Assembly (NCBI GenBank): GCA_966243015.1
Contig: CBIMES010000001.1
Location: forward strand, 50,598-114,597
Reading direction: 5' to 3'
DNA length: 64,000 bases
Origin: an uncultured bacterium
GTDB lineage: Bacteria; Patescibacteriota; Minisyncoccia; Phycocordibacterales; UBA6065
Shown here: in pieces, positions 1 through 64,000 of the stretch
Position numbering within the stretch: the stretch's first letter is position 1
How the letters are laid out: the number at the start of each line of letters is the position of its first letter
The notes under the pieces: model-generated
What the model was told of the DNA's origin: nothing
Seen by the model: only the letters and a program-made list of their open reading frames with translations
The model's database searches: none
Position numbers and translations under genes: made by a program

Positions 1-2788
1 CAGAAACGAGGACGAATTCGCCGCCGTGGAGGAGTTGCTTGAGCCTCTCTTTAACCGCGTCAGTAAGAAGGACCTCGTCTCGTATTCGGCCATCGTCGAC
101 GGCCTCAACAAGCTGGCAAAGGGGGTGGGCGCGAAGGACGCCCTGTCCGCGCGCGTTGCGCGCTCGCTTGGCTCGGCGCTTCGCGAGGCTGAGGCGCTCG
201 ACAGCACGACCCCTCTGTCAGACTGGAAGAAGACGTGGATCAAGAAAGACGACGACGGCAACAACGTCTGGCGCGACAGGGCGTACGCCGAGAAGCTCCG
301 CGGCGTCGCCGAGGTATTCGAGCTGTACGAGAAGAGCCTCTACGAGGACGGTTACTTCGACTTCGGTGACATGATAATGGGCTTTACGGACAAGCTGCGA
401 ACGCACGCCTCGCTTCGCGCCGAGCTCGAGGAGACGTTCCAGTACGTGCTCGTCGACGAGTTCCAGGACACCAACGGCGCGCAGATGCGACTCGTTGAGC
501 TCCTTACCTCGTCGCCGGTGCACGAGGGCAGGCCTAATGTCATGGCAGTGGGTGATGACGACCAAGCCGTATACAAGTTCCAGGGCGCCGAGCTCGACAA
601 CATCCTCGCCTTCAAGGACCTCTACAAGGAGCCGAAGATCATCGTTCTCGAGGATAATTACCGATCGACGAGACATATTCTCGACGTGGCGGAGCACGTG
701 GTAAGGTTCAACGCTGATCGCCTGACCAACGTCATGCCGTCAATCACGAAAAAGCTCGCGGCGGCGAACAAGGAGCTTCCCGCGGGTTCGATACGCAAGG
801 CGGTTCTGCCGACCGTGCTGCATCAGATGAAGTTTGTGGCAGACGAGGCAAAAAGGCTCATCGACGGGGGAGTCTCGCCCGACGACATTGCCGTCATCTC
901 CCGAGAGCATAGCGAGCTCAAGATGATTGTGCCTTTCCTGCACGAGAGGGGCATTCCGGTCTCGTACGAGCGCCAGAGGAATGTCCTTCACGAGGGTCAC
1001 GTGCGCGAACTCGTCACTATCGCTCGGTATATTCACGCCAGGGCGGGGGAGGACGCCTTCGCGCTCGACTCGCTCCTGCCCGAGATACTCAGGTACCCGT
1101 TCTGGGGCGTGTCCGAGAAGGACATATGGCAGCTTGCCCGCCTCGCCCGAGACGAGAGGGTCTCATGGACCGAGGCCTTGGGCATGAGCGGGGGCCGGCT
1201 CAAGGAAATTGGTGATTTCCTCGGCTCGCTCGCCTCGCGTTCCCACAGCGAGACGGCCGAGTTCATCCTCGACAATCTCGTGGGAACCCTGTCCGTGTCC
1301 GTCGACGGTGACGAGGAGGGGTCCCCGGCGCGTCTCGAGTTTAAGAGCCCCTTCCGCTCTTTCTACTGGAGCGAGGACAGGCTTCGTGAGCACAAGGCCG
1401 AGTATCTTGCCTTCCTCTCGAGCCTGCGCGCCTTCGTCGCGGCCCTTCGCGAGTACAAGTCGGGTGCTCCGCTCGCCCTGGCTGACCTCATTGAGTTTGT
1501 CGACCTGCGCGAGAAGAACAACGTACCGCTGCTCGACAACTCGCCGTTCGCCCAGTCGGTTAAGTCCGTCGCCCTTCTTACGGCGCACAAGGCGAAGGGC
1601 CAGGAGTTCGGCACCGTTTTCATATTGTCCTGCCAGGACGACGTCTGGGCCGGGTCATCGTCTCGCAACAAGCTGCCGTTCCCGATAAACCTGCCAATCA
1701 CGCCGTCCGCCGACGCGCTCGGCGACTTCGTGCGCCTGTTCTTCGTGGCGGTTACCCGCGCGCGTCACACGCTCTATCTTGCGGGGTACGAGATGGAGGA
1801 GTCAGGCAAGCAGTCTCTGCCGCTCCGCTTTCTCTCGTCGGGCGACGCGTCCTCCGAAGTGTTCGGGAGAATCGAGGACGTCACCCCTCCGGACCCCGGC
1901 CATGTCGAGACCCTCGAGCTCGCGGGCAGACGAGAGTCGCTCGTGCCGAAGGTCAAGGACGAGAAGGCTCTCTTTCAGCAGATTCTCGCCGACTACCGTA
2001 TGTCGGTCACCCATCTGTCGAACTTCCTCGACCTGGGAAGGGGAGGCCCCCGCTATTTCTTCGAGCAGAACCTTCTCTATTTCCCTCAGGCAAAGACGCC
2101 GTCCGGCTCTTTCGGAACGGCTGTCCACGAGACGCTCAAGAAGGTTCAGCTTCACGTCAGGGCGAACGATGCGCTTCCGTCAGACGAGGAGGTTGAGCAG
2201 TGGTTCGCGCTCCTTCTCCGGTCAGAAAGGCTCTCTCCGGCGGACGAGAAGCATTACTTCGCCAAGGGTCTCGACGTGCTCGCGGCGTACCTCAAAGAGC
2301 GAGGCGCGGGTATGCGCGCCTCGGACGAGGTCGAGGTCAATTTCAAGCACGAGGGCGTGTGCCTGGGCGACGCCCGCATCGAGGGAAAGATTGACCGCAT
2401 CTCGTTTGACGGGAACGACATCGTCGTCACTGACTACAAGACCGGCTCCGCCGTGTCTGACTGGGACTCAAGGGACGCCTACAAGCGGGCAAAGGTTGCC
2501 CGCTACAGGCGACAGCTCCTCTTCTACAAGCTCCTTGTCGAAGGGTCAGAGCGCTTTAGGGGCAGAAAGGCCTCGCGCGGCGTCATTGAGTTCGTCGAGC
2601 CCGAGGACGGTCGCATTGTCACGCTTTCCATGGAATTCCCTCAGGAAGAAGTCGATCGACTCTCGCTCCTCATTCAGGCCGTGTTCAAGAAGATTGTCGC
2701 GCTCGACCTCCCGGACGTTTCCGCGTACGGCCATGACGAAAAAGAGATCGCCCGTTTCGAGGACGATCTCATTTCCGGAGCAATCTAG
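1..2788 (+). CDS. UvrD/PcrA-type ATP-dependent DNA helicase fused to a C-terminal PD-(D/E)XK nuclease domain (AddA/RecB-like); 5' end truncated by window edge
   Basis: Helicase motifs DEFQDTN (II), YRSTRHIL (IV), TAHKAKGQEFGTVFIL and VAVTRARHTLYL (V/VI) are present, but Walker A is absent, so the N-terminus lies upstream of the window. The C-terminal region (IEGKIDRISFDG..IVVTDYKTG) looks like a PD-(D/E)XK nuclease. The annotated GTG at 26 is probably internal. Confidence 0.75.
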   Translation, partial: RNEDEFAAVEELLEPLFNRVSKKDLVSYSAIVDGLNKLAKGVGAKDALSARVARSLGSALREAEALDSTTPLSDWKKTWIKKDDDGNNVWRDRAYAEKLRGVAEVFELYEKSLYEDGYFDFGDMIMGFTDKLRTHASLRAELEETFQYVLVDEFQDTNGAQMRLVELLTSSPVHEGRPNVMAVGDDDQAVYKFQGAELDNILAFKDLYKEPKIIVLEDNYRSTRHILDVAEHVVRFNADRLTNVMPSITKKLAAANKELPAGSIRKAVLPTVLHQMKFVADEAKRLIDGGVSPDDIAVISREHSELKMIVPFLHERGIPVSYERQRNVLHEGHVRELVTIARYIHARAGEDAFALDSLLPEILRYPFWGVSEKDIWQLARLARDERVSWTEALGMSGGRLKEIGDFLGSLASRSHSETAEFILDNLVGTLSVSVDGDEEGSPARLEFKSPFRSFYWSEDRLREHKAEYLAFLSSLRAFVAALREYKSGAPLALADLIEFVDLREKNNVPLLDNSPFAQSVKSVALLTAHKAKGQEFGTVFILSCQDDVWAGSSSRNKLPFPINLPITPSADALGDFVRLFFVAVTRARHTLYLAGYEMEESGKQSLPLRFLSSGDASSEVFGRIEDVTPPDPGHVETLELAGRRESLVPKVKDEKALFQQILADYRMSVTHLSNFLDLGRGGPRYFFEQNLLYFPQAKTPSGSFGTAVHETLKKVQLHVRANDALPSDEEVEQWFALLLRSERLSPADEKHYFAKGLDVLAAYLKERGAGMRASDEVEVNFKHEGVCLGDARIEGKIDRISFDGNDIVVTDYKTGSAVSDWDSRDAYKRAKVARYRRQLLFYKLLVEGSERFRGRKASRGVIEFVEPEDGRIVTLSMEFPQEEVDRLSLLIQAVFKKIVALDLPDVSAYGHDEKEIARFEDDLISGAI

Positions 2789-2803
2789 GCCTCTGCCTGG
2801 ACG

Positions 2804-3610
2804 CTATTTCTTGCCACCGAGGATGATGTCGATGGTGCCCTTGATGTAGTCGATAGGGAGGGCGCCCGAGATGGCGACGATCGTTCGCTCCTTGTTGATG
2901 GAGACGGGGAGGCTTCCATCGGGAAGCTTGAGCGATGCGTAGAGGAGAGTCACGTCGTCAGCCGTCTTCTGCGAGAGAGGCTTTGCGAGGACGAGGAAGC
3001 TCGAAGGGGTTCCGTTCGCGCCGGCGTTCTGCGCGTCCGAGACACTCTGGGCGATCTCGGCGACGTGCTTGTCGCTGTTGAGGCAGGCGTTGAAGGCGGT
3101 CATATCAAGACCGAGGCCTCGGGCGATCTCGGGAAGCTTCGCTGGGTCGAGCCCGTCATTTGCGGGGGTAATCGCGAAGATCTGGTCGATATATGGCCAG
3201 AACTTGCCCTGGTCGGCGGCACATTCGGTTGCCTGCGCCTCCTTCGGAGCCTTCGAGTGAAGCTGGACTATAGGGAAGTGTCGGTACACCCACGATACCT
3301 TTCCGCTCGTGCCGTAGTCCTTCACGACGGTCTGGAGAGTGTTGTGAAAGTTCCTGCAGAACGGGCACTCGGTGTCAGAGTACTCGACGATGACGATGTC
3401 GGCGTTCGCGCTGCCGAGAATGTTGTCGCTCTCGGTGACGGGCGGGATGGTAATGTCCCTCTGGGCTCGGGCGAGCGCGTTTGCGTTGCCAGATGTCGAG
3501 GTACCCGACTTGCCGCTCATGTACACTGCTCCTCCGATGAGAAGTCCCGCGATGACGATGGCGATCGGAACCGCGAGTGACTGCTGCTTGGTTGATGGGG
3601 TGTCTTGCAT
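2804..3610 (-). CDS. DsbA-like thiol:disulfide oxidoreductase with N-terminal membrane anchor
   Basis: An N-terminal TM helix is followed by a thioredoxin fold with the CPFC (CxxC) active site in 'DTECPFCRNFH'. Confidence 0.75.
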   Translation of the reverse strand: MQDTPSTKQQSLAVPIAIVIAGLLIGGAVYMSGKSGTSTSGNANALARAQRDITIPPVTESDNILGSANADIVIVEYSDTECPFCRNFHNTLQTVVKDYGTSGKVSWVYRHFPIVQLHSKAPKEAQATECAADQGKFWPYIDQIFAITPANDGLDPAKLPEIARGLGLDMTAFNACLNSDKHVAEIAQSVSDAQNAGANGTPSSFLVLAKPLSQKTADDVTLLYASLKLPDGSLPVSINKERTIVAISGALPIDYIKGTIDIILGGKK

Positions 3611-3666
3611 TGATGTGTCTAAATCTTTGTATAATGTACAGGTAAGTATATCATCTTTCCCTCGCC

Positions 3667-4146
3667 ATGAAATCGATCAAACAAATGGAGATGCTGGGCT
3701 CGGTCGCGCCTGATTTCACCCTTCCCGACGAGGACGGGCAGATGCGCTCGCTTTCGGACTATCGCGGCCAGAACGTAATCCTGTACTTCTACCCCAAGGA
3801 TTTTACGTCAGGCTGCAGTCTCGAGGCCCAGGAGTTCCGCGACCACGAGTACGAGATAGGCGATCTTAATGCCGTGGTTCTGGGCGTGAGCCCCGACGAC
3901 AGCGACTCGCACAAGGAGTTCTGCCAACAGCAGGGCCTCAACTTCACCTTGCTCGCCGACACGGAGGGCGAGGCTGCCCAGTTGTATGACGTGTGGCGTG
4001 AGAAGTCGGTGTTCGGCGTAAAGCACGCCGGCGTCGAGCGAACGACGTTCCTCATAGACGAGAAGGGCATCGTGCGAAAACTATACGCAAACGTGAAGCC
4101 CGCGGGCCACGCCGTCGCGGTTATCGAGGATCTACGAAAGCTCTAG
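3667..4146 (+). CDS. bcp: peroxiredoxin Bcp (thiol peroxidase)
   Basis: FYPKDFTSGCSLEAQEFRD matches the Bcp/AhpC-TSA peroxidatic cysteine motif; a divergent promoter region precedes it. Confidence 0.85.
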   Translation: MKSIKQMEMLGSVAPDFTLPDEDGQMRSLSDYRGQNVILYFYPKDFTSGCSLEAQEFRDHEYEIGDLNAVVLGVSPDDSDSHKEFCQQQGLNFTLLADTEGEAAQLYDVWREKSVFGVKHAGVERTTFLIDEKGIVRKLYANVKPAGHAVAVIEDLRKL

Positions 4147-4398
4147 GGCATCTTCGGTTCGGGCAACCCTCTTTTCGAGTTTCGCGTGCTCTGCGCGCGA
4201 AACCTTGTTGAGGGCATGGTCGTCAATACGGTTCGAGAGAGCCGTGAATTGATAGTCCATCTTTGCCTCGAGCCTCTCTTCGAGCTTATCGATGCGCACA
4301 TCAAGTCGTGATATCTCCATGCGAAAGTCGCCCCGAAGCTCCTGAAAGCCTTTCTGGACCATGATGGCGAGCATGTCGATGGTAATGCGCGGACTCAT
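4132..4398 (-). CDS. small coiled-coil protein, paralog A of a 3-member family (88 aa)
   Basis: An internal ATG in the 329-aa track ORF gives MSPRITIDMLAIMV.. followed by a heptad-rich coiled coil. The first ~15 codons and upstream region are near-identical at nucleotide level to 11249..11521. A TACTAT hexamer lies 7 nt upstream of the ATG. Confidence 0.6.
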   Translation of the reverse strand: MSPRITIDMLAIMVQKGFQELRGDFRMEISRLDVRIDKLEERLEAKMDYQFTALSNRIDDHALNKVSRAEHAKLEKRVARTEDALELS

Positions 4399-4409
4399 GC
4401 CCAGATAGT

Positions 4410-4436
4410 AACATCGACCCGCTGAGGGTCGATGTT
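4410..4436 (-). promoter_or_regulatory. perfect 11-bp inverted repeat AACATCGACCC-N5-GGGTCGATGTT immediately upstream of the paralog A start
   Basis: Seen directly in the sequence. An identical stem with a different 5-nt spacer recurs upstream of paralog B. It lies between the putative -35 and -10 positions, so it is operator-like. Confidence 0.5.
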
Positions 4437-4490
4437 CACATTTTGATGTGCTTTTTATTTTGTCCGGCCAAAGGCCTTGTTTGGGCTTCC

Positions 4491-5066
4491 CTAGAATCCG
4501 AGCGAGAACGTCATGGCGCTCTCGGCCTTCTTCTCCCAGTCCTTTGTGTCGAGCTTCATCTCCTTGACTGCGAGGCCGTCCTTCCACTTGAGGCTTCCGT
4601 TCTTGAGGGCGTAATCGTAGATCTCCTTGGTGACCTTCACGTCGTCGGTGCAGTACTTGATGAGCTTGTCGAACTCTTTGTTCTTCCACCAGGTGATCGC
4701 CTCGAGTCCGTGACCTGACTTGCCGTATCCGAGGGTCGCCTCGGCGAGGGTGTCGAGCTTGATGCGGAAGCCGATGGCTTTCTTTACCTCCTTGAGGAGG
4801 TCGAGGCTCTTGATCTTCGTGAGATCGCCCGGATAGTACTTGTCGAGGAGAGGAATGTCGAAGTGGTCGCCGTTGAAGGTGATGAGCATGTCGGCGTTCT
4901 CGAGGATCGGCCAGAGCTTGCCGAAGTCCTCCTGGAAGAAGTGCTTGTACGAGTCGGTCTCGTACTCGTAGGTGCAGACCACGGAGATGTCGAGGTCCTT
5001 TGGGTCGTTTGATCCTACGTCCTGGAAGAGGTTTCGGGTTTCGATGTCGAAGATGACTTTGCGCAT
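4491..5066 (-). CDS. 3'-5' exonuclease, RNase H-like fold (PolB-exonuclease-domain-like, YprB-type)
   Basis: KVIFDIETRNLF, FNGDHFDIPLL and YCTDDVKVT match DEDD-type exonuclease motifs Exo I-III. Start is chosen at the internal MRKVIF (ATG at 5064-5066); the track ORF extends to 5129. Confidence 0.65.
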   Translation of the reverse strand: MRKVIFDIETRNLFQDVGSNDPKDLDISVVCTYEYETDSYKHFFQEDFGKLWPILENADMLITFNGDHFDIPLLDKYYPGDLTKIKSLDLLKEVKKAIGFRIKLDTLAEATLGYGKSGHGLEAITWWKNKEFDKLIKYCTDDVKVTKEIYDYALKNGSLKWKDGLAVKEMKLDTKDWEKKAESAMTFSLGF

Positions 5067-5127
5067 GGATTCTTTGGGCTTCTGTCTTACGGTGGTTAAT
5101 TTTATGGAAGCATTGTAGCATGAGGCC

Positions 5128-5892
5128 ATGGATACGGTACTGAATCTCTATAAAAGGAAGAGCGAGACGCCGCTCCAGACGACGGAGCGCTTTGTGCAGG
5201 CGCGGCCCGAGTACTCGGGCCAGAAGATGACCTACGCGGGAAGGCTCGACCCGATGGCTGAGGGCGTCCTTGTCGTCCTCGTGGGCGACAAGGCAAAGGA
5301 GCGAGATTCCTATACGGGTCTCGACAAGGACTACGAATTCGAGCTTGTCTTTGGCGTGGAGACTGACACGCTGGATACCCTTGGTCTTATTACGGCCTCT
5401 CGTGAGGCAAAGCCGCTTCCAACCCTCGACGAGGTGAATGCCGCCCTCAGAAAATATGTTGGCACATTTGAGCAGCAGTATCCCGCGTATTCCTCAAAGG
5501 TGGTGAACGGCGTCTCTCTCTTTGAGTACGCGCGCCGCGGCACCATAAGCACCATCACGATCCCAAAGCACGAAGTCACGGTGTCAAAGCTCGAGGCGAC
5601 AGGCGCGAGCGATGTGAGCAGGGAGGAGTTGGGCCAGAAGATCCTCTCGTCGATAGCGGCAGTTCGCGGTGACTTCAGGCAGGGTCATATAGTCGAGGCG
5701 TGGGAAGGGTATCTGACTAAATCGGCACCCGCCACTTTCAAGGTTTATCGACTCTCGGTGTCCTGCGGCAGTGGCTTCTACGTCAGGCAGCTTGTGTCTG
5801 ATCTGGGAAAGGATTTCGGGCTCGGCGCGGTCACGCTCTCTATCGTGCGAACGCGAGTGGGGTCGTATTCGCTCGCGGACTCGATCCGCTAG
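5128..5892 (+). CDS. truB: tRNA pseudouridine(55) synthase TruB
   Basis: YAGRLDPMAEGVL matches the catalytic Asp motif (HTGALDPLATGML in E. coli); DKDYEFELVFGVETDTLD and FEYARRG match TruB blocks. Confidence 0.85.
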   Translation: MDTVLNLYKRKSETPLQTTERFVQARPEYSGQKMTYAGRLDPMAEGVLVVLVGDKAKERDSYTGLDKDYEFELVFGVETDTLDTLGLITASREAKPLPTLDEVNAALRKYVGTFEQQYPAYSSKVVNGVSLFEYARRGTISTITIPKHEVTVSKLEATGASDVSREELGQKILSSIAAVRGDFRQGHIVEAWEGYLTKSAPATFKVYRLSVSCGSGFYVRQLVSDLGKDFGLGAVTLSIVRTRVGSYSLADSIR

Positions 5893-5909
5893 CCGGGATC
5901 TTCATGGGC

Positions 5910-6368
5910 CTATATGCGGCCCGTGAGACCCGCGTCCTCGATGAAGCTCTGCATGGTCGGCTGTCGGGCCGCCAGTCGCGCGCCCTCGTCGGTGAGCATG
6001 ATGATGAAAAGCGAGCCCGCGACGATGACGAGGCTCACGAGCCATTTGCCCGGCGCCTTCCACGTCGTCTTGGTCCAGACCGTGTGCATGACGAAGATAG
6101 AGTAAATAGACACGGAGAAGGGCAGGACGAGGCAGATTACGAACGCCATGCCGCTCAGCATGAAGGGTATTCCCTGGAGGGCCGTCGACCCAAACGCGAT
6201 GCGCCAGAGGAAGCGGAGGGCGAGGATAAGGCTGTCTATGTAATAGAAGGCAAAGTACCCGAAGGCGACCAGGTGAAAGGTCGTCGCCACCGACCTCATG
6301 CTTGGGGCGAAGTAGAAGTGGATGAGCTCCTGAAAGTAGGACGTTTCGGTTTTCTTGCTGTCTGCCAT
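5910..6368 (-). CDS. hypothetical integral membrane protein (about 4 TM)
   Basis: Hydrophobic helices are evident; convergent with truB; TATAAT lies 11 nt upstream of the ATG. The overlapping + strand ORF 5904..6557 is Arg/Asp/Glu low-complexity and was rejected. Confidence 0.5.
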   Translation of the reverse strand: MADSKKTETSYFQELIHFYFAPSMRSVATTFHLVAFGYFAFYYIDSLILALRFLWRIAFGSTALQGIPFMLSGMAFVICLVLPFSVSIYSIFVMHTVWTKTTWKAPGKWLVSLVIVAGSLFIIMLTDEGARLAARQPTMQSFIEDAGLTGRI

Positions 6369-6416
6369 GAGAGGCTTATATTATATGGGTTTTACGGGGT
6401 TTGGTCAAACGATCTG

Positions 6417-6444
6417 ATTGACTTTTGGCCTGTTTCGTGTATAC
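6417..6444 (+). promoter_or_regulatory. sigma70-like promoter (TTGACT-16-TATACT) for the RRM gene; about 85-nt 5' UTR
   Basis: The hexamers and the 16-nt spacing are read directly from the sequence. Confidence 0.5.
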
Positions 6445-6531
6445 TTAACCCATCGTTAGTTTCTCGGAGGAAAGACAAGTTTCTGCCAAAGGGAAGGACG
6501 GCGATAGTTACAAGTTTAGTTAAGAATCACA

Positions 6532-6825
6532 ATGGCAAAGAAACTTTACGTCGGTAATCTCTCGTACGGTACCACCTCTGAGACCCTCAAGGCTGGTTTC
6601 GAGGCAGCGGGTGCTGTTATCTCAGCATCTGTTCTCACCGACAAGATGACCGGCCGATCACGAGGCTTCGGCTTCGTCGAGATGGAGGACGCGGACGCTG
6701 ACAAGGCGATCGCTATGTTCGATGGTAAGAACTTCGAGGGCCGAGACATCAAGGTCAACGAGGCTCGCCCTATGGAGGAGCGACCACGACGCGACTTCAA
6801 CGGTCCAGCACGAAGGAGCTTCTAA
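6532..6825 (+). CDS. RNA-binding protein with RRM (RNP-1/RNP-2) domain
   Basis: LYVGNLSY (RNP-2) and RGFGFVEM (RNP-1) are present; an Arg-rich tail follows. Confidence 0.9.
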   Translation: MAKKLYVGNLSYGTTSETLKAGFEAAGAVISASVLTDKMTGRSRGFGFVEMEDADADKAIAMFDGKNFEGRDIKVNEARPMEERPRRDFNGPARRSF

Positions 6826-6849
6826 ATGAACCCTTCGGTCTAACCGACG

Positions 6850-6882
6850 AAAGGCCGCCCTTACGGGCGGCCTTTCGCTTTG
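6850..6882 (+). terminator. rho-independent terminator (GGCCGCCC-TTAC-GGGCGGCC plus U-tract)
   Basis: GC hairpin followed by TTTCGCTTTG, immediately after the RRM gene. Confidence 0.7.
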
Positions 6883-6931
6883 CAAAAAAGCCGCGCTGGT
6901 GTAGTCTTCTGATGAAACCTTCTTTATATAC

Positions 6932-7333
6932 ATGTACACACACGAGCTCACACGGGTATTGGGTCGTCCTCGTCGCTGGGAAAAAAGCCGGAGACAGTTT
7001 CGCCAGATGAGAAAAAGCTTTGATAAACTCAAGGCCGAAATCAGCAAGGTAATCGAAAGGTTCTGCAAGGGCAACAGCGCGATATCCTGGGACTGGATCG
7101 CGGATCCCGATGGTGGCGGGCGGCTCGCCTTTGTCCTTTGGGTGAAAGCGAAGCGCGAGGCGGCCATTGGGCAGTATGACGAAAAAATCAGTAGCCTGGT
7201 CAAGTGGCTCAGGCAAAGCATGGGTAAGTTCGTTAAAGTCACGCGACGGAAAGAGCCGCAGGAACTTACCAAAAGGGGCACCTTGCTCCCCATGGATAGC
7301 TTCCGCGCATTCGACCTCGCCCTTATCGGATAG
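6932..7333 (+). CDS. hypothetical protein
   Basis: The ORF ends just before a bidirectional terminator at 7344-7376 and has TATATA upstream. Overlapping minus-strand ORFs are also plausible, so the call is weak. Confidence 0.35.
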   Translation: MYTHELTRVLGRPRRWEKSRRQFRQMRKSFDKLKAEISKVIERFCKGNSAISWDWIADPDGGGRLAFVLWVKAKREAAIGQYDEKISSLVKWLRQSMGKFVKVTRRKEPQELTKRGTLLPMDSFRAFDLALIG

Positions 7334-7343
7334 TCGTTCAAGT

Positions 7344-7376
7344 AAAAAAAGGCTCACCACGGTGAGCCTTTTGTTA
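7344..7376. terminator. bidirectional terminator AAAAAAAGGCTCAC-CACG-GTGAGCCTTTT (member of a recurring GGCTCAC hairpin set)
   Basis: 7-bp GC stem with an A-tract before and a T-tract after. The same stem recurs at 30552..30569 and 44785..44802. Confidence 0.65.
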
Positions 7377-7385
7377 TTCCTGACC

Positions 7386-7940
7386 CTACTTCATAAACAG
7401 TATCCTCGACTGGGTGAGTGCCGCCACGGTCTGTATGCTGCCCATGACAAAGAAGAGGGCAGTGAAGGAGCTGTAGGTGATGAGAAAGCCTCCGATGATG
7501 ATGGCGATGCCCGTGACGATGTTCGGGAGACCCTCCGCCAGGCCCCACACGATGCCGTCCTCGCTCTCGGTTGAATACTCGTCGAGGAGTGCGTCCCAGG
7601 TCGGCGTAGAGAGGGCTGAGGCTATACCCAGGCCCGCCTGTACGATAAAAAGCTCGAGTGGGTTCGAAACGAAGATGTATGCGAAGGTCATAAGGGCGTT
7701 GAGCCAGTAGCCCGCCACCATGATCTTGCGCTTGTCGTACTTGTCCGAGAGCTTGCCTACGAGGATGGATATAATGCCCGAGATGACGAGGAAGATAGAC
7801 CAGGCGGCCGAGATGTCGAGTATGTCGCCGCCAATGCGCTCCGAGAAGACCGCGAGCAGGGGACCGAACATACCTTCGCCGAGGTACCAGATATTGCTGC
7901 CGTTAAGGAGGTTCTGAACCTTACTGTTTATCTTTTTCAT
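7386..7940 (-). CDS. MFS-transporter-like 6-TM protein (half-size; possible truncated transporter)
   Basis: 184 aa with about 6 hydrophobic helices resembling the C-terminal half of an MFS permease. No N-terminal half lies upstream, where the typA terminator sits instead. Confidence 0.5.
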   Translation of the reverse strand: MKKINSKVQNLLNGSNIWYLGEGMFGPLLAVFSERIGGDILDISAAWSIFLVISGIISILVGKLSDKYDKRKIMVAGYWLNALMTFAYIFVSNPLELFIVQAGLGIASALSTPTWDALLDEYSTESEDGIVWGLAEGLPNIVTGIAIIIGGFLITYSSFTALFFVMGSIQTVAALTQSRILFMK

Positions 7941-8018
7941 ATATGTTGGTACCTAGTATAGCGCCGAACTCGGACGGCAAAAAGCCCGCATGCGCGGGCT
8001 TTTCGTTTGATATTGAAT

Positions 8019-9815
8019 TTACTTCTTCGCCTTGTCTCGGTCGCCCTTCTTGAGGAGCTGCTTCCTGAGTCGCACTGACTCTGGGGTGATCTCGAGATAG
8101 TCGGTCTCGTGCATGATTTCGAGGCCTCGCTCGATGGTGATGGTGAATGGGGGAACGAGGTCGATGGACTCGTCCTTTCCGGCCGATCGGTAGTTTGACA
8201 TGACCTTGCCTTTGCATGGGTTAACCTCGAGGTCGTCTCCCTTAGAAGTGTTTCCGATAATCATGCCTTCGTATACAGGCACGCCTGCGCCGATGTAGAG
8301 GGTTCCTCGCTCCTGGAGGTTCCAGAGGGCGAATCCTACGGCGTCGCCGTTCTCCATCGAGATCATCGATCCCACCTCGTGCTTCTCGATGACGCCGACG
8401 TGAGGTCGGAATCCGATGAAGCGGGCAGAGAGGATGCCCTCTCCCTTGGTGTCGATGACGAACTCGCCTCGGTATCCGAGAATGCCTCGGGTAGGGATCT
8501 CGAAGGTGAGGCGGGTGATGCCCTCGCGCTCCATCATGTTGGTCATGAGGCCCTTTCGCTGGGAGAGCTTGCGGATGACCTCTCCCGAGTGCTCTGAGCG
8601 CACGTCGGCGGTGATCTCCTCGAACGGCTCGGACTTAACGCCGTCGATCTCCTTGATGATTACCTGAGGCTGCGATACCTGGAGTTCGAAGCCCTCTCGT
8701 CGCATGTTCTCCATGAGGACCGAGACGTGAAGCTCTCCTCGGCCGAAGACCTTGAAGGTGTCCGGCGATCCCGGGGTGACAGGTGGGTTGAAGTCGATGC
8801 GAAGACCCACGTTGACCTCGAGTTCCTTCTCGAGGCGCTCTCGGATCTGGCGGGTGGTGACGAACTTGCCCTCGCGTCCCGCGAAAGGCGAGTTGTTGAC
8901 GAGGAAGTTGAGGGCGATGGTCGGCTCGTCGACGTTAATCGCGTGGAGAGGCTCCTGGCTCTCGTTCTCGCAGATGGTCTCTCCGATGAAGATGTCCGAA
9001 AGGCCTGCGACCATGGCGATGTCGCCCGCGCCTGCCTCGTTAACCTCCTTTCGGTCGAGTCCCTCGAAGGTGTAGAGCTTGGTGATCTTTCCGGTTCGCG
9101 ACTCGCCGGTAGGCTTCTTGACGATGACGTTCTGGCCAACCTTGATCTTGCCCTCGTAGATTCGCCCGAGTCCGAGTCGGCCGGTGTACGAGTCGTAGGC
9201 GAGGTTGAATGGCTGCATGCGGAGCGGGGCAGAGGTGTCTGACTTCGCGGCAGGCACGAGCTCGAGGATGGTGTCGAGAAGGGGGTCGAGGTTGGTTGAC
9301 TCGTCGGTGAGCTGTCGCTTTGCGATACCCTGTCGTCCGATAGAGTAAATGGTGGTGAAGTCAATCTGCTCGTCAGTCGCGCCGAGCTCGATGAAGAGCT
9401 CGAGGATCTCGTCCATGACCTCCTTTGGCCGGGCCGCTGGCTTGTCGATCTTGTTGATGAGCACGATGGGCTTCATGCCGAGCTCGAGAGACTTCTTGAG
9501 CACGAATCGGGTCTGAGGCATCGGGCCCTCCTGCGCGTCGACGAGAAGGAGAACGGTGTCGATCGATCGGAGCACGCGCTCTACCTCTGAGCCGAAGTCG
9601 GCGTGACCGGGGGTGTCCACGATGTTGATCTTGGTGCCCTTGTAGTTGATCGACGCGTTCTTTGCGTAGATGGTGATTCCGCGCTCCTGCTCGAGTGCGT
9701 TTGAGTCCATCGAGAAGCCCTCCTTGGCCACTCCCGACTGCTTCATGATTGCGTCCATGAGCGTGGTCTTGCCGTGGTCCACGTGGGCGATGATTGCGAT
9801 GTTTCGGATCTGCAT
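8019..9815 (-). CDS. typA: translational GTPase TypA/BipA
   Basis: AIIAHVDHGKTTL (G1), DTPGHADF (G3) and NKIDK (G4) are present; length and domain order match the EF-G-like BipA. Confidence 0.95.
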   Translation of the reverse strand: MQIRNIAIIAHVDHGKTTLMDAIMKQSGVAKEGFSMDSNALEQERGITIYAKNASINYKGTKINIVDTPGHADFGSEVERVLRSIDTVLLLVDAQEGPMPQTRFVLKKSLELGMKPIVLINKIDKPAARPKEVMDEILELFIELGATDEQIDFTTIYSIGRQGIAKRQLTDESTNLDPLLDTILELVPAAKSDTSAPLRMQPFNLAYDSYTGRLGLGRIYEGKIKVGQNVIVKKPTGESRTGKITKLYTFEGLDRKEVNEAGAGDIAMVAGLSDIFIGETICENESQEPLHAINVDEPTIALNFLVNNSPFAGREGKFVTTRQIRERLEKELEVNVGLRIDFNPPVTPGSPDTFKVFGRGELHVSVLMENMRREGFELQVSQPQVIIKEIDGVKSEPFEEITADVRSEHSGEVIRKLSQRKGLMTNMMEREGITRLTFEIPTRGILGYRGEFVIDTKGEGILSARFIGFRPHVGVIEKHEVGSMISMENGDAVGFALWNLQERGTLYIGAGVPVYEGMIIGNTSKGDDLEVNPCKGKVMSNYRSAGKDESIDLVPPFTITIERGLEIMHETDYLEITPESVRLRKQLLKKGDRDKAKK

Positions 9816-10005
9816 AACGTTGATGCCGCGAGGCTCTAAAAACTTTCTGAAAAACGATTAAAAATAAAAGGAGCCCAGCGGCTCATTCATAAGTCCATTA
9901 TAGCACGATTTGAATGGGGAGTAAAGCGTTTGCGGGGTCATGAATAACAAAAAGCCCGCTCCGGTAAGGGAGGGGCTTGAATTGATCGCAAGAGTCTCGT
10001 GGGGC

Positions 10006-10524
10006 CTAGGCTGCCGCCAAGGTCGGCACAGGAATCCCGAGGAGCTCCATGATAGTTCGGTCGAGTTCGGTCGAGCCGATCTCTCGCTCCGTCTCGAAGA
10101 TCTGAAGAGTTTTAGTCTTCAGACACATCTCGACGAAGTATCTTACCGATCCGTGTTCCATCTGATCTTGGAATCGCGCGATAAGAGACGGGTCTGCAAC
10201 CTGCTCGTGACCCTTTTTGGGCCTGAGCAGGATGAGACTCACCTCGAACCCTCGTCCGCGAAGACGGGGCATGGTGATGTCGAAATGGTAGAACGGGTCC
10301 CAATCGACGCTAATTATGACGAGGTCGCTTTTGGCGAGCCCGTCGATTTTCCTTTCCATGGCAGGTATGGCGCTCACGGTCGATCCGAAGGCTCCTTGGG
10401 GGAACGCTTTGGTGTCGATGAGAACTCCTTTTCCGGCCGTGGTGATTGTCTCCAAGGACGGAGTGACGTGGCAGGCGGGATGCGTGACGATAATGAATGC
10501 TCTTCTGGGACGGGTATTGTGCAC
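10006..10524 (-). CDS. hypothetical protein
   Basis: Protein-like composition, with its own terminator (imperfect hairpin plus TTTTTGTT) between its stop and typA. The + strand ORF over 9940..10641 is low-complexity. Confidence 0.45.
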   Translation of the reverse strand: MHNTRPRRAFIIVTHPACHVTPSLETITTAGKGVLIDTKAFPQGAFGSTVSAIPAMERKIDGLAKSDLVIISVDWDPFYHFDITMPRLRGRGFEVSLILLRPKKGHEQVADPSLIARFQDQMEHGSVRYFVEMCLKTKTLQIFETEREIGSTELDRTIMELLGIPVPTLAAA

Positions 10525-10641
10525 TGTGAGGACGGGTTGAGTGTTGGTGGGGCGGTGGGTGCTTTCCCTCTTGCGATGGAAAGAGCGACTGGTGTGAAAT
10601 GGTACATTTTATGCCTGACTTGGTCAATAGGCCGTGCTACA

Positions 10642-11256
10642 ATGAGACCCTTCATGAGCAAGCATTCGGAGAGGCGGAATTCTGAGTTTAGGCGGGTCGC
10701 TACGAGCTGGGCCATCGAATTTGGCCCTATCGTGGTCTTTTTTCTTACCGCAGAGTACGTTGGTCTTGTTAACGCCACGGGCCTTTTCGTCTTCCTGACG
10801 GCCCTTGCCCTTATCGCATCGTACTCGAAGGACCGTAGAATCGCCTTATTCCCGCTCCTCGCGGGCCTTTCAGTCATCATCTTTGGCTGTCTGACGGTGT
10901 TTCTGCACAACCCTCTCTATATCATCCTCAAGGATACGGTCTATAACGGCCTCTTTGCCGTGGCGATCGCCGTAGGTCTCTATGGATACGGGAGGCCAAT
11001 TCTGAAGGATCTCTTCAGCTCGCTGTTCCATATGACGGATAGGGGATGGATGATTCTTTCGAGGCGCTGGATGGTCATGTTCGTTTTCCTCACCGTCTCC
11101 AACGAGCTGGTGAGGCATCTCTTGGGTGCCGACGCCTGGGTCAATTACAAAATGGTTGCCACGTTCTCGACTATCGTATTCGGCCTCTATCAGATAACGC
11201 TCTCGAAGAGGGAGAGGATGCCTGACTCAAACAGGTGGGGGATGAATATCAAATAG
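10642..11256 (+). CDS. yciB: intracellular septation protein A family (YciB/IspZ-like) inner membrane protein
   Basis: Five TM helices and the overall YciB pattern. The start is chosen at the internal MRPFMSKH because TACAAT directly abuts the ATG; the upstream part of the track ORF is junk. Confidence 0.55.
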   Translation: MRPFMSKHSERRNSEFRRVATSWAIEFGPIVVFFLTAEYVGLVNATGLFVFLTALALIASYSKDRRIALFPLLAGLSVIIFGCLTVFLHNPLYIILKDTVYNGLFAVAIAVGLYGYGRPILKDLFSSLFHMTDRGWMILSRRWMVMFVFLTVSNELVRHLLGADAWVNYKMVATFSTIVFGLYQITLSKRERMPDSNRWGMNIK

Positions 11257-11521
11257 CCTCGGCCTCGAGGCATGATACGCGCGCGGCGAGGGCGTCATGC
11301 TCTTGCCGCGATATTTTATTGAGGGTGAGGTCGTCTATCTTTCCCTCGATGTTACCGATACGGTTCGAGAGGGAATCAAAGCGAAGGTCCATCTTTGTCT
11401 CAAGGCGAGATACCTCTCGCGACAGTTCCGCACGAAAGTCGTTTCGAAGGTTTGCCTCGAGCTCGTCGAATCTTTTCGTTACCATAATGGCGAGCATCTC
11501 GATGGTTATGCGCGGACTCAT
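11249..11521 (-). CDS. small coiled-coil protein, paralog B (90 aa)
   Basis: MSPRITIEMLAIMV.. with the same 5' nucleotide block and upstream palindrome as paralog A. Confidence 0.6.
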   Translation of the reverse strand: MSPRITIEMLAIMVTKRFDELEANLRNDFRAELSREVSRLETKMDLRFDSLSNRIGNIEGKIDDLTLNKISRQEHDALAARVSCLEAEAI

Positions 11522-11532
11522 GCCCAGATAGT

Positions 11533-11559
11533 AACATCGACCCGTTCAGGGTCGATGTT
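11533..11559 (-). promoter_or_regulatory. perfect 11-bp inverted repeat AACATCGACCC-N5-GGGTCGATGTT upstream of paralog B
   Basis: Stem identical to 4410..4436; spacer differs (GTTCA versus GCTGA). Confidence 0.5.
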
Positions 11560-11602
11560 CACATTTTTATCTTTGCTTTAGTCTTGCTTGCCACTCGGCC
11601 CG

Positions 11603-12355
11603 CTACTTCGAGAGCAGGAGGAGGAACTCTCGGTTGCCACCCTCGCCTTCGATGGGGGAGTCGATGTGAGCGACGACCTCAAAGCCGACCTCCTGTGCCT
11701 TTGCCTTCACCCCGTCGAGCGCGGCGAATCTCTCTGAGTCGAGGGCGATGACGCCCCGGCGTCTCTGCGCGATCTCTCGCCCGACCTCAAACTGCGGTTT
11801 GACGAGGAGCACCGCTCGGCCACCCTTCCTGAGAAGCGAGAATGCCTTCGGGAGGATGTGGGTGAGGGAGATGAAGGACACGTCGGAGACGGCAATGTCG
11901 GCGAGCGGCGAATCGGGCGAGAGGGAGAACTTCCTGATGTCAGTCTGCTCGTGCAGCTCGACACGCTCGTCCTCGCGAAGCGTCTCGTCCATCTGGTCGG
12001 TGCCGACCTCGATGGCGATGACCTTCCGTGCCCCTCGCTTGAGGAGGCAGTCGGTGAATCCTCCTGTCGACGAGCCGATATCGACGGCGAGGACATCGGT
12101 CACGCCGATCTTCCACGTCTCGAGCGCGTGATCGAGTTTCTCTCCGGCGCGACTGACGAAGCGAGGGGTCTCCTTGAGGGAGATGTCATCCGAAGGGGAG
12201 ACCTCGGCGCTCGGCTTGCCGGCCTGGACCCCGTTCACGAGCACGAGACCTCTCTCGACGAGCTCTCGGGCGGCGCTTCTGCTGCGCACCAGACCCCGTC
12301 GGGCTATCTCGACATCGAGTCGATTTTTGTGTTCTAAAGTTTTCTCGAATTTCAT
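11603..12355 (-). CDS. tlyA: TlyA-family rRNA (cytidine-2'-O)-methyltransferase (S4 domain plus FtsJ-like MTase)
   Basis: N-terminal S4 RNA-binding domain (DVEIARRGLVRSRSAARELVERGLVLVNG) and SAM motif VLAVDIGSSTGGFTD. Confidence 0.85.
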   Translation of the reverse strand: MKFEKTLEHKNRLDVEIARRGLVRSRSAARELVERGLVLVNGVQAGKPSAEVSPSDDISLKETPRFVSRAGEKLDHALETWKIGVTDVLAVDIGSSTGGFTDCLLKRGARKVIAIEVGTDQMDETLREDERVELHEQTDIRKFSLSPDSPLADIAVSDVSFISLTHILPKAFSLLRKGGRAVLLVKPQFEVGREIAQRRRGVIALDSERFAALDGVKAKAQEVGFEVVAHIDSPIEGEGGNREFLLLLSK

Positions 12356-12710
12356 GTCCTAACTCTACATGAATCACGTCTAAAAGATAGGGAAGTCAAA
12401 TGTGGTGGCTCGTGACCCCTGTGGGCGAGAGGTGTCTGCAGATAGAGAGGTTACTTTATAGCTCTTTTTTAAACATTGATAAACATTACTATCAAATCTA
12501 CGTATTTAAGCCACATTATGAATCTCGGATAGCTATCTGATGGTTGGGTGGCCTTTATCTTTTTCTTATCAATTCTTTATGCCGAGATGACCATTCTGAG
12601 AGGGGGTGCCCTGCTCGGGTTGGGTGGGGTCGTGACGTTTGGAATGCGAAAATGAGGAAAGGCGCTATCCACAGAGATTTACGGTTGCATTGATTTTATA
12701 ATATTCACCA

Positions 12711-15700
12711 ATGAGCTCAGATCTCTTTTTCGAAGGAAAAAAGTTCATCTCGTCTAGACGAGCTGCGGATCTGTGCGCCTATACTCAGGACTACGTCGGT
12801 CAGCTTATTCGCTCTGGAAAGCTCGAGGCAAAAATGGTCGGAAGGAACTGGTTTGTCGCCGAGGAGTCGATTCTGGCCTACAAGCGCCTCGCGGATGAGT
12901 CTTCGAAGACCCTTTTCCAGAAGACGGATGAGGCCATCTCGGCAAGCCGAGACGCCTCAGAACACGAGGCTGTAGAGGCTGTCGAGGTGCCTGTGGCTGC
13001 GAAGGCTCCGGACCCTGTTATCCCGGAAGTTGTTTCCCCGGTTCCTGCCGTTCGAGAAGAGGCCTATGTTGGTCTTGTCTATACTTATGACGAAAGGTCA
13101 TCTCTTCCTGAGCTTAAAAAGACTTCAGTTCAGCCCGTCGCCAAGGCCGTCGTGGAGCCTGCTGTCCCGGAGACTGTCGAGGAGGTTGTGCCTGAGCCTG
13201 TGGCGGGGGTTGTCTCTCCCTTTATATATGAGGAGTCGATCGAGGGTCTCGGGGGCGACTTCGGCATGATTGATATCGGCAGGAAGGCCCTCGCCGCCGC
13301 GCTCTCGCTTTCCCTGGTCCTCGGTTCTTACTATATGGCTGACGCCGAGAGGTCGAGGTCGTTCCTCTCGTCGACAGAGGCCGTGGGTTCTCGTATGTCG
13401 CTTGCGGTCACTGATACCTTCGCCAAGCTCGCCGCGTCCGTCGGTGTCGTTAAGGAAGCGTATCTCGCGGCGGTTCACAATGCCGGTGTGTACGCGGTTG
13501 AGGGCGTCGTTGCTTTTGTTGGTGCAGCAGAGGATGTCGTCTCCTTGTACGGTGACGCAGTTGAGACGGTCGGACGACGATCGTCTGACGCGAGCGATGT
13601 ACTGGCGTCGGTCAGCATTCCTGATACGGCACGAACGATCGCGGCGCAGATCCGCGTCGAGGGTATTGGCTCCGCGTCTCTCGCGGCGGCGTCTACTGCG
13701 GGCGGCTCACTTGTCTCGGGCCTCGAGTCGGTGGCCGTTGGCGTGTACGAGGCGATTAACCCGATCTTCTCGAGGACGAGCTCGTTCCTTGCAGGGCTCT
13801 TTGCGCCAAAGGACACTGTCCTCGTCATCGACACTCCTGCGCCTATCGCCCCGCAGCCTGAGCCGCAGAGGGAGGCGGTCGCCGTCGTCGCTTCGCCTGT
13901 CGTCGTCACTCAGCCCGCGCAGCCCGTAACGCAGGTCAACAACACCTACTATCAGACCTCTGGCCTCAGCGCCGCTGACGTGACTGCTCTCGTGAAGAGT
14001 GCGACGGCGGACCTTGAGGCCCAGGTCGCCCAGGCCCAGCTCGATGCGCTCAGGGCAAACGAGAATGCCCGCAACGCGGCGGACCGCGGCTCTCGATACG
14101 ATCTCGACAGGATTACCATACGAAGGAGCGAGATCAAGGACTCGAGGATGACGGGTTCGACGATCGCCGACTCTCGCATCGAGAACTCAACACTTGTGAA
14201 CGCGAACCTCACAGGTACGACGACGGCGGGCCTGATTGCTGCGGACTCTATCACCGCCAACAGCATCACGTTCTCGAACTCGAACATCCAGAACTCGACG
14301 ACGACCAACGCGACCTCCACCAACCTCTTCGCCTCGGCCTTCGCCGCAGACCGCCTCCAGGTCGCGGGATCGACGGGCGTCACCATCACCTCGAGCGGTC
14401 TGGTGGGCATCGGCACCTCGACGCCCGAGGCACAGCTCGCCATCGCGCAGATCACGAACGGCCTGCCGATGCTCTCCGCGCGTCGCGTGACGGACGTCGC
14501 CCCTTCGGGTGACTTTATAAACTACAGGAGCGCGGACGGCGGTACCGTGCTCTTCCGCGTCGACAACTCGGGAAATCTTCTCGCCGGCGGAATCATCACC
14601 ACGGGAAGCTACACGGTCACCTCGACCTCGACGCCTCAGTTCCGCGTGCAGTACGACGGCTCTGCCGAGATGACGACCATGGTCGCGTCGACTGGCGCGG
14701 CCGTAATCGCGGTCAACGGCTCGAATCCTTCCGTGTCGTTTGTCCCTCAGTCGAATGGAACCTCGACGTTTGCGGTGACCGATGCGTCACTTGCGCCGAT
14801 TGTTTCGGTCAATACCATTGATAAGTCTGCGACGGTCACGAACCTTATTGCTTCGACGGGTGTTGTCGCGGGGCTATCGTCGACCTATTCGACAAGCACG
14901 AACGCGACGAGCACAAATTTCTTCTCGGCAAATTTCGTTGCGGTTAACTCGCTTTCCGACAATGCAACGACTACCAACCTGAGCGCCGCAACTGTCTCGG
15001 CGGGCGATATCGTCGCCACGGGTTCGCTTGCCGTCACGGGCCAGACAACTCTCGGGGGAGTTGTTCTCGTCAATTCGACGACGACAAACGCGGTCGGCAC
15101 GAATTTGGCTTTCGTAAACTCGACCTCCACCAATCTCTACGCCCAGTCTCTCGCCTCTGACGACTCTGTTCTCGGAAACGCGACGTCGACCAATTTCTTC
15201 TCGACCTTTGGCCGATTGCTGACGGGAACCATCGACAGCCTCTCGTCGACTATCGCGTCGATCGGCGACCTCTTCGCGAACACGCTCGTCGTCACGAACA
15301 GCACGACGACCAACGCAACAACTACTAACCTCTACGCCCAGTCGCTCGTGGCGGGCACTTCGACGTTCGCGGCTCTTAACGCATCGGGGCAGGTTGTCGT
15401 CGGCACCACGACCGGCTCGAGCTATATCGGATGGGGAGGCTATGGCTACGATGCTGCGCTTACCGTCGAGGGCGGCGCGAAGATCGTAAGTAATACTGGT
15501 GAGACTCTCATTCAGAACACCACTAATTATCCTGTTCATGACGACACGACGCTCTTCAGGAACAACGTGCTCGCTATTCAGAATACCGGCGTTACGGCGA
15601 CCAACAGGAAGCTTCCTTCCGCTATTCGCTTCCTTGACGAGACGGGCGCCGAGATGGGTGCCATTGGTTACAGCAACGACAATGTGTGGGCTCCTTTCGC

Positions 15701-18700
15701 CGAGTCATTCTTTATATCCGCGAGCCAGCCGTACTATCCAGGCACTCCGGCGCAGGCGCCGACGAGGTTCGCCCTCCTTCAGGAGGGTCTGTATCAGAGC
15801 GTCGCTCGATACGCGCCTCGTCTTGAGTTCACGACTGACTGGACCACGAACTTCAAGGATCCTCTTGGAAATACGAACCTCAGCATATCTCCGTCGGGTA
15901 CTTCGACCTTCAGGTACTCACTCACCAGTCAGGTGTCCTCGTCGACTGTTCTCACTGTTCACAATACGGGTGGAAGCTTCAACACCTCGTCCGCACCATT
16001 GTCTTCATATGCTGGGTCATTCACGTCCGCTTCGACTCGCTCTGCCGGATCAAACGCGCTTACCAACGTGGGAATCTACGCAAGCGCCTCGGGTGCCCAG
16101 AACAACTACGCTGCGATTTTCGATCAGGGCAACGTGGGTATCGGCACCTCTACGCCGAATCGTGCCCTCTCCGTCGTCGGAGACATAGACTTCACGGGAT
16201 CCCTGCGCACGGGAGGAGTGGCAAGGATCAATTCCGGGGGAGTCTTCATTGCCGCTAACGGAACCGTGGGCAATCCCGGATATAACTTCTCGGGCGACAC
16301 TGGATCCGACACGGGTATGTATCGCGTGGCCGAGGACACGATAGGCTTCTCTACGGCGGGCGTGAACAGGCTGACGATCGGAAACACGGGCAACATAGGT
16401 GTCGGTACCACGTCCCCGACAGCCAGGGTATCTACGGTGTTCAGCTCAAATTCCACATCTAACGCAATAAACCTGAGCCCGTCCAACGATGGGAACAGGG
16501 CGCTTTGGCTCGACGGAAACATGATAAACGTGAGTACGGTCGTGTCGTCGTACTCGCAGACGGCGAACTCGCTTCCGCTCTTCATACAGCCGTACTGGTC
16601 GAACTTCCAGACGGGTCTGACCGTGGGAACCACGACGAACCAGACGGCCGTCAACACGGCGATGATCGTGTACGGCTCGAACGCGTCGTCCGCGACGACC
16701 TCGAGGACGTTCGCGACGAGGAACGGCGACAACACGGAAACTTTCACCGTCCTGAACTCTGGCAATATCGGAATTGGAACCACGAGCCCTTCGACGCGCC
16801 TCACGGTTCACGAGACGGGCAGCCTCGCTGCGGCGCGACTGCTGAACGCGTCAAACGCCTTTGACACGCTCCAGCTTCAGTCCACCATCTCTAATGGCTA
16901 CTCAAGTATCGGATTCCTGAATACTTCCGGAAACTCGATGGGCGGATTCGGCTATGCCAACACGGGAGTCGCCGGCAGCCTTCAGGATAAGGTCTACTTC
17001 TACTCCGTAAGCAAGGACATGGTGTTTAGCACCAACAACGGGTCGACGGGTATGCTTACCCTCAACACCGCGGGTAATTTGGGAATTGGCAGCACTACGC
17101 CGCTCTCGACGCTCTCGGTCACGGGCTCTGGAACCACTAGACCGTTCACCGTGGCGTCCTCAACGGGCAACGCCCTGTTCTCGGTGGGCATAGACGGATC
17201 ATCGACCTCGACCGGAACAAGCACGGCCGCAAGTTTCGTGTCCACGTCGGTCATTGCGACCTCGAGCATAATGGGATCTCTCCACGTCGGCGGTCTGTCT
17301 AACACGACTGCAAGGCTTTATTCATCCGGAGCCATCCAGTTCATCAACGGAACTGATCCCGGCCTCTATGGAGCCCTTTGGTCACCGAACTCGGGCGACT
17401 TCGCTGCCAACATGGCAGGACCTCAGCTCGCCTTCTACACTGGCGGCAACAATGCGCGAATCGAGCGCCTCCGCATTGACAGTGCGGGCAACGTCGGCAT
17501 CGGCACGACGTCCCCGACACAGCTCCTTACGCTCTATAAGTCCGGCGGAGACGCGTACACGCAGTACGCCTCGAGTAACACTGGTTCGGCCGCCACGGAC
17601 GGATTCCATGTCGGCGTCGGCACGGCGGGCGAGGCGTTCCTCAACAACAGGGAGTCTACGTCGATGCTGTTTAGGACGGCTGGAGTCTCAAGGATGGTCA
17701 TTGATTCTGGCGGCAACGTCGGAATTGGTACTACCACGCCGCTCACAAAGCTCGATATCGTAAGCAACATCTCCGATCGCATCAGGATGACTGGATCCTC
17801 TTCCGATACCAATCCCGTCAATGGATCGTGGGGTGGTGCGATGTATCTCTCGAACTCCGATACTACCTCAGGCAACTACAACGGCGTGCTCTTCGCGAAT
17901 GCGACCCCCGCCTGGACAAGCGGTATCTTCGGCATAAACACCACCCATGCGAACAGGACGGGCGAACTTTCGTTCTTCACCTGGAATGCGGGTGTTGGTA
18001 GCGAGAAGATGCGCATCACTCCTGCGGGTAACGTCGGCATCGGCACAACATCACCCGCATCTCTCCTTGCAGTTAGCGGAAAGGGAACTTTCGGTACAAG
18101 CGACGCCGTCACGCCTCAGCTCGAGGTCATCGGCGGAACGAGCGGCGCGGGAATGATTCGCCTCAATCGCGCGGGAACAGGCACGGTCTTTGATTGGGCG
18201 CTTACTGGCGGAGGCCTCGCGTTCAATGATGTGAGCGGCGCGTCGGGCGCGACCGTAGTTAATATTTTTGGCGCCAGCGGCCTTAATGAGCTTTACGTCG
18301 GTCAGGCGTCCAAGACGATAGTCGATACTCGTGCCTCTCTTATATCGGGAACCACGTTCGGTTCCTCCGCGGGAACTGACGTCGCCGCACAAAATCTCAC
18401 GCTTCGTTCCGGCCTCGGCACGGGCGCGGGTGTCCCGGGCGATCTCGTCTTCCAGACTGGTACTGTGCTTGCTTCGGGTTCAACTGCGCAGTCTGGTAGC
18501 GCTCGTCTTACCATTAAGGCGACCACCGGCAACGTCGGGATAGGTACGACAACCCCTCAGAAGTTACTGCATCTCTACGGAGATCCGACTACGGCTCGCT
18601 TGAGAATGCAGAGCAATACCGCCTTGAATAGTGTATACGCTGAGATGGCTACTGACGCTAGTACTGGATCGTTCAACTTGCTTGCAGACCATAGCGCTGG

Positions 18701-21347
18701 CGCGGCAAATAGTAGTATAGGATTTTTTGTGGATGGATCGCAGAGGGTTATAATCGACCAGTCTGGTAATGTTGGCATTGGCACGACTACGCCTGGGGTA
18801 AAACTTGAAGTGGCGGGAGACGTGCGTATTCCGACGGGAAGTGTCGGCACGGCATCCTTGCGTTTCGGTGTCGATAACAACTCCGGTTTTTACCAGCCGT
18901 CTTCTGGCTCCATCGCTTGGACTTCAGGAAGCGTTGAAAGGTTCAGAATTACTAACACCGGAGAAGTTGGTATCGGTACCACGAGCCCGACGGCCCGTCT
19001 CCAGGTCGACGTCGTGGACAGCGATGCCTCGTCGTATACGGGTGACTTCGCCGTCGTTGGCTCGACCAATAAGGCCGTGGCTTTGGGTGTTAATTCGACG
19101 TACGGCTGGATGCAGTCTCATGGTAGCGTCCCTTTGGCTATTAACCCGAACGGAAACAATGTTGGAATCGGAAGCACCTCTCCGGCGCACCTTCTCTCGG
19201 TGAGCGGAAGCTCGGGCGGATGGATGGGCTTCAACTCTGCCGGCACGGGCGGCGGCGGATCGCCGACCCTTTCCCTCAGCGTGAGCCCGGCCTCGAACGC
19301 GAGCGCGGGAGCGTACCAGACCCTCAGGGGAAACCTCGAGGCGTGGGTTGACGTCATTGCCCAGAACAACGCATCGGGCCAGCGCCACATGAGGTTCGGT
19401 AACGGCCAGCCTACCAATACTTTCTCGGTGCAGGCGCTTAACGACGCGGGCAACACCATCCTGAGGACTCCGTTCTCGGTGCACAATCTTGCTCCGACCG
19501 CGTCTCTCTACGTTAGCTCGACGGGTAACGTGGGCGTGGGAACGTCGAGCCCTGCCGCGCCTCTCACCGTCTTCTCGACGGTGGCAAACAACGCTGCCGG
19601 TCAGGAAGTCCTCAGGCTCGGCGCGCCTCTTTCCGGAGGAATCCCCGGCTCTGGCCCTGCTATAGTGTTCGCGAACAACGCGGGAACCGTCGAGAACTTC
19701 AAGATCAGGTCGGGCGCAGACGCCTCGGGATCGGGAAGGGGTAACCTCACGTTCTCGGGCGGCGGCGCGACCCTCGCGACCCTTTCCGACCTCATGACCC
19801 TCTCCTATACCGGAAACCTCGGTATCGGCACGACCTCTCCGGCCGCGAAGCTCTCGGTCGTGGGCGAGACGCTTTCGAGCTGGTTCACCGCGACCTCGAC
19901 GACGGCGACCTCGTCGATCGCCGGAAGCTTCGACGTGGGCAACGGCGCCCTCAGGTACAACTACGGAACGGGCCTCACCTCGATCGACAACCTCCAGCTC
20001 GGCAACCTCAACTTCGAGGCCGACTCGGGCGTCGTCACCTGGGTCGACATGCCTGTGACCGCTGCGTCGGCTGCCGGCACCAAGCAGAGCTACACCGCCT
20101 CGATCAACGGCAACCCGCTCCTCACCGTCTACTCTGAGTCAGACGGCGCGGGCGGCATCCAGAACTCGGGCGTAGGCATCGGCACCTCCACGCCGCTCGC
20201 GAAGCTCGACATCTGGGGCAATTTCCGCGTGTCAACCTCGACTTCGGCCGCCTCGCCGCTTGTCTTCGCGAACACGGCTTCGGGAATGTTCGGTATCGGT
20301 ACCTCTTCTCCGACCGCGCAGCTTCACACGACGGGCACCGTCAGGTTCTCGAACTTCGGATCGGGTACTCTCACGACGGATGCGAGCGGAAACGTGTCGG
20401 TATCGTCTGACGAGCGGCTCAAGGACATCTCGGGTCGATTCAGCCGAGGCCTCGAGGACCTCAAGAAGATCAGCCCGATCCTCTACAAGTGGAACGCGAC
20501 GTCTGGTCTCGATATGGTCGAGCTCTACGCCGGATTCTCTGCCCAGAACGTCGAGACCGCGATTCCCGAGGCTGTCGGCGTCAATCCGAATGGCTTCCTC
20601 AGCCTCAACGACCGACCTATCCTCGCGGCCTCGGTCAACGCGATCAAGGAGCTCGCGCTCTCCGTCGCAAGCACGACCGAACGCGTGGCGGGAATCGAGA
20701 GCAGGGTAAGGAGCCTCGAGCTCACCCTGGCGACCGCCGGCGTTCCTGGGTTCGTGACCGCTACGACCTCGGCATCCTCGACGATCGAGACGGTTACGGG
20801 ATGGCTCGCGTCGCTCGGCGCTTCGATTGAGAACGCGGTCGCGCGATTCGTGACGGTCATTGCTGACGCAATCTCGACCAAGAAGCTCACTGTGGGCGAC
20901 ACGTCCAACCTCGCGGCGTCGGGCATCACTATCTTCGACCGATCGACCGGCCAGCCTGTGTGTATGTTCGTCGAGGGCGGCGTCATGAAGAGCGAGCCGG
21001 GGGAGTGCGGCGCGCAGAGCCAGCCTTCGACCCCAGAGCCTTCGCAGCAGGATCCTCAGCCGACCCAGCCTGAGCCGGCGCCCTCAGAGCCATCGGGCGA
21101 GACGGCCTCGACCACGCCGGAAGTGACCGGCTCTACGGGCACCACCACTCCTGAGATTGCCCCTGAGCCGACGGCAAGCACGACCCCCGAGGTAACGCCG
21201 GAGGCTCAGCCTGAGGTGCCTCAGGAAACCACCGGCCCAGAAGAGGTCGTCGCTTCAGAGACGGAGCCTGAGCAGGCCCCTGAAGCCCCAGAAACGCCCT
21301 CAGAGCCCGCTTCCGAGCCCGAGCCGACTCCCGTAGCAACCGAGTAA
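12711..21347 (+). CDS. giant (2878 aa) membrane-anchored surface fibre/adhesin-like protein with HTH_17-like N-terminus, TM helix, beta-helix-like repeats, C-terminal peptidase S74 domain and Pro/Thr-rich tail
   Basis: Single uninterrupted ORF. Domain calls are given in the sub-features below. Confidence 0.8.
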   Translation: MSSDLFFEGKKFISSRRAADLCAYTQDYVGQLIRSGKLEAKMVGRNWFVAEESILAYKRLADESSKTLFQKTDEAISASRDASEHEAVEAVEVPVAAKAPDPVIPEVVSPVPAVREEAYVGLVYTYDERSSLPELKKTSVQPVAKAVVEPAVPETVEEVVPEPVAGVVSPFIYEESIEGLGGDFGMIDIGRKALAAALSLSLVLGSYYMADAERSRSFLSSTEAVGSRMSLAVTDTFAKLAASVGVVKEAYLAAVHNAGVYAVEGVVAFVGAAEDVVSLYGDAVETVGRRSSDASDVLASVSIPDTARTIAAQIRVEGIGSASLAAASTAGGSLVSGLESVAVGVYEAINPIFSRTSSFLAGLFAPKDTVLVIDTPAPIAPQPEPQREAVAVVASPVVVTQPAQPVTQVNNTYYQTSGLSAADVTALVKSATADLEAQVAQAQLDALRANENARNAADRGSRYDLDRITIRRSEIKDSRMTGSTIADSRIENSTLVNANLTGTTTAGLIAADSITANSITFSNSNIQNSTTTNATSTNLFASAFAADRLQVAGSTGVTITSSGLVGIGTSTPEAQLAIAQITNGLPMLSARRVTDVAPSGDFINYRSADGGTVLFRVDNSGNLLAGGIITTGSYTVTSTSTPQFRVQYDGSAEMTTMVASTGAAVIAVNGSNPSVSFVPQSNGTSTFAVTDASLAPIVSVNTIDKSATVTNLIASTGVVAGLSSTYSTSTNATSTNFFSANFVAVNSLSDNATTTNLSAATVSAGDIVATGSLAVTGQTTLGGVVLVNSTTTNAVGTNLAFVNSTSTNLYAQSLASDDSVLGNATSTNFFSTFGRLLTGTIDSLSSTIASIGDLFANTLVVTNSTTTNATTTNLYAQSLVAGTSTFAALNASGQVVVGTTTGSSYIGWGGYGYDAALTVEGGAKIVSNTGETLIQNTTNYPVHDDTTLFRNNVLAIQNTGVTATNRKLPSAIRFLDETGAEMGAIGYSNDNVWAPFAESFFISASQPYYPGTPAQAPTRFALLQEGLYQSVARYAPRLEFTTDWTTNFKDPLGNTNLSISPSGTSTFRYSLTSQVSSSTVLTVHNTGGSFNTSSAPLSSYAGSFTSASTRSAGSNALTNVGIYASASGAQNNYAAIFDQGNVGIGTSTPNRALSVVGDIDFTGSLRTGGVARINSGGVFIAANGTVGNPGYNFSGDTGSDTGMYRVAEDTIGFSTAGVNRLTIGNTGNIGVGTTSPTARVSTVFSSNSTSNAINLSPSNDGNRALWLDGNMINVSTVVSSYSQTANSLPLFIQPYWSNFQTGLTVGTTTNQTAVNTAMIVYGSNASSATTSRTFATRNGDNTETFTVLNSGNIGIGTTSPSTRLTVHETGSLAAARLLNASNAFDTLQLQSTISNGYSSIGFLNTSGNSMGGFGYANTGVAGSLQDKVYFYSVSKDMVFSTNNGSTGMLTLNTAGNLGIGSTTPLSTLSVTGSGTTRPFTVASSTGNALFSVGIDGSSTSTGTSTAASFVSTSVIATSSIMGSLHVGGLSNTTARLYSSGAIQFINGTDPGLYGALWSPNSGDFAANMAGPQLAFYTGGNNARIERLRIDSAGNVGIGTTSPTQLLTLYKSGGDAYTQYASSNTGSAATDGFHVGVGTAGEAFLNNRESTSMLFRTAGVSRMVIDSGGNVGIGTTTPLTKLDIVSNISDRIRMTGSSSDTNPVNGSWGGAMYLSNSDTTSGNYNGVLFANATPAWTSGIFGINTTHANRTGELSFFTWNAGVGSEKMRITPAGNVGIGTTSPASLLAVSGKGTFGTSDAVTPQLEVIGGTSGAGMIRLNRAGTGTVFDWALTGGGLAFNDVSGASGATVVNIFGASGLNELYVGQASKTIVDTRASLISGTTFGSSAGTDVAAQNLTLRSGLGTGAGVPGDLVFQTGTVLASGSTAQSGSARLTIKATTGNVGIGTTTPQKLLHLYGDPTTARLRMQSNTALNSVYAEMATDASTGSFNLLADHSAGAANSSIGFFVDGSQRVIIDQSGNVGIGTTTPGVKLEVAGDVRIPTGSVGTASLRFGVDNNSGFYQPSSGSIAWTSGSVERFRITNTGEVGIGTTSPTARLQVDVVDSDASSYTGDFAVVGSTNKAVALGVNSTYGWMQSHGSVPLAINPNGNNVGIGSTSPAHLLSVSGSSGGWMGFNSAGTGGGGSPTLSLSVSPASNASAGAYQTLRGNLEAWVDVIAQNNASGQRHMRFGNGQPTNTFSVQALNDAGNTILRTPFSVHNLAPTASLYVSSTGNVGVGTSSPAAPLTVFSTVANNAAGQEVLRLGAPLSGGIPGSGPAIVFANNAGTVENFKIRSGADASGSGRGNLTFSGGGATLATLSDLMTLSYTGNLGIGTTSPAAKLSVVGETLSSWFTATSTTATSSIAGSFDVGNGALRYNYGTGLTSIDNLQLGNLNFEADSGVVTWVDMPVTAASAAGTKQSYTASINGNPLLTVYSESDGAGGIQNSGVGIGTSTPLAKLDIWGNFRVSTSTSAASPLVFANTASGMFGIGTSSPTAQLHTTGTVRFSNFGSGTLTTDASGNVSVSSDERLKDISGRFSRGLEDLKKISPILYKWNATSGLDMVELYAGFSAQNVETAIPEAVGVNPNGFLSLNDRPILAASVNAIKELALSVASTTERVAGIESRVRSLELTLATAGVPGFVTATTSASSTIETVTGWLASLGASIENAVARFVTVIADAISTKKLTVGDTSNLAASGITIFDRSTGQPVCMFVEGGVMKSEPGECGAQSQPSTPEPSQQDPQPTQPEPAPSEPSGETASTTPEVTGSTGTTTPEIAPEPTASTTPEVTPEAQPEVPQETTGPEEVVASETEPEQAPEAPETPSEPASEPEPTPVATE
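12744..12887 (+). other. HTH_17 / excisionase-MerR-like helix-turn-helix domain at N-terminus of the giant protein
   Basis: FISSRRAADLCAYTQDYVGQLIRSGKLEAKMVGRNWFV fits the LLTVKEAAELLGVS..TIYRLI..GKLPA.KIGRRW pattern. Confidence 0.5.
14397..20340 (+). repeat. about sixteen divergent protein-level repeats with motif [NV]-[VL]-G-[IV]-G-T-[ST]-[ST]-P-x(2,3)-[KR/Q]-L-x-[VIL], plus TTTNATSTN[LF][FY] motifs, inside the giant ORF
   Basis: Examples: NVGIGTSTPNRALSV, NIGVGTTSPTARVST, NVGIGTTTPQKLLHL, NLGIGTTSPAAKLSV. Periodicity is about 55-130 aa. Confidence 0.7.
20406..20750 (+). other. peptidase S74 / intramolecular chaperone auto-processing domain (phage tail-fibre / endosialidase type)
   Basis: SSDERLKDISGRFSRGLEDLKKISPILYKWN matches the S-D-x-R-L-K-x-[NI] start and YxY core of the domain. 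Confidence 0.6.
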
Positions 21348-21359
21348 TGAAAATCGTCC

Positions 21360-21902
21360 ATGAGCCATACAAAAAGAAACAAGAAATCGACCGTTTCCGC
21401 AGTCATCGTCGCCCTCGTGGTCCTGGCCGCCCTCGCCGCGTATCTTTTCGTCGGGCAGGGGACTGCCTCCAGGGAGGCATCGGGAACCGAGGCGAGAAAG
21501 GAGTCTAAAGCGTTTGAGTACCGCAAGACGGGCCTCTCGTTCTCGCACGACTCTGAACATACGGTTCGGGTCGTGTCTGATCAAGGGATCGATACGATTG
21601 TGGTCCAGTCGGAGTCTGACACGTCCAAGGGCCTTCAGATTTCCGTCCTGCCGTACGAGGACGATCCGTCGACTCTCACGTTCCAGAAGATCATGTCCGA
21701 CATACCCGACATGAAGGTCGAGAGGCCTCAGGTCGGCACTCTGCCGTTCGGCTCACAAGCCCTCTCGTTCGAGACGGGCGACGGAGCTTTGCGCACAAGG
21801 GAAGTGTGGTTCGCTCGTGCGGGCTACGTGTATCAGATGAGCGCGCCGATTGGCTCGTCCGGGCTGATTGAGTCGACCATAGCGTCCATGTCATTTGAGT
21901 AA
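21360..21902 (+). CDS. hypothetical membrane-anchored/secreted protein
   Basis: N-terminal signal anchor (VSAVIVALVVLAALAAYLF); lies between the giant gene and the LamG gene. Confidence 0.55.
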   Translation: MSHTKRNKKSTVSAVIVALVVLAALAAYLFVGQGTASREASGTEARKESKAFEYRKTGLSFSHDSEHTVRVVSDQGIDTIVVQSESDTSKGLQISVLPYEDDPSTLTFQKIMSDIPDMKVERPQVGTLPFGSQALSFETGDGALRTREVWFARAGYVYQMSAPIGSSGLIESTIASMSFE

Positions 21903-24117
21903 TATGAGGAAACTATTATTCACAGCGCTTCTCGCGATCGCGGCATTCACGATACTCTCGGGAGATGCTCTTGCCGCGACGCTCGTCAGGCCGGCGAACA
22001 ACCTGGGGCTTGTGGGATGGTGGACCCTTGATCAGGGTACGTCGACGCGAGCGACGGATTCCTCGGGCTACGGGAACAATGGCACGCTTTTTAACTTTGC
22101 CGCCCCCGCAACTGTCTCGAGCGGATGGACGACGTACGGCAAGAGGGGAGGCGCGATGCTCTTTGACGGTACGAACGACACTATCCAGGTGCCTCATGGC
22201 GCCTCGATGAAGCCGTCCTCGACCATGACCGTGTCGGCGTGGGTCAAGCCAGACGTCGGATCGCTCTCGAGCGCCATACGCGAAATCTACAGGAAGGAGG
22301 ATGCCCAAAGGCACCTTTTCTCCTTTCAGATGCCGGCAGGTCAATGCGCGACGGGTACGGGTGTCTCAACGTGCATTTCCTTCGGCATAGTCGTCGGGGG
22401 CACGTACTCTGAGTTTGACGTCCCGATTACTGCGTCAGATTTCGAGGGCAGGTGGCGACTCGTCACTGCGGTGTATGATGGTACGAACAGGTATATGTAC
22501 TTCGACGGCGTACTTGCATCGAGCACGCCCACCACGGGAGCCATCGGCACATCGGGAACCAATTCCGCGTATATAGGTTCGAACGGCGGAGGTGGCGAGT
22601 GGTTTAAGGGGGCAATTGATGATCTCCGCGTCTACAGCAGGGCCCTTTCCGCATCGGAGGTTGAGGCGTTGTACTCGACGGGAGCCGTCACGAGAAAGAC
22701 GGCAAACAACACAGACCTCTTTGGTTCGTGGACCTTCGACGAGGGAACCTCGACTGTCGCACACGACTTTTCGGGCAATGGCAGGAATGGAACGCTCAAC
22801 GGTTTCCCTGCGGTGTCTACCGTGTCGAGCGGCTGGGCCTTGGGGAAGAGGGGGAACGGACTGGTCTTTGACGGAACCAACGATTACGTTGAGGTTGCCA
22901 ACACGCTCTCTGATATAGGCACCGGATCGTTTACCTCGGCGGCATGGTTCAGGGCGTCGAACACAGGTATCACTTGGAAGCGCGTCATGCACACGGGCTG
23001 TGTCGCCTATACCAACGGCATGTTTATGGCCCGTTGGAACGCAAGCGGCCAGATGGCCGCAGCCGTATGCAACGGATCGGCAGCGGCTAACAGCTTCGTG
23101 CCCGTGACAACGGCAACCTATCTCGACGGCAGGTGGCATCACATGGCGTTCGTCGTTGACCGCGTCGCCGGTACGGCACGGATCTACATTGATGGTGTCA
23201 ACGTGACGATTCAGAAAAATATCTCTGGCACGGAATGCGGCACGCTTTCCGGTGACTCTCTGTATCTCGATATCTCGGCGTGCCCGTCGGCAACCGTGGC
23301 CGGCGGTAACCTCCGCCTCGGTGCGAACTCGACGGGAGGCGAGAGGTGGGACGGATTAATCGACGATGCCAAGCTCTATTCGAGAGCCCTCTCTGCCTCT
23401 GAGATTTCAGGTCTCTATTCCCAGGGGGCGGCGACCATCGGCGTTACCACCGACAAGGTGTCGAGCGGCTTGGTCGGGTATTGGTCGTTCAATGGAAAGG
23501 ATATGGACTGGTCATCTAACACCGCCTATGACAGGTCTGGGTACGGTATTAACGGCATTGGTACCGCGCAGCTCTCGGCGACAACGTCGCCCGTGGCTGG
23601 CAGGGTTGGGCAGGCACTCTCTTTCACGGGGGCAAACGGCCTGGACATGCCTGTCACCACGGGCTCAATAGGGGCTCTCACGAACGCCATATCCATGTCT
23701 CTGTGGGTTAAGAGGGGCGACGACGGAACCTTCAGGAATATCGCGGGCGTGACCAAGGACGATTCGACTACGTCTTATTCCTGGGGTTTCAGGGTTAACA
23801 ACACTAACAATGTCTTCTTCGACGTGTTTGTTTCTGGGTTCAGGCTTCAGGTCGGAGACCCTTCGGTCGTGCCTGTCGGCACGTGGGCGCACTACACGTT
23901 CACTTGGGACGGTGCAAACCTTATCCTATATAAGAACGGAGTCCTTACGAGCTCAACCACGAGGTCGGGTACGCTCGATCCGTATAACACCAAACAGTTC
24001 GGCATATCAAACACAGGCGGTTATTCGCGCTTCGTCGGCTCGATCGATGAGGTAAGGGTCTACAACAGGGCCCTCTCCGCGGCCGAGGCAAAGCAGCTCT
24101 ATCTCATGGGCAAATAG
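21895..24117 (+). CDS. secreted protein with four LamG-like (concanavalin A-like lectin/glucanase, Laminin_G_3) repeats
   Basis: Signal peptide, then four repeats each ending in D[DE]x[RK][VL]Y[SN]RALSAxE[VIA]xxLY. Confidence 0.8.
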   Translation: MSNMRKLLFTALLAIAAFTILSGDALAATLVRPANNLGLVGWWTLDQGTSTRATDSSGYGNNGTLFNFAAPATVSSGWTTYGKRGGAMLFDGTNDTIQVPHGASMKPSSTMTVSAWVKPDVGSLSSAIREIYRKEDAQRHLFSFQMPAGQCATGTGVSTCISFGIVVGGTYSEFDVPITASDFEGRWRLVTAVYDGTNRYMYFDGVLASSTPTTGAIGTSGTNSAYIGSNGGGGEWFKGAIDDLRVYSRALSASEVEALYSTGAVTRKTANNTDLFGSWTFDEGTSTVAHDFSGNGRNGTLNGFPAVSTVSSGWALGKRGNGLVFDGTNDYVEVANTLSDIGTGSFTSAAWFRASNTGITWKRVMHTGCVAYTNGMFMARWNASGQMAAAVCNGSAAANSFVPVTTATYLDGRWHHMAFVVDRVAGTARIYIDGVNVTIQKNISGTECGTLSGDSLYLDISACPSATVAGGNLRLGANSTGGERWDGLIDDAKLYSRALSASEISGLYSQGAATIGVTTDKVSSGLVGYWSFNGKDMDWSSNTAYDRSGYGINGIGTAQLSATTSPVAGRVGQALSFTGANGLDMPVTTGSIGALTNAISMSLWVKRGDDGTFRNIAGVTKDDSTTSYSWGFRVNNTNNVFFDVFVSGFRLQVGDPSVVPVGTWAHYTFTWDGANLILYKNGVLTSSTTRSGTLDPYNTKQFGISNTGGYSRFVGSIDEVRVYNRALSAAEAKQLYLMGK

Positions 24118-24136
24118 CGATATATAATTACAGCAT

Positions 24137-24355
24137 ATGACACCAGAACAAGAGCAGATTTTGAGGGAGGTTAAGCAGCTCGCGGAGGAGAACGCCGAGA
24201 CACTGAGGGTCATCAGGCGCTCGTATAGGATCGGCAACATCATGAGGGTTGTCTACTGGGTTTTCCTCATCGGCCTCTCGCTCGGCGCGCTCTATTTCAT
24301 CCAGCCGTACGTCGATACCGCAAAGGACGCGTACAGCGAACTCCTCTCTTTCTAA
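24137..24355 (+). CDS. small membrane protein (72 aa, C-terminal TM)
   Basis: TATATAAT lies 6 nt upstream of the ATG; coiled N-terminus plus TM (VVYWVFLIGLSLGALYFI); followed by element E1. Confidence 0.5.
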   Translation: MTPEQEQILREVKQLAEENAETLRVIRRSYRIGNIMRVVYWVFLIGLSLGALYFIQPYVDTAKDAYSELLSF

Positions 24356-24360
24356 TTAAT

Positions 24361-24467
24361 CACACAAAGCAAAAGTCCTCAGGAAACTAGCGAGCGCGAC
24401 CGGCGCGAGCTCGAGGAATTTCCCAGCAGGGAAATATCCGTGTTCCTGAGGACTTTTGCTTTGTGTG
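24361..24467. repeat. palindromic element E1: 25-bp perfect inverted repeat (CACACAAAGCAAAAGTCCTCAGGAA / TTCCTGAGGACTTTTGCTTTGTGTG) enclosing a 57-nt core
   Basis: Core ACTAGCGAGCGCGACCGGCGCGAGCTCGAGGAATTTCCCAGCAGGGAAATATCCGTG is 100% identical to E2. It abuts the 3' end of tRNA-Phe. A-tract/T-tract flanks give bidirectional-terminator geometry. Confidence 0.75.
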
Positions 24468-24538
24468 CTTGGACCCAGGTTCGAACTGGGGACCCTTCCC
24501 TCTTCAGGGGAATGCTCTACCAACTGAGCTATCCAAGC
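24466..24538 (-). tRNA. tRNA-Phe (anticodon GAA)
   Basis: Manual fold: acceptor GCTTGGA/TCCAAGC, D arm GCTC-AGTTGGTA-GAGC, anticodon loop CTGAAGA, T arm CCCAG-TTCGAAC-CTGGG, discriminator A. Confidence 0.9.
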
Positions 24539-24594
24539 GGTTCATATAATCTAAGGCTTTTTCGCCCAAATCGCAAGGGTCTCGATTAAACGGA

Positions 24595-24694
24595 ATAAGA
24601 AAAGGCCTTTGGAAGACTAGCGAGCGCGACCGGCGCGAGCTCGAGGAATTTCCCAGCAGGGAAATATCCGTGCTTCCAAAGGCCTTTTGCTTAT
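24595..24694. repeat. palindromic element E2: about 21-bp inverted repeat (ATAAGAAAAGGCCTTTGGAAG / CTTCCAAAGGCCTTTTGCTTAT) enclosing the same 57-nt core as E1
   Basis: Same core as E1. The stems differ from E1 at three positions, each with a compensating change in the partner arm. The right arm overlaps the hsp20 stop codon (24691-24693). Confidence 0.75.
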
Positions 24695-25149
24695 GAAGAC
24701 TTTACTCGGAGCTTGCTCTGCTTTGACTTGTCTATCTTCGGGAGGCGGATGGTGAGGAGTCCGTGCTTCTCGGTCGCCTCGGCGTCCTCGACCTCGATTT
24801 CCTCGGGGAGCATGACGGTTCGGGAGAATGAGCCCCAGTAGAGCTCGCGGTGGAAGTAGTTGCCGTCGCTCGTCTCCTCTGACTCCTCGCGCTTGCCCTT
24901 GATGGTCACCATGTCTCGGGTGATATTCACGTCGAGGTCCTCTGGTCGCACGCCCGCCACCATGGTCTTGATGACGATCTCCTCGGGCGTCTGGAACACG
25001 TCGACGGTGAGCTGACCCTCGGTCTCGGTTTCCTCGAGGAGGCCGTTGTGAATCTCGCCCGGCTGGGTGTCGAAGTCAGTGTCCGCCTCGTCCTCAATCT
25101 TGACGGTGCCGGTCAGACGCTCAAAGAACGATTTTTTTGATGGGTGCAT
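24691..25149 (-). CDS. Hsp20/alpha-crystallin family small heat-shock protein
   Basis: Alpha-crystallin domain blocks (VDVFQTPEEIVIKTMVAGV.., GLLTIRLPK). Confidence 0.85.
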   Translation of the reverse strand: MHPSKKSFFERLTGTVKIEDEADTDFDTQPGEIHNGLLEETETEGQLTVDVFQTPEEIVIKTMVAGVRPEDLDVNITRDMVTIKGKREESEETSDGNYFHRELYWGSFSRTVMLPEEIEVEDAEATEKHGLLTIRLPKIDKSKQSKLRVKSS

Positions 25150-25150
25150 A

Positions 25151-25861
25151 TTAGGTGGTTTGTTGTGCTTTCTTTATCTTCTCAAACAGAAGGAGGACGA
25201 CGATTGCCATCATCCAGATGACGGAGAATGCGAGGAATGTTTTGCTCCCGTTTGCATCACCTATTATAAACAGGTTGAAGAGCGTGTGCAATCCAATCGC
25301 GAGCGAGAGGCCGAGCAGTCGCCAGAGCATCTTCCATATCCTGCTGCTGTGGAACTGGCTGCCGATTGCGTAGCCGAGAATCGCCGAGCAGACGACGTGC
25401 AGCATGCTCGCGCCCATGAACCTCATGTTGCCCGTGACGGCGCCTTTCCAGACGTCGCCCTCGAGAAGCGGCGTGAGGATGAAGAGCGTGTTCTCGAGCG
25501 CCGCGAATCCGAGCGCGGCGGTGATCATGTAGATGATGGCGTCGACGGGCTCGTCGTAATCGACGGTGTAGAGCACGAGAAGGGCCACGACGACGTACTT
25601 GGCGAGCTCCTCGAAGGCAGCCCAGAGGAAGAGCGTGGTCGGTCCAAGGCCGAGCTCGAGGATGGTGAGCTTCTGGAGCGGGTACATGAGGGGCACGACG
25701 GCCATGCCGCCGAGGAAGACGAGGAGGAGGTGGCGAAGGGGCTCGGGGTGCAGCTTGTCCTCGCGGGTCCAGAACCAGAGCCAGAAGAGCGCGGGAAGGA
25801 TTCCGCCGATGACGGCGTAGGTGAGCGCTGACGTGGGGAACGCTGTGGCTAGCTCGGCCAT
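25151..25861 (-). CDS. PrsW-family intramembrane metalloprotease
   Basis: Multi-TM protein with EELAKY (EExxK), FAALEN (FxxxE/H) and HVVCSAI / HTLFNLF His motifs, as in PrsW/YpdC. Confidence 0.55.
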   Translation of the reverse strand: MAELATAFPTSALTYAVIGGILPALFWLWFWTREDKLHPEPLRHLLLVFLGGMAVVPLMYPLQKLTILELGLGPTTLFLWAAFEELAKYVVVALLVLYTVDYDEPVDAIIYMITAALGFAALENTLFILTPLLEGDVWKGAVTGNMRFMGASMLHVVCSAILGYAIGSQFHSSRIWKMLWRLLGLSLAIGLHTLFNLFIIGDANGSKTFLAFSVIWMMAIVVLLLFEKIKKAQQTT

Positions 25862-28035
25862 GTTTCGATGATGAGGGGCTTCTTATCGCTGATCGGAAGG
25901 TCTTTCCAGATTTCCTCGGTGACGAACGGCATGAACGGGTGAAGGGTCTTGAGTATGAGCTCGAGAGTGTGGAGGAGGAACTGCTGTCGCGACGACCTCT
26001 CGGCGTCGGTGCCTGTGGCGAGGATGCCCTTGCTCTCCTCGAGAATCTGGTCGGCGAAGGTGTTCCAGGCGTACGCGTAGAGCTTCTCGCCCACGAGATA
26101 GAACTTGTACTCATTCATCTCCTTGGTGATCTCGGCGACGAGGGCGTCCTGCTCGATGATGAGCGCGGCGTCTCGCTCGCTCCATGCCGTGAAGCCCCTG
26201 TCGAGAGAGATGGTCTCGGTCGACGAGAGGACGAAGCGGGTGATGTTCCAGAGCTTGTTGGCGAAGTTCTTATAGGCGCGGATCTTGTCCTCGGACATTT
26301 TGGTGTCGTTGCCGGGGCCCGTGCCGATAATGAGCGACATGCGCACGGCGTCGGTTCCGTACTTCTTGCTCATCTCGAGCGGATCGATGATGTTGCCGAG
26401 AGACTTCGACATCTTGCGTCCCTGACCGTCGCGGACAAGTCCGTGAAGGTACACGGTCCTGAACGGGATGGTGTCGAGAAGGTAGGTCGACATGAGGATC
26501 ATGCGGGCGACCCAGAAGAAGAGGATGTCGTAGCCCGTCTCGAGAACCGCGGTCGGGTGATAGGTACGGAGATCCTCGGTGTTGTCAGGCCAGCCGAGCG
26601 TTGAGAAGGTCCAGAGGCCCGACGAGAACCAGGTATCGAGGGTATCCTCGTCCTGGACCCAGCCTTCGCCCGGTGACACGGTGCCGAATCGTGCCTCTTC
26701 GCCCTTGTACCAGACAGGGATGCGGTGTCCGAACCAGATCTGGCGGGAGATGCACCAGTCAGCCAGGTTGTTGATCCAGTTGCTGTAGACGCGCTGGAAG
26801 TTCTCGGGAATGATCTCGATGTGTCGGTCGCCTGGCTCGAGGACTTCGAGCATGAGCTCCTTGAGTGACTTGTTGCCGCGCGCCGCGATCTTCTTGTTCA
26901 CGTCGATGAACCACTGCAGTTTCGGCAATGGCTCGACGATGCCGCCCGTTCGCTCGGCGGTGGACATGTTCTGGGCGATCTCTTCCTCCTTCTCGAGGAG
27001 GCCCTGCTCCTTGAGCCAGGTTACGACGATCTCGCGAGCCTCGGTAGTTTTCTTGCCGGCGAGGAGGGGTGACGAGACGCTCATCTTGGCGAACTCGTTA
27101 ATGACGGGGACGAGAGGGAGGTTGTGTCGCTGGGCGATGTCATAGTCGACGTGGCTGTGTGCCGGGGTGACGCCGACGGCCCCGGTGCCGAACTCGGGGT
27201 TTACCTCGCTGTCGCCGACGATCTTCACGTGGATCTTCTCGCCCGCGAAGTCGATGTCGTACTCGGTGCCGATGAGGTGCTTGTAGCGCGCGTCGTCAGG
27301 GTGAACGGCGACGCCCGTGTCGCCGACCTTGGTCTCGGGTCGCGTCGTGGCGATGGAGATAGGAAAGTCCTTTGAATATTTAAATGTGTAGAGCTTGCCC
27401 TTGCCCTCGACGTAGGTGATCTCGTCGTCGGAGATGGTGGTCTGGCCTTTCGGGTCCCAGTTGACCACGCGGTACTTGCGGTAGATGAGCCCGTCCTCGT
27501 ACATGCGACGGAAGGTCTCGTACACTGCCTTTTCGCGCTTCTCGTCGAGCGTGTACGCCTCGCGCGACCAGTCGATGGACGCGCCCATCTTCTTCACCTG
27601 ATTGGTGATGGTGTCGTGGCTCTGTTGGGCGAACTCGCGGACGCGGCGGAGGAGTTCTTCTCGGCCGAGGTCCTGTCGTCGCTTGCCCTCCTTCTTGTAG
27701 ATCTCGCCCTCAACCTTTGACTGGGTGGCGATGGCGGCGTGGTCGGTGCCGGGAATCCAAAGCGTCTTGAAGCCCATCATACGCTTGAAGCGAACCATGA
27801 TGTCCTCAATCACAAGCATCGAAGCGTGTCCGATATGAAGGGTTCCCGTCACGTTCGGCGGCGGAAGCACGATCGAAAATGGCGTCTTGTGTCGCTCGGG
27901 GAGATTGTCCGGATTGAAATAGCCGCTGTCGACCCATGCCTGGTAGATGGCGTCCTCGCTGGCCTCGGGATTGTACGGCTTGAGGAATTTCGCAGGAATG
28001 TTGGGCTCCTGGTAGGGCTTGTTATCCGGGTTCAT
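25849..28035 (-). CDS. valS: valine--tRNA ligase (compact form)
   Basis: PPPNVTGTLHIGHA (HIGH), GTDHAAIATQ and GRKMSKSLGN (KMSKS). The N-terminal region matches ValRS rather than IleRS/LeuRS. At 728 aa it lacks the C-terminal coiled coil. Confidence 0.85.
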   Translation of the reverse strand: MNPDNKPYQEPNIPAKFLKPYNPEASEDAIYQAWVDSGYFNPDNLPERHKTPFSIVLPPPNVTGTLHIGHASMLVIEDIMVRFKRMMGFKTLWIPGTDHAAIATQSKVEGEIYKKEGKRRQDLGREELLRRVREFAQQSHDTITNQVKKMGASIDWSREAYTLDEKREKAVYETFRRMYEDGLIYRKYRVVNWDPKGQTTISDDEITYVEGKGKLYTFKYSKDFPISIATTRPETKVGDTGVAVHPDDARYKHLIGTEYDIDFAGEKIHVKIVGDSEVNPEFGTGAVGVTPAHSHVDYDIAQRHNLPLVPVINEFAKMSVSSPLLAGKKTTEAREIVVTWLKEQGLLEKEEEIAQNMSTAERTGGIVEPLPKLQWFIDVNKKIAARGNKSLKELMLEVLEPGDRHIEIIPENFQRVYSNWINNLADWCISRQIWFGHRIPVWYKGEEARFGTVSPGEGWVQDEDTLDTWFSSGLWTFSTLGWPDNTEDLRTYHPTAVLETGYDILFFWVARMILMSTYLLDTIPFRTVYLHGLVRDGQGRKMSKSLGNIIDPLEMSKKYGTDAVRMSLIIGTGPGNDTKMSEDKIRAYKNFANKLWNITRFVLSSTETISLDRGFTAWSERDAALIIEQDALVAEITKEMNEYKFYLVGEKLYAYAWNTFADQILEESKGILATGTDAERSSRQQFLLHTLELILKTLHPFMPFVTEEIWKDLPISDKKPLIIETWPS

Positions 28036-28061
28036 AGATGCGCTTCATGATATCAAAAAAC

Positions 28062-28087
28062 ACTGGTTTTTCCAGTGTTTTCGGTGC
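28062..28087 (-). terminator. terminator hairpin AAAACACTGG-TTTTTC-CCAGTGTTTT downstream of tsaD
   Basis: Stem-loop with T-tract between the tsaD stop and the valS start. Confidence 0.6.
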
Positions 28088-28091
28088 GTGT

Positions 28092-29321
28092 CTAGTCTTG
28101 TGCGGTCCGTGGCCCGATGGGCAGGGTGCCGTACGCCTTGAGCTCTGCGCCCGGTGTGAGAGCCTCGGCCCGCCTGAAGTATCCGGCGAGGGCAATCATG
28201 AGCGCGTTGTCCGTGGAGTGGTCGGTCTGGGGCAGGAGGATGCGAAGGCCGAAGTCCTGGGCCATAGACTCGAGAGCCGAGCGGATGTGGGCGTTGGCGA
28301 TGACTCCTCCGCCGATGATGACGGTCTCGACGGCGAACTCCTCGGCGGCGCGTCGCATCTTGGCGACAAGCACGTCCGTCATGGCGTCCTCGGCCTCGCG
28401 GGCAACGCCTTTGATCTGGTCGGGCGTGAGGGTCGCTCCGTTCTCGGTCAGCTTCTTGGTGAGGTAGAGGACGGCGGTCTTGAGTCCCGAGAACGAGAAG
28501 TCAAAGTCCTTACTCGATATCATCGGGCGAGGCAGAGGCTCGGGGCTCTCGATGCCCGCGGCTCGCGCCTCTGCCGCGAGAGCGGAAATCTTCGGGCCTC
28601 CCGGATACGGCAGGCCGAGCATGCGGGCGATCTTGTCGAAGCATTCGCCGACGGCGTCGTCGCGGGTCTCGCCGACGATCTTGTACGAGCCAACCTTGTC
28701 CATGAGGACAATCTGAGTGTGTCCGCCCGAGATGAGAAGGGAAAGCGCCGGGTACATGATTCGACGGTCGAGGAGGTCGTAGAGGGCGCGACCGTTGTCC
28801 TCGCCCTTGTCGATGCGCGAGACGAGGGCCGCGAGGATGTGTCCCTCCATGTGGTTCGCGGCGACGAGCGGGATGTTCCAGACAATCGAAAGGGCTCGGG
28901 CAAAGTTGATGCCGACCCAGAGGGCTGGCGTGAGGCCAGGGCCAACGGTGACGCTGATGAGGTCGATGAGGGGCTTCCGTACAGTTGGTATGAAAGCCTT
29001 GAGCGCCTCGAGAAGCTCCGGCTCGTAGGTGAAAAGGCTGTTGAGGACGGGCAGGAGGTCTGGGGTAATTGCACCCGGCTCGTCAGGGGTCACGGCCTCG
29101 AGCGCCCCGGCCTGCTCGAGGGTTCGGGCGAGGACGGGCACGAGGTTCTTGGCATGCTCGCGCTTGGCGAGGTTGGGAAAGACTCCGCCGTACGGGGAGT
29201 GGACGTCAATCTGCGAGTGCACCGTGTTGCCGAGTATGCGGACGGAGTTGGTGTCGTCGTGGGCCTCGATGAGGCTTGCCGCTGTCTCGTCGCATGATGT
29301 TTCTATGCCGAGTATGCGCAT
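28092..29321 (-). CDS. tsaD: tRNA N6-adenosine threonylcarbamoyltransferase TsaD (Kae1/Gcp family)
   Basis: MRILGIETSCDETA, HMEGH metal-binding motif and C-terminal GGVIAN. Start is set at the internal ATG (29319-29321) because the track ORF runs into tRNA-Val. Confidence 0.85.
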   Translation of the reverse strand: MRILGIETSCDETAASLIEAHDDTNSVRILGNTVHSQIDVHSPYGGVFPNLAKREHAKNLVPVLARTLEQAGALEAVTPDEPGAITPDLLPVLNSLFTYEPELLEALKAFIPTVRKPLIDLISVTVGPGLTPALWVGINFARALSIVWNIPLVAANHMEGHILAALVSRIDKGEDNGRALYDLLDRRIMYPALSLLISGGHTQIVLMDKVGSYKIVGETRDDAVGECFDKIARMLGLPYPGGPKISALAAEARAAGIESPEPLPRPMISSKDFDFSFSGLKTAVLYLTKKLTENGATLTPDQIKGVAREAEDAMTDVLVAKMRRAAEEFAVETVIIGGGVIANAHIRSALESMAQDFGLRILLPQTDHSTDNALMIALAGYFRRAEALTPGAELKAYGTLPIGPRTAQD

Positions 29322-29344
29322 GGGTTTTAGAGTGGAAACTGCTG

Positions 29345-29417
29345 TGCGCGGTATAGGACTTGAACCTATGACCCTCTCAACGTCAATGAGATGCTCTACC
29401 AACTGAGCTAACCGCGC
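29345..29417 (-). tRNA. tRNA-Val (anticodon GAC)
   Basis: Manual fold: acceptor GCGCGGT/ACCGCGC, D arm GCTC-AGTTGGTA-GAGC, anticodon loop TTGACGT, T arm ATAGG-TTCAAGT-CCTAT. Confidence 0.9.
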
Positions 29418-29473
29418 GTACCGATTACTTTACACTATCGGACGGCTTTATCAAGCCCCGTCAGTCTCTGGGC

Positions 29474-29803
29474 CTATTTCGCCGGCGGCGCGTCCTTCGG
29501 CCTGTCGAACTTCTCGGAGAGCTTCTTGATGCCGAAATACACGACTGCCGCGAGGATGAGGAAGTTTATGAGAAGAGAGAGGAACTTGCCGTATCCGATG
29601 ACCGTGTCGCCAATCGTGAGCGACATCGAGGCGAGGTCAGGGAAGTTGTGGAGGGCGAGTCCGATAAGGGGATTAACAATGTCGTTCACGAACGATCCAA
29701 CCAGGTCGGAGACCGCCCGGCCGAGGATGAAACCTATTGCGAAGCCCGCCACGCCCTGCGTGCGGACGAAGTGGAAGAATCCTGAAAGCTGTTCCTTTAT
29801 CAT
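29474..29803 (-). CDS. mscL: large-conductance mechanosensitive channel MscL
   Basis: GFAIGFILGRAVSDLVGSFVNDIVNP plus a second TM; typical MscL length. Confidence 0.85.
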   Translation of the reverse strand: MIKEQLSGFFHFVRTQGVAGFAIGFILGRAVSDLVGSFVNDIVNPLIGLALHNFPDLASMSLTIGDTVIGYGKFLSLLINFLILAAVVYFGIKKLSEKFDRPKDAPPAK

Positions 29804-29839
29804 GATCTTATTCTAAGACGGAGGGCCGCGTGCCGTCCA

Positions 29840-30076
29840 TTACCCGCGTATCGCGAATACCTTGTCCCGGCTCGTGTCCCCTTTGACGAGCGATATGCGC
29901 GACAAGGGTACGTCGAGGCGCTCTGATATGAGTTTGGCTGCACGTTCGTTCGCCCGGCCCTTCTCGGGAGGCACGTTGACTTTTACCTTGAATGAGTCTG
30001 GGCCGATTTCCTCGACCGATTCCTTGCGGGCGTTGGGTGTGACCCTGACGGTGATGATGCGCTGGGACGACTTCAT
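29840..30076 (-). CDS. YggU/DUF167 family protein
   Basis: 78 aa; IITVRVTPNARKESVEE..KVKVNVPPEKGRANERAAKLISERL matches the UPF0235 pattern. Confidence 0.65.
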   Translation of the reverse strand: MKSSQRIITVRVTPNARKESVEEIGPDSFKVKVNVPPEKGRANERAAKLISERLDVPLSRISLVKGDTSRDKVFAIRG

Positions 30077-30108
30077 GGGGAGTCTGCTGGTTCCAGGGAA
30101 CCGTGTTG

Positions 30109-30195
30109 CGGAGAGGGGGAGATTCGAACTCCCGAGACCCTTTCGAGCCTGTCAGTTTTCGAAACTGATGCATTCGACCACTCTGCCACCTCTCC
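30109..30195 (-). tRNA. tRNA-Ser (anticodon CGA), type II with long variable arm
   Basis: Manual fold: acceptor GGAGAGG/CCTCTCC, anticodon stem-loop TCAGT-TTCGAAA-ACTGA, long variable arm, T arm GGGAG-TTCGAAT-CTCCC, discriminator G. Confidence 0.85.
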
Positions 30196-30275
30196 AGGTG
30201 CCTATCTTGAATGGCTCGAACATACTCTCACATTTTTGAGATTTTTTCAAAGAGTGCTATATTTCGAGGCGTTCC

Positions 30276-30347
30276 GGCCCTATCGTCTAATGGTTAGGAC
30301 ACGGGCTTTTCAAGCCTGTAATCCGGGTTCGATTCCCGGTAGGGTCA
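30276..30347 (+). tRNA. tRNA-Glu (anticodon TTC)
   Basis: Manual fold: acceptor GGCCCTA/TAGGGTC (one G-U), anticodon stem-loop CGGGC-TTTTCAA-GCCTG, T arm CCGGG-TTCGATT-CCCGG. Confidence 0.85.
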
Positions 30348-30384
30348 CATCGTAAAGGCTCGGCGCCTGTTATAATTGCCGCAT

Positions 30385-30549
30385 ATGAAGATAATCAAAA
30401 TAGTGCATCTGACCTTGGCGTCTGTATCGGGCCTGCTCCTTATCTCGTATGGAGGGGTAGATGACAGTCCCGGTGCGCAAGGCATAGGGCTCTTGACCAT
30501 TTTGGCGAGCGTGTTTATCGTCTTTCACATCCTCGTTTCTAAGAAATAA
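30385..30549 (+). CDS. small two-helix membrane protein (54 aa) not in the ORF track
   Basis: Perfect TATAAT lies 8 nt upstream of the ATG. Product MKIIKIVHLTLASVSGLLLISYGG..LLTILASVFIVFHILVSKK; terminator hairpin GGCTCA-CTCCAC-TGAGCC plus T-tract immediately after the stop. Confidence 0.45.
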   Translation: MKIIKIVHLTLASVSGLLLISYGGVDDSPGAQGIGLLTILASVFIVFHILVSKK

Positions 30550-30689
30550 AAGGCTCACTCCACTGAGCCTTTTATTCCGGCTTAGCCACGGGCCCTTTCG
30601 GTACCTTGTCTCACAAGGTACCGACGGGCTATACTGAAAAGGCAAAAGGGTAGTACTATAGAAGGGAACCAATTCATAACATCACATTC

Positions 30690-32120
30690 ATGTTCGCACG
30701 CATCAGGAAACACAGGACTCTGGCAATTGTTATCGGCGCAGTCGTATTGATCATCGGGGCGGCCATGGCATTCGGCGGAGGCTCCAAGAACGGTAACGAG
30801 ACGGTATCCGCCGTCAGGAAGGATCTCGTGAAGACCGTCAGGGTCAGTGGCAAGGTTGCTGCCCAGGACGACGCCGCCCTTGGCTTCGAGATCGGCGGCA
30901 CCGTCGCGCGCGTATACAAGAAAGTCGGTGACCCTGTCCGCGCCGGCGAGGCTCTCGTGGCCCTCGACGCCGCGGGTACCAACGCGGACCTTCTCAAGGC
31001 CCAGGCGGACCTCGCCTCCGCCGAGGCGGAGCTTGCCCGACTCCAGGGCTCTGCCCAGTTCGAGGCCAAGACCGAGAACGCGAAGTCTTCCGCCCAGCAG
31101 TCCATCGACGACGCCTTCACCCAGGTCGACGACGCGATCCGCAACAGGATAGACCAGTTCTTCAGGAATCCTCGAACCTCGAATCCCGAGATCATCGTCG
31201 CATTCAACGACGAGAACGGCCTCAGGGCGTCGGTCAACGCGCAGCGCGTGGCCGTCGAGGAGATTCTGACGAAGTGGAAGGCGTCCCGACCCGACATTTC
31301 GACCGCCCGGGCCTATATCGCCACGGTCTCCGGGTTCCTCAACGACGTGTCGCGAGCCGTGAACACCTTCGAGCCAAATTCATCGCTCACCCAGGCAACT
31401 ATCGACAAGTACAAGGCTGACGTGGCGACCGCCCGACAGAACGTGAACACCTCTTCGGCGGCACTCCTTTCCGCCGAGGACACCCTGAGCCAGTCTCTCT
31501 CTGACGTGCCAGTGCAGGTGTCGCGCGTCGAGGCCGCCCGCGCCACCGTCCAGAGTTTCCAGTCCAGCGTCTCTCGCTCGGTCATCGTCTCGCCGATTAC
31601 CGGCATTGTCTCGAAGCAGGACGCCAAGGTTGGCCAGGCTGTTTCCCCTAATGCCGTCCTCGTCTCGGTCATAAGCAAAGACTACAAGATCGACGCCTAC
31701 GTTCCGGAGGTGTCTATCGCCGGCATCGCCCTCGGCAACACGGCGACCGCGACCCTTGACGCTTACGGTTCGTCGGTTCCGTTCAAGGCAAAGGTATCTC
31801 ACATTGATCCTGCCGAGACCGTTCGCGACGGCGTCTCCAACTACAAGATCGAGCTCTCGTTCGACGAATCGGACGCTCGCGTGAAGTCCGGCATGACGGC
31901 CAACGTGAGCATCGAGACCCTTCGCACGGCGCAGGCCCTCTCGGTTCCTCTCCGCTCGGTTCTCACCAAGGATGATGGGGTCAGGGTCGTGTTCGTGAAG
32001 GTTGGCGACGACTCCGTCGAGCGCGAGGTGGAGACCGGCGTGTCGGACTCGGAGGGCAACGTGGAGATCGTCTCGGGACTGACCGAGGGCGAGACCGTGC
32101 TCCTTAACCCAACCAACTAG
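30690..32120 (+). CDS. ABC-exporter membrane fusion protein (HlyD/DevB/MacA family periplasmic adaptor)
   Basis: N-terminal TM, biotinyl/lipoyl-like hairpin (VSGKVAAQDDAALGFEIGGTVARVYKKVGDPVRAGEALVALD), long coiled coil and beta-barrel. Confidence 0.8.
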   Translation: MFARIRKHRTLAIVIGAVVLIIGAAMAFGGGSKNGNETVSAVRKDLVKTVRVSGKVAAQDDAALGFEIGGTVARVYKKVGDPVRAGEALVALDAAGTNADLLKAQADLASAEAELARLQGSAQFEAKTENAKSSAQQSIDDAFTQVDDAIRNRIDQFFRNPRTSNPEIIVAFNDENGLRASVNAQRVAVEEILTKWKASRPDISTARAYIATVSGFLNDVSRAVNTFEPNSSLTQATIDKYKADVATARQNVNTSSAALLSAEDTLSQSLSDVPVQVSRVEAARATVQSFQSSVSRSVIVSPITGIVSKQDAKVGQAVSPNAVLVSVISKDYKIDAYVPEVSIAGIALGNTATATLDAYGSSVPFKAKVSHIDPAETVRDGVSNYKIELSFDESDARVKSGMTANVSIETLRTAQALSVPLRSVLTKDDGVRVVFVKVGDDSVEREVETGVSDSEGNVEIVSGLTEGETVLLNPTN

Positions 32121-32122
32121 TA

Positions 32123-33370
32123 ATGCCTCAGTTTATCCGCATTGGATTCTTCCTTGCCCTCAGGCAGATACGCCGGGCGAGCATCTGGACGACGAGCCTG
32201 ATCGTCTTCGTCATGGTCCTGACGTTCCTCAATCTTGTGGTGGTGTCGGGCGTGCTCGTCGGGCTTATCCAGGGAGCCGTGGACGCGAACAAGGTCTACT
32301 ACACGAGCGACGTCATCATCTCGAACCTCTCGAAGAAGGACTACATCGAGAAGAGCCCTCAGGTCATCTCGATCGTCTCAGCGCTGCCCGAGGCTCAGGC
32401 CTACGCGGCCCGCTACCTTCAGAGCGGTCAGATCGAGGCTCACTACAAGGAGGCGACCAAGGACGAGGATATCGAGCGCGCCGGCGGAAGCTTCGTCGGC
32501 ATCGACCCAATCCGCGAGGACCAGGTGACGAATCTGTCCCGATTCGTCGTCGAGGGCGAGTACCTCGCGCCGGACGACTACGATCAGATCATGATCGGCG
32601 CGAACCTCCTCAAGAAGTACCTGCCAATCGAGTCGCCGGGCTTCACGACGCTCTCTGACATCAGTATCGGCGACAAGATACGAATCAAGGTGGGTGACGT
32701 GACTCGCGAGATGACTATCAAGGGCATCGTCAAATCGAAGGTGGACGAGCTGGGCTTCCGCGTCTTCATGGTGGACAGCCAGTTCCGTTCGCTTATCGGC
32801 AGGAATGACTACAACGTGGACGAGATATCAATCAAGCTCAAGCCCGGCTCTGACCCGGTTCTCGTGCGCGACGGATTGCTTCGCGCCGGAGTGGGCGAGC
32901 TCGCTCGCGTGCAGACCTTCGAGGACGCGCAGCCGAAGTTCCTCCAGGACATCAAGGCGACCTTCGCCCTCCTCGGAAACATGATTTCGTCGATCGGCCT
33001 TGCCGTGGCGTCGATTACTATCTTCATCGTCATCTTCATCAACGCGATCACCCGCCGAAAGTTCATCGGCATCATGAAGGGCATTGGCATCAGCGGCACC
33101 GCCATCGAGACCTCGTACGTCTTCCAGTCGATCTTCTACGCCGTCATCGGCTCGACCATTGGCCTTGGCGTGTTGTACCTCATGCTTCAGCCGTATATTG
33201 CCGCGCACCCAATCGACTTCCCGTTCTCTGACGGAATCCTCGTGGCGCCGCTCGACGGAACCCTGTTTCGCATCGGCCTGCTCGTTATCACGACCATCGT
33301 CGCCGGATACATCCCGGCCCGCATGATCGTGCGCAAGAACACCCTTGATTCGATTCTCGGACGAAACTAG
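32123..33370 (+). CDS. ABC transporter permease, FtsX-like (DevC/MacB-type, 4 TM with large periplasmic domain)
   Basis: N-terminal TM, about 200-aa extracytoplasmic domain, then three C-terminal TM helices with the FtsX signature region. Confidence 0.8.
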   Translation: MPQFIRIGFFLALRQIRRASIWTTSLIVFVMVLTFLNLVVVSGVLVGLIQGAVDANKVYYTSDVIISNLSKKDYIEKSPQVISIVSALPEAQAYAARYLQSGQIEAHYKEATKDEDIERAGGSFVGIDPIREDQVTNLSRFVVEGEYLAPDDYDQIMIGANLLKKYLPIESPGFTTLSDISIGDKIRIKVGDVTREMTIKGIVKSKVDELGFRVFMVDSQFRSLIGRNDYNVDEISIKLKPGSDPVLVRDGLLRAGVGELARVQTFEDAQPKFLQDIKATFALLGNMISSIGLAVASITIFIVIFINAITRRKFIGIMKGIGISGTAIETSYVFQSIFYAVIGSTIGLGVLYLMLQPYIAAHPIDFPFSDGILVAPLDGTLFRIGLLVITTIVAGYIPARMIVRKNTLDSILGRN

Positions 33371-33382
33371 CCCTCACACACC

Positions 33383-34078
33383 ATGCATCCAAACACACAC
33401 AAGCTCATAGACGTCAGGAACCTGAAGAAGACCTTCACCGACGGCGAGAAGCAGACGCATGTGCTCAAGGGCATCGAATTTTCCGTGAACGAGCACGAGT
33501 TCATCGCCATCGTTGGAAGGTCAGGAGCGGGAAAGTCGACGCTCCTCTACCAGCTCTCCCTCCTCGACGAGCCGACTTCGGGCGAGATTTATATCTTCGG
33601 CAAGGACACCCACAACATGAAGCCGGAGCAGAAGACCGTCTTTCGCCTCAACGAGCTTGGCTATGTCTTCCAGGACTACGCGCTTCTGCCCGACCTTACC
33701 GCGGTCGAGAACGTGGCGCTGCCGCTTATGATGCAGGGCAAGGACAAGGCGCATGCATATGCGGAGGCGAAGGCCGCCCTCGAGCGCGTGAAGCTCGGCC
33801 ATCGCCTCGGCAACCTGCCGAGCCAGCTTTCCGGAGGAGAGCAGCAGCGCGTGTCAGTCGCCCGCGCTCTGGCTCACAAGCCAAAGATCCTCTTTGCCGA
33901 TGAGCCGACGGCAAATCTCGACAATGAGTCGTCCCGAACGGTTATGGCGCTTTTCCAGGAGATCTACGCCCAGGGCCAAACCATCATCATGGTTACTCAC
34001 GAGGAGGAGTACGCGAGGATGGCGAAGCGCGTCGTCAGACTCGACGACGGCAGGATAATCAGCGACGAGAGAGATTAG
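33383..34078 (+). CDS. ABC transporter ATP-binding protein (DevA/LolD/MacB-NBD type)
   Basis: GRSGAGKSTLL (Walker A), LSGGEQQRVSVARAL (signature), ILFADEPT (Walker B), H-loop. Confidence 0.9.
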   Translation: MHPNTHKLIDVRNLKKTFTDGEKQTHVLKGIEFSVNEHEFIAIVGRSGAGKSTLLYQLSLLDEPTSGEIYIFGKDTHNMKPEQKTVFRLNELGYVFQDYALLPDLTAVENVALPLMMQGKDKAHAYAEAKAALERVKLGHRLGNLPSQLSGGEQQRVSVARALAHKPKILFADEPTANLDNESSRTVMALFQEIYAQGQTIIMVTHEEEYARMAKRVVRLDDGRIISDERD

Positions 34079-34090
34079 GTTTTGCGGTGG

Positions 34091-34125
34091 AAAGCCGGGG
34101 CCTTGCGGCCCCGGCTTTCATTTGC
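34091..34125 (+). terminator. rho-independent terminator AAAGCCGGGGCC-TTGC-GGCCCCGGCTTT plus T-run
   Basis: Follows the ABC ATPase stop. Confidence 0.7.
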
Positions 34126-34139
34126 TGTATAATCAATCT

Positions 34140-34991
34140 ATGAGGACTTTCGCACATGTAATCGGTGCGCTGATCTTTCTCTCGCCGCTCTGCGCGGGCG
34201 CGGCTGATATTTCGCTTGTGCCCGTTTCGCCGATTCAGGGCGACCCTCTCATGGTTTCCGTCGGCGGTCTCATCGGGTCCACGACCGTGCGCTCGATTGC
34301 CTTCGGCAGCAGGGCCTTGCCCGTGTTTTCATATCAAGGCAGGTCGACGGCGCTTTACGGCATCGACATTCGGGACAAGGTTGGCACGTCTACGGTGACC
34401 GTAATACTCTCTGACGGCTCAGTTTTAAGCAGGCCTGTGTATGTGGGCGAGAGGAGGCGCATCGAAGAGCCGTTTAGAATTCCGGAGAAGCTCGGCGGCA
34501 ACACACAGGCCGCGGCCACGACCCTCGTGAGCACCCTGGCCCGGGAGAACGCGAGCCTGCTTGGCCTTCGCACGGGAACTCATGCCTTCTGGACTCAGCC
34601 GTTTGGGTACCCTGTCGCGAGCCCTGTCGTGACCGACGCCTATGGGTATTCGCGCAACACCGTCGGTACGGTTCTGACGCACAAGGGAACTGATTTCAGG
34701 GCTCCCGAGGGCACGCCGGTGCTCGCCATGAACCGCGGCGTGGTGCGTCTGACGCAGGAGGGCAGGAACTACGGCAAGACCATCATTGTCGATCACGGCC
34801 TCGGCCTCCAGACCTTCTATATGCATCTCTCTAAAATAAACGTGAACGTGGGGGAGTTGGTGTTGCCTGGCCAGGTTATCGGGCTCTCGGGCAAGACGGG
34901 ATACGCCGAGGCGGCGCACCTTCATACGACCGTGCGTATTAATGAGGTGTCGATTGACCCAAAGAGATTTCTCGAGCTGTTCGGAAGATAG
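34140..34991 (+). CDS. M23 family (LytM-like) peptidoglycan endopeptidase
   Basis: HKGTDFRAPEGTPV, IIVDHGLGLQTFYMHL and AHLHTTV (HxxxD / HxH metal site). Start is set at 34140 because TGTATAAT lies 6 nt upstream; the track starts at 34122. Confidence 0.8.
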   Translation: MRTFAHVIGALIFLSPLCAGAADISLVPVSPIQGDPLMVSVGGLIGSTTVRSIAFGSRALPVFSYQGRSTALYGIDIRDKVGTSTVTVILSDGSVLSRPVYVGERRRIEEPFRIPEKLGGNTQAAATTLVSTLARENASLLGLRTGTHAFWTQPFGYPVASPVVTDAYGYSRNTVGTVLTHKGTDFRAPEGTPVLAMNRGVVRLTQEGRNYGKTIIVDHGLGLQTFYMHLSKINVNVGELVLPGQVIGLSGKTGYAEAAHLHTTVRINEVSIDPKRFLELFGR

Positions 34992-34998
34992 ACCAGAT

Positions 34999-35313
34999 TT
35001 ACTGCGTACCTGTGTAATAGAGTGCGAGAGCGGAAATTAGTACGTATAGAAAAAAGATGTAACTTTGTCCGTTCCGTGACACCGGTCGACCAATAGTCTT
35101 GGCAAGCCTTAAAAGCGCAAACATGAATGCCCCCAGCCCAAACATGATTATGGACGTATTCTCTTTGAGGCTGAACCTTGAGGTGAGTGAAATCCAGGGC
35201 ATGCAAATGAAGAAGTACAGGATTATTAAGGAGCTTAGTGTTTTTAGGAACGGGAAAAGCGAACTTCCTTGCACGGTTCCGCTGGAAAATTCTTTGTTAT
35301 TTTGTTCTTGCAT
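34999..35313 (-). CDS. hypothetical membrane protein (about 3 TM), AT-richer than surroundings
   Basis: Hydrophobic helices; TAGACT lies 7 nt upstream of the ATG, after a hairpin downstream of trxB. Confidence 0.4.
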   Translation of the reverse strand: MQEQNNKEFSSGTVQGSSLFPFLKTLSSLIILYFFICMPWISLTSRFSLKENTSIIMFGLGAFMFALLRLAKTIGRPVSRNGQSYIFFLYVLISALALYYTGTQ

Positions 35314-35369
35314 ACGGTAAAGTCTACCCTATCTGGATCTTTTAAACACCTCGGTCATCGGGAGGGTGT

Positions 35370-36305
35370 TTATTTCGCGTTGAGGTACACGTAGATGTCC
35401 TCGAGCGCCTTCACGGCATCGCCCGCAGCGATGTTGTTCTGGTGGTAGAGTCCGTCCGTGCAGTCTCCGGCGGCCCAGATGCCCGGGGTTGAGGTTGCCT
35501 GAGTGCGTGGGTCGACGATGATACGTCCGTAGGGATCAACGCTCACGACCTCCTTGGCGAACTCGGTCGTAGGGATTGATCCGATCTCGACGAATATACC
35601 CGAGACAGGGAGCTCGACGCTCTCGCCGGACTCCTTGTTTTGGTAGGTGATCGAACTGACAAATTTCGTGCCCTTCACCTCAGTCGGCATGGCATTGGTG
35701 ATGGCGCGCATCTTTAGGTTCGAGAGCACCTTCTTTACGGTAACAGGATCTGCGCGGAATTCCTCGCTCCTGTTGAGGAGGGTGACCGACTTGCAGTACG
35801 CGAGAAGCTGCGAAGCGCTCTCGAAGGCGGCGTTGCCGCCGCCGATGACCGCTACGTCCTGGTCAGCGAAGAGCGGGCCGTCGCACGAGGCGCAGTAGGT
35901 GATGCCCTTGTGCTCAAACTTGTCGGCGCCGGGCACCTCGAGCTTGCGGCGATGGCTGCCGGTGGCGATGAGGACGGTCTTGGCGGTGTACGAGCCCTTG
36001 TCGGTCGTGACGGTGAAGGCTGTGCCTCCGTTCGGCGCGTCGGCCTTGGCGATCTTCTGGCACCACTCGCCAGTCTTGATGTCGACGATGTCTCCCGCAT
36101 AGGCGCGGAGGTGGGCTTCCATGCTCTTGGCAAAGTCGGCACCGGCGATCTTAATCGTGCCGATCCAGTTCTCGATGCCCTCGGAGACGGTCGATTGGCT
36201 CTCCCAGTCCTTGGTGATGAAGACGGTCTTGAGTCGCTTGCGCGAGGCGTAGACTCCCGCCGCAACTCCCGCTGGTCCGCCGCCGATGATTGCTAGGTCG
36301 TACAT
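35370..36305 (-). CDS. trxB: thioredoxin-disulfide reductase
   Basis: MYDLAIIGGGPAG (FAD), CASCDG redox-active CxxC, GGGNAAFE (NADPH), GIWAAGDCTD. Start is the internal ATG at 36303-36305. Confidence 0.9.
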   Translation of the reverse strand: MYDLAIIGGGPAGVAAGVYASRKRLKTVFITKDWESQSTVSEGIENWIGTIKIAGADFAKSMEAHLRAYAGDIVDIKTGEWCQKIAKADAPNGGTAFTVTTDKGSYTAKTVLIATGSHRRKLEVPGADKFEHKGITYCASCDGPLFADQDVAVIGGGNAAFESASQLLAYCKSVTLLNRSEEFRADPVTVKKVLSNLKMRAITNAMPTEVKGTKFVSSITYQNKESGESVELPVSGIFVEIGSIPTTEFAKEVVSVDPYGRIIVDPRTQATSTPGIWAAGDCTDGLYHQNNIAAGDAVKALEDIYVYLNAK

Positions 36306-36431
36306 GTGATTGAGGTTAGTGGGGTAAATTATAGCAAGTAAGCGCGGTGTCCGAACCTTGATTAGGTTACAGTCCCGTGCTGAAACTCGGTATACGACAT
36401 GCTCCAGCGTTCTTGGGAGATAAGAAGGCGT

Positions 36432-36533
36432 CCCGCGCACACCTTTTCAAAACCCTATCGAAGCGCGACTGGCGCTGAGATGAGAAAATCCCCAGTGAGG
36501 GGATTTTCGTGGTTTTGAAAAGGTGTGCGCGGG
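36432..36533. repeat. palindromic element E3: 23-bp perfect inverted repeat (CCCGCGCACACCTTTTCAAAACC / GGTTTTGAAAAGGTGTGCGCGGG) enclosing a 56-nt core related to E1/E2
   Basis: Core CTATCGAAGCGCGACTGGCGCTGAGATGAGAAAATCCCCAGTGAGGGGATTTTCGT shares the GCGCGACyGGCGC block and an A/T-rich inner hairpin (AAAATCCCC-AGTGA-GGGGATTTT) with E1. It lies directly 3' of ftsZ. Confidence 0.65.
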
Positions 36534-36537
36534 GAGA

Positions 36538-37740
36538 CTATTTCTTTCTCCTCAAGAACGCTGGAACCGCGCCCCAGTCGTCGTCCTCTGAGTCGATGGT
36601 AGGGATGGCCGCCTTCTTATCCTCGGGCGCTGGCTTTGGCTCCGGCTTCTCCTCCTTTGGGGCTGGTGCTGGCGGAGGGGTCACGCTGTTGTGAATCTTG
36701 CCCTTCGGAGCCTCCTCCTTCTGCTCTGGGGCCGATGATGAAGAGAAGAGGGACTTGCTGCGGACGGGTGCCGCGACCTGAGGGGCGTCGCCGAATCCGG
36801 ACGCGATGACGGTGATGCGCATCTCGCCCTTCTTGATCTTCTCGTCGCGGACGGTACCGAAGATGACCTTCGCGTTAGGGTCGATGGACTCGGTGATGAT
36901 CTTCGCGGCGTCCTGGATCTCGAACATGGTGACGTCGTCGCCTCCCGCGATGGAGAAGAGTACGCCCTTGGCGCCCGCGATCGATACGTCGAGGAGGGGC
37001 GAGGAGATCGCCATCTTCGCGGCGTCCTCGGCTCGTTTCTCGCCGGTGGCGAATCCGATGCCCATGAGAGCGGTTCCCGTGTTCTCGAGGACCGAGCGGA
37101 TGTCGGCGAAGTCGATGTTGATGATACCTGGGGTGGTGATGAGGTCAGAGATTCCCTCGACGGCCTGCTTGAGGACCTCGTCGCAGAGCGCGAAAGCGGC
37201 CTTCGCCGTGGTGTTGCGGTCGATATTGGTGAGGAGTCGGTCGTTCGGGATGACGATGATCGCGTCCACCTCCTTGCGAAGGTTCTCGAGAGCCTGCTCC
37301 GCGAGGCGCATGCGCTGGATGCCCTCGAAGAAGAACGGCTTGGTGACGACGGCGACAGTGAGTGCGCCGAGCTCCTTCGCGGTCTTTGCGATGACGGGTG
37401 CCGCGCCCGATCCGGTTCCGCCTCCCATGCCTCCCGAGACGAACACCATGTCTGCGCCCTTGAGGGCCTCCTGGAGCTCCTCCTTGGTCTCCTCGACTGC
37501 GCGTCGTCCGAGATCGGGGTTCATTCCCGTTCCGAGTCCCTTGGTGAGGTTCTTGCCCACGTGGATCTTCTTCTTGGCGAGGGAGTGATGGAGGTCCTGC
37601 GCGTCTGTGTTGACTGCGATAAAGTCCACGCCCTTAACCTTGGAGTTGATCATGTGGTTGAGGGTGTTCTTTCCGGAACCGCCCGCTCCCACGACTTTGA
37701 TGCGTGCGAACGTCTCTACTTCGGGAACGATGTTTGGCAT
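36538..37740 (-). CDS. ftsZ: cell division protein FtsZ
   Basis: GGGTGSGAAPVIA tubulin signature, T7 loop, C-terminal Pro/Ala/Glu-rich linker. Confidence 0.95.
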   Translation of the reverse strand: MPNIVPEVETFARIKVVGAGGSGKNTLNHMINSKVKGVDFIAVNTDAQDLHHSLAKKKIHVGKNLTKGLGTGMNPDLGRRAVEETKEELQEALKGADMVFVSGGMGGGTGSGAAPVIAKTAKELGALTVAVVTKPFFFEGIQRMRLAEQALENLRKEVDAIIVIPNDRLLTNIDRNTTAKAAFALCDEVLKQAVEGISDLITTPGIINIDFADIRSVLENTGTALMGIGFATGEKRAEDAAKMAISSPLLDVSIAGAKGVLFSIAGGDDVTMFEIQDAAKIITESIDPNAKVIFGTVRDEKIKKGEMRITVIASGFGDAPQVAAPVRSKSLFSSSSAPEQKEEAPKGKIHNSVTPPPAPAPKEEKPEPKPAPEDKKAAIPTIDSEDDDWGAVPAFLRRKK

Positions 37741-37858
37741 GGTGAATTACGGCTAAGGCTGGCTTGCTAAAGTGGGTACATGATATCAAAAGGGCCTGGA
37801 AATACAACACAAGGCTGTGGCCCAATGTTGACAGTGTTTTCAGGTCAAAAGAGCGTGT

Positions 37859-39013
37859 CTATGGCAAAAACTGTCTCAGGAAATCGAGTGATTTCTTGAT
37901 AAGGGGGTGCCTGAGGCCGCCTGCGCCCGAGCTACCGGTCTCCTCGCCGTTGAGGGCGAGCATGGAGAGGCCGTAGGCGACGGAATACGGCGCCTCCTTG
38001 AGGCTGCCGACGCGCGCGGGGATCTTGAGCGAGTCCTTGGCGAGCTCCTCGATGCCGGGGATGGCGGAACCCGCGCCCGTGAGGATGATGCCCGCGGGGA
38101 GGAGGCCGTTTCGGTCGATCTTCTTGAGATGTGCCTCGATGAGGTCAAAGATGTCGGAGAGGCGCGCGCCCACGATCTCGTCGAGCTTGCGCTTCGAGAA
38201 CTGGATGTTCGCCGGCGCGCCCCCGCGCTTGAGAGTCTCGGCGTCCTCGATCGGAATCTTGAGGCCGAGGGCGATGTCGTTCGTGATGTCGACCGAGCCG
38301 AGGGGGAATACCTCGACGGAAAGCGGGAGGTTGTTCTCGTAGGTGACGATGGAGACAGTCTCGGCGCCGACGTTCGCGAGCACACAGCCGGCGACCTTCT
38401 GGTTCTTCGAGAGGGCGACGAGGGCTGAGGCGACGGGGGACGCGACGATGTCGATGACCTCGATGCCTGCCTCGGTGATGGTGTCCACGAGGTCGTCGAG
38501 GTGCTGCGAGAGGCAGGTGACGAAGAGGACCTTTGCCTCGAGCTTGTTGCCCTTCATGCCTCGCGGTCGGCCGAAGACGGGCTTGCCGTCGATTTTGTAG
38601 GAGAGGGGAACGGTGTGGATGATGCGCTTGTTGGCGAGGGCCGATGCGGGAATGTTCTTCTCGGCGACGGCGGTCGCTTTCTCTATATCCATGTCCGACA
38701 CTTCGGAATCGCCGCGGGAGATAGTCGCCGAGCCGGTGGCGACGAGGCTCGTGAGGCTGATGCCGCTGATCGAGACGACCGCCTTGCGTACCTTGTGGCC
38801 CGAGTTTCTCTCTGCGCTCGCGAGCGCGGAAAGCACGCTCTCGGCGGCCTCGGGAACGTTTACGATGTAGCCGTGGCGCACGCCCTTTGACTCGGCGGTT
38901 CCGACGCCGACGATTTTTGGCATGGTGCGCTGTCCCTCGGGACGTGACTCGGTCAGGACGATCTTGACCTCGTGCGTTCCGATGTCTATGCCTGCTGCTA
39001 TTTTGCTGCGCAT
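37859..39013 (-). CDS. ftsA: cell division protein FtsA (actin-like ATPase)
   Basis: AGIDIGTHEVKIVL phosphate-1 motif, actin-fold blocks, position immediately upstream of ftsZ. Confidence 0.85.
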   Translation of the reverse strand: MRSKIAAGIDIGTHEVKIVLTESRPEGQRTMPKIVGVGTAESKGVRHGYIVNVPEAAESVLSALASAERNSGHKVRKAVVSISGISLTSLVATGSATISRGDSEVSDMDIEKATAVAEKNIPASALANKRIIHTVPLSYKIDGKPVFGRPRGMKGNKLEAKVLFVTCLSQHLDDLVDTITEAGIEVIDIVASPVASALVALSKNQKVAGCVLANVGAETVSIVTYENNLPLSVEVFPLGSVDITNDIALGLKIPIEDAETLKRGGAPANIQFSKRKLDEIVGARLSDIFDLIEAHLKKIDRNGLLPAGIILTGAGSAIPGIEELAKDSLKIPARVGSLKEAPYSVAYGLSMLALNGEETGSSGAGGLRHPLIKKSLDFLRQFLP

Positions 39014-39037
39014 TACGGTGGTAAGAAACCGAAGCGA

Positions 39038-39421
39038 CTAGATTCCGAATTTCTTACGGAACGCTGCTTCTGTTCTGTCCATTCTACTACCGTGGTCCAT
39101 TCCTTTCAAATGGCAGAGCGCGTGGATGTAGAGAAAGGCGATGAAGTTCGAGGTGTTTCTCTCGAAGTCAGGCGCCTGCCGCTTTGCCTCGAGGGGGTTG
39201 ATGAATATCTCGCCGCTCTTCTCGTCGAGCTCGAAGGAGAGCACGTTCGGCACGTAGTCCTTGCCTCGATGGGCAATGTTGAGTTTGCGCGACTCGGCGT
39301 CGCCGACAAAGGCAAGCGAGAGATCATAGTCCTCGCCGAGTACGGCGTCCTTCATACGAGCAAAAGCCAAGCGGGGAAGCTTGGCTTTCGTTTTGTTGAT
39401 GAGAGAGAATCCTCTCGCCAT
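39038..39421 (-). CDS. ybeY: rRNA maturation endoribonuclease YbeY
   Basis: HALCHLKGMDHG matches the H-x-x-H-L-x-G-x-D-H zinc motif. Confidence 0.8.
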   Translation of the reverse strand: MARGFSLINKTKAKLPRLAFARMKDAVLGEDYDLSLAFVGDAESRKLNIAHRGKDYVPNVLSFELDEKSGEIFINPLEAKRQAPDFERNTSNFIAFLYIHALCHLKGMDHGSRMDRTEAAFRKKFGI

Positions 39422-39424
39422 ACC

Positions 39425-39670
39425 TTATCGTCGTCGAGGCTCCTGAGGGGCGACCTTTCCGAGCTTGATGTCCTCGGCGAGCTTCTCGCGTCGCGCGATG
39501 CCTGCGAGGGTCTTCATCTTTCGCTTGTACGACGAGAGGGTTCGTGCGTGGTATCGCTCGCCTCGCACGCGAGGGAGGATTCCCGAGCCCTGCACGCGCT
39601 TGGTGAAGCGCCTGAGGAGGCTGAGGGGATTTTCGTTGCCGTTCTTGGTTACTTCTACGTTTGTTGCCAT
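39425..39670 (-). CDS. rpsU: 30S ribosomal protein S21
   Basis: NVEV..ENPLSLLRRFTKRVQGSGILPRVRGERYHARTLSSYKRKMK matches the S21 pattern. Start is the internal MATNVEV. Confidence 0.7.
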   Translation of the reverse strand: MATNVEVTKNGNENPLSLLRRFTKRVQGSGILPRVRGERYHARTLSSYKRKMKTLAGIARREKLAEDIKLGKVAPQEPRRR

Positions 39671-39775
39671 AGGCCAATAGAGTATCATAGGGCTCTACAA
39701 AAGGCAATAAACAGCCAAAACTAGGGGCTCTCGTTGTTTGTCATGGGTCTCGCTCGGGTGTACGATAGGGTAACT

Positions 39776-40081
39776 ATGGCTAATGTGCAGTTCGAGAATG
39801 AGGGAGGTTTTTCGAGGTCTTATTCCTCGCAACAGAGATCGGGCATGATCGCGTTTGTGATGGGTCGCCTTGGTCTGAAAAGCGAGGGTTCCGCCAGGAC
39901 CGCTCTTGCCGTCCTGTCGCTTGTCCTTATCGCCGGCGCGATTGTCTTCTACGCATATTCAAGCCGGCAGGCGGGAGGCCCGGTTCCTTCGCCTGTCGAC
40001 ACGATGACGCCCGAGGAAAAAGCGCGTTTGCCGAAGGCGACCCTTGAGGTGTACGAGAGGATTCACTCGCCGCGCAAATAA
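39776..40081 (+). CDS. hypothetical single-pass membrane protein
   Basis: TACGAT lies 9 nt upstream of the ATG at 39776; one TM (LAVLSLVLIAGAIVFYAY). Confidence 0.4.
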   Translation: MANVQFENEGGFSRSYSSQQRSGMIAFVMGRLGLKSEGSARTALAVLSLVLIAGAIVFYAYSSRQAGGPVPSPVDTMTPEEKARLPKATLEVYERIHSPRK

Positions 40082-40090
40082 CTCAATCAC

Positions 40091-40630
40091 ATGACATTCA
40101 CACGTGCCAAGAACGCTGGTTTTACCCTCATCGAGCTCCTTGTCGTGATCTCTATCATTGCCCTCCTCTCGAGCGTGGTGCTCGGGTCGGTCAACACCGC
40201 GCGCAAGAAAGCCCTGAACGCGAAGATGGCGTCGGAGGTCCAGTCCATGATGAAGGCCCTTGAGGTCTACAAGACAACTGTTGGTACCTATCCCTGCGAA
40301 GGCACGGGAGGCTGCTGGCTTCAGGATTACTGCGGGGATACGTCTCTCAGGGACGGATTCCAGCCGCTCGTTACCGCAAAGGTCCTTTCTTCCGTGCCGC
40401 GACATCCTGCGAACACGTCGTGCAGCGACGGATACAACTATTACTTTTATTGGTACGGATACGAGGAGCCCGGCTATTCTGAGTTTGCTGACATGGACGC
40501 CAAATGCGGCGGCAGGCCCGTCAGAAAGTATATGGTCGGCATCATAAGCAATCAGACTCTTCCTAAGGGACTCGGCAACATGGAGCAGTGGGGAGATACC
40601 TATACCGAGTATCAGTGCGTCGGTCTCTAG
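40091..40630 (+). CDS. type IV pilin / pseudopilin (prepilin N-terminal methylation motif)
   Basis: KNAGFTLIELLVVISIIALLSSVVL matches the class III signal G-FTLIELLVV; the C-terminal domain has paired Cys. Confidence 0.85.
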   Translation: MTFTRAKNAGFTLIELLVVISIIALLSSVVLGSVNTARKKALNAKMASEVQSMMKALEVYKTTVGTYPCEGTGGCWLQDYCGDTSLRDGFQPLVTAKVLSSVPRHPANTSCSDGYNYYFYWYGYEEPGYSEFADMDAKCGGRPVRKYMVGIISNQTLPKGLGNMEQWGDTYTEYQCVGL

Positions 40631-40926
40631 GTCTGTCCTTCGACACTGTTGGTTGACGGACTTCGTGTCGGTGCTAGGCTGGGGTTGTAACCCGCTCATC
40701 ACATGGTCTTCATCCTTGCCTCCCAAGCCTGCGAAAATGGGAATCACGCATCGTGCACGGGGTCTCGTCCCGCGTCTCCTCCGGGAGCTTTCGGCGGCTG
40801 GCGCTGTCCGTGCTTCTGCCACGCGACGATTCAGTCGTCAGGGGTGGACATTAGCCTGCTCCTTCAGCCTGTTGCTCCGGCGCCTTTGCCCCAGAAGCGG
40901 GTCTGTAGTCGCGCCTCGTAGCCTCC

Positions 40927-40958
40927 CAAGCAAAGCCGCACCTTAACGGTGCGGCTTT
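40927..40958 (+). terminator. terminator AAAGCCGCACC-TTAA-CGGTGCGGCTTTTT ending a ~300-nt non-coding stretch after the pilin gene
   Basis: GC hairpin plus T5. Confidence 0.6.
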
Positions 40959-40985
40959 TTCGTGATTGCTTTTCTGCGGGCGACG

Positions 40986-42239
40986 CTAGACCCTGTACTT
41001 CTTGAGTCTCGCCACGACCTCGCCAAGGGCGACGGTGTCCTGCGACCTGGTAGAGGTCTCGCGGACGATGACGCTGTCCTCCATAGCCTCTTTCTTGCCC
41101 ATGATGATGACGATGGGGGCCTGCGACTTCTCGGCGATGCCGACCTGTCCGGCCATCTTGTCCTTGGCGAGCGACTGGATGACGGGGATGCGGGCCTGGC
41201 GAAGGGTTTCGATGAGCCTGAGGCTCTTGAGCTTTGCCTCGAAGCCGAGCTGCATGAAGCAAATCTGAGGATTGAGGATGTCGCGGATCGTGCCAACCTT
41301 CACGGCGTCGCCCTTGAGGTTTTTCTTGTTGACTGCGATTGAAACGCCGACGGCGGGAAGCTCCTTCTTGTGCCCGAGGCGCTTGGCGAGGGTATCGTAG
41401 CGGATGCCGATTGCCTTTGGGTGGTCCTTTGGGTCAGAGGTGCGGATTTCGAAGATGGTCTCGCCGCAGTAGTCTCGGTTGGCCATGAGGCCGTTGTTTA
41501 TGACGTACGGCACGTCGAGCGACTCGAGGTACTCGAGCACCTCCTTGAAATGGGCTCGCGACTTTTCGGAGAGGAAGTTGATGGACTTTGGGCACTCCTC
41601 GGCGAGACGCTTGCAGACCTCGTGGTCGCAGGCGATGAGGGAGAAGACGTCCTTCTTGAAGAGCTGCTTGCAGTCGGCGGGAAGCTCGTTCATATGCTTG
41701 CGGTAGTACGCGGTGATCTCGCGGGTGAAGCGGGCAAGGGACTCTTTGTCGCCGATCGAGTTGATCTCGACGTGGAGGTCTGTCTCGCCTGCGTCCTGGA
41801 GGATGGCGAGGGACGCCTGGAGGAGGATCGCCTCGGCTATGGACTTCGGGGTTCCGATGATATCGAGTCCCATATGGGCCTCCTTTGGGCTTGCCTTGCG
41901 CTTGTCGCCGGCAAACGGCTTTCGGTGCGAGAGCATGACGGGCTGGGGGAGGCTCGCCATCTTCTCCTTCTCGTAGAGCTTAAGCAAGGCGATCTTCTCC
42001 TCGAGGCGGACGATTGCGCCCTCCTCGTGATTGTCGTGGTCAATGACGATCTCGCCTTCGGAGATAGACTTTGCCTCAGTGGTGTCGGCCTGGGTGAGGT
42101 GAGGGAGGGCGAGCGGCGTGAAGCCGTAGAAAAGTGCGGTCTCGAGCGCCTGGTCGAGATGCTCGTAGGATACGTACGCCGGATGCTCGAGTGCCTTGCC
42201 TTTGACTGCCGCCTTCTTGGTCTGCGTCATCTGGGTCAT
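40986..42239 (-). CDS. divergent histidyl-tRNA synthetase-like protein (class II aaRS core plus anticodon-binding domain; HisS or HisZ-like paralog)
   Basis: The motif-2-like region (SHRKPFAGDKRKASPKEAHMGLDIIG) and C-terminal anticodon-binding-like domain (APIVIIMGKKEAMEDSVIVRE) resemble HisRS. Other catalytic motifs are divergent. Confidence 0.5.
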   Translation of the reverse strand: MTQMTQTKKAAVKGKALEHPAYVSYEHLDQALETALFYGFTPLALPHLTQADTTEAKSISEGEIVIDHDNHEEGAIVRLEEKIALLKLYEKEKMASLPQPVMLSHRKPFAGDKRKASPKEAHMGLDIIGTPKSIAEAILLQASLAILQDAGETDLHVEINSIGDKESLARFTREITAYYRKHMNELPADCKQLFKKDVFSLIACDHEVCKRLAEECPKSINFLSEKSRAHFKEVLEYLESLDVPYVINNGLMANRDYCGETIFEIRTSDPKDHPKAIGIRYDTLAKRLGHKKELPAVGVSIAVNKKNLKGDAVKVGTIRDILNPQICFMQLGFEAKLKSLRLIETLRQARIPVIQSLAKDKMAGQVGIAEKSQAPIVIIMGKKEAMEDSVIVRETSTRSQDTVALGEVVARLKKYRV

Positions 42240-42268
42240 GTGGGTTATGGAAAAATCTGGTTAGCCTG

Positions 42269-42865
42269 CTAAGGGGTCTCGCTGACATTCGTCACGGTCG
42301 TGCTTGCCACCGCGCCGGGGAACGTGCCGATGCGGGAGAACGGCAGCAGTCTGAGGACCGGCCTGCCGACAATGTCGCCCTTCGGCAGGGCGCCCCAGGC
42401 GCGCGAGTCGAGGCTTACGCGGCGATTGTCTCCCATGACGAAGTACTCGTCGGCGCCGAGGAGGAGGCTCGTGTTGCCGAACGTCTCCGAGCCCGTGTAA
42501 GGCTCGTTGAGGACGACGCCCTCGGGATGCTCGGCATTCTCGACCTTCACCTGATCGTCGGTGACGACGACTCGCTCGCCGGGGAGTCCGATGATGCGCT
42601 TGATGAAGTACTTGGAAGGGTCCTGTGGGTACTTGAAGATGACTACGTCGCCGCGCTCGATGTCCTTGAATCGGTAGGAGATCTCGTCGACGATGAGGTA
42701 CTGGCCGTCCTTGAAGGTGTTGTCCATCGACGCGCCGTTCACGATGAACGGCTGAGCGACCCAGAGACGGATGGGGAAGACGACGACGAGGGCGATGAGG
42801 GCATATCGAATAATCTCTCCGAGTGTGCTGGTCTTCTTCTGCGCCTCCTCGTGCTTCGTGTCCAT
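42269..42865 (-). CDS. lepB: signal peptidase I
   Basis: N-terminal TM, IVNGASMDNT (catalytic Ser), YFIKRIIGLPGE (catalytic Lys), GDNRRVSLDSR. The track uses TTG at 42922; the internal ATG at 42863-42865 is preferred. Confidence 0.85.
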   Translation of the reverse strand: MDTKHEEAQKKTSTLGEIIRYALIALVVVFPIRLWVAQPFIVNGASMDNTFKDGQYLIVDEISYRFKDIERGDVVIFKYPQDPSKYFIKRIIGLPGERVVVTDDQVKVENAEHPEGVVLNEPYTGSETFGNTSLLLGADEYFVMGDNRRVSLDSRAWGALPKGDIVGRPVLRLLPFSRIGTFPGAVASTTVTNVSETP

Positions 42866-42924
42866 GGTGTGCGTGGTTAGTTTTGTGTATGAAGTGTATA
42901 TCCTGGGGCGCTCTTGACGCAACG

Positions 42925-43030
42925 GGCTCCCGCATGGTGCTCAGAAAAGCACGGATATTTTCCTGGTGGAAAATTCCTCGAGCTCGGCCCGTCGGCCTCG
43001 CTAGTCTTTTCTGAGCACCATGCGGGAGCC
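42925..43030. repeat. palindromic element E4 (inverted orientation relative to E1-E3): 25-bp perfect inverted repeat (GGCTCCCGCATGGTGCTCAGAAAAG / CTTTTCTGAGCACCATGCGGGAGCC) enclosing a 56-nt core
   Basis: Reverse complement of the core (ACTAGCGAGGCCGACGGGCCGAGCTCGAGGAATTTTCCACCAGGAAAATATCCGTG) is about 85% identical to the E1/E2 core. The inner GC mini-hairpin differs by compensatory changes. Confidence 0.7.
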
Positions 43031-43093
43031 ATCGTGGAGACAAGAGTCGCCAAGCAAAAACCGCTGGGCGAACCATGCGGTTTGAAGAGTGCC

Positions 43094-43234
43094 TTAGGGG
43101 CGGTGGCGGATAATGCCGACGAGACCATCGAGCGCTACGGAGAACACGGGGATTCCCACGGCGAACCAGAGGTCCGACGCGAAGATTCCGACGGCGATGG
43201 TTATGAGGGCGACTGCGCCTACTTTCAGGATCAT
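43094..43234 (-). CDS. possible 46-aa hydrophobic peptide (MILKVGAVALITIAVGIFASDLWFAVGIPVFSVALDGLVGIIRHRP)
   Basis: Small ORF whose 3' end is followed by element E4, by analogy with the other E elements at 3' ends of minus-strand genes. Weak. Confidence 0.25.
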   Translation of the reverse strand: MILKVGAVALITIAVGIFASDLWFAVGIPVFSVALDGLVGIIRHRP

Positions 43235-43416
43235 GGTGGTGAAAAGCGGATGTCTCGTGATGAGCCAGTCCGCTTTTTTCCGCCATGATCGTATATGTTA
43301 ACTCTGCGTATATTATACACCCAAAATGGGCGTCTTGTCAATGTGGGAGAGGGGTCGAAAGAGGGCTTACCGAGGCCCTTTTCTGGCATGTCCACATGGC
43401 GTATACTGTGCCTACT

Positions 43417-44049
43417 ATGATCATCATTGGACTTGGAAACCCAGGGGCTGAATACGAGGGCACGCGACACAACGCGGGTCGCGAGGCGGTAATGAAGTTT
43501 GCGACGAAGATGAAGTTCGACGACTTCAAGGCGGACAAGAAGTCGCAGGCGCTCGTCGTGAAGGGGACGGTCGAGAAGGGCAAGGCGACCCTCGTCCTTC
43601 CCGAGACGTTTATGAACAAGTCCGGCGTCTCCGCCGGTGTGTTCGCCAAGACCCCGAAGAAGGCGAAGGACCCTAACGGCAAGATTATTAAGGCCTTTCC
43701 CGATCTCATCGTCGTGCACGACGACCTCGATATTCCGCTCGGCAAGGCGAAGATGTCCTGGGACAAGAGCGCGGGCGGACACAAGGGCGTTCAGTCCATC
43801 ATCAAGGCCGTCGGCACCCAGGCGTTCTTCCGTATCCGCATCGGTATCTCTCCCGCAAAAGCCAATGGCCAGGTGAAGAAGATTGACCATGACACCATCA
43901 TCGACAACTTCATCGTCGCCGACTTCAAGCCGAAGGAGGCCGAGGAGCTCAAGAAGGTCATCAAGAAGGTTGTCGACTGCCTCGAGCTCGCCGTCTCTGA
44001 CTCTCCGGAGCGTGCTATGAGCGAGTATAACGCGGAGTTCAGCAAATAA
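43417..44049 (+). CDS. pth: peptidyl-tRNA hydrolase
   Basis: IIGLGNPGAEYEGTRHNAGR (catalytic His), VVHDDLDIPLGK, GHKGV. Start is the internal ATG with TATACT 9 nt upstream. Confidence 0.85.
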   Translation: MIIIGLGNPGAEYEGTRHNAGREAVMKFATKMKFDDFKADKKSQALVVKGTVEKGKATLVLPETFMNKSGVSAGVFAKTPKKAKDPNGKIIKAFPDLIVVHDDLDIPLGKAKMSWDKSAGGHKGVQSIIKAVGTQAFFRIRIGISPAKANGQVKKIDHDTIIDNFIVADFKPKEAEELKKVIKKVVDCLELAVSDSPERAMSEYNAEFSK

Positions 44050-44052
44050 GAG

Positions 44053-44080
44053 AAAGCCCCGCGAGGGGCTTTTCTTTTTG
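44053..44080 (+). terminator. terminator AAAGCCCC-GCGA-GGGGCTTT plus T-run after pth
   Basis: Hairpin plus TCTTTTTG. Confidence 0.7.
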
Positions 44081-44107
44081 GGTCAGAGGGAGTAGGGTGA
44101 TTGCCAA

Positions 44108-44326
44108 ATGGATCCTATTCTTCTCTTCTACGTCTACGACGCTGTCGCTCTCGCGTGTTTCCTTCTCGGTCTCTATCTCATTGCTCGTGGCGGGCATGTT
44201 GGCAAGCTCGCTGGCGTGCTGTTTCTCACGGTGGCGCTAGCCTCATGCACCCAGTCGGCGCGTCTCGCTCACAAGGAGGCGTCGAAGCACATACCTATAC
44301 CCGGGTTTGACTCTCCTGGGAGGTAA
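44108..44326 (+). CDS. small membrane protein (72 aa, two TM)
   Basis: Hydrophobic helices; a strong terminator (GGCGCTTCC-GTAA-GGAAGCGCC plus T8) at 44335..44369 follows directly. Confidence 0.5.
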   Translation: MDPILLFYVYDAVALACFLLGLYLIARGGHVGKLAGVLFLTVALASCTQSARLAHKEASKHIPIPGFDSPGR

Positions 44327-44334
44327 CCAAAGCA

Positions 44335-44369
44335 AAAGGCGCTTCCGTAAGGAAGCGCCGTTTTTTTTG
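44335..44369 (+). terminator. rho-independent terminator with T8 tract
   Basis: Seen directly in the sequence. Confidence 0.75.
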
Positions 44370-44784
44370 CGAGCATGCGCAAGGAACAAAGGGGTGGGGA
44401 CGGGGCGGTCTCGCGTGCGCCCCGTCCCACGGCGATAGTTTTTGTTTGTCCGCCGTGACGAGTCTCGAATGTGTGTACCAGCAAGCCGTTTTGTTCCGCT
44501 CGGACTTGCCAGAGCATCGTTCTGGCTCTCGGGTTCGCCGAACCATCCTGGCCTTGGCCGCCTCCGTGGCGGCATTGGCTCAACCTTTCGGGCCTGGTAG
44601 CGTATGTGTGAGGTGGGCTCTGAGGCCTCAATCCCGCAATTCCATGTATGACCCTGCCTCTGTGCGGGCTTTCGGGCTGGAATCACTCGGCTCCTATTCG
44701 GAATTTCGAGATCTTTGTTCCGTCCATAGTCCATCATACGCCCGATGCGCCTGCGGTCAATCGCCGCCGGTGCGCAACGTAAAA

Positions 44785-44828
44785 GGCTCACCGAAGTGAG
44801 CCTTTTATTGCGGCCTTGTGAGGCCTTT
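44785..44828 (-). terminator. tandem terminator hairpins downstream of rpsA (GGCCT-CACA-AGGCC then GGCTCAC-TTCG-GTGAGCC plus T4)
   Basis: Two hairpins between the rpsA stop (44831) and the orphan region; the second is a GGCTCAC-family hairpin. Confidence 0.6.
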
Positions 44829-44830
44829 TA

Positions 44831-45931
44831 TTACTTCTTGTCGCCTACGTACGAGAGGGTCATCTTCTGGCTGCCCGCATCGAAGAGGGTGATCTTGAAG
44901 CTGTAGGTCTTGCCGAGCTCGAGGTTCTGGCGGAGCTTCTCCTCAGAGCCGAACTCAGAGACGTGAACGAGACCAGCAATTCCTTCCTCGATAGAAGCGA
45001 GCGCTCCGTGTCGGTTGAACTTGATGATGACGCCCTTGACCTCCATCTCCTTCTTGTACTTCTTGCCTGCCTCTGACCATGGGTTAGGCTTGAGAGCCTT
45101 GATAGAAAGGGAAACCTTTCCGTCCTTGATCTCGATGACGCGGACCTTGACCTTATCGCCTACCTTGAAGCGGGTCTTAGGGTCCTCAACCAGAGCCCAG
45201 TCGATCTCAGAGATGTGCACGAGACCCTCGAGACCCTCGTCGATCTTGACGAAGACACCGAAGTCAACCATGCCGGTAACCTTGCCTTCAACGTCGTCGC
45301 CGACCTTGAACTTGGCGACCTGCTCGGTCTTGTCCTTTGACTCAGAGTTCTTTTCCGAGAAGATGAGCTTGCCCTCCTTAGGGAACGCGCCGATAATCGA
45401 GACCGCGAGCTTGGTGCCGACGAGCTTCTTGAGCTCCTCGAGGATGCGATCCTTGTCGCCGTCCTGCACTCGTGGGTAATGCTCAGGCTTGAGCTGGGAC
45501 GCAGGGAGGAAGCCCTGGATGCCCTGCCACTCGATGATGAGACCTCCCTTGTTGGCCTCCTTGATAGGGAGCTCGAGGATCTTCTTCTCCGCGATAGCCT
45601 GCTCTGCCTCGGTCCAGATGAGGGCCTGACGAGCCTCCTTGAGGGAGAGCTCGATGTAGCCGTCCTTGTTAGACTGGTCGACGATCTTCGCCGCGATCTT
45701 GTCGCCGACGTTGATCTTCTTGATAACGTCTCGGGCGATGATGTACTCGCGACCGTAGATGATGCCGGTTCCGAACGGAGGGAGGTCTACGAAGACGCCC
45801 TTCTTGTCGATGGCGATGACGTTGCCCTCGATCATGTCGCCGACGTTAGGCGGGGTGAGGGTGTCCGCGAGGAACTTGTCCATCACTCCGGCCTTCTTAA
45901 TCTCTTCTGCCATAGTGTAAATGGCCGTCAC
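44831..45931 (-). CDS. rpsA: 30S ribosomal protein S1 (short, 4 S1 domains)
   Basis: Four S1/OB repeats (GNVIAIDKKGVFVDL, IIEWQGIQGFLPASQL, GKVTGMVDFGVFVKI, VKGVIIKFNRHGALASI). Confidence 0.8.
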   Translation of the reverse strand: MTAIYTMAEEIKKAGVMDKFLADTLTPPNVGDMIEGNVIAIDKKGVFVDLPPFGTGIIYGREYIIARDVIKKINVGDKIAAKIVDQSNKDGYIELSLKEARQALIWTEAEQAIAEKKILELPIKEANKGGLIIEWQGIQGFLPASQLKPEHYPRVQDGDKDRILEELKKLVGTKLAVSIIGAFPKEGKLIFSEKNSESKDKTEQVAKFKVGDDVEGKVTGMVDFGVFVKIDEGLEGLVHISEIDWALVEDPKTRFKVGDKVKVRVIEIKDGKVSLSIKALKPNPWSEAGKKYKKEMEVKGVIIKFNRHGALASIEEGIAGLVHVSEFGSEEKLRQNLELGKTYSFKITLFDAGSQKMTLSYVGDKK

Positions 45932-46083
45932 GGCTCTTTTCCCAGTGCTCGTTGCCAGTGGTCGCGGAAAAGGGTTACCGATCGGGCGGGATAAAATAAA
46001 AACTGACGAAAGTCAGGTAAAGGCAAGATACCATAAGTGGGGCTTCACGTAAAGCCTTACCTTGGCCGCGCGCGTCGACCTGC

Positions 46084-46359
46084 TTACGGGACCTTTTCCT
46101 CAAGCCTGACAATGCGTTTCTCGTGGTCCTGCCAGTTGCTTCGCGCGACGACGGTGAGGGATTCGAGGTTTCCTTCGACTCGGGTGAGTCTGGTGTCTAT
46201 GGTGTTGAGTTTCGTTTTAACCTCGGACATGTCGGTCTGAAGGTCATAGAGAGCGGGTTCAATGCTTGTCTTGAATTCGTGCATTTCAGCCTTGAATTCG
46301 TTGAATTCAACCTTGGTTACCATTCTCTCGTTGATATCGTCGAAACCGCGCTTCGTCAT
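46084..46359 (-). CDS. small coiled-coil protein, divergent paralog C of the 4132/11249 family
   Basis: MTKRGFDDINERMVTKVEFNEFKAEM.. aligns with MVTKRFDELEANLRNDFRAEL.. of paralog B. The start is uncertain because the frame stays open upstream. Confidence 0.45.
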   Translation of the reverse strand: MTKRGFDDINERMVTKVEFNEFKAEMHEFKTSIEPALYDLQTDMSEVKTKLNTIDTRLTRVEGNLESLTVVARSNWQDHEKRIVRLEEKVP

Positions 46360-46888
46360 GGTGGCGAGTTCGCCGACGGCATCGTCGACGATGACACGAA
46401 CCTCTCGTATCACCTCCTTGCTGATCTTTTTGCTGAGCTCTCTGCTCAGCTCGGTGCCAAAAGTCACGAGGTCTTTCCTCGTGATGGGGTCGCTGTCGCT
46501 TGTGTGGTGCTTTCTCCTCACGCCTGTAATTGTCGGGCTAAAGGCGATGAAATCCCATGAAATAAAAATCAAAGAGTGCTTTGGGCGAGAGTTTATGACT
46601 TTAGGCAAGCGGTACAAAAGAAAATGGCCGCACCTTGCGGTGCGGCCACGAGAGACCGGCTCGGCCTTTCGGTTGGCTTGGCAGACGTTCGCGTCGGGGG
46701 ACGCGCGGTGCGAGTGGTGGCCTGCATGTCGGCCGGCTCGTCCTCGGCTGCGTTGTTTCTGCCTGATTCGTCTTCCCGTGCTTGGCGCGGGGGGAGTACT
46801 CTGGAATCGCGTTGAATCGGTTTGCGGACCGGCTCGGTGAGCCGCGACCCTCAACCCCGACCGTTGCAAGCGGTCGGTTTGGCCAGTC

Positions 46889-46925
46889 TGCCCGGCGCCG
46901 GGCAGACTCGAGTTTTTCTTTGCCG
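46889..46925 (+). terminator. rho-independent terminator AGTCTGCCCGG-CG-CCGGGCAGACT plus GAGTTTTTCTTTG with no upstream CDS (end of candidate ncRNA)
   Basis: 10-11 bp GC stem plus T-tract on the + strand. Confidence 0.55.
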
Positions 46926-47042
46926 ACAGGCGAGGAACCGTTCCCGCATCTAGGCTACTCCCTGTGCGACGGGTGTCAATAAAGAAAGCGCCCCTTCTTG
47001 TCAATCTAGATGCGGAAAGGGAAATACACTATACTTCTCGGC

Positions 47043-47666
47043 ATGGTAATCACATATCAAGGCGGATACTTCTTCAAGGTACAGTTCGGCGACATAACGC
47101 TCGCCGTCAACCCGATCTCAAAGGACTCGAAGCTCAAGTCGAGCCGCTTCGGCGCGGATGTCGCCCTCGTCTCGGCGAACAACGGTGACATGAACGGCGT
47201 CGACCAGGTGTCGTTCGGCGGCAAGGAGGCTTTTTCCATCACCGGTCCCGGCGAATACGAGATCAAGGACGTTTTCATCAAAGGCTTCGCCTCGGAAACC
47301 AATTATGGGGGAGAAAAGAAGATCAACACCATATATACGGTGCAGCTCGAGAACATGAACCTCTGTTTCCTGGGCGCCCTCTCGACCAAGGACCTGCCAA
47401 CCGAGGCTGACGAGAGCATTGAGTCCATCGACATCCTCTTCGTGCCTGTCAGCTCGGACACGCTTTCGCCTGCCGACGCGTACAAGCTCGCGGTGAAGCT
47501 CGAGCCGAAGCTCATTATCCCGGTGTCCACGGATGCGGCAGCCATCAAGACCTTCCTCAAGGAGGCCGGCGAGGAGGGACAGAAGCCGCAGGACAAGCTC
47601 ACCCTCAAGCGCAAGGACCTCGACGGCAAGGACGCCGACGTCGTCGTGCTCGAGGCTCAGGCCTAG
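47043..47666 (+). CDS. MBL-fold metal-dependent hydrolase-like protein (UPF0173-like)
   Basis: Beta-lactamase-fold pattern (KVQFGDITLAVNP.., DVALVSANNGD.., IDILFVPVSSD). TATACT lies 7 nt upstream of the ATG at 47043. Confidence 0.55.
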   Translation: MVITYQGGYFFKVQFGDITLAVNPISKDSKLKSSRFGADVALVSANNGDMNGVDQVSFGGKEAFSITGPGEYEIKDVFIKGFASETNYGGEKKINTIYTVQLENMNLCFLGALSTKDLPTEADESIESIDILFVPVSSDTLSPADAYKLAVKLEPKLIIPVSTDAAAIKTFLKEAGEEGQKPQDKLTLKRKDLDGKDADVVVLEAQA

Positions 47667-47694
47667 GTAACGCGGGCGAGGCCCGCTCACATCA

Positions 47695-48102
47695 ATGTTT
47701 CAATTTATCGAGAACATGAGGAGGAAGTCGGAAAGCCAGAAGCGTCGCTTCATCTTCCTTTCCGCTACGGGTGTCACTCTCGTTATTGCGTGTTTCTGGG
47801 GCGTTGCTCTCGCCTTTAGGATAAACAGCGGCGCGATTTCCTTCGAGCTAAGCCCTTCTGAGAACAGCGAAATCAGGAATCTCGGCCAGAAGCTGAATGA
47901 TTCCTGGAATGAGTTCTTCGCCGATATCGACGATGGATCCACTACGACTGTCTCCTCTACCGAAGCGCAGTACCCCGCCCTTGAGGAGATGTTTGGCGGA
48001 AGGAGGGCGACCTCATCTGAGTCCGACCGTGATTCCGAGCCCGACGTTATCCTTGATGAGCCTCAGACGGAGTACTATCCAGCTGATATCTATTCGAACT
48101 AA
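47695..48102 (+). CDS. hypothetical membrane-anchored protein
   Basis: N-terminal TM (FIFLSATGVTLVIACFWGVALAF) plus an acidic C-terminal region; a bidirectional terminator at 48105..48140 follows. Confidence 0.5.
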   Translation: MFQFIENMRRKSESQKRRFIFLSATGVTLVIACFWGVALAFRINSGAISFELSPSENSEIRNLGQKLNDSWNEFFADIDDGSTTTVSSTEAQYPALEEMFGGRRATSSESDRDSEPDVILDEPQTEYYPADIYSN

Positions 48103-48144
48103 AGAAAAGGCGCCGCACTTCGTGCGGCGCCTGCTTTTCGGGGC

Positions 48145-48534
48145 CTAATGCCAGGTCTTGGGCCAGTCCCAGCTAATGTTGAATCTATCGAGTGTTATCG
48201 AGATCGCGGTCAGCGTTCTCTTGCCAATGTCGTAGATTCCGGACACTTTGGCGGCGGGTATCGCGACGAATTCCTCCACGGTGATTTCCGCGAACGTGCG
48301 TTTCGTTCCCGGAACCTGCTTTATGAGGATTGCTGAGCGTATGCCCGCGTGATCCTTTGTCACCTTACTCTGGAAGAAATCCCCGAATCTCATGTCGAGG
48401 ACTTCCTGGCTGGGCAATGAGGACTCCACGGCCTTCAGCAGTAAGTGCGATGCCTCGATAAAGGCGGGTGATTTTTCTGGGACAAGTCGCATCTGGTGGG
48501 CCGCGGCACGGATGCGCGATAGGTTTTTGATCAT
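48145..48534 (-). CDS. hypothetical protein with helix-hairpin-helix-like segment
   Basis: EITVEEFVAIPAAKVSGIYDIGKRTLTAISITL resembles RNA polymerase alpha-CTD/HhH motifs. Weak. Confidence 0.45.
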   Translation of the reverse strand: MIKNLSRIRAAAHQMRLVPEKSPAFIEASHLLLKAVESSLPSQEVLDMRFGDFFQSKVTKDHAGIRSAILIKQVPGTKRTFAEITVEEFVAIPAAKVSGIYDIGKRTLTAISITLDRFNISWDWPKTWH

Positions 48535-48639
48535 GGGTAAAGGTCGTTTCGATGTTGACGTTACGTTGTGTGAGCGAGTATGTCAAGTACTTGAAAAGTG
48601 CTGAAAATGCTATAATCCACGCACTAAAACCCATAATCC

Positions 48640-51108
48640 ATGAGCCCGAAAAACACCGTTCCTGAGCCTAAGCTGCCGTTCGAAGAGAAGGGCGTCATCG
48701 GACGAAGCATCGTCACTGAGATGCGCGAGTCATACCTCGACTACGCGATGTCGGTCATCACCTCGCGAGCGCTTCCTGACGTGCGCGACGGACTCAAACC
48801 GGTGCACCGCCGCATCCTCTACGCGATGCACGAGATCGGCCTCACGGCGTCCGCCAAGACCAAGAAGTCGGCGACCATCGTCGGAGACGTGCTCGGTAAG
48901 TACCACCCGCACGGCGACGCGTCGGTGTACGACGCGATGGTGAAGATGGCCCAGGACTTCTCGATGCGCTACCCGCTCATCATCGGTCAGGGTAACTTCG
49001 GCTCGATCGACGGAGACGGCGCCGCGGCGTACCGATACACCGAGGCAAAGATGTCCAAGCTCTCGGGTGAGCTTCTCCGCGACCTCGAGAAGGAGACCGT
49101 CGACTTCCGGCCGAACTACGACAACACCAAGAAGGAACCGGTCGTTCTTCCGACCGCCGTGCCGAACCTCCTCCTCAACGGCACCCTCGGCATCGCCGTC
49201 GGTATGGCGACGAACATCCCTCCGCATAATCTCGGCGAGGTGCTCGACGCTACGACCCATCTCATGGAGAATCCCGACGCGACTACGGAGGACCTCCTGG
49301 GCTTCATCAAGGGACCTGACTTCCCGACGGGCGGCACCATCTACAACGAGAAGGACATCCATCACGCCTATTCGACCGGAAAGGGCGGTATCGTCACGCG
49401 TGGCGACGCCGAGATCGTCGAGAACAAGGCGGGCCAGTTCCAGATCATCATCAGCTCGATCCCGTATCGCGTGGTGAAGGCAGACCTCATCATGGCAATC
49501 GCCGATCACGTGCGCGAGAAACGCATCGAGGGCATCAAAGGCCTCCGCGACGAGTCCGCGAAGGACATTCGCATCGTCATCGACCTCAAGCAGGGCGCGC
49601 ACCCTCAGAAGGTGCTCAACTTCCTCTACAAGCACACTCAGCTCGAGGAGACCTTCCATTTGAATATGGTCGCCCTCGTGAAGGGCCGACCGGAGACTCT
49701 CTCGCTCAAGTCCATCCTCGAGCACTTTATCGAGCATCGCATGGAGGTGGTCAAGCGACGCACCACCTACGATCTCCGCATCGCCGAGGCACGCGAGCAT
49801 ATCCTCCTCGGTCTCAAGAAGGCCCTCGATCACATCGACGAGATCATCAAGCTCATCCGCGCCTCAAAGACCGTAGAGGAGGCGAAGGAGGGGCTCATGA
49901 AGAAGTTCAAGTTCTCGGCCCTCCAGGCCCAGGCTATCCTCGACATGCGACTTCAGAAGCTCGCTGGACTCGAGCGCAAGAAGATCGAGGACGAGCTCAA
50001 GGAGGTCCAGGCCCTCATCGAGGAGCTCAAGGCGCTTCTCGCCAGCCCGAAGAAGATGATGAACGCCATCAAGGGCGAGCTCGTCGAGATTCGCGCGAAG
50101 TACGGCAACGAGCGACGCACCAAGTCAGTGAGAACCGCCCTCGGCGAGATCTCCGACGAGGACCTCATCCCTGACGTCGAGACCGTTCTTGTCCTCACCC
50201 AGGGCGGCTACGTCAAGCGAACTGCCCCGGACGAGTACCGCAAGCAGAAGCGCGGAGGCGTGGGCGTCGTCGATCTCGATACCAAGGAAGAGGACTTCGT
50301 CACCAACCTCGTCACTACCACGACCCATGCGGACGTGCTCTTCTTCACCGACAAGGGCAGGGCGTTTCAGATCAAGATGTACGACATTCCCGAGGGTAGG
50401 CGCGCCACCAAGGGCAAGGCCCTCGTGAACTTCCTCGCACTCGCCGACGACGAGAAGGTCACCTCGATCCTGCCGATGCCGAAGGAGTCAAAGGCGTCCG
50501 CGGAGCTCTCGCTCATGATGGTCACCAAGCTCGGAACCGCCAAGAAGGTAAAGGCCGAGAGCTTCCACGACGTACGCCGATCGGGCCTCATCGCCATCAC
50601 CCTTGAGCCGGGCGACGCGCTTGTCTCGGTGTCGTTCGTCTCGAAGGGCGACGACGTGTCCATCGTCACGGCCGACGGTCAGTCTATCCGCTTCGCGGAG
50701 TCTGACGTCCGCGAGATGGGCAGGGCGGCCATGGGCGTCCGCGGCATCAACCTCGGAAAGGGCGACTCCGTCATCAGCGCGGACGCCGTGAAGAAGGGCG
50801 CCAAGGGCGCGCGCATGATGGTTATCTCGAAGAACGGCTACGGCAAGACGACCGACATGTCCGAGTACAAGACTCAGGGCCGCGGCGGATCGGGAATCCT
50901 CACCATGAACGTGACTGACAAGACGGGCGTCGTCATCGCCGCCAAGGTCATCACCGAGGAGGACAGCGAGCTCGTGGCTATGTCCAAGAAGTCCCAGGTC
51001 GTCCGCGTCGAGCTCGCCGAGATTCCGACCCTCGGCCGCCAGACCCAGGGCGTCCGCGTCATGAAGCTCCGCGACGGCGACTCTCTCGCGAGCGTGGTCT
51101 GTCTCTAG
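48640..51108 (+). CDS. gyrA: DNA gyrase subunit A
   Basis: N-terminal GyrA box ([21 protein letters not shown]), active-site Tyr region, C-terminal beta-pinwheel repeats. TGcTATAAT lies 24 nt upstream. Confidence 0.95.
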
Positions 51109-51133
51109 GCTCAAAATTCCCATATTTCCTCAA

Positions 51134-51168
51134 GCGACGCCTCCCGAAAGGGAGGCGTTGACTTTTTG
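51134..51168 (+). terminator. terminator ACGCCTCCC-GAAA-GGGAGGCGT plus TGACTTTTTG after gyrA
   Basis: Seen directly in the sequence. Confidence 0.7.
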
Positions 51169-51251
51169 TGTTTCTCATGTAGAAATGGGTTCAGACAGTA
51201 ATCGGATGCGCGCGTCGCGCGTCCGCTGTTCTTCGCAAACCGTTTGAAATC

Positions 51252-52292
51252 ATGACTACACCACAAAAACCGCCCCCGAATCCCCACAAATTGGACGATT
51301 CGGAAGAAGGGTCTGACGGCAGGAAGAAAGGTGTCTGGATTTGGCTTGTGAGCATAGCGCTGGTCCTTACCATCGGCGCGATGCTCCTGACCAAGGCGCA
51401 CATGCTGCCCTGGTCTTCCGAATCCGCGACGCCTGCCACGGCTGACCACAAGTCTGAGTCCGAGCGACTCAAGAAGGAAAATGAGGAGCTCGTCGGCAAG
51501 CTTTCGCTCGCCGAGGGTAAACTCAAGAATTCCGAGGGTCAGCTCAAGATAAAGCAGGCAGCCCTGGACACCGCAAACCTCACCCTTACCGCAAACGCGG
51601 TAGAGGCCGAGAGGATAAACGGCGAGCGGCTGTCGATGATCAAAGATATGGGTAAGACGGGTAGGGAACGAGACGACCTCAAGGTCGAGCGGGACACGTT
51701 GAAGAAGCAGAACGAGCTTCTCATCGCCGACCTCGAGACCGTCGATGGAAAGAGGAAGGCACTTGAAGCCGAGAATGAGGCCCTTAAACAGATCGCGGCC
51801 TCTCTTCAGGTGACTCCCTTAGCCCCGACCGAGGCGACTGCTTCCTCTGTCTCCCTGCAACCTGAACCGATGCCGCAGGTGCCGCCAACACCGGTGCCGG
51901 CAATCGAGGTCGAGCAGGGTCCTGTAAAGCCGTCAGCCGTGCCGGTCGTTTCAGCGTCTCCCTCGGGCGCCTCGCACAAGAAGACGCGAAGCGGCTCGTG
52001 GAAGCAGCTGAAATTCCACGTCGGCATATCTACGGACTCATATTCGGTTTCCGAGTATGTGTCCGAAGAAAGGCTTCGTGTTGTCCCGGTTCGTGGTCTC
52101 GTGCTCGAGACCAAGCCCGAGGGCGTGCTGGGTAGGCTGGCGTCCCCCGACTATACCCAGATCAAGGAAGACGTCTCGCAGATATCTGTCCCAAGCGGCG
52201 TTCGCTCGATCAGACTTTGTATCGACCCGACTCTCGCCCAGAAGGGAAGCCAGCTGATCGTCGAGGTGTTCGTGCCGGACGGAAAAAAGTAG
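51252..52292 (+). CDS. membrane-anchored coiled-coil protein (hypothetical)
   Basis: TM (VWIWLVSIALVLTIGAMLL), long coiled coil (ERLKKENEELVGKLSLAEGKLKN..), Pro-rich linker, beta-rich C-terminal domain. A terminator lies at 52309..52342. Confidence 0.6.
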   Translation: MTTPQKPPPNPHKLDDSEEGSDGRKKGVWIWLVSIALVLTIGAMLLTKAHMLPWSSESATPATADHKSESERLKKENEELVGKLSLAEGKLKNSEGQLKIKQAALDTANLTLTANAVEAERINGERLSMIKDMGKTGRERDDLKVERDTLKKQNELLIADLETVDGKRKALEAENEALKQIAASLQVTPLAPTEATASSVSLQPEPMPQVPPTPVPAIEVEQGPVKPSAVPVVSASPSGASHKKTRSGSWKQLKFHVGISTDSYSVSEYVSEERLRVVPVRGLVLETKPEGVLGRLASPDYTQIKEDVSQISVPSGVRSIRLCIDPTLAQKGSQLIVEVFVPDGKK

Positions 52293-52373
52293 GCAAGTTG
52301 TCTTATCGGCCCCGAGCGCAAAGCGCTCGGGGCTTTTTCTTGCCGTGGCAGGGTTTGCTATACTATGTACATC

Positions 52374-52832
52374 ATGAAAAACGTACGTGTCCTTGCGGGA
52401 AAGGTTATTGGATCGCTCTTCGCACTCGCCCTTGTCTTGTCGGCTGTCGCGCCAACGGTCGCTTCGGCCCAGTTCACTCTTTTTCAGGGTGGTTCGGGAG
52501 GTTCTGGCGGATCGGTATCAAGTGGCTTCGCTGGAGGCGCGTGCGCCAATCTGAGGACGGGTGGCTTCGTCGGAGTGGTTGACTGCGTCATCATCTTTTT
52601 CAACTACTTCATCTACATCATCACCGCGCTCACCGTTGTTTACGTGGTCGTCGGTGCCTTCAGGCTCACGAACGAGGAGAAGAGGGAGGACGGCAAGCAG
52701 ATGATCTATCACGGCATCATTGGCCTCTTTATCATGTCGTCCATTTGGGGCCTTGTTAACATACTCGACAGTACCTTCAATTTGTCCGGCAGCTCGCCGA
52801 TGATTCCTCCGACCATAGAAAGGACTTTCTAG
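52374..52832 (+). CDS. VirB2/TrbC-like pilin candidate P1 (signal peptide plus two TM helices)
   Basis: Signal peptide ending ASAQ, Gly/Ser-rich segment with a Cys pair, helix-1 (VIIFFNYFIYIITALTVVYVVVGAF), charged loop NEEKREDGKQ, helix-2 (IYHGIIGLFIMSSIWGLVNIL). TATACT lies 9 nt upstream of the ATG at 52374. Confidence 0.6.
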   Translation: MKNVRVLAGKVIGSLFALALVLSAVAPTVASAQFTLFQGGSGGSGGSVSSGFAGGACANLRTGGFVGVVDCVIIFFNYFIYIITALTVVYVVVGAFRLTNEEKREDGKQMIYHGIIGLFIMSSIWGLVNILDSTFNLSGSSPMIPPTIERTF

Positions 52833-53116
52833 CCTCATTTTCCGGTCAATGCCCTCCCTGAGAGGGTATTGACTTTTTGTATTTTTATGATAAAAGGATA
52901 ACAAACAGTATCACAAGGAGGCGCGCGATTGCGTCTCACTGTTGTTCTTCGAAACCAACACCGTTTGTAACTATGAGCTCAACACCCAGTGGTGATGGTC
53001 AAAAGGATCCTGTCCTCGAGACCCACCTCACCAATAACTTCGTCAGAATCTTCTTTTTCCTCGTCCCTCGCCCCAAGTTTATGAAGGGCGAGAAGTGGAA
53101 AAATTTGTCCGGAGTC

Positions 53117-53902
53117 ATGAAGGCTAAATCCCTGGGCATATCCCTCAACAGGATTGCTGCTGCGATAGCCCTTCTTCTCCTTTGTGGAGCCTTCGCGTTT
53201 GTGTTTTACCTGGCTTGTCCCGTTCTCATCAAATGGGCTCGGGCCGCCGAGCAGTCCATTCACATTCCCGGTTCATCCGAGAGCGATGGTGTTCCCGTCG
53301 GCTCTGTGTCTCTCAAGGAATACGAGGAGGCGCTTCGTGCGAAGGAGGTTGCCGAGCAGTCGCTGATGGCCGCCATCCTTCGGGGCGACGGTCTCAAGGA
53401 CGAGGCCAACGTGCTTGCTGATCACAATGCCAAATTGCTCGATTCGGTCACCAGGCTTCAGGCCGACGCAAAGACGCCTCACTATGTCATTGTCCGTCCT
53501 GAGCAGCAGAAGCAGGAGCAGCCGCCCGCATCCATCGTGATTCAGGAACCGCTCCTGCCGCTCGCGCCGCCGGAGCCGATTCGCATCCCGTCAGGGCTTA
53601 TTCCCGTGACGGTATACGGGTCGTCCAACGAGTATGAGTATGGCTCGGGCGTTCGGTCGAGGCCGTTCTGCGTCAGCGAGGAGATAAAGCAGGGTAAGGT
53701 CCTCGTGTCGCGCAGGAAAGGTCTCATGATGGAGATTGAGACAGGTATCAGTCTTCGGAAGAATGATGTGCCGACGGTGGTGGCGGTTCCCGTCGAGTCA
53801 GATGTCATCGTGGTCCCTCGCGGAGCCAAGAAGGTTCGCTTCTACTACGAGGACACAGATTCGTCTGATCCGGCGCCGCTCAAGGTGAGGGTCATGGAGT
53901 AG
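53117..53902 (+). CDS. membrane-anchored hypothetical protein (signal anchor, coiled coil, Pro-rich linker, C-terminal beta domain)
   Basis: Start chosen at MKAKSLGISLN with GGAG 3 nt upstream; the track ORF starts at 52877. The C-terminal motif PRGAKKVRFYYED..LKVRVME resembles the C-terminus of the 57914..58465 protein. Confidence 0.5.
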   Translation: MKAKSLGISLNRIAAAIALLLLCGAFAFVFYLACPVLIKWARAAEQSIHIPGSSESDGVPVGSVSLKEYEEALRAKEVAEQSLMAAILRGDGLKDEANVLADHNAKLLDSVTRLQADAKTPHYVIVRPEQQKQEQPPASIVIQEPLLPLAPPEPIRIPSGLIPVTVYGSSNEYEYGSGVRSRPFCVSEEIKQGKVLVSRRKGLMMEIETGISLRKNDVPTVVAVPVESDVIVVPRGAKKVRFYYEDTDSSDPAPLKVRVME

Positions 53903-53983
53903 TGTCCCGTTGACTACAGGGCGCCGAGAAATTCTCGGCGCTTTTTTTATGGAAATAACTGAATATAGCTGCCTCAGGTATTT

Positions 53984-54532
53984 TTGATATACTTATACGC
54001 ATCTATGTTCAGCGACCCACGTCACAACCTTGAGCAACTCGGCATGTCGGACGGTGCGATCGTCGCCGACCTCGGATCAGGTTCGGGGTTCTATTCGATG
54101 GAGGCCGCGCGCATCGTCGCTCCTCTCGGCAAGGTGTATGCGGTCGACGTGCAGAAGGACATGCTGGAGAAACTCAAGCGCGAGGCTCAGAAAGTCCATA
54201 TTCGCAACATCGACATAGTCCACGGCGATCTCGAGCGCTTGGGCGGTACCAAGATTCGTGATGGCATCGTAGACGTGGTCATCGTGTCGAACGTGCTTTT
54301 CATGCTCGAGGACAAGAAGACTTTCCTTCAAGAGGTGCGTCGCATTCTCAAGGCCAAGGGCCGCATCCTCCTTATCGACTGGTCCGCGTCCTTCTCGCTC
54401 ATGGGCCCCCATCCCGAACACGTCGTCTACAAGGACAATGCCCTTATCATGCTCAAGGAGGCAGGTTTTTCCTTCGAGCGTGAGATCAGCGCTGGCGCGC
54501 ATCACTATGGTATAATTGCGCGAAAGCAATAA
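53984..54532 (+). CDS. class I SAM-dependent methyltransferase
   Basis: VADLGSGSGFY (motif I), YAVDVQ (motif II), VVIVSNVLFML (motif III). Confidence 0.8.
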   Translation: MIYLYASMFSDPRHNLEQLGMSDGAIVADLGSGSGFYSMEAARIVAPLGKVYAVDVQKDMLEKLKREAQKVHIRNIDIVHGDLERLGGTKIRDGIVDVVIVSNVLFMLEDKKTFLQEVRRILKAKGRILLIDWSASFSLMGPHPEHVVYKDNALIMLKEAGFSFEREISAGAHHYGIIARKQ

Positions 54533-54533
54533 C

Positions 54534-55826
54534 ATGACCCGATTCCAACTTATCTTTACGGGATTCCTCATCGCGGCTGCGGTTGTCGGTGCGATACTTT
54601 TCTCCATTCAGAGAAGCAAGGGTTCTACGGCTGCCATCCAGGTGACCATGTGGGGGACTATCGATGCAGAGACATTCGGCGACTTTCTTGGTAAGGCGTC
54701 CCTCACGAACCGCGATACGGTCAACATCGATTATGTCGCCAAGGATCGAACGACCTTCGAGACCGATCTTATCGCTGCCCTTGCTCGCGGTCAGGGTCCC
54801 GATATGATCCTCCTGCCTCAGGACCTTCTCGTGAAGCAACGTGACAAGTTCTACGTCGTGCCGTTCGAGAACTATTCTGAGCGCCTTTTCAGAGATTCGT
54901 TTGTCGAGGAGGGCGAGCTCTTCCTGACCCCCGAGGGTGTTATCGGCCTGCCATTCGCGGTCGATCCGATTGTTATGTACTGGAACAGGAACATTTTCTC
55001 GAACGCGAGCATCCCGCTTCCTCCGACTTCGTGGACCGAGCTCTACACCCTTGCGCCGAAGATCATACAGAAGGACGCCTCGGGCAACATAACTCAGGCG
55101 CTCGTCGCGTTCGGTTCTATGAACAATGTAAGCCATGCCAAAGATTTGGTCTCGCTTCTCTCGCTTCAGGCCGGTACTTCGATCGTCGCGCGTGACACTC
55201 AGCTTAATTATCTTCGAAGCACGTTCTCTGACCAGGGCAGCGGCCTTATCCCGGCAGAGCAGGCCGTTAATTTCTTCACGGAGTTCTCTGACCCTGTAAA
55301 GGCGTCGTACTCGTGGAACAGGTCTCTCGCCACGGACAGGAACATGTTCCTGTCCGGGAAACTCGCCTTGTACTTTGGCTATGCGAGCGAAATCGCTGGC
55401 ATCAGGCTCGCGAACCCCAACCTCAACTTCGACGTCGCGGCCGTCCCTCAGATTCCCGGAAAGAGGCTGACCTTCGGCAGCATGCAGGCGATAACCCTTC
55501 TCAAGTCGTCGAAGAATCTCGGCGCGGCCTATGTCGCCGCTCAGGTTCTTACGGGCAAGGCCCTTCAGGCCGAATGGGTCGCCTCGAGCGGTCTCCCGCC
55601 CGTGCGTCGCGACCTTCTCGCCACCACGCCTGGCAACGCCTACACCGCAGTCTTTTACGAGAGCGCCCTCATGTCCCGCGCATGGCTCGATCCTAACAGC
55701 GAGGCGACGAAAGCGACCTTCACCAAGCTCGTCGAGAGCGTGACCTCGGGCAGGGTCCGGGCGAGCGAGGCGGTACGAACCGCGAGCACGGAGATAGACG
55801 TGCTCCTTCAGCAGGCAAACATATGA
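54534..55826 (+). CDS. ABC-transporter substrate-binding protein (extracellular solute-binding family 1-like), orphan
   Basis: N-terminal signal anchor plus bilobed SBP pattern. No cognate permease or ATPase genes are adjacent. Confidence 0.6.
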   Translation: MTRFQLIFTGFLIAAAVVGAILFSIQRSKGSTAAIQVTMWGTIDAETFGDFLGKASLTNRDTVNIDYVAKDRTTFETDLIAALARGQGPDMILLPQDLLVKQRDKFYVVPFENYSERLFRDSFVEEGELFLTPEGVIGLPFAVDPIVMYWNRNIFSNASIPLPPTSWTELYTLAPKIIQKDASGNITQALVAFGSMNNVSHAKDLVSLLSLQAGTSIVARDTQLNYLRSTFSDQGSGLIPAEQAVNFFTEFSDPVKASYSWNRSLATDRNMFLSGKLALYFGYASEIAGIRLANPNLNFDVAAVPQIPGKRLTFGSMQAITLLKSSKNLGAAYVAAQVLTGKALQAEWVASSGLPPVRRDLLATTPGNAYTAVFYESALMSRAWLDPNSEATKATFTKLVESVTSGRVRASEAVRTASTEIDVLLQQANI

Positions 55827-56293
55827 AACGAATAATCATTTTACTCTCGATCTTCGCGCTTTTCGCCCTCTCGGCGCAATCCGCCCTTGCGCAGGGCAAT
55901 ACGGGATCGGGCTCCGGCGACCCAAAGAATGACAATTTCCAGATTGTGCCATGCACGGGCGTCACCAAGACTCAGCCTGACGGCACGGTGACGGGCAGCG
56001 AGTGTGACTTCAATGCGCTCATCGAGATGACGAACAGGGTCATCAAGTTCCTGCTTTACATGTCGATACCGTTCGTTCTCGCCATGACTATCTACACGGC
56101 TTTCCAGTTCCTGACCTCGAACGGCAATCCTGTCAAACTCGAGAAGGCCAAGCACATGCTTTGGTACGTCGGCGTTGGTCTGCTCTGGATCCTGGTCTCG
56201 TTCATCCTCGTCTACACGGTCCTCGACAATCTGCTGTCGCCAAACATCAAGAACGATTCGCAGGGAATCTGGAGGAGCTATTTCAACCCATAA
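55823..56293 (+). CDS. VirB2/TrbC-like pilin candidate P2
   Basis: Signal peptide ..SALAQG, Cys pair (PCTG..SECD), then two hydrophobic helices separated by SNGNPVKLEKAKH. Confidence 0.55.
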   Translation: MKRIIILLSIFALFALSAQSALAQGNTGSGSGDPKNDNFQIVPCTGVTKTQPDGTVTGSECDFNALIEMTNRVIKFLLYMSIPFVLAMTIYTAFQFLTSNGNPVKLEKAKHMLWYVGVGLLWILVSFILVYTVLDNLLSPNIKNDSQGIWRSYFNP

Positions 56294-56297
56294 TCAC

Positions 56298-56750
56298 ATG
56301 AAGCATCACATCATCGCCTTCGCAGTCATCTTCGCGGTCTCGGCACCCGCCCTCGTCGCGGCACAAACCGAGTATCGCTACGCAGAGGTGTCGACCACCA
56401 CGGGATTCGGCGGTACGAACAGGGGAGCTGCGTCGGTCGCCACGTCTTCGAGGAACAATATCACCGCCACCGCCAAGCTCGAGAATCCGCTCAAGGGAGT
56501 GAACAGCCTCGGCGACTTCGTCTACCTCGTCATCAATTTCGTATACAGCCTCAGCTATGCCGTCATAGCATTCTTTCTCATCCTCTCGGGCTTCAAGTTT
56601 GTCATGGCGCAGGGAAAGCCTGACGCTCTCGACAACGCCAAGGAGACCTTCAAGAACACCATTATCGGTGCGGTCATTCTCATCGGCGCGAACGTTATCA
56701 CGGAGGTCGTGAGAACAGTCATTAATCAGTTTGTAAGAACATCAATATAA
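56298..56750 (+). CDS. VirB2/TrbC-like pilin candidate P3
   Basis: Start at MKHHIIAFAVIFAVSAPALVAAQ; two helices separated by AQGKPDALDNAKE. Confidence 0.55.
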   Translation: MKHHIIAFAVIFAVSAPALVAAQTEYRYAEVSTTTGFGGTNRGAASVATSSRNNITATAKLENPLKGVNSLGDFVYLVINFVYSLSYAVIAFFLILSGFKFVMAQGKPDALDNAKETFKNTIIGAVILIGANVITEVVRTVINQFVRTSI

Positions 56751-56760
56751 AAACACAGCC

Positions 56761-57147
56761 ATGAAAAAGATACTTGTAGCAGGCTTCCTTGCCCTCACCG
56801 TGCTTACGGCGCCGGTCTTGGCCTCGGCTCAGGCAAAGGGTTCGATATCGTCGTGCGGTCAGCTTCAGACCGAGGGTGCGGCGGGTTTGGTGAAGTGCAT
56901 CATCGCCTTCTTTGATTACTTCGTCTACATTGTCACCGCCCTTGCCGTGGTCTACATCGTCCTCGGCGCGTTCAAGCTCCTGAACGAGGAGAAGAGGGAC
57001 GAGGGTAAGCAGACCATTTACTACGGCATTATCGGCCTCTTCGTCATGATGTCGATCTGGGGCTTCGTCAACATCCTTAACAACACCTTCAAGCTCGGCA
57101 CTTCGGCCGATCAGGTAAACAGGCCGACCCTCATCCCATCGCGATAG
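56761..57147 (+). CDS. VirB2/TrbC-like pilin candidate P4 (closest paralog of P1)
   Basis: CIIAFFDYFVYIVTALAVVYIVLGAFKLLNEEKRDEGKQTIYYGIIGLFVMMSIWGFVNIL is about 75% identical to the P1 core. Confidence 0.6.
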   Translation: MKKILVAGFLALTVLTAPVLASAQAKGSISSCGQLQTEGAAGLVKCIIAFFDYFVYIVTALAVVYIVLGAFKLLNEEKRDEGKQTIYYGIIGLFVMMSIWGFVNILNNTFKLGTSADQVNRPTLIPSR

Positions 57148-57221
57148 GTTATCCCCACGCTTTGTCGAAGCTTGGCTTTCCTTGGTATAATTGAGGGGCA
57201 TTATAAAATTTAGAACAACTC

Positions 57222-57584
57222 ATGAAAAAAATCGGATTCATCGCTGCATTGCTCGTCCTTCCATTCACGGCAGGCGCGCAGGGAGCAATCAATAACGTCT
57301 GGGACATCTTCAACTTCATCAACAGGATTCTCAACACGCTTCTCCCGCTCATCATCGCTGCTGCCGTCGTGTACTTCATCTACGGCATCGCGACCTACGT
57401 CATGTCGGGTAGCGACGACGCAAAGGCTGCCGCAAAGGATCGCATCATCTACGGCATCATCGGCCTCTTCGTAATGGTATCCGTATGGGGTCTCGTGAAC
57501 ATCCTCGTGAACACCTTCGGCATTAGCAACCAGACCGCTCCGGGAAACATCAACAATCAGCTCCCGAACGTCCCTACTAACTAG
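57222..57584 (+). CDS. VirB2/TrbC-like pilin candidate P5
   Basis: Signal peptide ..TAGAQG; helices separated by SGSDDAKAAAKDR; second helix IIYGIIGLFVMVSVWGLVNIL. Confidence 0.55.
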   Translation: MKKIGFIAALLVLPFTAGAQGAINNVWDIFNFINRILNTLLPLIIAAAVVYFIYGIATYVMSGSDDAKAAAKDRIIYGIIGLFVMVSVWGLVNILVNTFGISNQTAPGNINNQLPNVPTN

Positions 57585-57589
57585 TCCCC

Positions 57590-57838
57590 ATGAACGCTCT
57601 GGGTGTACCTCTTGTCCAGAAGTTCTTCGCTGTGGTGGTGAATCCGGCGATACGACTTCTCTTCGCGGCTGCCGTTGTGTACTTCGTCTACGGAGTCTTC
57701 AACTACGTCAGGCACTCAAGCGACGGCGACGCAAGGGCAGAGGGTGCCAATCACATCCTTTGGAGCACGATCGGCCTCTTCATCATGGTTTCCGTCTGGG
57801 GTATCATCGGCGTCCTCAGGAGCACGGTGGGTCAGTAG
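57590..57838 (+). CDS. VirB2/TrbC-like pilin candidate P6 (no obvious cleavable signal peptide)
   Basis: AAVVYFVYGVFNYV, then the loop SSDGDARAEGANH, then ILWSTIGLFIMVSVWGIIGVL. Same family as P5. Confidence 0.5.
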   Translation: MNALGVPLVQKFFAVVVNPAIRLLFAAAVVYFVYGVFNYVRHSSDGDARAEGANHILWSTIGLFIMVSVWGIIGVLRSTVGQ

Positions 57839-57913
57839 GAAGGACAGGAGACAGGAAAAAGAAAAAGGCCCGCGCACATGTGCGCGGGCCTTTGATTTGC
57901 CCCGAACCGTTCC

Positions 57914-58465
57914 TTACTCCGGCACCTTGATGTTGAAGGCCTTGCTCGAGAAGAACCTGACCTTGGTGGCACCGTCGGGAATCTTGAACGCGCCGCGAGC
58001 GGGCAGCTCGTGGGGTTTTCCGTCTGCCATCATCCAGATGCCGGGTTTGGCCTCGATGCCGATCTTCCTGCTGAGGAGGTCGGCGACGGAGTATTCCGGC
58101 GACAGGACGTTGGGCTCGATGGTTATCTCGGCCTCGACGCCAGTCGGTCGGTCGCCTTCGGCATAGCCGAAGCGATAGGTGATGCCGGACTCGGAGGTTA
58201 TGGACTCGAGCGGGACGCTCTCGACCTTGGTTTTCGTCTTGCGACGTTCCGAGGTTGAGGAGCCTGACGAGAATCCGGTTTGGCCGGTCTCGGCGCGCTC
58301 CTCGGTTTCTTCCTTGTCGGCTTTCGCCTTTCTTCCTTCGGTGCTCTTGCAGCCGGAGAAGCTGTTGCTGACGATGGCGATGGTGCAGATGAGGGCACAC
58401 AGGGCGATGAACTTTACGAGTTTACCGCTCAGTGTGACGCTGTCCTTTGCGGGTGTGTCTGACAT
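57914..58465 (-). CDS. putative lipoprotein / membrane-anchored secreted protein
   Basis: N-terminal hydrophobic segment ending ..SNSFSGC (lipobox-like). Its own promoter (TTGACA..TATCAT) and SD (AAAGGAG) are present. Confidence 0.5.
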   Translation of the reverse strand: MSDTPAKDSVTLSGKLVKFIALCALICTIAIVSNSFSGCKSTEGRKAKADKEETEERAETGQTGFSSGSSTSERRKTKTKVESVPLESITSESGITYRFGYAEGDRPTGVEAEITIEPNVLSPEYSVADLLSRKIGIEAKPGIWMMADGKPHELPARGAFKIPDGATKVRFFSSKAFNIKVPE

Positions 58466-58579
58466 TATCGTGTCTCCTTTGGAGGGTTGATGGTTGGGAA
58501 TATGTGAAGATCTGTATGCCGTATCTGCGGCAAACTTTATATTATGATATATCGTTTTATGTAAATTGTCAAGTAATGA

Positions 58580-58612
58580 AAAAGGGCCGTCACTTGCGTG
58601 ACGGCCCTCGCT
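58580..58612 (-). terminator. terminator GGGCCGTCAC-TTGC-GTGACGGCCC plus TTTTTCATT downstream of 58621..59355
   Basis: Seen directly in the sequence. Confidence 0.65.
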
Positions 58613-58620
58613 GCTAAGTC

Positions 58621-59355
58621 CTAGGACTTAGGCTTGGTCGTTATGGTCATCTCCGTGTCACCGTCTGGCTTGAACCAGAAGTGAGTTGGATTCGCCGAGA
58701 ATATTCGATCCGTATCGATATACGTTCCAGGCGCTGCTCTGTGCACTTTTCGCTCGTCATTCACCCTGAGGGAGAAATCGACGGGCGGATTGAGCGTGAC
58801 ATCAATTCGCTTGTCTTTCGGCACGGGGATCTTCTTCCAGCCTCCCGCTTTGACCCAGATCACCCGCTCTGTGGGGTGATCCGATATCTCGGCGAGCGCT
58901 TGGTCGAAGGCCTCCTCGATTGAGGGCGAATCTTCAGACTTCCACACGACGTATACCCAGCTGCCCACAGCAGTCACCAGGACGATGATGCCGAACAGCT
59001 TCGCTATCTTCTTGGGCGCAGCCATGACCGCGTATATGCTGAACACGATCGCGATCTGGGTTATCCAGAATATGCTGCCCCTATACCAGAACGTCCACCA
59101 CCACTCGTATTCTGTCCTGGCACAGAGCCAGTTGAAGAATCCGAGCGATATGCTGATGAGGGCGAGGGACTTTGCGATTTCCTTACCGTGCTTCTCCCAG
59201 AGTTCCTCAATCCAGCTTTTGGGTTGGTCTGTTGTCTTGGGCTTGCCCTTGGCGTCCTCCTTCATCTTTTCGTAGACGATGAGTGCGACAAAGATGAGGC
59301 CTATGATACCAACCGCACCAAGCGCTAACATTAACTTCAGTTCCAGCGGTGTCAC
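58621..59355 (-). CDS. hypothetical integral membrane protein (about 4 TM) with C-terminal soluble domain
   Basis: Hydrophobic helices; immediately downstream of the SPFH gene on the same strand. Possible NfeD-like partner; this is inference. Confidence 0.5.
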   Translation of the reverse strand: MTPLELKLMLALGAVGIIGLIFVALIVYEKMKEDAKGKPKTTDQPKSWIEELWEKHGKEIAKSLALISISLGFFNWLCARTEYEWWWTFWYRGSIFWITQIAIVFSIYAVMAAPKKIAKLFGIIVLVTAVGSWVYVVWKSEDSPSIEEAFDQALAEISDHPTERVIWVKAGGWKKIPVPKDKRIDVTLNPPVDFSLRVNDERKVHRAAPGTYIDTDRIFSANPTHFWFKPDGDTEMTITTKPKS

Positions 59356-59373
59356 TGTTCTAACTCCTTTCTT

Positions 59374-60552
59374 TTAGTTGTTACCAGGTTTTTCGCCTGC
59401 TGTTCCCGGACTTATTCCAAATGCTGGCATGGCTGGTGTGCCGATGACAACCGTATGGATTGATTTCGAATTACCGAGCGACTGCAGGCCCGCATGCGGG
59501 TTTTCCTTTGTGGCGTCCGCCATTTGCTTTGCGGCCTGCGCCTCAGCATTACCTTTAACCTTGATCGCCTCGGCCTCCTTCTGTGCTTCATAGAGCTTCG
59601 CGTCCGCGAGGATGCGCATCTCTTTCGACTTGGCCTCTGCGGCTGTTTCGACCTTCTCCTTGTCTCGATCCGCGTAATACTTGGTGAGGGACGCCTTTTG
59701 GGTGTCGCTCATCTTGTCTGTCGGATCGATGGAGAAGCCGAGGAAGTTAACCGAAACGATTTCCTGTCCGAGGGTGCTCTTGATACCGGGATTGCCCCTG
59801 TCAGAGTCGTTGAGAAGGGCGATGCCCTTCTGCAGGCGACTTCTTACATGGACTTTGGGCGTATTTTCTCCACCTTCGTCCTTTTTTGGCTCATCCGTTC
59901 CGACCTCTGCCTCCATCTGGATTATCTCGTTCAACTTACTGGTTCCGAAGATATCTCGGATTTCGGCGGTTACTGAGCCGTTCGCGTTAGCGAGCCAACC
60001 TGGTGATTTGTTGCCGAAGAGGCTTTTGTTTGCGTCCACTGTCCTGGTTGTGATGACGAAGTCGGCTGTGATGGGTATGCCTTCCTCGGTTTCAGCGCCG
60101 CGGACGGTTATGCCGAACGATGCCTGCCAGAATATTGAGTCGGCCCTATCGTTTTTTCCGTGTATCGTGTAGTCGGTCGCTCCATCGGTGCCTTTGGAGT
60201 ATTTTGTCCTCGGGAACATGTATTTGTATCGCGAGGCGAAAGGCCAGAGGCCTATCCAATATATTCCATAGATGTTTCCGGGGAGGCTTATGCTCGTTGG
60301 AGCATTACCCTCGGTAACAATCCCTGTCTTTGGGTGAACCCAGTAACCAGTTATGTTGCCTATGAAGCGCGCTACTCTGTCGCCGTGCATGATCACCACA
60401 ATCTCTCCCTGGGGAACCATGGTGAACATGATGTCCTTGTGGGCAAAATAATAGATGGCCATGCCGATTGCTGTCAGGGCGGTAAGCCCGATGAGGACCA
60501 GGATCAGGATGATGTTCAGCCTGTCTTGGTCCAGTATTTCGATATCTGTCAT
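59374..60552 (-). CDS. SPFH/band-7 (stomatin/flotillin-like) domain protein
   Basis: N-terminal TM; SPFH blocks (VPQGEIVVIMHGDRVARFIG.., TVRGAETEEGIPITADFVITTRTVD); C-terminal Ala/Glu/Lys-rich coiled coil (ILADAKLYEAQKEAEAIKVKGNAEAQAAKQ). GGAGGA SD upstream. Confidence 0.6.
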   Translation of the reverse strand: MTDIEILDQDRLNIILILVLIGLTALTAIGMAIYYFAHKDIMFTMVPQGEIVVIMHGDRVARFIGNITGYWVHPKTGIVTEGNAPTSISLPGNIYGIYWIGLWPFASRYKYMFPRTKYSKGTDGATDYTIHGKNDRADSIFWQASFGITVRGAETEEGIPITADFVITTRTVDANKSLFGNKSPGWLANANGSVTAEIRDIFGTSKLNEIIQMEAEVGTDEPKKDEGGENTPKVHVRSRLQKGIALLNDSDRGNPGIKSTLGQEIVSVNFLGFSIDPTDKMSDTQKASLTKYYADRDKEKVETAAEAKSKEMRILADAKLYEAQKEAEAIKVKGNAEAQAAKQMADATKENPHAGLQSLGNSKSIHTVVIGTPAMPAFGISPGTAGEKPGNN

Positions 60553-60737
60553 TGTCTGATTCCTCCGTGGTTGGTGGTTTTCGTTGTGTGTTTATGTCTG
60601 TGTCAAAGGGCAGGGAGGCGGGTGCCTCCTGGTGCTGTCCTGTTGTATATAATAGCATTTTATATACAAAAAGTCAAGTATGTGGTTTTGTGAAAACAGG
60701 GCCTTGTTAAGCTCTCCGCGCGCGTTTGGAAAAGAAA

Positions 60738-60775
60738 AAGGGCCTGTCCGCTTACGCGGACAGGCCCTTGGGTCT
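60738..60775 (-). terminator. terminator GGGCCTGTCCGC-TTAC-GCGGACAGGCCC plus TTTTTCTTTTCC downstream of the REC gene
   Basis: Seen directly in the sequence. Confidence 0.65.
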
Positions 60776-60792
60776 CGTTTCTTGGTCGGTAT

Positions 60793-61230
60793 CTAGCCTT
60801 GCGACCTGAGCGCCGCATCCTCGAGGACCTTGCGGAGGGCCATGAAGTTGAAGGGTTTGAGCAGGTTTATCTGCCCGTCCCTTGGTTCCAGGGCTTTCTC
60901 TTTCGGGTCGATGCCTTGCAGGTATGAGGAGATGCGCACGCGCAGGGTCTGGGGACGCTCCTTCTTTGCCCATTCGAGCAGGAAGAGTGCATCCTTGTCG
61001 ATGCCCGCCGGGACATCTAGGCCGTGGGTGTCAGTATCCACGATAAGGATGTCGGTCTTGGTGGCCGATATGACCCCGAGCGCGACGCCTGGGCTTCGAG
61101 TCGAGATGTCGATCTCGAAGCCCAGGTGGGGTATCGCCTGGTCGAGCAGGGCTCGGAATTCGGGGTTTGCCACCATGATCACTATCGAGAACTGAGGCTT
61201 TGTGGAAGGAACAGGTGAGTCGGTATTCAC
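60793..61230 (-). CDS. stand-alone receiver (REC/CheY-like) domain protein
   Basis: Beta-alpha repeats with an acidic pocket (ILIVDTDTHGLD) and KPFNFMALRKVL matching the conserved Lys/Pro region of receiver domains. Confidence 0.5.
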   Translation of the reverse strand: MNTDSPVPSTKPQFSIVIMVANPEFRALLDQAIPHLGFEIDISTRSPGVALGVISATKTDILIVDTDTHGLDVPAGIDKDALFLLEWAKKERPQTLRVRISSYLQGIDPKEKALEPRDGQINLLKPFNFMALRKVLEDAALRSQG

Positions 61231-61279
61231 GATTACTATAGTATCAGAATTTATTGATTATGTCAATAAATCTGTCTGG

Positions 61280-61360
61280 TGCGCGAGAGAGGACTTGAAC
61301 CTCCATGCCTTGCGGCGCCTGCTCCTAAGGCAGGTGTGTCTGCCATTTCACCACTCGCGC
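61280..61360 (-). tRNA. tRNA-Leu (anticodon TAG), type II
   Basis: Manual fold: acceptor GCGCGAG/CTCGCGC, anticodon stem-loop CCTGC-CTTAGGA-GCAGG, long variable arm, T arm GGAGG-TTCAAGT-CCTCT, discriminator A. Confidence 0.85.
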
Positions 61361-61419
61361 AGATGCGTTCAGTATAACAAAAGAGAGAATTTCGAATGTG
61401 CCGAATCTGACCTTCATCA

Positions 61420-61445
61420 CTTCCTGTATGGGTACATACAGGAAG
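61420..61445. repeat. hairpin CTTCCTGTATG-GGTA-CATACAGGAAG (11-bp perfect stem) between tRNA genes
   Basis: Seen directly in the sequence. Confidence 0.6.
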
Positions 61446-61456
61446 TGTTTCGCTCG

Positions 61457-61500
61457 GAAACGGCCCCGGAAGAAAGCTAGCTTTCTTCCGGGGCCGTTTC
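61457..61500. repeat. perfect 44-bp palindrome GAAACGGCCCCGGAAGAAAGC-TA-GCTTTCTTCCGGGGCCGTTTC between tRNA-Lys and tRNA-Leu(TAG)
   Basis: 21-bp arms around a central TA, with no loop; likely a processing or terminator structure. Confidence 0.65.
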
Positions 61501-61511
61501 GCTCACTCGAG

Positions 61512-61584
61512 TCCTTCCTGTAGGGATCGAACCTACGACCTTATCCTTAAGAGGGATCTGCTCTACCAACTGAGCTAAGGAAGG
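61512..61584 (-). tRNA. tRNA-Lys (anticodon CTT)
   Basis: Manual fold: acceptor CCTTCCT/AGGAAGG, D arm GCTC-AGTTGGTA-GAGC, anticodon loop CTCTTAA, T arm GTAGG-TTCGATC-CCTAC. Confidence 0.8.
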
Positions 61585-61652
61585 GTGTTTCAGTATCTTA
61601 CAACAGCTTTGATTTTTTTTCCAGTCCTGGGCCTTCCCGAGGGCTCTGGCGG

Positions 61653-61739
61653 TGCCCAGGGTCGGATTCGAACCGACATGCTCTGTTACGAGCGGGAGAT
61701 TTTAAGTCTCCTGCGTCTGACCAGTTTCGCCACCCGGGC
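61653..61739 (-). tRNA. tRNA-Leu (anticodon TAA), type II
   Basis: Manual fold: acceptor GCCCGGG/CCTGGGC, anticodon stem-loop GGAGA-CTTAAAA-TCTCC, long variable arm, T arm GTCGG-TTCGAAT-CCGAC. Confidence 0.85.
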
Positions 61740-61754
61740 GGCGTTTCTACCGAG

Positions 61755-61826
61755 AGGCCACGGCGAGAATCGAACTCGCGCATAGAGATTTTGCAGATCT
61801 CCGAATTACCACTTTTCTACGTGGCC
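61755..61826 (-). tRNA. tRNA-Cys (anticodon GCA)
   Basis: Manual fold: acceptor GGCCACG/CGTGGCC, anticodon stem-loop GAGAT-CTGCAAA-ATCTC, T arm GCGAG-TTCGATT-CTCGC, discriminator U as expected for Cys. Confidence 0.85.
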
Positions 61827-61864
61827 GTCTGACGTGCGCGCGGCTTTACCGCGGCATGTCTATC

Positions 61865-62194
61865 TTAGAGCCCATTCGTGAGCGCGTCAATTTTCTGGCG
61901 GCTCTTCTCGCCCTGGTCGATGGCGAAGTCGAAGAAGGGGATGCGCATGAGGCGGCCGTGCTCCTTGACGAACTCGCGGAACTGGCCGCGCTGCCTCTTG
62001 GCGAAGTCGAGGGCGGCGTTCTCCTGGTCCTCGGGGAGCACGGTGAAGAAGATCGTCGCGGTCGAGCCCTGCTGGTTGGTCTCGATCTTGGTGACGGTGA
62101 TGAGGGAGGTGCGGTTCGACTCGAGCGAGAGGAATCGCGCCGCGAGGTCGCGGATGATCTCCTCGAATCGTCCCTGCTTGATTGATGATGACAT
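61865..62194 (-). CDS. rbfA: ribosome-binding factor A
   Basis: KH-like RbfA pattern (RFEEIIRDLAARFL..TVTKIETNQQGSTATIFFTVL); position immediately downstream of infB. Confidence 0.8.
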   Translation of the reverse strand: MSSSIKQGRFEEIIRDLAARFLSLESNRTSLITVTKIETNQQGSTATIFFTVLPEDQENAALDFAKRQRGQFREFVKEHGRLMRIPFFDFAIDQGEKSRQKIDALTNGL

Positions 62195-62218
62195 GGTGTT
62201 TGTGGTGTGTGGAGGGAA

Positions 62219-63736
62219 TTACTTCTCGACGACGGCGAAGGCCTCGATGACGTCGCCCGGCGCGAGCTCCATCTTGGCGTCGATCATGGCTCCGAACTCG
62301 AAGCCCTCGGCGACCGAGCTCGTCTTTGACTTTGCCTGCTGGAGCTCGCGGACGACGCCCTCGCCGATCACGGTCTCGCGACGGACAATCCTAACGCGGG
62401 CGCCAAGGGTCATCTCGCGGTCGATGACCTTGCCTCCGATGATCTGCTTGTCCTTGGTGGCGCTGAAGAACTTGAGGATCTTGGCCTTGCCCGTGACCTC
62501 CTCGGTCTTGACCTTTGGTCGGGCCTCGATGACCTTCTGCTCGAGCCACTCGGTGAGCTTGTAGATGATGTCGAAGGTCGCGTAGGTGATGCCGAGACGT
62601 TCGATCATTGCCTTTGCCTGGCCGTCCGCCTTCACGTTGAAGCCGACGACGAGGGTCTCGGTGCCGCCTCCCGCAGTCTTGATGTCCGACTCGGTGATGT
62701 CGCCGATTGACGCGTGAACGACTTTGACGACGACGCGGTCGTTCTGGATCTTCTTGATCTCGTGCTCGATGGCCTCGACTGACCCGAGGACGTCTGCCTT
62801 CACAATGACGGGGAGGATTTTCTTGGCGCCCTCCTCCGGTCGTCGTGGGCCCATGGGGACGATGACGGGTCGACCAGACTTTTCCTCGGCGATGCGCTCG
62901 AGGTGCGCCTCCAGAGACTTCTTGGAGCTGAAGCAGACGAAGGTGCCGCCAACCTTCGGCGCGAGGTTCCATCCGACGATGCGGACGGGGCTCGAGAAGG
63001 TGGCCTCGGTAATCTTCTTGCCGCTGAAGTCCTCGAGCATGCGGACGGGGGAGAACGCCTCGCCTACAGCGACGAACATGCCGGTCGAGAGGGAGCCGTT
63101 CTTGATGATGAGGGTGGCCGAGATGCCCTTCTTTGGGTCTCGGTATGCCTCTATGACGGTTCCGGTCGCGAGGGTCTCTGAGTCGCCCTCGAGTCCCGCT
63201 ACGTCCGCGGTCAGGATGATGAGGTCGAGGAGCTCGTCGATGCCTTCGCCAGTCTTTGACGAGATGGGCACGTACGAGATGTTGCCGCCGTAGCCCTCGA
63301 GGTAGATCTCGTTCTCGGCGAGAGATATTTTGGCTCGCTCGACGTTTGCCTGGGGTTTGTCGATTTTAGTGATGGCGACGATGAACGGCACGCCTGCGGC
63401 GACGATCTGCTTGTACGCCTCGACGGTCTGCTTCTTCACGCCGTCCTCGGACGAGACGATGAGAATGGCGATGTCCGCGGTCGAGGCGCCGCGCTCGCGC
63501 ATGCCCGCGAATGCCTCGTGGCCTGGGGTGTCGATGAAGGTGATCTTCTGGGGGCCATCCTTCGTGTCGCGGGTGACCTCGTAGGCGGTGATGCTCTGGG
63601 TGATGCCACCGGCCTCCTTGTCTACGACGTTAGACTTGCGGATATAGTCGAGTAGGGTCGATTTGCCGTGGTCAACGTGACCCATGATGGAGACGACGGG
63701 CGGACGCTTCTGGTTTGTGTTGAAGTCGATAGACAT
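62219..63736 (-). CDS. infB: translation initiation factor IF-2 (short form lacking N-terminal extension)
   Basis: VVSIMGHVDHGKSTLLD (G1), DTPGHEAF (G3) and NKIDK (G4); beta-barrel domains II and IV. Confidence 0.95.
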   Translation of the reverse strand: MSIDFNTNQKRPPVVSIMGHVDHGKSTLLDYIRKSNVVDKEAGGITQSITAYEVTRDTKDGPQKITFIDTPGHEAFAGMRERGASTADIAILIVSSEDGVKKQTVEAYKQIVAAGVPFIVAITKIDKPQANVERAKISLAENEIYLEGYGGNISYVPISSKTGEGIDELLDLIILTADVAGLEGDSETLATGTVIEAYRDPKKGISATLIIKNGSLSTGMFVAVGEAFSPVRMLEDFSGKKITEATFSSPVRIVGWNLAPKVGGTFVCFSSKKSLEAHLERIAEEKSGRPVIVPMGPRRPEEGAKKILPVIVKADVLGSVEAIEHEIKKIQNDRVVVKVVHASIGDITESDIKTAGGGTETLVVGFNVKADGQAKAMIERLGITYATFDIIYKLTEWLEQKVIEARPKVKTEEVTGKAKILKFFSATKDKQIIGGKVIDREMTLGARVRIVRRETVIGEGVVRELQQAKSKTSSVAEGFEFGAMIDAKMELAPGDVIEAFAVVEK

Positions 63737-63755
63737 GGGTTGTTCATAAAATTAT

Positions 63756-64000
63756 TATTTGCCGCCGAGCTTTTCCTGTGCCGCCGAAAGGGCCTGGTGC
63801 TCTTCTTCCGAGAGGTCGATCTGCGACTTGAAGGCGGTGATGCCCTTGGCGAAGACCGAGACGCGCTCGCGGGTGTAGAGGCTCGAGATGACGATACCGT
63901 TTCCGTTCTCGTCGATCATCGCCGTGGCGAAGCTCTGGTTTCCGCCGAGGCCGTCTCCCTTGAAGGCGTTGAAGCGGACCGTCTCTACCGCCTGGGTGCT
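63756..64000 (-). CDS. hypothetical protein (possibly DUF4446-like), 5' end beyond window
   Basis: C-terminal fragment ..VRFNAFKGDGLGGNQSFATAMIDENGNGIVISSLYTRERVSVFAKGI..LGGK* immediately upstream of infB. The family assignment is tentative. Confidence 0.35.

Follow-up and report, generated by a model that had tools for sequence, protein, structure and literature searches.

A conserved palindrome in the promoters of two small coiled-coil genes of the Paceibacterota, a putative operator

In the stretch of 64,000 nucleotides that was analysed (referred to below as the window), two small genes for paralogous coiled-coil proteins are each preceded by the same perfect inverted repeat, which is embedded in their promoters. 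Based upon comparisons with related genomes, this palindrome is a real, gene-specific control element, and the clade in which it is found is of genus-to-family level within the Paceibacterota (Patescibacteria). Our main reading, to which we assign a probability of about 0.4, is that the palindrome is a putative operator for a dimeric regulator that was acquired in the promoter spacer. A preliminary description of this DNA had proposed a cis-acting element at this place, and this proposal is upheld in that the palindrome is real, tied to a gene family and located in an operator position on the promoter.

The palindrome and the promoters of genes A and B

The inverted repeat, AACATCGACCC-N5-GGGTCGATGTT, has a length of 27 bp with arms of 11 bp and is present at positions 4410..4436 and 11533..11559. 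Its stems are identical at the two sites while its spacers differ (GCTGA in A and GTTCA in B, on the plus strand), as had been described earlier. No further copy was found in the 64-kb window allowing up to 3 mismatches, and 0.00 copies were expected (100 shuffles). The palindrome ends 11 nt before each ATG, beside a TACTAT hexamer, again in agreement with the earlier account, and its last T is also the first T of this hexamer. The relevant features are as follows.

Gene A, 4132..4398, minus strand: encodes a coiled-coil protein of 88 aa, from a Patescibacteria family that lacks annotation.
Gene B, 11249..11521, minus strand: a 90-aa paralog of A.
Gene C, 46084..46521, minus strand: 145 aa from the probable GTG start at 46521, a divergent and longer family member.
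Extended -10 element of gene A, 4405..4413, minus strand: TGtTACTAT (T-15 G-14 ... T-7), separated from the ATG by 6 nt (4399..4404).
Extended -10 element of gene B, 11528..11536, minus strand: TGtTACTAT, likewise separated from its ATG by 6 nt.
Upstream A-rich element of gene A, 4437..4458, minus strand: ATAAAAAG-N6-AAAATGTG, at -60..-39, in the position of an UP element.
Upstream A-rich element of gene B, 11560..11581, minus strand: CTAAAG-N5-ATAAAAATGTG, at -60..-39.
Palindrome A, 4410..4436, no strand: spans -38..-12 of promoter A.
Palindrome B, 11533..11559, no strand: followed on the plus strand by CACATTTTTAT, a terminator-like tail.

The palindrome overlaps the T-15, G-14 and T-12 positions of TGtTACTAT. 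In the alignment, TGtTA[CAG]TAT is present in all 8 loci that carry the palindrome, and the more relaxed form TGnTAnnnT is also found in L041, L042, L046, L005, L006, L008, L010, L012 and L014. Overall, in most of the approximately 23 loci of this gene family that were examined, which belong to several Patescibacteria lineages, (TGn)TAnnnT precedes the start codon by exactly 6 (rarely 7) nt; the gap to the start codon is 6 nt in each of the 8 palindrome loci and in most of the others, and its sequence varies. Family members from other Patescibacteria are devoid of the palindrome but have kept the (TGn)TAnnnT box 6 nt before the start. The same geometry of -10 box and start codon is seen at other genes of the window, and no Shine-Dalgarno sequence is present between the hairpin and the AUG. 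These characteristics mark the A and B promoters as probable sigma-70-type extended -10 promoters that would give rise to leaderless mRNAs, with transcription predicted to start at the A of the ATG, as the -10 box lies 6 nt before this codon and the spacing is kept family-wide. The earlier idea of a leaderless transcript gains support from these results, the start itself being deduced from the position of the box. Further upstream, the A-tract with the GTG(A/G)A motif is also present in three family loci without the palindrome (L046, L042 and L005), and hence the A-tract belongs to the promoter.

In an improbable alternative, transcription would start further upstream, from a -10 element within ATAAAAAT, and the stem-loop would form the 5' end of the mRNA, where it would stabilise the message or control its translation. 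A TAAAAA/AAAAAT sequence is indeed found 7–8 nt before the first base of the arm, from which a transcript could begin at the hairpin; however, a conserved -35 box is missing (ATAAAG is too close to serve), the hairpin is not followed by a Shine-Dalgarno sequence, and TAnnnT at the fixed distance of 6 nt is kept in loci with neither a hairpin nor the upstream box, as a leaderless -10 element predicts. With the start placed at this A, the mRNA would begin only downstream of the hairpin, and an RNA hairpin controlling the transcript, which the preliminary description had also considered, is therefore unlikely. In searches of Rfam 15 only tRNAs reached the gathering score over the whole window, and the region 4300..4520 gave only chance-level matches (E>1).

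The small coiled-coil protein family

Upon translation, both A and B begin with MSPRITI[DE]MLAIMV, and the two proteins show 54% identity (BLASTP, E=1e-24), which confirms that they are paralogs of 88 and 90 aa with a common N-terminus. In a word-based homolog search with A alone as query, A itself was the sole match, and an exhaustive profile search with the family gave 138 cluster representatives at E<=1e-3. The family is characterized by an N-terminal signature, [KR][IV]TIDDLAxMVxxGF, which is followed by ...NRIDDLALNKxSRxEH..L..RV..E. In the AF2 model of protein A (pLDDT 90.7), a helix formed by residues 7-62 is followed by a turn and a second helix (68-84), and the model contains no transmembrane segment. 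Every locus recovered from the genome collection, as well as every source name seen, corresponds to Patescibacteria or to an unclassified MAG. The family is fast-evolving and lineage-specific, and its paralogs share N-termini within a genome. The 329-aa ORF at 4132..5121, which extends the frame of A, was rejected as an open alternative frame of the upstream exonuclease gene; the frame of B closes at 11545, and the N-terminus of the family begins at the ATG.

The third paralog that had been noted at 46084..46359 is a real but divergent member of this family (family HMM, E=1.4e-6; 25% identity to B). Its start, however, is most likely the GTG at 46521 rather than 46359, because the N-terminal motif of the family (ELATMTKRGF) lies upstream of 46359 and a relative in L044 starts at the matching position. 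This relative is a family-like protein of 182 aa (L044, 13825..14373) with TATACT-6nt-ATG at its start. Gene C has GACAAT 7 nt before its GTG, and the palindrome is absent from its upstream region.

The XhlA-like membership that had been suggested for these proteins is not borne out, as every Pfam match is under threshold: the best scores of A and B were 13-18 bits against cut-offs of 27-32, no NCBIfam model matched them at its cut-off, and 29 family members gave only sporadic Pfam matches, all of them sub-threshold. In a Foldseek search against the PDB, nothing was found at E<=0.001. One JGI record of the family carries the name 'BMFP domain-containing protein YqiC'.

Synteny and gene linkage of the palindrome

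Genes A and B occupy two syntenic loci in metagenome genomes of related Paceibacterota, with the gene orders exo->A<-bcp and tlyA->B<-ispA. Orthologs of A are found between exo and bcp in L016 and L030/L044, and orthologs of B between tlyA and ispA in L018, L031, L040, L041 and L043. It had been stated earlier that the two copies lie downstream of unrelated genes, and these were indeed found to encode an RNase_H_2-type exonuclease (A) and a TlyA-type S4/FtsJ methyltransferase (B); on the other side, bcp reaches into the 3' end of A and ispA into that of B. A and B are, on this evidence, old paralogs, each at its own syntenic locus, and not recent duplicates.

In the closest relative (L045) the A locus is empty, with the exo stop codon only 3 nt from that of bcp, and both the gene and the palindrome are missing. 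In the tlyA/ispA loci of L041 and L046, the gene, its spacing and its promoter are kept without any hairpin. Across the 64-kb window and two 20-kb contigs, the palindrome with its upstream motif is present solely before these genes, and the combined observations indicate that it is linked to the small gene and not to the neighbours. A dispersed repeat of the REP or MITE kind was rejected, as the 64-kb window has just two copies and each related contig of 20 kb has one or two, always before members of the A/B family.

Conservation of the palindrome among related genomes

In a comparison of 8 distinct loci, which come from five sources only and in which paralogs from the same genome may not be independent, all loci keep ATAAAAATGTG, the arms and TAnTAT + 6 nt + ATG, with a single mismatch in A of the window (ATCAAAATGTG). 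The outer 7 bp of the arms are invariant in all 8 loci and the full 11 bp in 7 of them; the spacer (5 nt in canonical sites) is different in every locus, and the DNA further upstream of the promoter cannot be aligned. As a neutral baseline, the 4-fold sites of the adjacent tlyA gene are 48-63% identical. In P0247-P0250, tlyA is 70-76% identical. The neighbouring proteins are 75-89% identical, and the small coiled-coil proteins just 45-64%.

The one departure is found in LLBY010002566.1, where a canonical 27-bp site and a variant site of 26 bp (locus B) are present on the same contig. The variant has two compensatory changes in the arms (A-T to C-G and C-G to T-A) and a spacer that is 1 nt shorter, and the stability of its hairpin is equal. 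No G-T or one-sided change in the arms was seen among the 8 loci. The paralogs of the S136 genome, and likewise those of the LLBY genome, show differences from each other within the 6-nt gap and the N-terminal coding region, yet the arms or their pairing are kept.

An exact scan for the palindrome gave 0 matches in the contigs of species-representative genomes, which indicates that the source lineage is not among these representatives, and 0 matches were also obtained when viral contigs were scanned with a flank-plus-arm pattern. A metagenome scan gave 20 loci, of which only 2 (L030 and L031) showed the promoter context; the others were rejected as chance or other contexts, about ten of them encoding the DIDPxxVDVNVHPTK sequence of mutL and the rest being unrelated repeats. 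Upstream of distant family members, no inverted repeat with a consistent placement was found.

The 5' block shared by genes A and B

The near-identical block of about 75 nt that the preliminary description had reported in A and B exists and covers about 88 nt (4357..4444 and 11480..11567). Its two copies differ at 5 positions, of which 2 belong to the loop and 3 to the coding sequence. This block had been attributed to either a separate constraint or gene conversion. With respect to synonymous sites, 7 of 10 codons are identical between A and B within codons 1-14, compared with 20 of 36 in the rest; thus synonymous sites at the 5' end are not clearly more conserved, and a nucleotide-level constraint is established for the non-coding part and the first few codons only. 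The 5' coding block is conserved mainly at the amino-acid level, and recent gene conversion of the coding 5' end was rejected on the same grounds, its synonymous sites being not unusually identical. Between A and B of the window, and only there, the sequence is also identical from the -10 box through the 6-nt gap to the 14th coding nucleotide (codon 5), which suggests that an old gene conversion, from B to A, took place in the lineage of the window. Of the earlier proposal, constraint on the promoter and palindrome across genomes is retained and a conversion tract is suggested, but the coding part of the block is explained mostly at the amino-acid level.

These results also bear on whether the palindrome has a function of its own. 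It could be a mere by-product of conversion between the paralogs together with perfection of a quasi-palindrome by template switching, a process that can yield symmetric double changes. In favour of this, A and B of the window share the tract from the -10 box to the 14th coding nucleotide, and the loop may have flipped, the loop of L018 being the reverse complement of that of window B with one mismatch. Conversion, however, explains identity inside one genome but not across five sources whose loops and flanks have been scrambled and whose 4-fold sites show 48-63% identity, and the S136 and LLBY paralogs have kept arms or pairing despite their differences in the gap and the N-terminal coding region. 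We regard an absence of function as highly improbable.

Possible functions of the palindrome

Each copy constitutes a compact promoter-plus-gene unit consisting of A-tracts, an extended -10 element, a 6-nt gap and a presumably leaderless ATG. Phased A-tracts and GTGAACA at -60..-34, in the position of an UP element, and TGnTAnTAT at -15..-7 make up the promoter, and the spacer between them, which is otherwise free, has become a perfect 27-bp palindrome in one Paceibacterota clade. At its outer ends the palindrome shares bases with both neighbours, namely AACA with the upstream motif, and TG and the first T with the extended -10 element. In the operator reading, a dimeric DNA-binding regulator would cover the TG/-10 edge together with the -35 region, and its binding would shut off both of the small coiled-coil genes jointly, as a small regulon. 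Selection keeps the element identical across genomes, and in the lineage of the window the old B-to-A conversion would also have transferred the -10 box, the gap and the beginning of the ORF. The anatomy of the palindrome, its conservation and its linkage to the gene were observed directly, whereas we infer where transcription starts, that a protein binds, and in which direction it regulates.

As expected of an operator, the site is dyad-symmetric and overlaps core promoter elements, and its half-sites are conserved across species around a free centre. This graded conservation, with the outer 7 bp invariant, the inner 4 nearly so and the centre free, is typical of sites bound by dimers, and as no G-T or one-sided arm change was seen, recognition of duplex DNA fits better than a structural RNA stem. 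The spacing of the half-sites, on the other hand, is not fixed (26 bp in LLBY locus B against 27 bp in canonical sites); a rigid dimer should dislike such a change, whereas a hairpin would not care. In addition, the promoter itself places constraints on the outer 4 bp of each arm, and part of the apparent sequence specificity therefore has another cause. Ten ORFs of the window, around the A locus and at other places, were scanned and gave no match to a DNA-binding family. By inspection, a CRP-like site (TGTGA), an ECF-type -35 element (GAAC) and a LexA box (GAAC-N4-GTTC) were rejected, as there was no second half-site or no correctly spaced -10 element.

A rather unlikely alternative is that the palindrome acts as an RNA stem-loop fused to the promoter, serving as a terminator or insulator. 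On the minus strand it would stop read-through from exo or tlyA before the leaderless promoter, and on the plus strand, where it is followed by UUCACAUUUUUAU, it would stop convergent bcp or ispA transcripts from running antisense through the small gene. The hairpin of palindrome A is stable (-17.5 kcal/mol as RNA, z about -6), its pairing survives two double changes and its loop length is free; bcp and ispA, which overlap the 3' ends of A and B, leave no room for terminators of their own; the plus strand of B is flagged as terminator-like (tail CACATTTTTA), a tail of CACATTTTTAT is present in 7 of the 8 loci, and a canonical terminator adjoins another leaderless promoter at 34079..34139. Structural stems, however, normally drift by compensation and G-U steps, whereas these arms are invariant in sequence in 7 of the 8 loci, although neutral sites are near saturation, and no G-U step was seen in them. 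There is no U-run after the stem on the minus strand (ACUAUCUGGGC, ACTATCTGGGC), while on the plus strand it begins 4 nt after the stem and the copy of A fails the scan; the A-tract that would serve as this U-run is also present in the hairpin-free L046, L042 and L005. Nor is the hairpin retained independently of the downstream gene, since it was lost with gene A from the exo/bcp locus of L045 and is absent after tlyA in the tlyA/ispA loci of L041 and L046. Finally, about 35 nt of unconstrained intergenic DNA is available upstream, yet the hairpin is locked into the promoter spacer. The palindrome would be quite ordinary if it were merely a terminator.

This terminator-like reading of the plus strand, on which the hairpin together with CACATTTTTAT passes a simple terminator scan, also speaks against an operator, as does the fact that this genome sets terminators directly against leaderless promoters, which is seen for gene 34140.

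It is quite unlikely that the palindrome works through DNA structure (as a cruciform or a supercoiling-gated leaderless promoter) or through autoregulatory binding by the coiled-coil protein itself. If it did, Patescibacteria would have a defined transcriptional switch, which would also be among the rare natural cases of structure-gated promoter control. In the cruciform form of this idea, negative supercoiling would extrude the 11-bp arms, by which the TG/-12 edge would leave the duplex and the promoter would be off, with no dedicated protein being required. The repeat is perfect, with a centre of 4-5 nt, and occupies precisely the spacer, with an overlap into the extended -10 element; the calculated energy of the DNA hairpin is -11.7 kcal/mol; and the dyad has been kept by double changes, with no G-T, in a genome that has a canonical site as well. 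In work ascribed to Horwitz and Loeb (Science, 1988), cruciform extrusion reportedly repressed a lac promoter that had been engineered to carry a palindrome between -35 and -10. An 11-bp arm whose inner pairs are GC-rich is, however, kinetically slow to extrude at physiological superhelicity, and the near-invariant sequence of the inner arms would remain unexplained, as free co-variation would be expected. We know of no natural precedent for a cruciform-gated promoter, and a gate of this kind has in our view a poor chance of being correct.

Significance and comparison with known systems

Patescibacteria (CPR) have very small genomes with few recognisable transcription factors, and to our knowledge almost no cis-regulatory elements have been defined in them either experimentally or comparatively. 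The palindrome is part of a sharply delimited and strongly conserved promoter module that is tied to an unannotated, rapidly evolving coiled-coil family widespread in Patescibacteria, and it provides a concrete bait for finding a CPR regulator. The results also provide comparative evidence that leaderless extended -10 promoters are used in several Patescibacteria lineages. Nothing in this finding overturns current understanding.

At the protein level, A and B resemble XhlA (PF10779), HSBP1 (PF06825), DUF16 (PF01519) and BMFP/YqiC in being helical proteins of about 90 aa with heptad-like repeats. Their matches to these families are, however, all under the gathering scores, and they differ from them in possessing their own N-terminal (ITIDDLAxMVxxGF) and C-terminal (NRIDDLALNKxSRxEH) motifs.

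Leaderless mRNAs with (extended) -10 promoters are found in Actinobacteria, Deinococcus and others, and A and B share with them a box 6 nt before the start, no Shine-Dalgarno sequence, and a geometry that is likewise conserved across orthologs and in several genes of the genome. In contrast to the described promoters, those of A and B also have the A-tract/GTGAACA upstream element and, in one clade, the palindrome filling the spacer. In searches of the literature, no paper that maps transcription starts or describes leaderless genes was found for Patescibacteria (CPR).

Bidirectional intrinsic terminators are similar to the palindrome in having an 11-bp GC-cored stem, an A-rich side that is a U-rich tail on the other strand, and a location downstream of a gene. 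The palindrome differs from them in that its arms are invariant, its U-run is offset by 4 nt on the plus strand and absent on the minus strand, and it is lost together with the small gene and absent from the equivalent intergenic regions of relatives.

Palindromic operators located between -35 and -10, of which the MerR-type spacer operators are the closest in geometry, differ from the palindrome in several respects. No regulator was found near the palindrome, the promoter is of the leaderless extended -10 type, and A and B have no recognisable -35 hexamer, whereas MerR promoters have one at 19-20 bp; further, in one natural variant of the palindrome the half-sites are 1 bp closer together and two inner pairs are exchanged in a symmetric manner. 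In common with these operators, the palindrome is a perfect dyad centred at about -25 that extends over the -35 region as far as the upstream boundary of the -10 element, its half-sites are conserved around a free centre, and it is common to a small set of genes, which in the operator reading would be co-regulated.

Small genes and their protein family

The window contains two short paralogs and a third, divergent copy, and the translations, as well as the neighbouring genes (an RNase_H_2-type exonuclease gene, exo, 5' of A and a TlyA-type methyltransferase gene 5' of B), agree with what the preliminary description had stated for the first two.

4132..4398, minus strand: gene A, 88-aa protein beginning MSPRITI[DE]MLAIMV
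11249..11521, minus strand: gene B, 90-aa protein with the same beginning
46084..46521, minus strand: gene C, most likely 145 aa
4410..4436 and 11533..11559: perfect inverted repeat AACATCGACCC-N5-GGGTCGATGTT (pattern scan of the window)

Proteins A and B are 54% identical (E=1e-24), and on its 3' side each gene slightly overlaps a convergent gene, encoding a peroxiredoxin (bcp-like) next to A and an IspA-family membrane protein next to B. The frame of A stays open for 329 codons through exo (4132..5121, minus strand), a misleading mechanical ORF, and two ORFs of 94–98 aa lie antisense to B (11235..11581, plus strand); none of these has a conserved counterpart in the other copy. Near the A locus (6532..6825, plus strand) lies a gene for a 97-aa RRM_1 RNA-binding protein, with synteny kept in the related contigs L016 and L045.

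Gene C is a true but distant family member (family HMM E=1.4e-6). Its start is most likely the GTG at 46521 and not the ATG proposed earlier, because the family N-terminal motif lies upstream of that ATG and a related protein elsewhere begins at the equivalent position. Together with a gene of the related contig L044 (13825..14373) it represents a long family branch (145–182 aa) with tandem RFD/MD heptad-like repeats; both genes have a -10 box 6–7 nt 5' of the start codon. The long-branch gene of contig LLBY010002566.1 (LLBY) comes after bipA, and the same position in the window and L045 is held by an MFS-like gene.

The comparison with known families that had been proposed assigned the coiled-coil protein to none, as no Pfam or NCBIfam model matched at threshold. 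An exhaustive profile search yielded 138 cluster representatives (E<=1e-3), mostly of 85–120 aa and matching end to end, with an N-terminal motif ([KR][IV]TIDDLAxMVxxGF), a repetitive coiled-coil middle part of variable length and a C-terminal motif (NRIDDLALN[KR]xxRxEH..L..RV..IEKK). All genomic matches are from Patescibacteria (Taylorbacteria, Saccharibacteria, Nomurabacteria and Paceibacterota) or unclassified MAGs. The AlphaFold2 model (pLDDT 90.7) comprises a long helix (7–62), a turn and a short helix (68–84); a PDB fold search with it gave no match, and the protein looks like an oligomerising coiled coil rather than a classical DNA-binding fold.

Predicted leaderless promoters of the small genes

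With the A of ATG taken as +1, TACTAT is found at -12..-7 and TG at -15/-14 in the promoters of both A and B, which are of the extended -10 type, so that their mRNA would start with its initiation codon. This geometry (TGnTAnnnT, 6 nt, start) recurs at family loci without the palindrome, both in closer relatives (L041, L042, L046) and in L005–L015 from Saccharibacteria, Taylorbacteria, Nomurabacteria and other Patescibacteria (unclear in L009, L011 and L013), and also at a 182-aa family member in L044. The comparative evidence for the predicted leaderless transcription of the small genes is thus good, and this family-wide spacing of -10 box and start codon disfavours, as rather improbable, the reading of the palindrome as a 5'-UTR hairpin in a transcript from an upstream start. 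A TAnnnT box exactly 6 nt 5' of ATG also precedes other window genes, suggesting widespread leaderless transcription in this organism:

5128: truB
12711: 2878-aa giant protein containing Peptidase_S74
29803, minus strand: 109-aa ORF
34140: 283-aa ORF

The palindrome fills the promoter spacer (-38..-12) and takes its outermost bases from the promoter motifs on either side (AACA belongs to GTGAACA, TGTT to the extended -10 box); the equally long spacer of L041 and L046 is unstructured. The A-tract with its GTG(A/G)A motif is likewise kept without the palindrome; its distance is unchanged in L046 and greater by about one helical turn in L042 and L005. Since it persists there, it is part of the promoter, at the UP-element position, and not a terminator U-tail.

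Conservation of the palindrome

The perfect symmetry of the palindrome was confirmed; allowing three mismatches revealed no further copy in the window, and none arose in 100 shuffles. It lies within a block common to A and B that runs from AAAATGTG through codon 14 with five mismatches, two of them in the loop; the block exists as described, with a length of ~88 nt rather than ~75 nt. In an alignment (A6) of eight distinct loci from five sources, ungapped but for a 1-nt deletion in one locus, the (near-)invariant parts are ATAAAG, 5 nt, ATAAAAATGTG, the two arms, TA-n-TAT and ATG exactly 6 nt on, and variation falls on the DNA further upstream, the hexamer position -10, the gap of 6 nt and the 5-nt loop, which differs in every locus. 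Between these genomes the neighbouring tlyA is only 48–63% identical at its 4-fold degenerate sites, so the element is under strong purifying selection and not merely young. Given this cross-genome conservation, it is very unlikely that the palindrome has no function and arose as a by-product through conversion and template switching.

The arms pair at 100%: nine pairs never vary and two are altered on both sides, both in a single locus, LLBY B (AACATCGCTCC-CCAG-GGAGCGATGTT, 26 nt), which shares its contig with LLBY A, where the copy is canonical (27 nt); the predicted stability of the two forms is equal. The loop GCTCA of the closest relative's B hairpin (L018 2940..2964) is, with one mismatch, the reverse complement of the window loop TGAAC at 11533..11559 (reverse complement GTTCA); this could reflect a hairpin-mediated inversion or, over only 5 nt, chance.

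A search elsewhere, as had been suggested, placed promoter copies only at family genes: within the window and in two related contigs of 20 kb, the palindrome with its upstream motif precedes only these, and other exact palindromes in a metagenome scan are in unrelated contexts. These are mainly ACATCGACCC-N5-GGGTCGATGT within mutL coding sequence (..DIDPxxVDVNVHPTKxEVRF..) of unrelated bacteria (contigs L020..L039), which is coding-driven and unrelated to the promoter element; contigs L022/L036/L039 and L025/L027 carry the exact palindrome in other repeated non-coding contexts. No Rfam family matches the element.

Constraint and probable gene conversion at the 5' end

The 5' conservation had been attributed to separate constraint or gene conversion, and there are indications of both. 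Identity of A and B in the promoter and palindrome is due to constraint, because it holds across genomes too; inside the ORF, the reported nucleotide conservation is mostly that of amino acids. The window pair also shares exactly the hexamer TACTAT, the CTGGGC of the 6-nt gap and the initial 14 nt of coding sequence, which differ within the pair of another source genome (S136) and within the LLBY pair. Window A has the short B-lineage N-terminus (MSPRITI.., as L018) in place of the long form (MSEK[IV]TL..) of other A-locus genes, but its C-terminal half carries A-locus residues, which speaks for an old conversion of the 5' end, from B to A, in the window lineage. It is not recent, because identical residues use the same codon in 7/10 cases in codons 1–14 versus 20/36 elsewhere, and in 9/17 within the shared S136 segment.

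Syntenic loci in related genomes

Syntenic loci of related metagenome genomes, recovered by exact-protein look-ups, were as follows:

exo -> small gene <- bcp: L016; L030 (part of L044)
tlyA -> small gene <- ispA: L018/L045, L031, L040, L041, L043/L044

The neighbouring proteins are 75–89% identical to those of the window whereas the small proteins are only 45–64% identical, so A and B are old, fast-evolving paralogs at two fixed loci. The A locus of the closest relative (tlyA 89% identical) is empty (L045 17100..17260, an SRR33465453 contig): gene A and the palindrome are both missing, and 3 nt separate the exo stop from the convergent bcp stop. Gene A with its palindrome is hence a presence/absence polymorphism within the clade. 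Additionally, L041 and L046, which retain tlyA, ispA and the small gene between them, have no hairpin. The exo/bcp and tlyA/ispA neighbours hence do not need the palindrome, which moves together with the small-gene promoter in one clade.

Terminators and other features of the window

34079..34139, plus strand: canonical terminator AAAGCCGGGGCC-TTGC-GGCCCCGGCTTT abutting TGTATAAT-6nt-ATG of gene 34140
46646..46615, minus strand: canonical terminator GGCCGCACC-GCAA-GGTGCGGCC with U-run, just 5' of gene C

The first of these indicates that fusions of a terminator with a predicted leaderless promoter occur at unrelated genes of this genome. The second ends a GC-rich stretch of ~390 nt without a credible ORF (46610..47009, minus strand; fold z-score -2.45), in which no Rfam family reached threshold (best BjrC68, 26.9 bits vs cut-off 39) and no tRNA or tmRNA was found; the stretch could represent a structured RNA not yet annotated. 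A 103-nt direct repeat (24355..24457 and 24585..24687, 81% identity) flanks a tRNA gene (24466..24538). Lastly, a cluster of paralogous short genes (52576..57825) has a common conserved segment of 76–205 nt (repeat families D4, D5, D12) encoding a hydrophobic ..YGIIGLF.M.S.WG.. motif, and its products are probably small membrane or pilin-like proteins.

Possible roles of the palindrome

We rank first, tentatively (probability about 0.4), the reading of the palindrome as an operator, to which a putative dimeric regulator would bind within the promoter spacer and across the TG/-10 edge. This ranking is based upon that position, the sequence-invariant arms with a free centre, the lack of one-sided or wobble changes in the arms, the restriction to two co-regulated paralogs and the origin in a spacer unconstrained in sister lineages. 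However, none of the ten ORFs scanned near the A locus and elsewhere in the window matched a DNA-binding family, and half-site spacing is not fixed: LLBY B changes it, along with two inner pairs symmetrically, on the contig that also holds a canonical site, a pattern that fits a structural hairpin better. A cruciform gate driven by supercoiling is among the less likely readings. The main rival, a terminator or insulator hairpin, is doubtful; the terminator-like plus-strand tail, the convergent genes overlapping the small genes and the real fusion at gene 34140 speak for it, but the arm sequence is invariant, the U-run is offset or absent, the A-tract is independent of the hairpin, the palindrome is not independent of the downstream gene and neighbouring genes of related genomes manage without it.

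Solid and well delimited, the finding lends itself to testing. It concerns a known sort of element, linked to an unannotated protein family, in a phylum that has been poorly studied; it would be a conceptual surprise only if a structure-gated or autoregulatory reading were true. The element resembles promoter-embedded palindromic operators, here on a predicted leaderless extended -10 promoter, and no named regulator family accommodates it.

What the first reader, a model, noticed from the sequence alone, without database searches (positions are those of the whole stretch)
12711..24117. Giant 2878-aa membrane-anchored fibre-like protein with N-terminal HTH, C-terminal S74 self-cleaving chaperone domain and PT-rich tail, followed by a 4x LamG secreted protein
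The 8.6-kb ORF combines modules that do not normally co-occur:
- a cytoplasmic excisionase/MerR-type HTH_17-like domain at the extreme N-terminus;
- a single TM helix about 190 aa in;
- an Ala/Val/Ser-rich stalk;
- about 16 degenerate repeats centred on GIGT(T/S)(T/S)P..(K/R)L.V plus TTTNATSTN motifs, beta-helix or tail-fibre-like;
- a peptidase S74 / intramolecular chaperone domain (SSDERLKDISG...), which in phage tail fibres and endosialidases auto-cleaves after trimer folding;
- a coiled coil and a ~120-aa Pro/Thr/Glu-rich tail.
If the S74 domain is active, roughly the C-terminal 310 aa would be released.
Immediately downstream lie a small membrane-anchored protein (21360..21902) and a secreted protein with four LamG/ConA-like lectin repeats (21895..24117).
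An AT-rich upstream region (12356..12710) carries direct repeats (AAACATT x2) and the palindrome GATAGCTATC.
Together this looks like a dedicated surface adhesin or attachment-fibre locus, plausible for an episymbiotic lifestyle. The HTH + TM + S74 combination is, to my knowledge, not a described architecture.
Basis: partly seen in the sequence, partly recalled or inferred. Interest (0 to 1): 0.8.

Follow-up and report, generated by a model that had tools for sequence, protein, structure and literature searches.

The report
Membrane-anchored tail-fibre-like surface fibre (CPR)
A tiny, probably host-attached bacterium encodes a 2878-residue cell-surface fibre built like a phage tail fibre, held in the membrane by an unusual DNA-binding-type domain, which makes it a strong candidate for the structure such bacteria use to grip other cells.

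Summary
ORF 12711..21347 is real: the identical 2878-aa protein is on 7 independently assembled contigs.

Its parts, in order:
- an excisionase/BldC-type winged HTH;
- a conserved linker motif (YxxDERxxLPELKK);
- one TM helix and an Ala/Val stalk;
- a shaft with 16 'GNVGIGTTSPxxxLxV' motifs;
- a peptidase S74 domain with the SDERLK dyad (Ser2566/Lys2571);
- a coiled coil, a Cys-x14-Cys hairpin and a Pro/Thr/Glu tail.

The only solved sequence relatives are Bdellovibrio MAT fibres, which are trimeric prey-binding fibres, many ending in S74. Phage tail-fibre families also match strongly.

The locus is chromosomal, not prophage. Giant gene, 180-aa anchor protein, LamG protein and 72-aa membrane protein keep their order in related Paceibacteria (CPR) genomes.

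Corrections: LamG has 3 repeats, not 4; HTH_17 is below Pfam's cut-off here, but family-wide hits and fold support it; the palindrome is not conserved.

New points:
- The HTH-TM module is a large CPR family (6812 clusters), often heading giant surface proteins.

Verdict: a new variant of a known kind. Adhesion, cleavage and DNA binding are inferred, not shown.

The parts
12470..12487 (+). Conserved tandem direct repeat TAAACATT-GA-TAAACATT with a 10-bp period, followed by a degenerate third unit TATCAAAT. It is a candidate operator.
   Evidence: These are the only two TAAACATT copies in the 64-kb window. They are invariant in alignment A6 of 7 genomes whose flanks are otherwise diverged. All 31 matches (up to 2 mismatches) in 917 kb of CPR loci lie 177-419 bp upstream of an HTH-TM ORF, including loci without FtsJ and in either orientation.
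12499..12513 (+). Conserved box TACGTAnnTAAGCCA next to the repeat.
   Evidence: AGCCA is invariant in 7 genomes.
12666..12673 (+). Conserved box T(A/T)TCCACA, preceded by GAAAAT.
   Evidence: TCCACA is invariant in 7 genomes.
12697..12702 (+). TATAAT box, ending 8 nt before the ATG. This suggests a leaderless or very short-leader mRNA.
   Evidence: ATAAT is invariant in 7 genomes. No Shine-Dalgarno sequence is visible. Function was not tested.
12711..21347 (+). Giant fibre gene, 2878 aa.
   Evidence: 7 contigs carry the identical product.
12711..12905 (+). Residues 1-65: excisionase/BldC-type winged HTH (HTH_17-like), inferred to be cytoplasmic.
   Evidence: PF12728 is the top hit in 19 of 19 family members, best E 2.9e-7; the window domain alone scores 23.6 bits. 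The AF2 model has pLDDT 84. Top Foldseek hits are Pukovnik Xis (rmsd 1.5 A), BldC, RacA, TraN and RdfS, with probability 0.99-1.0.
13080..13121 (+). Residues 124-137: linker motif YTYDERSSLPELKK.
   Evidence: The motif is conserved between HTH and TM in both giant and small family members.
13275..13340 (+). Residues 189-210: single TM helix acting as a signal anchor, oriented N-in.
   Evidence: Hydropathy and K/R bias are conserved in 20 homologues. No dedicated TM predictor was available.
13341..14150 (+). Residues 211-480: Ala/Val/Ser-rich stalk with a helical or coiled-coil segment.
   Evidence: Composition. The region is 60-75% identical to P0001.
14151..16100 (+). Residues 481-1130: proximal shaft with S/T/N-rich 'TTTNATSTN' stretches and the first GIGT motif (residue 566).
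   Evidence: Residues 486-785 are 79-91% identical to P0001 and the sequence is variable beyond that.
16101..20405 (+). Residues 1131-2565: shaft with 15 further capping-loop motifs. The middle (to about 2314) is mosaic. The tip-proximal part (2315-2565) is conserved and would become the mature C-terminus after cleavage.
   Evidence: Motif count. PDB hits to MAT fibres Bd2133 8ond (E 2e-8), 8oml and 8ojn. Tail-fibre phrog_18345 8e-40 and phrog_9942 3e-36. Cyanophage, pelagiphage and Thermus phage tail fibres are 26-29% identical. Mosaic pattern.
20406..20780 (+). Residues 2566-2690: peptidase S74 / intramolecular chaperone domain plus coiled coil. Ser2566 is encoded at 20406-20408 and Lys2571 at 20421-20423.
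   Evidence: PF13884 above its cut-off. S, D and K are invariant in 30 sequences. pLDDT is about 90. The MyRF ICA domain 7dc3 matches at E 5.5e-5, followed by the endosialidase chaperone 3gw6.
20781..21014 (+). Residues 2691-2768: post-chaperone helices and the Cys2751-x14-Cys2766 beta-hairpin module.
   Evidence: pLDDT is about 80 for the hairpin. The module is conserved in a subset of CPR S74 proteins. It is absent from all 56 viral matches, which end by residue 211 of the query.
21015..21344 (+). Residues 2769-2878: Pro/Thr/Glu-rich, presumably disordered tail.
   Evidence: Composition. Homologues have similar tails.
21360..21902 (+). 180-aa protein with an N-terminal membrane anchor; no known family.
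   Evidence: No Pfam, PHROG or PDB hit. It is conserved directly downstream of the giant gene in L001 (79%), L002 (54%) and L006 (29%).
21904..24117 (+). Secreted protein with a signal peptide and three Laminin_G_3 (ConA-like lectin) units.
   Evidence: PF13385 at E 2.8e-79 with 3 stretches. Three DDxRxYxRALS motifs. It evolves fast: 71% identity to L001 and 35% to L002, against 72-98% for housekeeping neighbours.
24137..24355 (+). 72-aa single-TM protein, the last gene of the cluster.
   Evidence: 85-93% identical in L001 and L002, at the same position.

Best explanation
**What it is.** This is a chromosomally encoded, vertically inherited surface fibre of a CPR (Paceibacteria-type) bacterium. 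It is built from the same parts as phage tail fibres and Bdellovibrio MAT fibres.

**Shown here**
- The shaft and the S74 domain are homologous to those families.
- The catalytic Ser-Lys dyad is intact.
- The N-terminus is an excisionase-type winged HTH, followed by a conserved motif and a hydrophobic helix.
- The four-gene cluster and its upstream repeat element are conserved.

**Inferred mechanism**
- The first 190 residues stay in the cytoplasm, and the TM helix acts as a signal anchor.
- About 2670 residues are exported.
- Three chains are registered from the C-terminus by the S74 chaperone and fold into a beta-helical fibre.
- The fibre would be roughly 95-170 nm long, scaled from the MAT dimensions.
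- The chaperone then cuts itself off before Ser2566. This frees a 313-aa fragment and exposes the conserved tip (residues 2315-2565).
- The fibre, probably together with the co-encoded LamG lectin, binds surface glycans of a host or partner cell.
- The cytoplasmic HTH-motif module fixes the base of the fibre to a conserved cytoplasmic partner. That partner could be a protein or DNA.
For: **Gene integrity**
- The ORF is real and reproducibly assembled.

**Domains and homology**
- S74 is supported by Pfam, an invariant S/D/K and the ICA fold.
- MAT fibres are the only PDB sequence relatives.
- The MAT paper describes the same capping-loop motif, SDxxxK self-cleavage, surface display and a role in prey handling (PMC10769870).
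- Tail-fibre PHROGs match at 8e-40 and 3e-36, and phage tail fibres match over 540 aa.
- The HTH fold is supported.
- The TM helix and positive-inside bias are conserved.

**Genomic context and taxonomy**
- The flanks are housekeeping genes with no phage genes: TruB, BipA, TlyA/FtsJ, HSP20, PrsW, LeuRS, FtsZ/A and GyrA.
- The synteny FtsJ | giant | ORF2 | LamG | ORF4 is kept in relatives.
- The same full architecture occurs in P0001-P0004, P0135, P0149 and L006.
- All genome hits are CPR.

**Surface-protein signatures**
- The variable middle of the giant protein and the LamG protein evolve much faster than their neighbours, as expected for surface-exposed interaction proteins.
- The only two extracellular cysteines flank a hairpin, and a DsbA-like gene lies at 2804..3610.
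- Giant membrane proteins and a fibrous, roughly 100-nm epibiont-host gap are reported for another CPR bacterium (PMC8080830).
Against: - No experiment or expression data exist. Trimerisation, cleavage, surface exposure and binding are all inferred from homology.
- AF2 could only be run as a monomer, and the pre-S74 shaft came out at low confidence, pLDDT 40-55.
- The TM helix is only moderately hydrophobic (KD 1.44), and no dedicated topology predictor was available.
- In phages and MAT fibres the variable part is usually the tip. Here the tip-proximal 250 residues are the most conserved part (>90% to P0001), and the middle varies.
- The 313-aa released fragment is about twice the size of a normal S74 chaperone, and its extra modules have no assigned role.
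- The role of the HTH is unknown.
Confidence: 0.65

Rival explanations
1. **Membrane-tethered DNA-binding regulator or sensor.** The N-terminal HTH is a working DNA-binding domain that recognises the conserved TAAACATT direct repeats upstream of its own gene. The same would hold for the small 2xHTH-TM paralogues. The fibre would then couple its assembly or contact state to transcription or to tethering of the chromosome, in the manner of ToxR/CadC or RacA. This can coexist with an adhesin role.
For: - The closest folds are DNA-binding proteins: Xis, BldC, RacA and RdfS.
- BldC and Xis bind head-to-tail direct repeats (PMC5859096).
- A 10-bp-phased direct repeat lies 177-419 bp upstream of HTH-TM genes in all 31 occurrences. 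It travels with the gene rather than with FtsJ and occurs in either orientation.
- R34 is invariant in the second helix, and the G44-R45 wing is conserved.
- The small paralogues carry two HTH copies in tandem, and the element has two strong units.
Against: - No binding data exist.
- The element is mostly confined to the fibre-type subfamily. It was not found upstream of most SecA-GatB-linked small HTH-TM genes.
- HTH domains can serve as protein-binding modules, as in RodZ (my own knowledge).
- A membrane-tethered domain must reach a specific chromosomal site.
- The repeat could instead be the site of an unrelated regulator or a promoter element.
Confidence: 0.2
2. **Structural envelope fibre without host specificity.** The fibre would serve as a spacer, a protective coat, a cell-cell cohesion element or a phage decoy, rather than as a host-attachment adhesin.
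For: - The tip-proximal region is highly conserved rather than diversified.
- A CPR relative has a generally fibrous surface attributed to giant membrane proteins (PMC8080830).
- The gene has a fixed chromosomal position next to housekeeping genes over wide divergence.
Against: - The closest characterised relatives, MAT fibres and phage fibres, are receptor-binding devices.
- A fast-evolving lectin-type protein is co-encoded.
- The mosaic shaft suggests selection on exposed surfaces.
Confidence: 0.12
3. **Phage-derived gene.** The gene would be a prophage or tailocin tail fibre, or a recent phage acquisition, annotated here out of context.
For: - Tail-fibre PHROG and phage tblastn matches are strong.
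- The S74 domain is up to 59% identical to domains on viral contigs.
Against: - No phage genes flank it.
- The same housekeeping synteny holds in genomes whose FtsJ is only 57-59% identical.
- GC content is like that of the host genome.
- The N-terminal HTH-TM anchor and the post-S74 extension are absent from the viral matches.
Confidence: 0.02
4. **Assembly or annotation artefact.** Unrelated ORFs would have been joined by a chimeric assembly or a frameshift.
For: One short ENA contig product (P0007) diverges into another frame after about residue 297.
Against: - The identical 2878-aa product is on 7 contigs from independent assemblies.
- Both ends are collinear with homologues.
- There are no DNA tandem repeats.
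Confidence: 0.01

Closest known systems
Bdellovibrio bacteriovorus MAT (mosaic adhesive trimer) fibres, S74 subgroup (e.g. Bd3182; solved Bd2133 8ond, 8oml, 8ojn)
   Same: - They are the only solved structures with detectable sequence similarity (E 2e-8).
- They share the capping-loop motif V-G-G/N-x-x-x-P-x-x-x-L, which is repeated along a trimeric beta-helix.
- They share a C-terminal S74 domain with SDxxxK self-cleavage.
- Both are cell-encoded fibres of a bacterium that lives on other bacteria, and both are mosaic.
   Different: - MAT fibres have a signal peptide and a conserved ~130-aa beta-rich N-domain, and sit on a diderm outer surface.
- This protein has a cytoplasmic HTH, a linker motif and a TM anchor.
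- It is about 3 times longer.
- It carries a 313-aa released fragment with a coiled coil, a Cys hairpin and a Pro/Thr tail.
- Its tip-proximal part is conserved and its middle is variable.
- It sits in a conserved four-gene cluster with a LamG protein.
Phage tail fibres and tailspikes with a C-terminal intramolecular chaperone (K1F endosialidase 3gw6, GA-1 3gud, T5 L-shaped fibre; cyanophage and pelagiphage tail fibres)
   Same: - The S74 fold and dyad match.
- The shaft is homologous to tail-fibre PHROGs and to annotated tail fibres.
   Different: - It is not part of a virion and is not in a phage genome.
- It is anchored in a cell membrane by its N-terminus rather than docked to a baseplate.
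- It has an extended post-chaperone region that was not found on viral contigs.
MYRF (myelin regulatory factor) of eukaryotes
   Same: - It is the best structural match for the S74/ICA domain (7dc3).
- It is the one described protein that also combines a DNA-binding domain, a beta-helix + ICA domain and a TM helix (PMC3742440, PMC8326128).
   Different: - MYRF's order is DNA-binding domain, then ICA, then TM. Both domains are on the cytoplasmic side, so cleavage frees the transcription factor.
- Here the order is HTH, TM, fibre, ICA, so cleavage would free the far C-terminus outside the cell, not the HTH.
- The DNA-binding fold also differs: Ndt80-type in MYRF, excisionase/MerR-type here.
Excisionase/BldC/RacA-type winged HTH proteins (Pfam HTH_17)
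   Same: - The fold of residues 1-60 matches.
- HTH_17 is the consistent best Pfam hit.
- A phased direct repeat lies upstream, of the kind BldC and Xis bind (PMC5859096).
   Different: - Those are small soluble proteins.
- Here the domain is fused through a conserved motif and a TM helix to a giant extracellular fibre.
- DNA binding was not tested.
N-terminal cytoplasmic HTH + single TM + extracytoplasmic domain proteins (RodZ; ToxR/CadC-type regulators), recalled from my own knowledge
   Same: They share the topological logic: a cytoplasmic HTH, one TM helix and a large outside domain.
   Different: - The HTH classes differ (XRE in RodZ, OmpR-type in ToxR).
- No homology was detected.
- Their outside domains are small sensors, not a 2670-residue fibre.

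Membership tests
[quoted passage not shown] | Significant match to the family profile (PF13884). | tested here: met
   E 2.2e-7 and 31.5 bits against a cut-off of 22; residues 2566-2622 align to profile positions 1-57 of 58.
[quoted passage not shown] | Catalytic Ser-Lys dyad in an S-D-x-x-x-K motif. | tested here: met
   S2566-D-E-R-L-K2571. S, D and K are invariant in 30 aligned relatives.
[quoted passage not shown] | ICA fold. | tested here: met
   The AF2 domain has pLDDT of about 90. Foldseek finds MyRF ICA 7dc3 (E 5.5e-5, probability 1.0, TM-score normalised to the target (TMt) 0.66), then 3gw6 and 3gud.
[quoted passage not shown] | Preceded by a trimeric beta-helix or fibre whose folding it assists. 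| tested here: inconclusive
   The monomer model of the preceding 96 residues has pLDDT 40-55. Sequence homology to MAT and phage shafts supports this feature. No multimer prediction was available.
[quoted passage not shown] | Autoproteolytic release of the chaperone. | not testable with these tools
   This needs expression of wild type against S2566A.
Bdellovibrio MAT fibre family | Repeated capping-loop motif V-G-G/N-pi-x-x-P-x-x-x-L along the fibre. | tested here: met
   There are 16 copies with consensus GNVGIGTTSPxxxLxV, against a shuffle mean of 0.08. The motif is as defined in PMC10769870.
Bdellovibrio MAT fibre family | Sequence homology to solved MAT fibres. | tested here: met
   8ond E 2.1e-8, 8oml E 2.8e-5, 8ojn E 3.8e-3. 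These are the only PDB hits.
Bdellovibrio MAT fibre family | Signal peptide followed at once by the conserved ~130-aa beta-rich N-terminal domain. | tested here: not met
   The N-terminus is an HTH, a 120-aa linker and a TM helix at 189-210, with no cleavable signal peptide. The MAT N-domain sequence itself was not available for comparison.
Bdellovibrio MAT fibre family | Surface display and a role in prey or host handling. | not testable with these tools
   This needs experiment.
HTH_17 / excisionase-type winged HTH (PF12728) | Score above Pfam's gathering threshold. | tested here: inconclusive
   The window protein scores 16.1 bits in full and 23.6 bits as an isolated domain, against 27. PF12728 is nevertheless the best family for 19 of 19 relatives (best E 2.9e-7) and is precomputed for P0008-P0011.
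HTH_17 / excisionase-type winged HTH (PF12728) | Fold: a beta-hairpin (two strands), two helices, then a second beta-hairpin forming the wing. | tested here: met
   The AF2 model has pLDDT 84. Hits are Xis 4j2n (rmsd 1.5 A over 46 residues), BldC, RacA, TraN and RdfS, with probability 0.99-1.0 and E 0.01-0.1. A profile search of PDB sequences found nothing.
HTH_17 / excisionase-type winged HTH (PF12728) | DNA binding. | not testable with these tools
   There is only a candidate site, the TAAACATT repeats.
MYRF-type membrane-bound transcription factor | DNA-binding domain and ICA domain on the same side of the membrane, N-terminal to the TM, so that cleavage frees the DNA-binding domain. | tested here: not met
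   The order here is HTH (1-65), TM (189-210), fibre, then S74 (2566-).
Virion tail fibre (phage or prophage gene) | Lies among phage structural genes. | tested here: not met
   The flanks are housekeeping genes and the synteny is conserved in several genomes.
Laminin_G_3 / ConA-like lectin (gene 21904..24117) | Profile match above the cut-off. | tested here: met
   PF13385 at E 2.8e-79 and 265 bits against 27.6, with three stretches. The NCBIfam TafC model matches only partially, 100.6 bits against 410.

The most novel reading that the evidence does not exclude
The HTH-motif-TM module would be a CPR-wide system that links giant surface proteins to DNA.

- The fibre trimer, or the small 2xHTH-TM paralogues encoded next to giant genes, would bind the phased TAAACATT repeats that sit upstream of these genes.
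- The assembly or contact state of a 100-nm extracellular fibre would then be reported directly to the chromosome.
- That would make it a one-protein trans-envelope sensor, or a tether holding the chromosome at the attachment site.
- Its layout is the inverse of MYRF's.
Probability: 0.15. Interest if true: 0.85.

Novelty: new variant of a known kind. Interest (0 to 1): 0.62.

Why it matters
- How CPR/Patescibacteria recognise and hold on to host cells is largely unknown beyond type IV pili. This locus gives a concrete, conserved and testable candidate: a fibre related to the prey-recognition fibres of Bdellovibrio and to phage receptor-binding fibres, with a predicted self-cleavage site and a partner lectin.
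- It suggests that phage-type S74 fibres are used by two unrelated groups of bacteria that live on other bacteria.
- The N-terminal HTH-motif-TM module is widespread, with 6812 clusters, and I found no description of it. It heads many giant CPR surface proteins.
- A conserved upstream repeat element offers a direct experimental entry point, through EMSA and reporter assays.

Tried and rejected
**Searches that gave little**
- Word-indexed homologue searches with the full protein and with the N-terminal alignment returned only 6 and 5 hits, because low-complexity words dominated the candidates. The exhaustive representative search and the contig scans were used to get round this.
- A profile of the HTH against PDB sequences found nothing; only the fold comparison worked.
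- ORF2 and the 72-aa ORF have no Pfam, NCBIfam, PHROG or PDB match.
- The sigma-70 promoter scan found nothing on the + strand upstream.
- Rfam found nothing in the 355-bp intergenic region. I did not attempt an RNA covariation analysis there because the region between the conserved boxes does not align.
- Tandem Repeats Finder found no meaningful DNA repeats, so the protein repeats are old and degenerate.

**Readings rejected**
- The palindrome GATAGCTATC as a functional site: it is not conserved.
- A prophage origin and an assembly chimera: see the rival explanations.
- A MYRF-like release of the HTH: the domain order rules it out.
- A trimeric-autotransporter reading: there is no YadA-type anchor or any beta-barrel hit.

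**Weak result**
- The AF2 monomer model of the shaft before S74 was low confidence and was not interpreted.

Full report

The ORF at 12711..21347(+) is there and encodes 2878 aa. It is not an artefact.
- The identical product is recorded on 7 contigs from independent assemblies. A neighbouring-gene look-up independently shows a 2878-aa S74 protein next to the same FtsJ/TlyA gene.
- Both ends are collinear with homologues.
- There are no DNA-level tandem repeats.

Pfam gives the following:
- Peptidase_S74 at residues 2566-2622: E 2.2e-7, 31.5 bits against a cut-off of 22.
- A sub-threshold HTH_17 at residues 18-58: 16.1 bits against 27.
- Three, not four, Laminin_G_3 units in the downstream protein.

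Other features also check out.
- The motif G[IVLF]G[TS]xxP occurs 16 times, against a mean of 0.08 in shuffles. Its consensus is GNVGIGTTSPxxxLxV, and the spacing is irregular at 39-167 residues, apart from a 577-residue gap after the first copy.
- The most plausible TM segment is 189-210. Its hydropathy is moderate, with K/R on the N-terminal side, and this pattern recurs in 20 homologues.
- Composition confirms the Ala/Val/Ser stalk and the Pro/Glu/Thr tail. The protein has only three cysteines: one in the HTH and two flanking a C-terminal hairpin.

**2. What organism and context?**

The window is cellular DNA with 8 tRNAs and housekeeping genes all around: UvrD/PD-(D/E)XK helicase-nuclease, DsbA-like, AhpC, TruB, BipA, IspA, TlyA/FtsJ, HSP20, PrsW, LeuRS, FtsZ, FtsA, S1 and GyrA. 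No phage genes are present.

A scan of one genome per species with the N-terminal alignment found relatives only in CPR bacteria: Paceibacterota, Taylorbacteria, Adlerbacteria, Parcubacteria and two bins labelled Saccharibacteria. The best matches of the C-terminus are named Kaiserbacteria or Paceibacterota 'tail fiber domain-containing protein'.

The gene order is well conserved.
- FtsJ | giant | ~178 aa | LamG | 72 aa | HSP20-PrsW-LeuRS is identical in two related metagenome contigs.
- FtsJ | giant is kept in genomes whose FtsJ is only 57-59% identical.
- Giant | ORF2 | LamG is kept in L006.
- Gaps between the four genes are 12, 1 and 19 nt, so an operon is likely.

**3. Anatomy and homology**

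*Shaft.* A sequence search of all PDB chains returns only three proteins, all Bdellovibrio bacteriovorus MAT fibres: Bd2133 8ond (E 2e-8), 8oml and 8ojn. The MAT paper (PMC10769870) reports the following:
- The fibres are trimeric and beta-helical, and are displayed on the predator's surface.
- 13 of 21 end in an S74 domain with an SDxxxK motif. Self-cleavage was shown for Bd3182 at S782 and abolished by S782A.
- A recurring capping-loop motif, V-G-G/N-pi-x-x-P-x-x-x-L, runs along the fibre. This is the repeat seen here.

Phage tail-fibre families match strongly as well (phrog_18345 8e-40, phrog_9942 3e-36). Annotated tail fibres of cyanophages, pelagiphages and a Thermus phage align over about 95% of a 540-aa shaft segment at 26-29% identity.

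*S74 domain.* In an alignment of 30 relatives the Ser, Asp and Lys of SDERLK are invariant. The AF2 model of the domain is confident, with pLDDT of about 90. Its best structural matches are the MyRF ICA domain (7dc3, E 5.5e-5) and the K1F endosialidase chaperone (3gw6). Cleavage before Ser2566 would release 313 residues.

*Post-chaperone extension.* After the coiled coil (2637-2674) come two helices, then a Cys2751-x14-Cys2766 beta-hairpin (pLDDT about 80), then the Pro/Thr/Glu tail.
- The hairpin (GITIFDRSTGQPVCMFVEGGVMKSEPGEC) recurs in a subset of CPR S74 proteins.
- None of the 56 matches on viral contigs extends past the coiled coil.
- The extension therefore looks like a feature of the cellular proteins. 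Its role is unknown.

*N-terminus.* Taken alone, residues 1-66 score 23.6 bits on HTH_17. All 19 family members tested have HTH_17 as their best Pfam family, with a best E of 2.9e-7. The AF2 model has pLDDT 84 and shows a beta-hairpin, two helices and a second hairpin forming the wing. It superposes on mycobacteriophage Pukovnik Xis at 1.5 A, and on BldC, RacA, TraN and RdfS, with probability 0.99-1.0.

Between the HTH and the TM helix lies a short conserved motif, Y-x-x-D-E/D-R-x-x-L-P-E-L-K-K. It is present in both giant and small relatives.

**4. The family around it**

The same full architecture occurs in P0001 (3310 aa), P0002 (3136), P0003 (1866, with LVIVD repeats), P0004 (1588), P0135 (4735), P0149 (1708) and L006 (3051). 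That architecture is HTH, motif, TM, stalk, shaft, S74, coiled coil, Cys hairpin and a low-complexity tail. P0005 (3727 aa) has the same fibre and C-terminus, but a plain N-terminal signal anchor instead of the HTH.

An exhaustive profile search with the N-terminal module finds 6812 clusters at E<=1e-3 and 3743 at E<=1e-10. Most are ~320-aa proteins with two HTH copies and a C-terminal TM helix; few are giant.

In metagenome loci the small gene sits in a recurring order: SecA, GatB, small 2xHTH-TM gene, giant ORF. All 19 giant ORFs examined immediately downstream also begin with the same HTH, at E 1e-13 to 1e-25. The HTH-motif-TM module is therefore a common CPR 'foot' for giant surface proteins. 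The window shows the version whose outside part is an S74 fibre.

Against its closest relative, P0001, the window protein is mosaic:

| Residues | Identity to P0001 |
|---|---|
| 1-785 | 60-91% |
| 786-2314 | mostly 20-45%, with large indels and two conserved islands |
| 2315-2807 | 86-95% |

Housekeeping neighbours are 83-98% identical. The LamG protein is 71% identical to L001 and only 35% to L002. The shaft middle and the lectin are thus the fast-evolving parts.

**5. The upstream region**

The 355-bp intergenic region has GC 0.43. These are the only two copies of that 8-mer in the window, and they lie one helical turn apart.
- The repeat is invariant across seven genomes whose intergenic regions otherwise barely align.
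- These include loci with no FtsJ, two separate giant genes in L008 each with its own copy, and both orientations.
- Three further boxes are conserved: TACGTAnnTAAGCCA; GAAAAT...TTATCCACA; and a TATAAT that ends 8 nt before the ATG.

The palindrome is not conserved. No Rfam family matches. Because BldC and Xis-type HTH proteins bind head-to-tail direct repeats (PMC5859096), this element is a candidate operator for the HTH of this protein or of its small paralogues. That is a hypothesis only.

**6. Most likely mechanism**

*Shown.* Homology of the shaft and S74 domain to receptor-binding fibres; an intact dyad; the HTH fold; conserved TM-like and motif features; a conserved operon and cis-element; a chromosomal, non-phage context.

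*Inferred.*
- The topology is N-in/C-out, with the TM helix acting as a signal anchor.
- Trimerisation is nucleated by the C-terminal chaperone, followed by self-cleavage at Ser2566 and exposure of the conserved tip.
- The fibre and the LamG lectin then bind surface glycans of a partner cell.
- The fibre would be about 95-170 nm long. This scales 2355 outside residues by the MAT figures: ~550 A for Bd3182 and ~142-150 A for 370 residues of Bd2133.
- That length is comparable with the ~100-nm fibrous gap reported between another CPR bacterium and its host, where giant membrane proteins were also proposed as the cause (PMC8080830).

The cytoplasmic HTH-motif module presumably fixes the fibre base to a conserved partner. 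Whether that partner is DNA is open.

**7. Comparison and novelty**

It works like a MAT or phage fibre, and it passes the tests for S74, for the capping-loop motif and for sequence homology. It fails the MAT N-terminal definition: it has no signal peptide followed directly by the conserved beta-rich N-domain. It is not a virion protein.

MYRF is the one described protein that combines a DNA-binding domain, an ICA domain and a TM helix (PMC3742440, PMC8326128). Its domain order is different, however, so the MYRF release mechanism cannot apply here.

Literature searches found no description of S74 fibres in CPR or of the HTH-TM anchor. Databases already hold many such proteins under generic names. 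I therefore rate it a new variant of a known kind. Interest is moderate to high for people who study CPR episymbiosis. The open question with the most upside is what the HTH and the conserved repeat element do.

Noticed in passing
window 12470-12487; also L001-L006, L008 (two copies), L012, L073-L087, L094, L119: The tandem direct repeat TAAACATT-NN-TAAACATT (10-bp period, often with a degenerate third unit) lies 177-419 bp upstream of an HTH-TM ORF in all 31 occurrences in 917 kb of CPR loci. This holds with or without FtsJ next door and in either orientation. It is a candidate operator.
   Followed up: yes
L011/L124, L096, L099, L104, L112, L117, L123, L125-L127, L132, L136, L140-L142, L145, L146, L148, L149: A recurrent CPR gene order runs SecA, GatB, small 2xHTH-TM protein (~235-330 aa), giant ORF (one is called at 8485 aa). 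All 19 downstream giant ORFs start with the same HTH domain and a TM helix, but carry different outside repeats (e.g. 'AFSTTSA' repeats in L124).
   Followed up: partly
window 13080-13121 (residues 124-137): A short linear motif, YxxD(E/D)RxxLPELKK, is conserved between the HTH and the TM helix in both giant and small family members. It looks like a docking site for a cytoplasmic partner.
   Followed up: partly
window 12697-12702: A conserved TATAAT ends 8 nt before the start codon, with no visible Shine-Dalgarno sequence. ATAAT is invariant in 7 genomes. This suggests a leaderless or near-leaderless mRNA.
   Followed up: partly
window 20781-21014 (residues 2691-2768): A post-S74 module of helices plus a Cys-x14-Cys beta-hairpin is conserved in a subset of CPR S74 proteins. 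A second variant, 'ELCIxDGANDNxPLC(I/L)TK', occurs in others. Neither was seen in the 56 viral-contig matches.
   Followed up: partly
L012 2417-8056: In a distant relative (P0005 locus) the S74 fibre has a plain signal anchor instead of the HTH. It is preceded by a stand-alone MerR/HTH_17 gene, a small 2xHTH-TM gene and four secreted or anchored proteins of unknown family. This is the same parts list, encoded as separate genes.
   Followed up: no
L007 (259 aa) and L012 3075-4097 (340 aa): Some small HTH-TM proteins end in a shared extracellular motif: ...SFSDEVxVxxDxxxxxGVITPxFR...F(A/V)(F/Y)VLVP.
   Followed up: no
P0007 (ENA contig of 1591 bp): One short assembly of the same gene switches to another reading frame after about residue 297 and becomes Arg-rich. 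This is probably an indel error or a variant in that assembly.
   Followed up: no
window 9940-11256: The mechanical 438-aa ORF carries the IspA domain only in residues 258-421. Relatives have a ~210-aa IspA plus an oppositely oriented ~228-aa kinase-like gene, so the ORF start is probably over-extended here.
   Followed up: no
window 2804-3610 (-) and 30690-34991 (+): A DsbA-like thioredoxin gene could form the single extracellular disulfide of the fibre. Separately, there is a cluster of HlyD-like, FtsX-like permease and ABC ATPase genes followed by an M23 peptidase.
   Followed up: no
window 19974-20250 (residues ~2422-2515): A tip-proximal module, 'NLxLGNLNFExDSGVVTWVDMPV...QSYTAxINGNPLLTVYxExDGxGGI', is conserved even in distant members (L006, P0006, P0016). 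It is a candidate binding or assembly module just before the last two capping loops.
   Followed up: no

Follow-up and report, generated by a model that had tools for sequence, protein, structure and literature searches.

Rickettsia palindromic elements (RPEs), which comprise RPE-1 and families related to it (Ogata et al. 2000, summarized in PMC10969869), are repeats that settle inside protein-coding genes. As far as that summary describes them, RPEs are palindromes of ~100 to 150 nt, present in multiple copies in a small, reduced genome with no associated transposase, and they occur both in noncoding DNA and in frame within unrelated housekeeping genes, where a peptide is added at tolerated positions (PMC10969869). 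The repeat family analyzed here shares these properties, and RPEs are its closest counterparts in behavior; membership nevertheless fails on host, here Paceibacteria, and apparently on sequence. Two traits are unusual relative to RPE-like repeats: evidence for a long inverted target duplication and a conserved apex on a stem that is for the most part locus specific. In addition, one family here uses both orientations and several reading frames, a further difference from RPEs. We know of no answer, in 25 years, to the question of how RPEs move.

Small, nonautonomous, multicopy repeats that form stable hairpins, often at gene ends, also include MITEs and the Correia/CREE, ERIC, RUP, and BOX families. 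A MITE is recognized by three features, namely, terminal inverted repeats that are conserved, a direct target-site duplication, and a cognate IS. In the family described here, terminal repeats common to all copies are absent, no clear direct duplication was seen, and no cognate IS was found among loci of 8 to 21 kb; the ends vary and the center is conserved. A structured element of the ERIC/Correia kind was one of two explanations offered by the original prediction, made from the sequence of this region, and it is the closer of the two, with RPEs instead as the nearest analogue. Palindromic repeats at gene ends can act as terminators or RNA-stability elements. The SPRITE repeat is terminator-like (PMC10969869). 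In the IS200/IS605 (PATE), REP/REPIN-RAYT, and attC systems, as here, one strand carries the fold, sequence varies while structure is kept, and classical inverted ends are not needed. REPs are 20 to 40 nt long. In contrast to IS200/IS605 and REP/RAYT, no Y1/HUH transposase or integrase was found near the copies (loci of 8 to 21 kb), and attC sites have conserved outer boxes and a variable apex, the reverse of the arrangement seen here. To our knowledge, none of these systems creates an inverted target duplication, and the strand-specific fold is the sole common feature that was tested.

Four copies in the window and their wider family

The window, meaning the whole 64-kb stretch of DNA analyzed, contains four copies of the element (E1 to E4), each at the place originally predicted. 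A covariance-model scan of the window recovered exactly these four, and the next match scored 13.8 bits. We define the "sense" strand as plus for E1 to E3 and minus for E4. E1 (24361..24467, plus strand; 90.0 bits) consists of a 5' arm (24385 being its last position, from 24361), a core (24386-24442), and a 3' arm (24443-24467). Its 5' arm begins 5 nt downstream of the stop codon that ends a 72-aa ORF on the plus strand, and its 3' arm abuts, or overlaps by 1 to 3 nt, the 3' end of the tRNA-Phe gene (24465-24538, minus strand). E2 (24595..24694, plus strand; 91.4 bits) has its 5' arm at 24595-24615, core at 24616-24672, and 3' arm at 24673-24694; the hsp20 stop codon (24691-24693) lies inside the 3' arm, and weaker complementarity runs on into the 3' coding end of hsp20. 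E3 (36432..36534, plus strand, antisense to ftsZ; 59.9 bits) begins 3 to 4 nt past the ftsZ stop codon and comprises a 5' arm (36432-36454), a divergent core (36455-36511), and a 3' arm (36512-36534). E4 (42925..43030, minus strand; 86.8 bits) lies between the lepB promoter and the own hairpin of a small ORF, with its 3' arm (42925-42949) on the lepB-promoter side, followed by the core (42950-43005) and the 5' arm (43006-43030); on either side, weaker complementarity continues outward for ~20 nt more. The predicted gene contexts were correct for LepB, FtsZ, and tRNA-Phe, and the Hsp20 assignment is also backed by Pfam. Two other inverted repeats in the window with spacers of ~52 to 56 nt (46938-47021 and 61956-62043) are not copies according to the same scan.

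The E1 and E2 cores proved identical, as predicted (57/57 nt; 54-nt exact match, 0 expected by chance). The E4 core, read on the reverse strand, is 86% identical to that of E1, in agreement with the ~85% and the inversion first proposed, and the E3 core is indeed related, at a measured 73% rather than ~65%. Perfect stems of 21 to 25 bp had been claimed for all four copies; this description suits E1 (25/25 bp), E3 (23 bp), and E4 (25/25 bp), but the E2 stem consists of 16 perfect bp, a 1-nt bulge, and 5 further bp. Between the inner stems of E1 and E2 we counted the three expected substitutions and one indel that had been missed, each matched in the partner arm. The A- and T-tracts reported as flanks of all copies exist in E1 and E2, where they lie inside the stem, and are absent from E3 and E4. 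On both strands, all four copies are predicted to fold into a three-way junction (z-scores of −6.8 to −11.9 versus shuffles).

Outside the window, a degenerate core pattern matched 23 loci in ~17 MAGs labeled Candidatus Taylorbacteria, Paceibacterota, or Parcubacteria, and a second core pattern applied to metagenomes matched at least 120 loci. Overall, at least 133 distinct true copies were collected after removal of two chance matches in metagenomes (L050, in TypA, and L071, in YchF). All core matches, from MAGs and metagenome loci alike, fall in Paceibacteria, Taylorbacteria, or Parcubacteria assemblies. Further copies were thus found genome-wide and in relatives, the opposite of the outcome that would have spoken against a repeat family. 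Only tRNAs in the window passed the Rfam gathering thresholds, and the best subthreshold match in an E-value search was a plant miRNA hairpin (29 bits versus a threshold of 90). The core pattern had no match in IMG/VR, and a literature search combining CPR/Patescibacteria with palindromic elements, MITEs, or RPEs found no description of the family, in keeping with the original view that it is not a known named repeat. We conclude that E1 to E4 belong to a real, widespread, and apparently undescribed repeat family of Paceibacteria (CPR/Patescibacteria).

The conserved unit of this family is the ~57-nt three-way junction core together with a short proximal stem, and some subfamilies carry arms of up to ~30 nt. 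On the sense strand, the core opens with junction AC/CC-U, followed by hairpin P2 (a 3- to 4-bp stem, a symmetric GA/GA internal loop, a 4- to 5-bp G+C stem, and a GAC(N)G loop), junction C(N)GA, and hairpin P3 (~10 bp, interrupted by a bulged A and capped by an AGCA loop), and it closes with 3' GUG. The proximal stem often holds another tandem G.A motif. Across 24 pairs in 92 diverse copies, standard pairs occupied 91.7% of cells versus 62% in shuffled data, and double-sided changes were present in 674 cells versus 218; 0 of 500 shuffles matched the observed pairing values, and the signal collapsed when partners were slid. Because the search patterns fixed loop and junction bases only, this covariation in the stems is not a search artifact. 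The compensatory variation of the inner hairpin noted at the outset (GCGC/GCGC versus GGCC/GGCC) is genuine and general across the 92 copies, and the broader claim was borne out: the elements form a family whose core is conserved, whose stems differ from locus to locus, and whose changes are compensatory.

In the arms, sequence is seldom held in common. Arms were unlike those of any other copy in 109 of 133 copies, and the semiconserved part of the stem is limited to the proximal 5 to 8 bp. Flawless arms were present in only ~11 of 135 copies in the wider family; therefore, the window copies are unusually clean. Tandem G.A pairs were most frequent 6 to 7 bp from the junction, with a second peak at ~19 to 25 bp. 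Six copies spread over four different genes have arms of 27 nt or more in common, and a pair of paralogues in L132 shares arms of 34 nt whose helices covary and whose GA-rich loops are conserved, indicating that arms are not always made anew.

Variable stems on a conserved handle could also be read as dispersed guide RNA hairpins of a TIGR-like or other CPR RNA-guided system, in which the stems would target, the core would serve as a protein handle, and the GA motifs would resemble box C/D. TIGR arrays with variable palindromic stems and GA-containing, box-like motifs are known in the same kind of host (CPR bacteria; PMC12045711), and some copies of the present family hold RUGAUGA...CUGA-like sequences that form G.A, A.G, and U.U pairs. 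However, TIGR systems are tandem arrays beside a Tas (Nop-domain) gene, and their loops are variable spacers (PMC12045711), whereas here the copies are dispersed and form no arrays, no recurrent Tas/Nop gene lies nearby, the loop is the conserved part, and the arms at resolvable sites are copies of adjacent DNA. Across 1.2 Mb of related loci, arms matched nothing beyond their own position, except at the same locus in duplicate assemblies, and the two long arms tested had no IMG/VR match. A K-turn or box C/D motif was considered and rejected: tandem G.A pairs occur (in some cases joined by U.U), but they form a symmetric loop that lacks the defining 3-nt bulge of a K-turn, and the register of the distal stem excludes such a bulge. 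We regard a guide RNA function as largely refuted and extremely improbable.

Long stems as inverted copies of adjacent DNA at resolvable sites

The origin of a long stem is clearest at E3. Complementarity at this copy continues for ~30 nt beyond the perfect 23 bp, to a total of 47 stem pairs, and the left flank is 82% identical to the reverse complement of the right flank over 73 aligned columns. By flank alignment, the outer, decayed part of the 5' arm (36403..36431, plus strand) repeats, in inverted orientation, the final ~9 codons of ftsZ together with the stop codon and the spacer; the native template (36535..36565, minus strand) encodes the end of FtsZ (..VPAFLRRKK*; stop at 36538-36540). 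Within this region, TCCAGCGTTCTTG matches at 13/13 positions, followed by mismatches and a 3-nt gap; the RRKK codons and the stop come after the match. Because the ftsZ 3' end is conserved in all relatives, the left copy must be the duplicate. The outer duplicate has diverged by ~25%, and the inner 23 bp remain perfect.

Other sites show the same relationship. Upstream of an S1-domain gene, relative L029 carries an element at a site where the motif CCTTTACTCGGGAGG is native and single copy in L024, L025, and L026; there, C(C)TTTACTCGG(G/A)AGG occurs once, with no inverted partner and no hairpin. The L029 insertion sits directly to the left of the native motif, its outer end is the exact reverse complement CCTCCCGAGTAAAGG, and this reverse complement is present only beside the inserted core. 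Likewise, the lepB-promoter-side arm of E4 is homologous to single-copy sequence in L024, which is free of the element at this position, and the E2 arm takes in the stop codon of hsp20. (A stretch of L024, CACGGATA, was at first taken for a core remnant and has been re-read as native upstream sequence.) At resolvable sites, then, the long stem is an inverted duplication of the DNA that lies 3' of the sense-strand element, a model that rests on four to five such sites. The native sequence was on the 3' side of the sense strand at the informative sites (E3, L029, E4, and E2); at scale, gene stop codons fell in left and right arms about equally (9 versus 8), and L090 is a possible exception to this polarity. 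No clear direct target-site duplication was seen, apart from a possible TTT at L029; elsewhere, variable arms leave the ends of the element undefined.

The second explanation in the original prediction was that a mobile core enters the loops of existing terminator hairpins; as developed here, a ~70-nt core with short inverted ends would transpose specifically into the apical loops of such hairpins. One site fits. After ftsZ, L025 carries AAAAAGAGACCC-GAAA-GGGTCTCTTTTT, and its plain terminator stem, AAAAGAGACCC, recurs as the outer stem AAAAGAGCCCC of the L028 element (AGAAAAGAGCCCC[TCAAGAAG-core-CTTCTTGA]GGGGCTCTTTTCT). Given this identity, insertion into or next to an existing hairpin also occurs, and loop entry explains this pair of alleles equally well. 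The L078 element, nested within an outer hairpin, and the A/T tracts bordering E1 and E2 are also consistent with loop entry. However, the E3 stem extends into the ftsZ coding sequence, and in relatives empty at the L029 site (L024, L025, and L026) or at the E4 site (L024) the flank occurs a single time and lacks an inverted partner, so that at two sites the empty alleles lack any hairpin that could have been entered. In addition, insertions in coding genes add the stem as well as the core, and the plain terminators of relatives have stems of 10 to 12 bp, not 23 to 45 bp. The stems are not simply preexisting terminators, and we consider loop entry an improbable account of the family as a whole.

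Comparison of the ftsZ neighborhood in nine relatives (83 to 98% FtsZ identity) revealed turnover of copies, including among those with 90 to 98% FtsZ identity. The position immediately behind ftsZ is taken by E3 in the window and, in both L024 and L028, by another copy that differs from E3 in its arms and has an E1-like core; L025, L026, L027, and L029 have plain 10- to 12-bp terminators with GAAA, GTAA, or GCAA loops. Upstream of the lepB promoter, copies are present in the window, L025, L028, L029, and L078; the core of L026 is a longer variant (30.6 bits), the 23-bp hairpin of L027 lacks the core, and L024 is empty. Across the syntenic 21 kb, relatives carry 0 to 3 copies each. These data show that the unit is dispersed in many copies and is gained and lost between close relatives in either orientation.

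Copies within coding genes and the folding strand

About one-quarter of all copies are spanned by long open reading frames. These in-frame copies come from relatives; none is in the window itself. Translation and Pfam identified the hosts as DnaE, IF-2, dihydroorotate dehydrogenase (DHODH), and MnmA (two sites), and sequence inspection or alignment added TsaD, RecG, IscS/NifS, HrcA, Tgt, LeuRS, Mpg, an ABC-F ATPase, and ComFC. Every coding copy preserves the reading frame and is free of stops, with both orientations and several frames in use, and falls between Pfam domains or in loops; orthologues without the element are 22 to 39 aa shorter at the insertion point. The closest empty orthologues are just 50 to 73% identical, a distance at which the native arm is not distinguishable. 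None of the six frames of the core contains a stop in 76 of 133 copies (57%), versus 3.7% of composition-matched shuffles. The element thus occupies loops and linkers of essential proteins without breaking the frame, and its core tolerates translation in all six frames. Where coding copies carry CTTG, the window copies have CTAG.

One hairpin of MnmA, between ATGHY and KDQSYFLW, is an insertion hot spot, with 10 to 55 extra residues in about half of the 60 closest homologues. Some of these residues come from the present family, which is inserted here in both orientations, and others from several further palindrome-like families. Two copies at this same site (L153 and L133) have kept every structural feature while most stem pairs have changed on both sides.

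Stem mismatches in the wider family were strongly biased. Under a scoring scheme that treats all mismatches alike, G:T outnumbered A:C (143 versus 41; p = 2e-14) and G:A outnumbered C:T (269 versus 45; p = 5e-40) when read on the sense strand. The bias was the same in copies sense, antisense, convergent, or internal to host genes, and copies antisense to both neighbors had 22 G:T and 0 A:C mismatches. The orientation of the element relative to genes was unbiased (22 versus 18 for intergenic copies and 29 versus 19 for internal ones), and two sites 6 kb apart, in the window and its relatives, carry elements in opposite orientations. Because the bias is independent of orientation and neighboring sites are opposed, neither host transcription nor the direction of replication sets the folding strand. 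The simplest reading is that the element is copied or moved as this biased strand; in that case, much of the arm variation would date from active lineages.

These observations bear on whether the element is instead a host-beneficial structured RNA module (a terminator, a 3'-end stabilizer, or a protein-binding site) that acts in cis and whose pairing is kept by selection on RNA. Such a module would suit the gene ends that all window copies adjoin, the placement of elements within ~10 to 15 nt of the stop codon of the upstream gene in both codirectional classes, and the mirrored A/T tracts in 43% of intergenic copies and 75% of those between convergent genes. Strong covariation and mismatches of the G.U and G.A kind are expected of it as well. 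However, the favored strand does not change with the direction of host transcription relative to the element, such that the host mRNA often contains the "wrong" strand, and orientation relative to genes shows no preference. Many copies lie within ORFs, where termination would be lethal, and close relatives differ in presence or absence of the element, otherwise using plain terminators. We therefore consider a module of this kind unlikely as the general nature of the family. Some in-place constraint on structure could still exist, and with it a possible host-level function: the inner 23 bp of E3 are perfect beside the decayed outer duplicate, and the L153/L133 structure has been kept through many double changes. 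Alternatively, perfect stems could be kept by palindrome correction at the DNA level rather than by selection.

The bidirectional terminator that the original prediction proposed as the nature of the element likewise did not hold in general, given that about one-quarter of copies are in coding genes, the two orientations are equally used, and divergent genes flank 15 of the 67 intergenic copies, which are thus not at gene 3' ends. A simple terminator scan called only the inner hairpin of E3 and missed E1, E2, and E4, and neither E3 nor E4 has a U-tract after its stem. Terminator function is plausible only locally. E3 occupies the place of the plain ftsZ terminator seen in relatives, and the E1 and E2 stems retain the A- and T-tracts of local terminators; judged from these sequence features, E1, E2, and E3 plausibly still serve as putative 3'-end hairpins.

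A possible route of propagation and its significance

The reading that we favor, to which we give a probability of roughly 60%, is that E1 to E4 are nonautonomous, RPE-like mobile foldback elements of Paceibacteria that spread as a folded single strand and copy their flank by snap-back synthesis. The element would propagate as a folded single-stranded copy (RNA or single-stranded DNA) of one particular strand and would integrate at a nick or break. The folded end could then prime snap-back synthesis, or a template switch could occur, with the adjacent 3' flank copied backwards. The outcome would be a perfect, locus-specific stem whose duplicate would later decay from the outside inward. Copies would survive only where the host tolerates them (gene ends, linkers, and surface loops), and those in the window may persist at gene ends because such sites are permissive. 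There, the extended hairpin may act as a putative stand-in for the terminator or as a 3'-end stabilizer. Clustering of 500 flanking ORFs from the 8- to 21-kb loci yielded only housekeeping families and no recurrent transposase, reverse transcriptase, or other mobility gene, and no autonomous parent element was found among these loci.

Whether these elements form a new class of bacterial mobile element is a more tentative question. In such a class, structure and not terminal sequence would define the limits of the element, a folded single-stranded core would be integrated with the stem that it carries, and snap-back synthesis would copy tens of nucleotides of the 3' flank; we hold this to be possible but doubtful. 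If it were true, the class would produce long inverted target duplications, its stems would record past insertion sites, and it would steadily supply new in-frame peptide segments to essential proteins of ultrasmall CPR bacteria.

For RPE-like elements more generally, the inverted flank duplication and the strand-specific fold offer testable clues to mobility. The "protein-coding palindrome" phenomenon, until now a Rickettsia curiosity, extends with this family to a second, unrelated lineage of reduced, host-dependent bacteria, which suggests a general link between genome reduction and palindromic elements of this sort. Few known genomes are as small and streamlined as those of CPR/Patescibacteria. 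Nevertheless, a selfish-looking structured repeat is tolerated here at ~1 copy per 16 kb, and even within DnaE, IF-2, and tRNA-modification enzymes. In CPR metagenomes, elements of this family will mislead gene callers, through the extra peptides that they add, as well as terminator predictors and screens for noncoding RNAs.

Probable rearrangements around tRNA-Phe and ftsZ

Two direct copies of the element, E1 and E2 (together spanning 24361 to 24694), flank tRNA-Phe in the window, one on either side, and the tRNA lies in the same direction as hsp20. In contrast, the corresponding locus of a related genome (L004, 5368 to 5536) has the order hsp20, a single element, and then tRNA-Phe, with the tRNA convergent. 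The stems of all three copies are related, and the comparison of the two loci points to an element-mediated local inversion or duplication.

A second difference concerns E3 (36432 to 36534). Across the ftsZ-trxB intergenic region of the window (36300 to 36430), the entire spacer was unrelated to that of the closest relative (98% FtsZ identity), whereas the spacers of the relatives compared (L024, L025, and L028) were alike among themselves. The window spacer, E3 included, was therefore replaced as a block.

Variant and nested copies and a possible core-less copy

Variant relatives of the family were also observed. At the site upstream of lepB, which carries E4 (42925 to 43030) in the window, one related locus (L026, 4524 to 4615) has a longer core of ∼80 nt. 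Three variant elements in L151 (2252 to 2336, 11248 to 11301, and the lepB-upstream region) have common outer ends, CCCCGYC...GGCTAAAAGAAA, and in two IF-2 proteins (P0002 and P0003) the IF-2 linker site is occupied by a longer insert whose arm peptides are similar. Upstream of lepB in L027 (∼5090 to 5150), the position that carries an element in relatives is occupied by a perfect 23-bp hairpin with a loop of merely 11 nt (gttgttgccct), which may be a copy that has undergone core deletion. In L078 (7275 to 7360), a copy with arms perfect over 33 bp is enclosed by a second, outer hairpin (GGCCTATAAAG...CTTTTTAGGCC) that looks like a host terminator.

Insertions in MnmA

Among the 60 closest MnmA homologues (P0241 to P0300), the beta-hairpin between ATGHY and KDQSYFLW is an insertion hot spot, with 10 to 55 extra residues in approximately half of the proteins. 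These inserts derive from this family, which is present in sense (P0241 and P0242) and antisense (P0243, P0248, and P0294) orientation, and from several unrelated palindrome-like families.

Other structured DNA in the window

Between an S1-domain gene and a Lactamase_B_3-like gene, ∼1 kb of apparently noncoding sequence (45,950 to 47,000) is conserved in relatives (L024, 1952 to 2647; L025, 310 to 847; L029, 2850 to 3494). This stretch, which ends in a hairpin and T-tract and had no match in Rfam, may correspond to a large structured RNA that has escaped annotation. Two perfect palindromes without a spacer, one with 22-nt arms (61457 to 61500) adjoining a tRNA cluster (61277 to 61826) and one with 15-nt arms (57864 to 57893), look like long hairpins without a core, or terminators.
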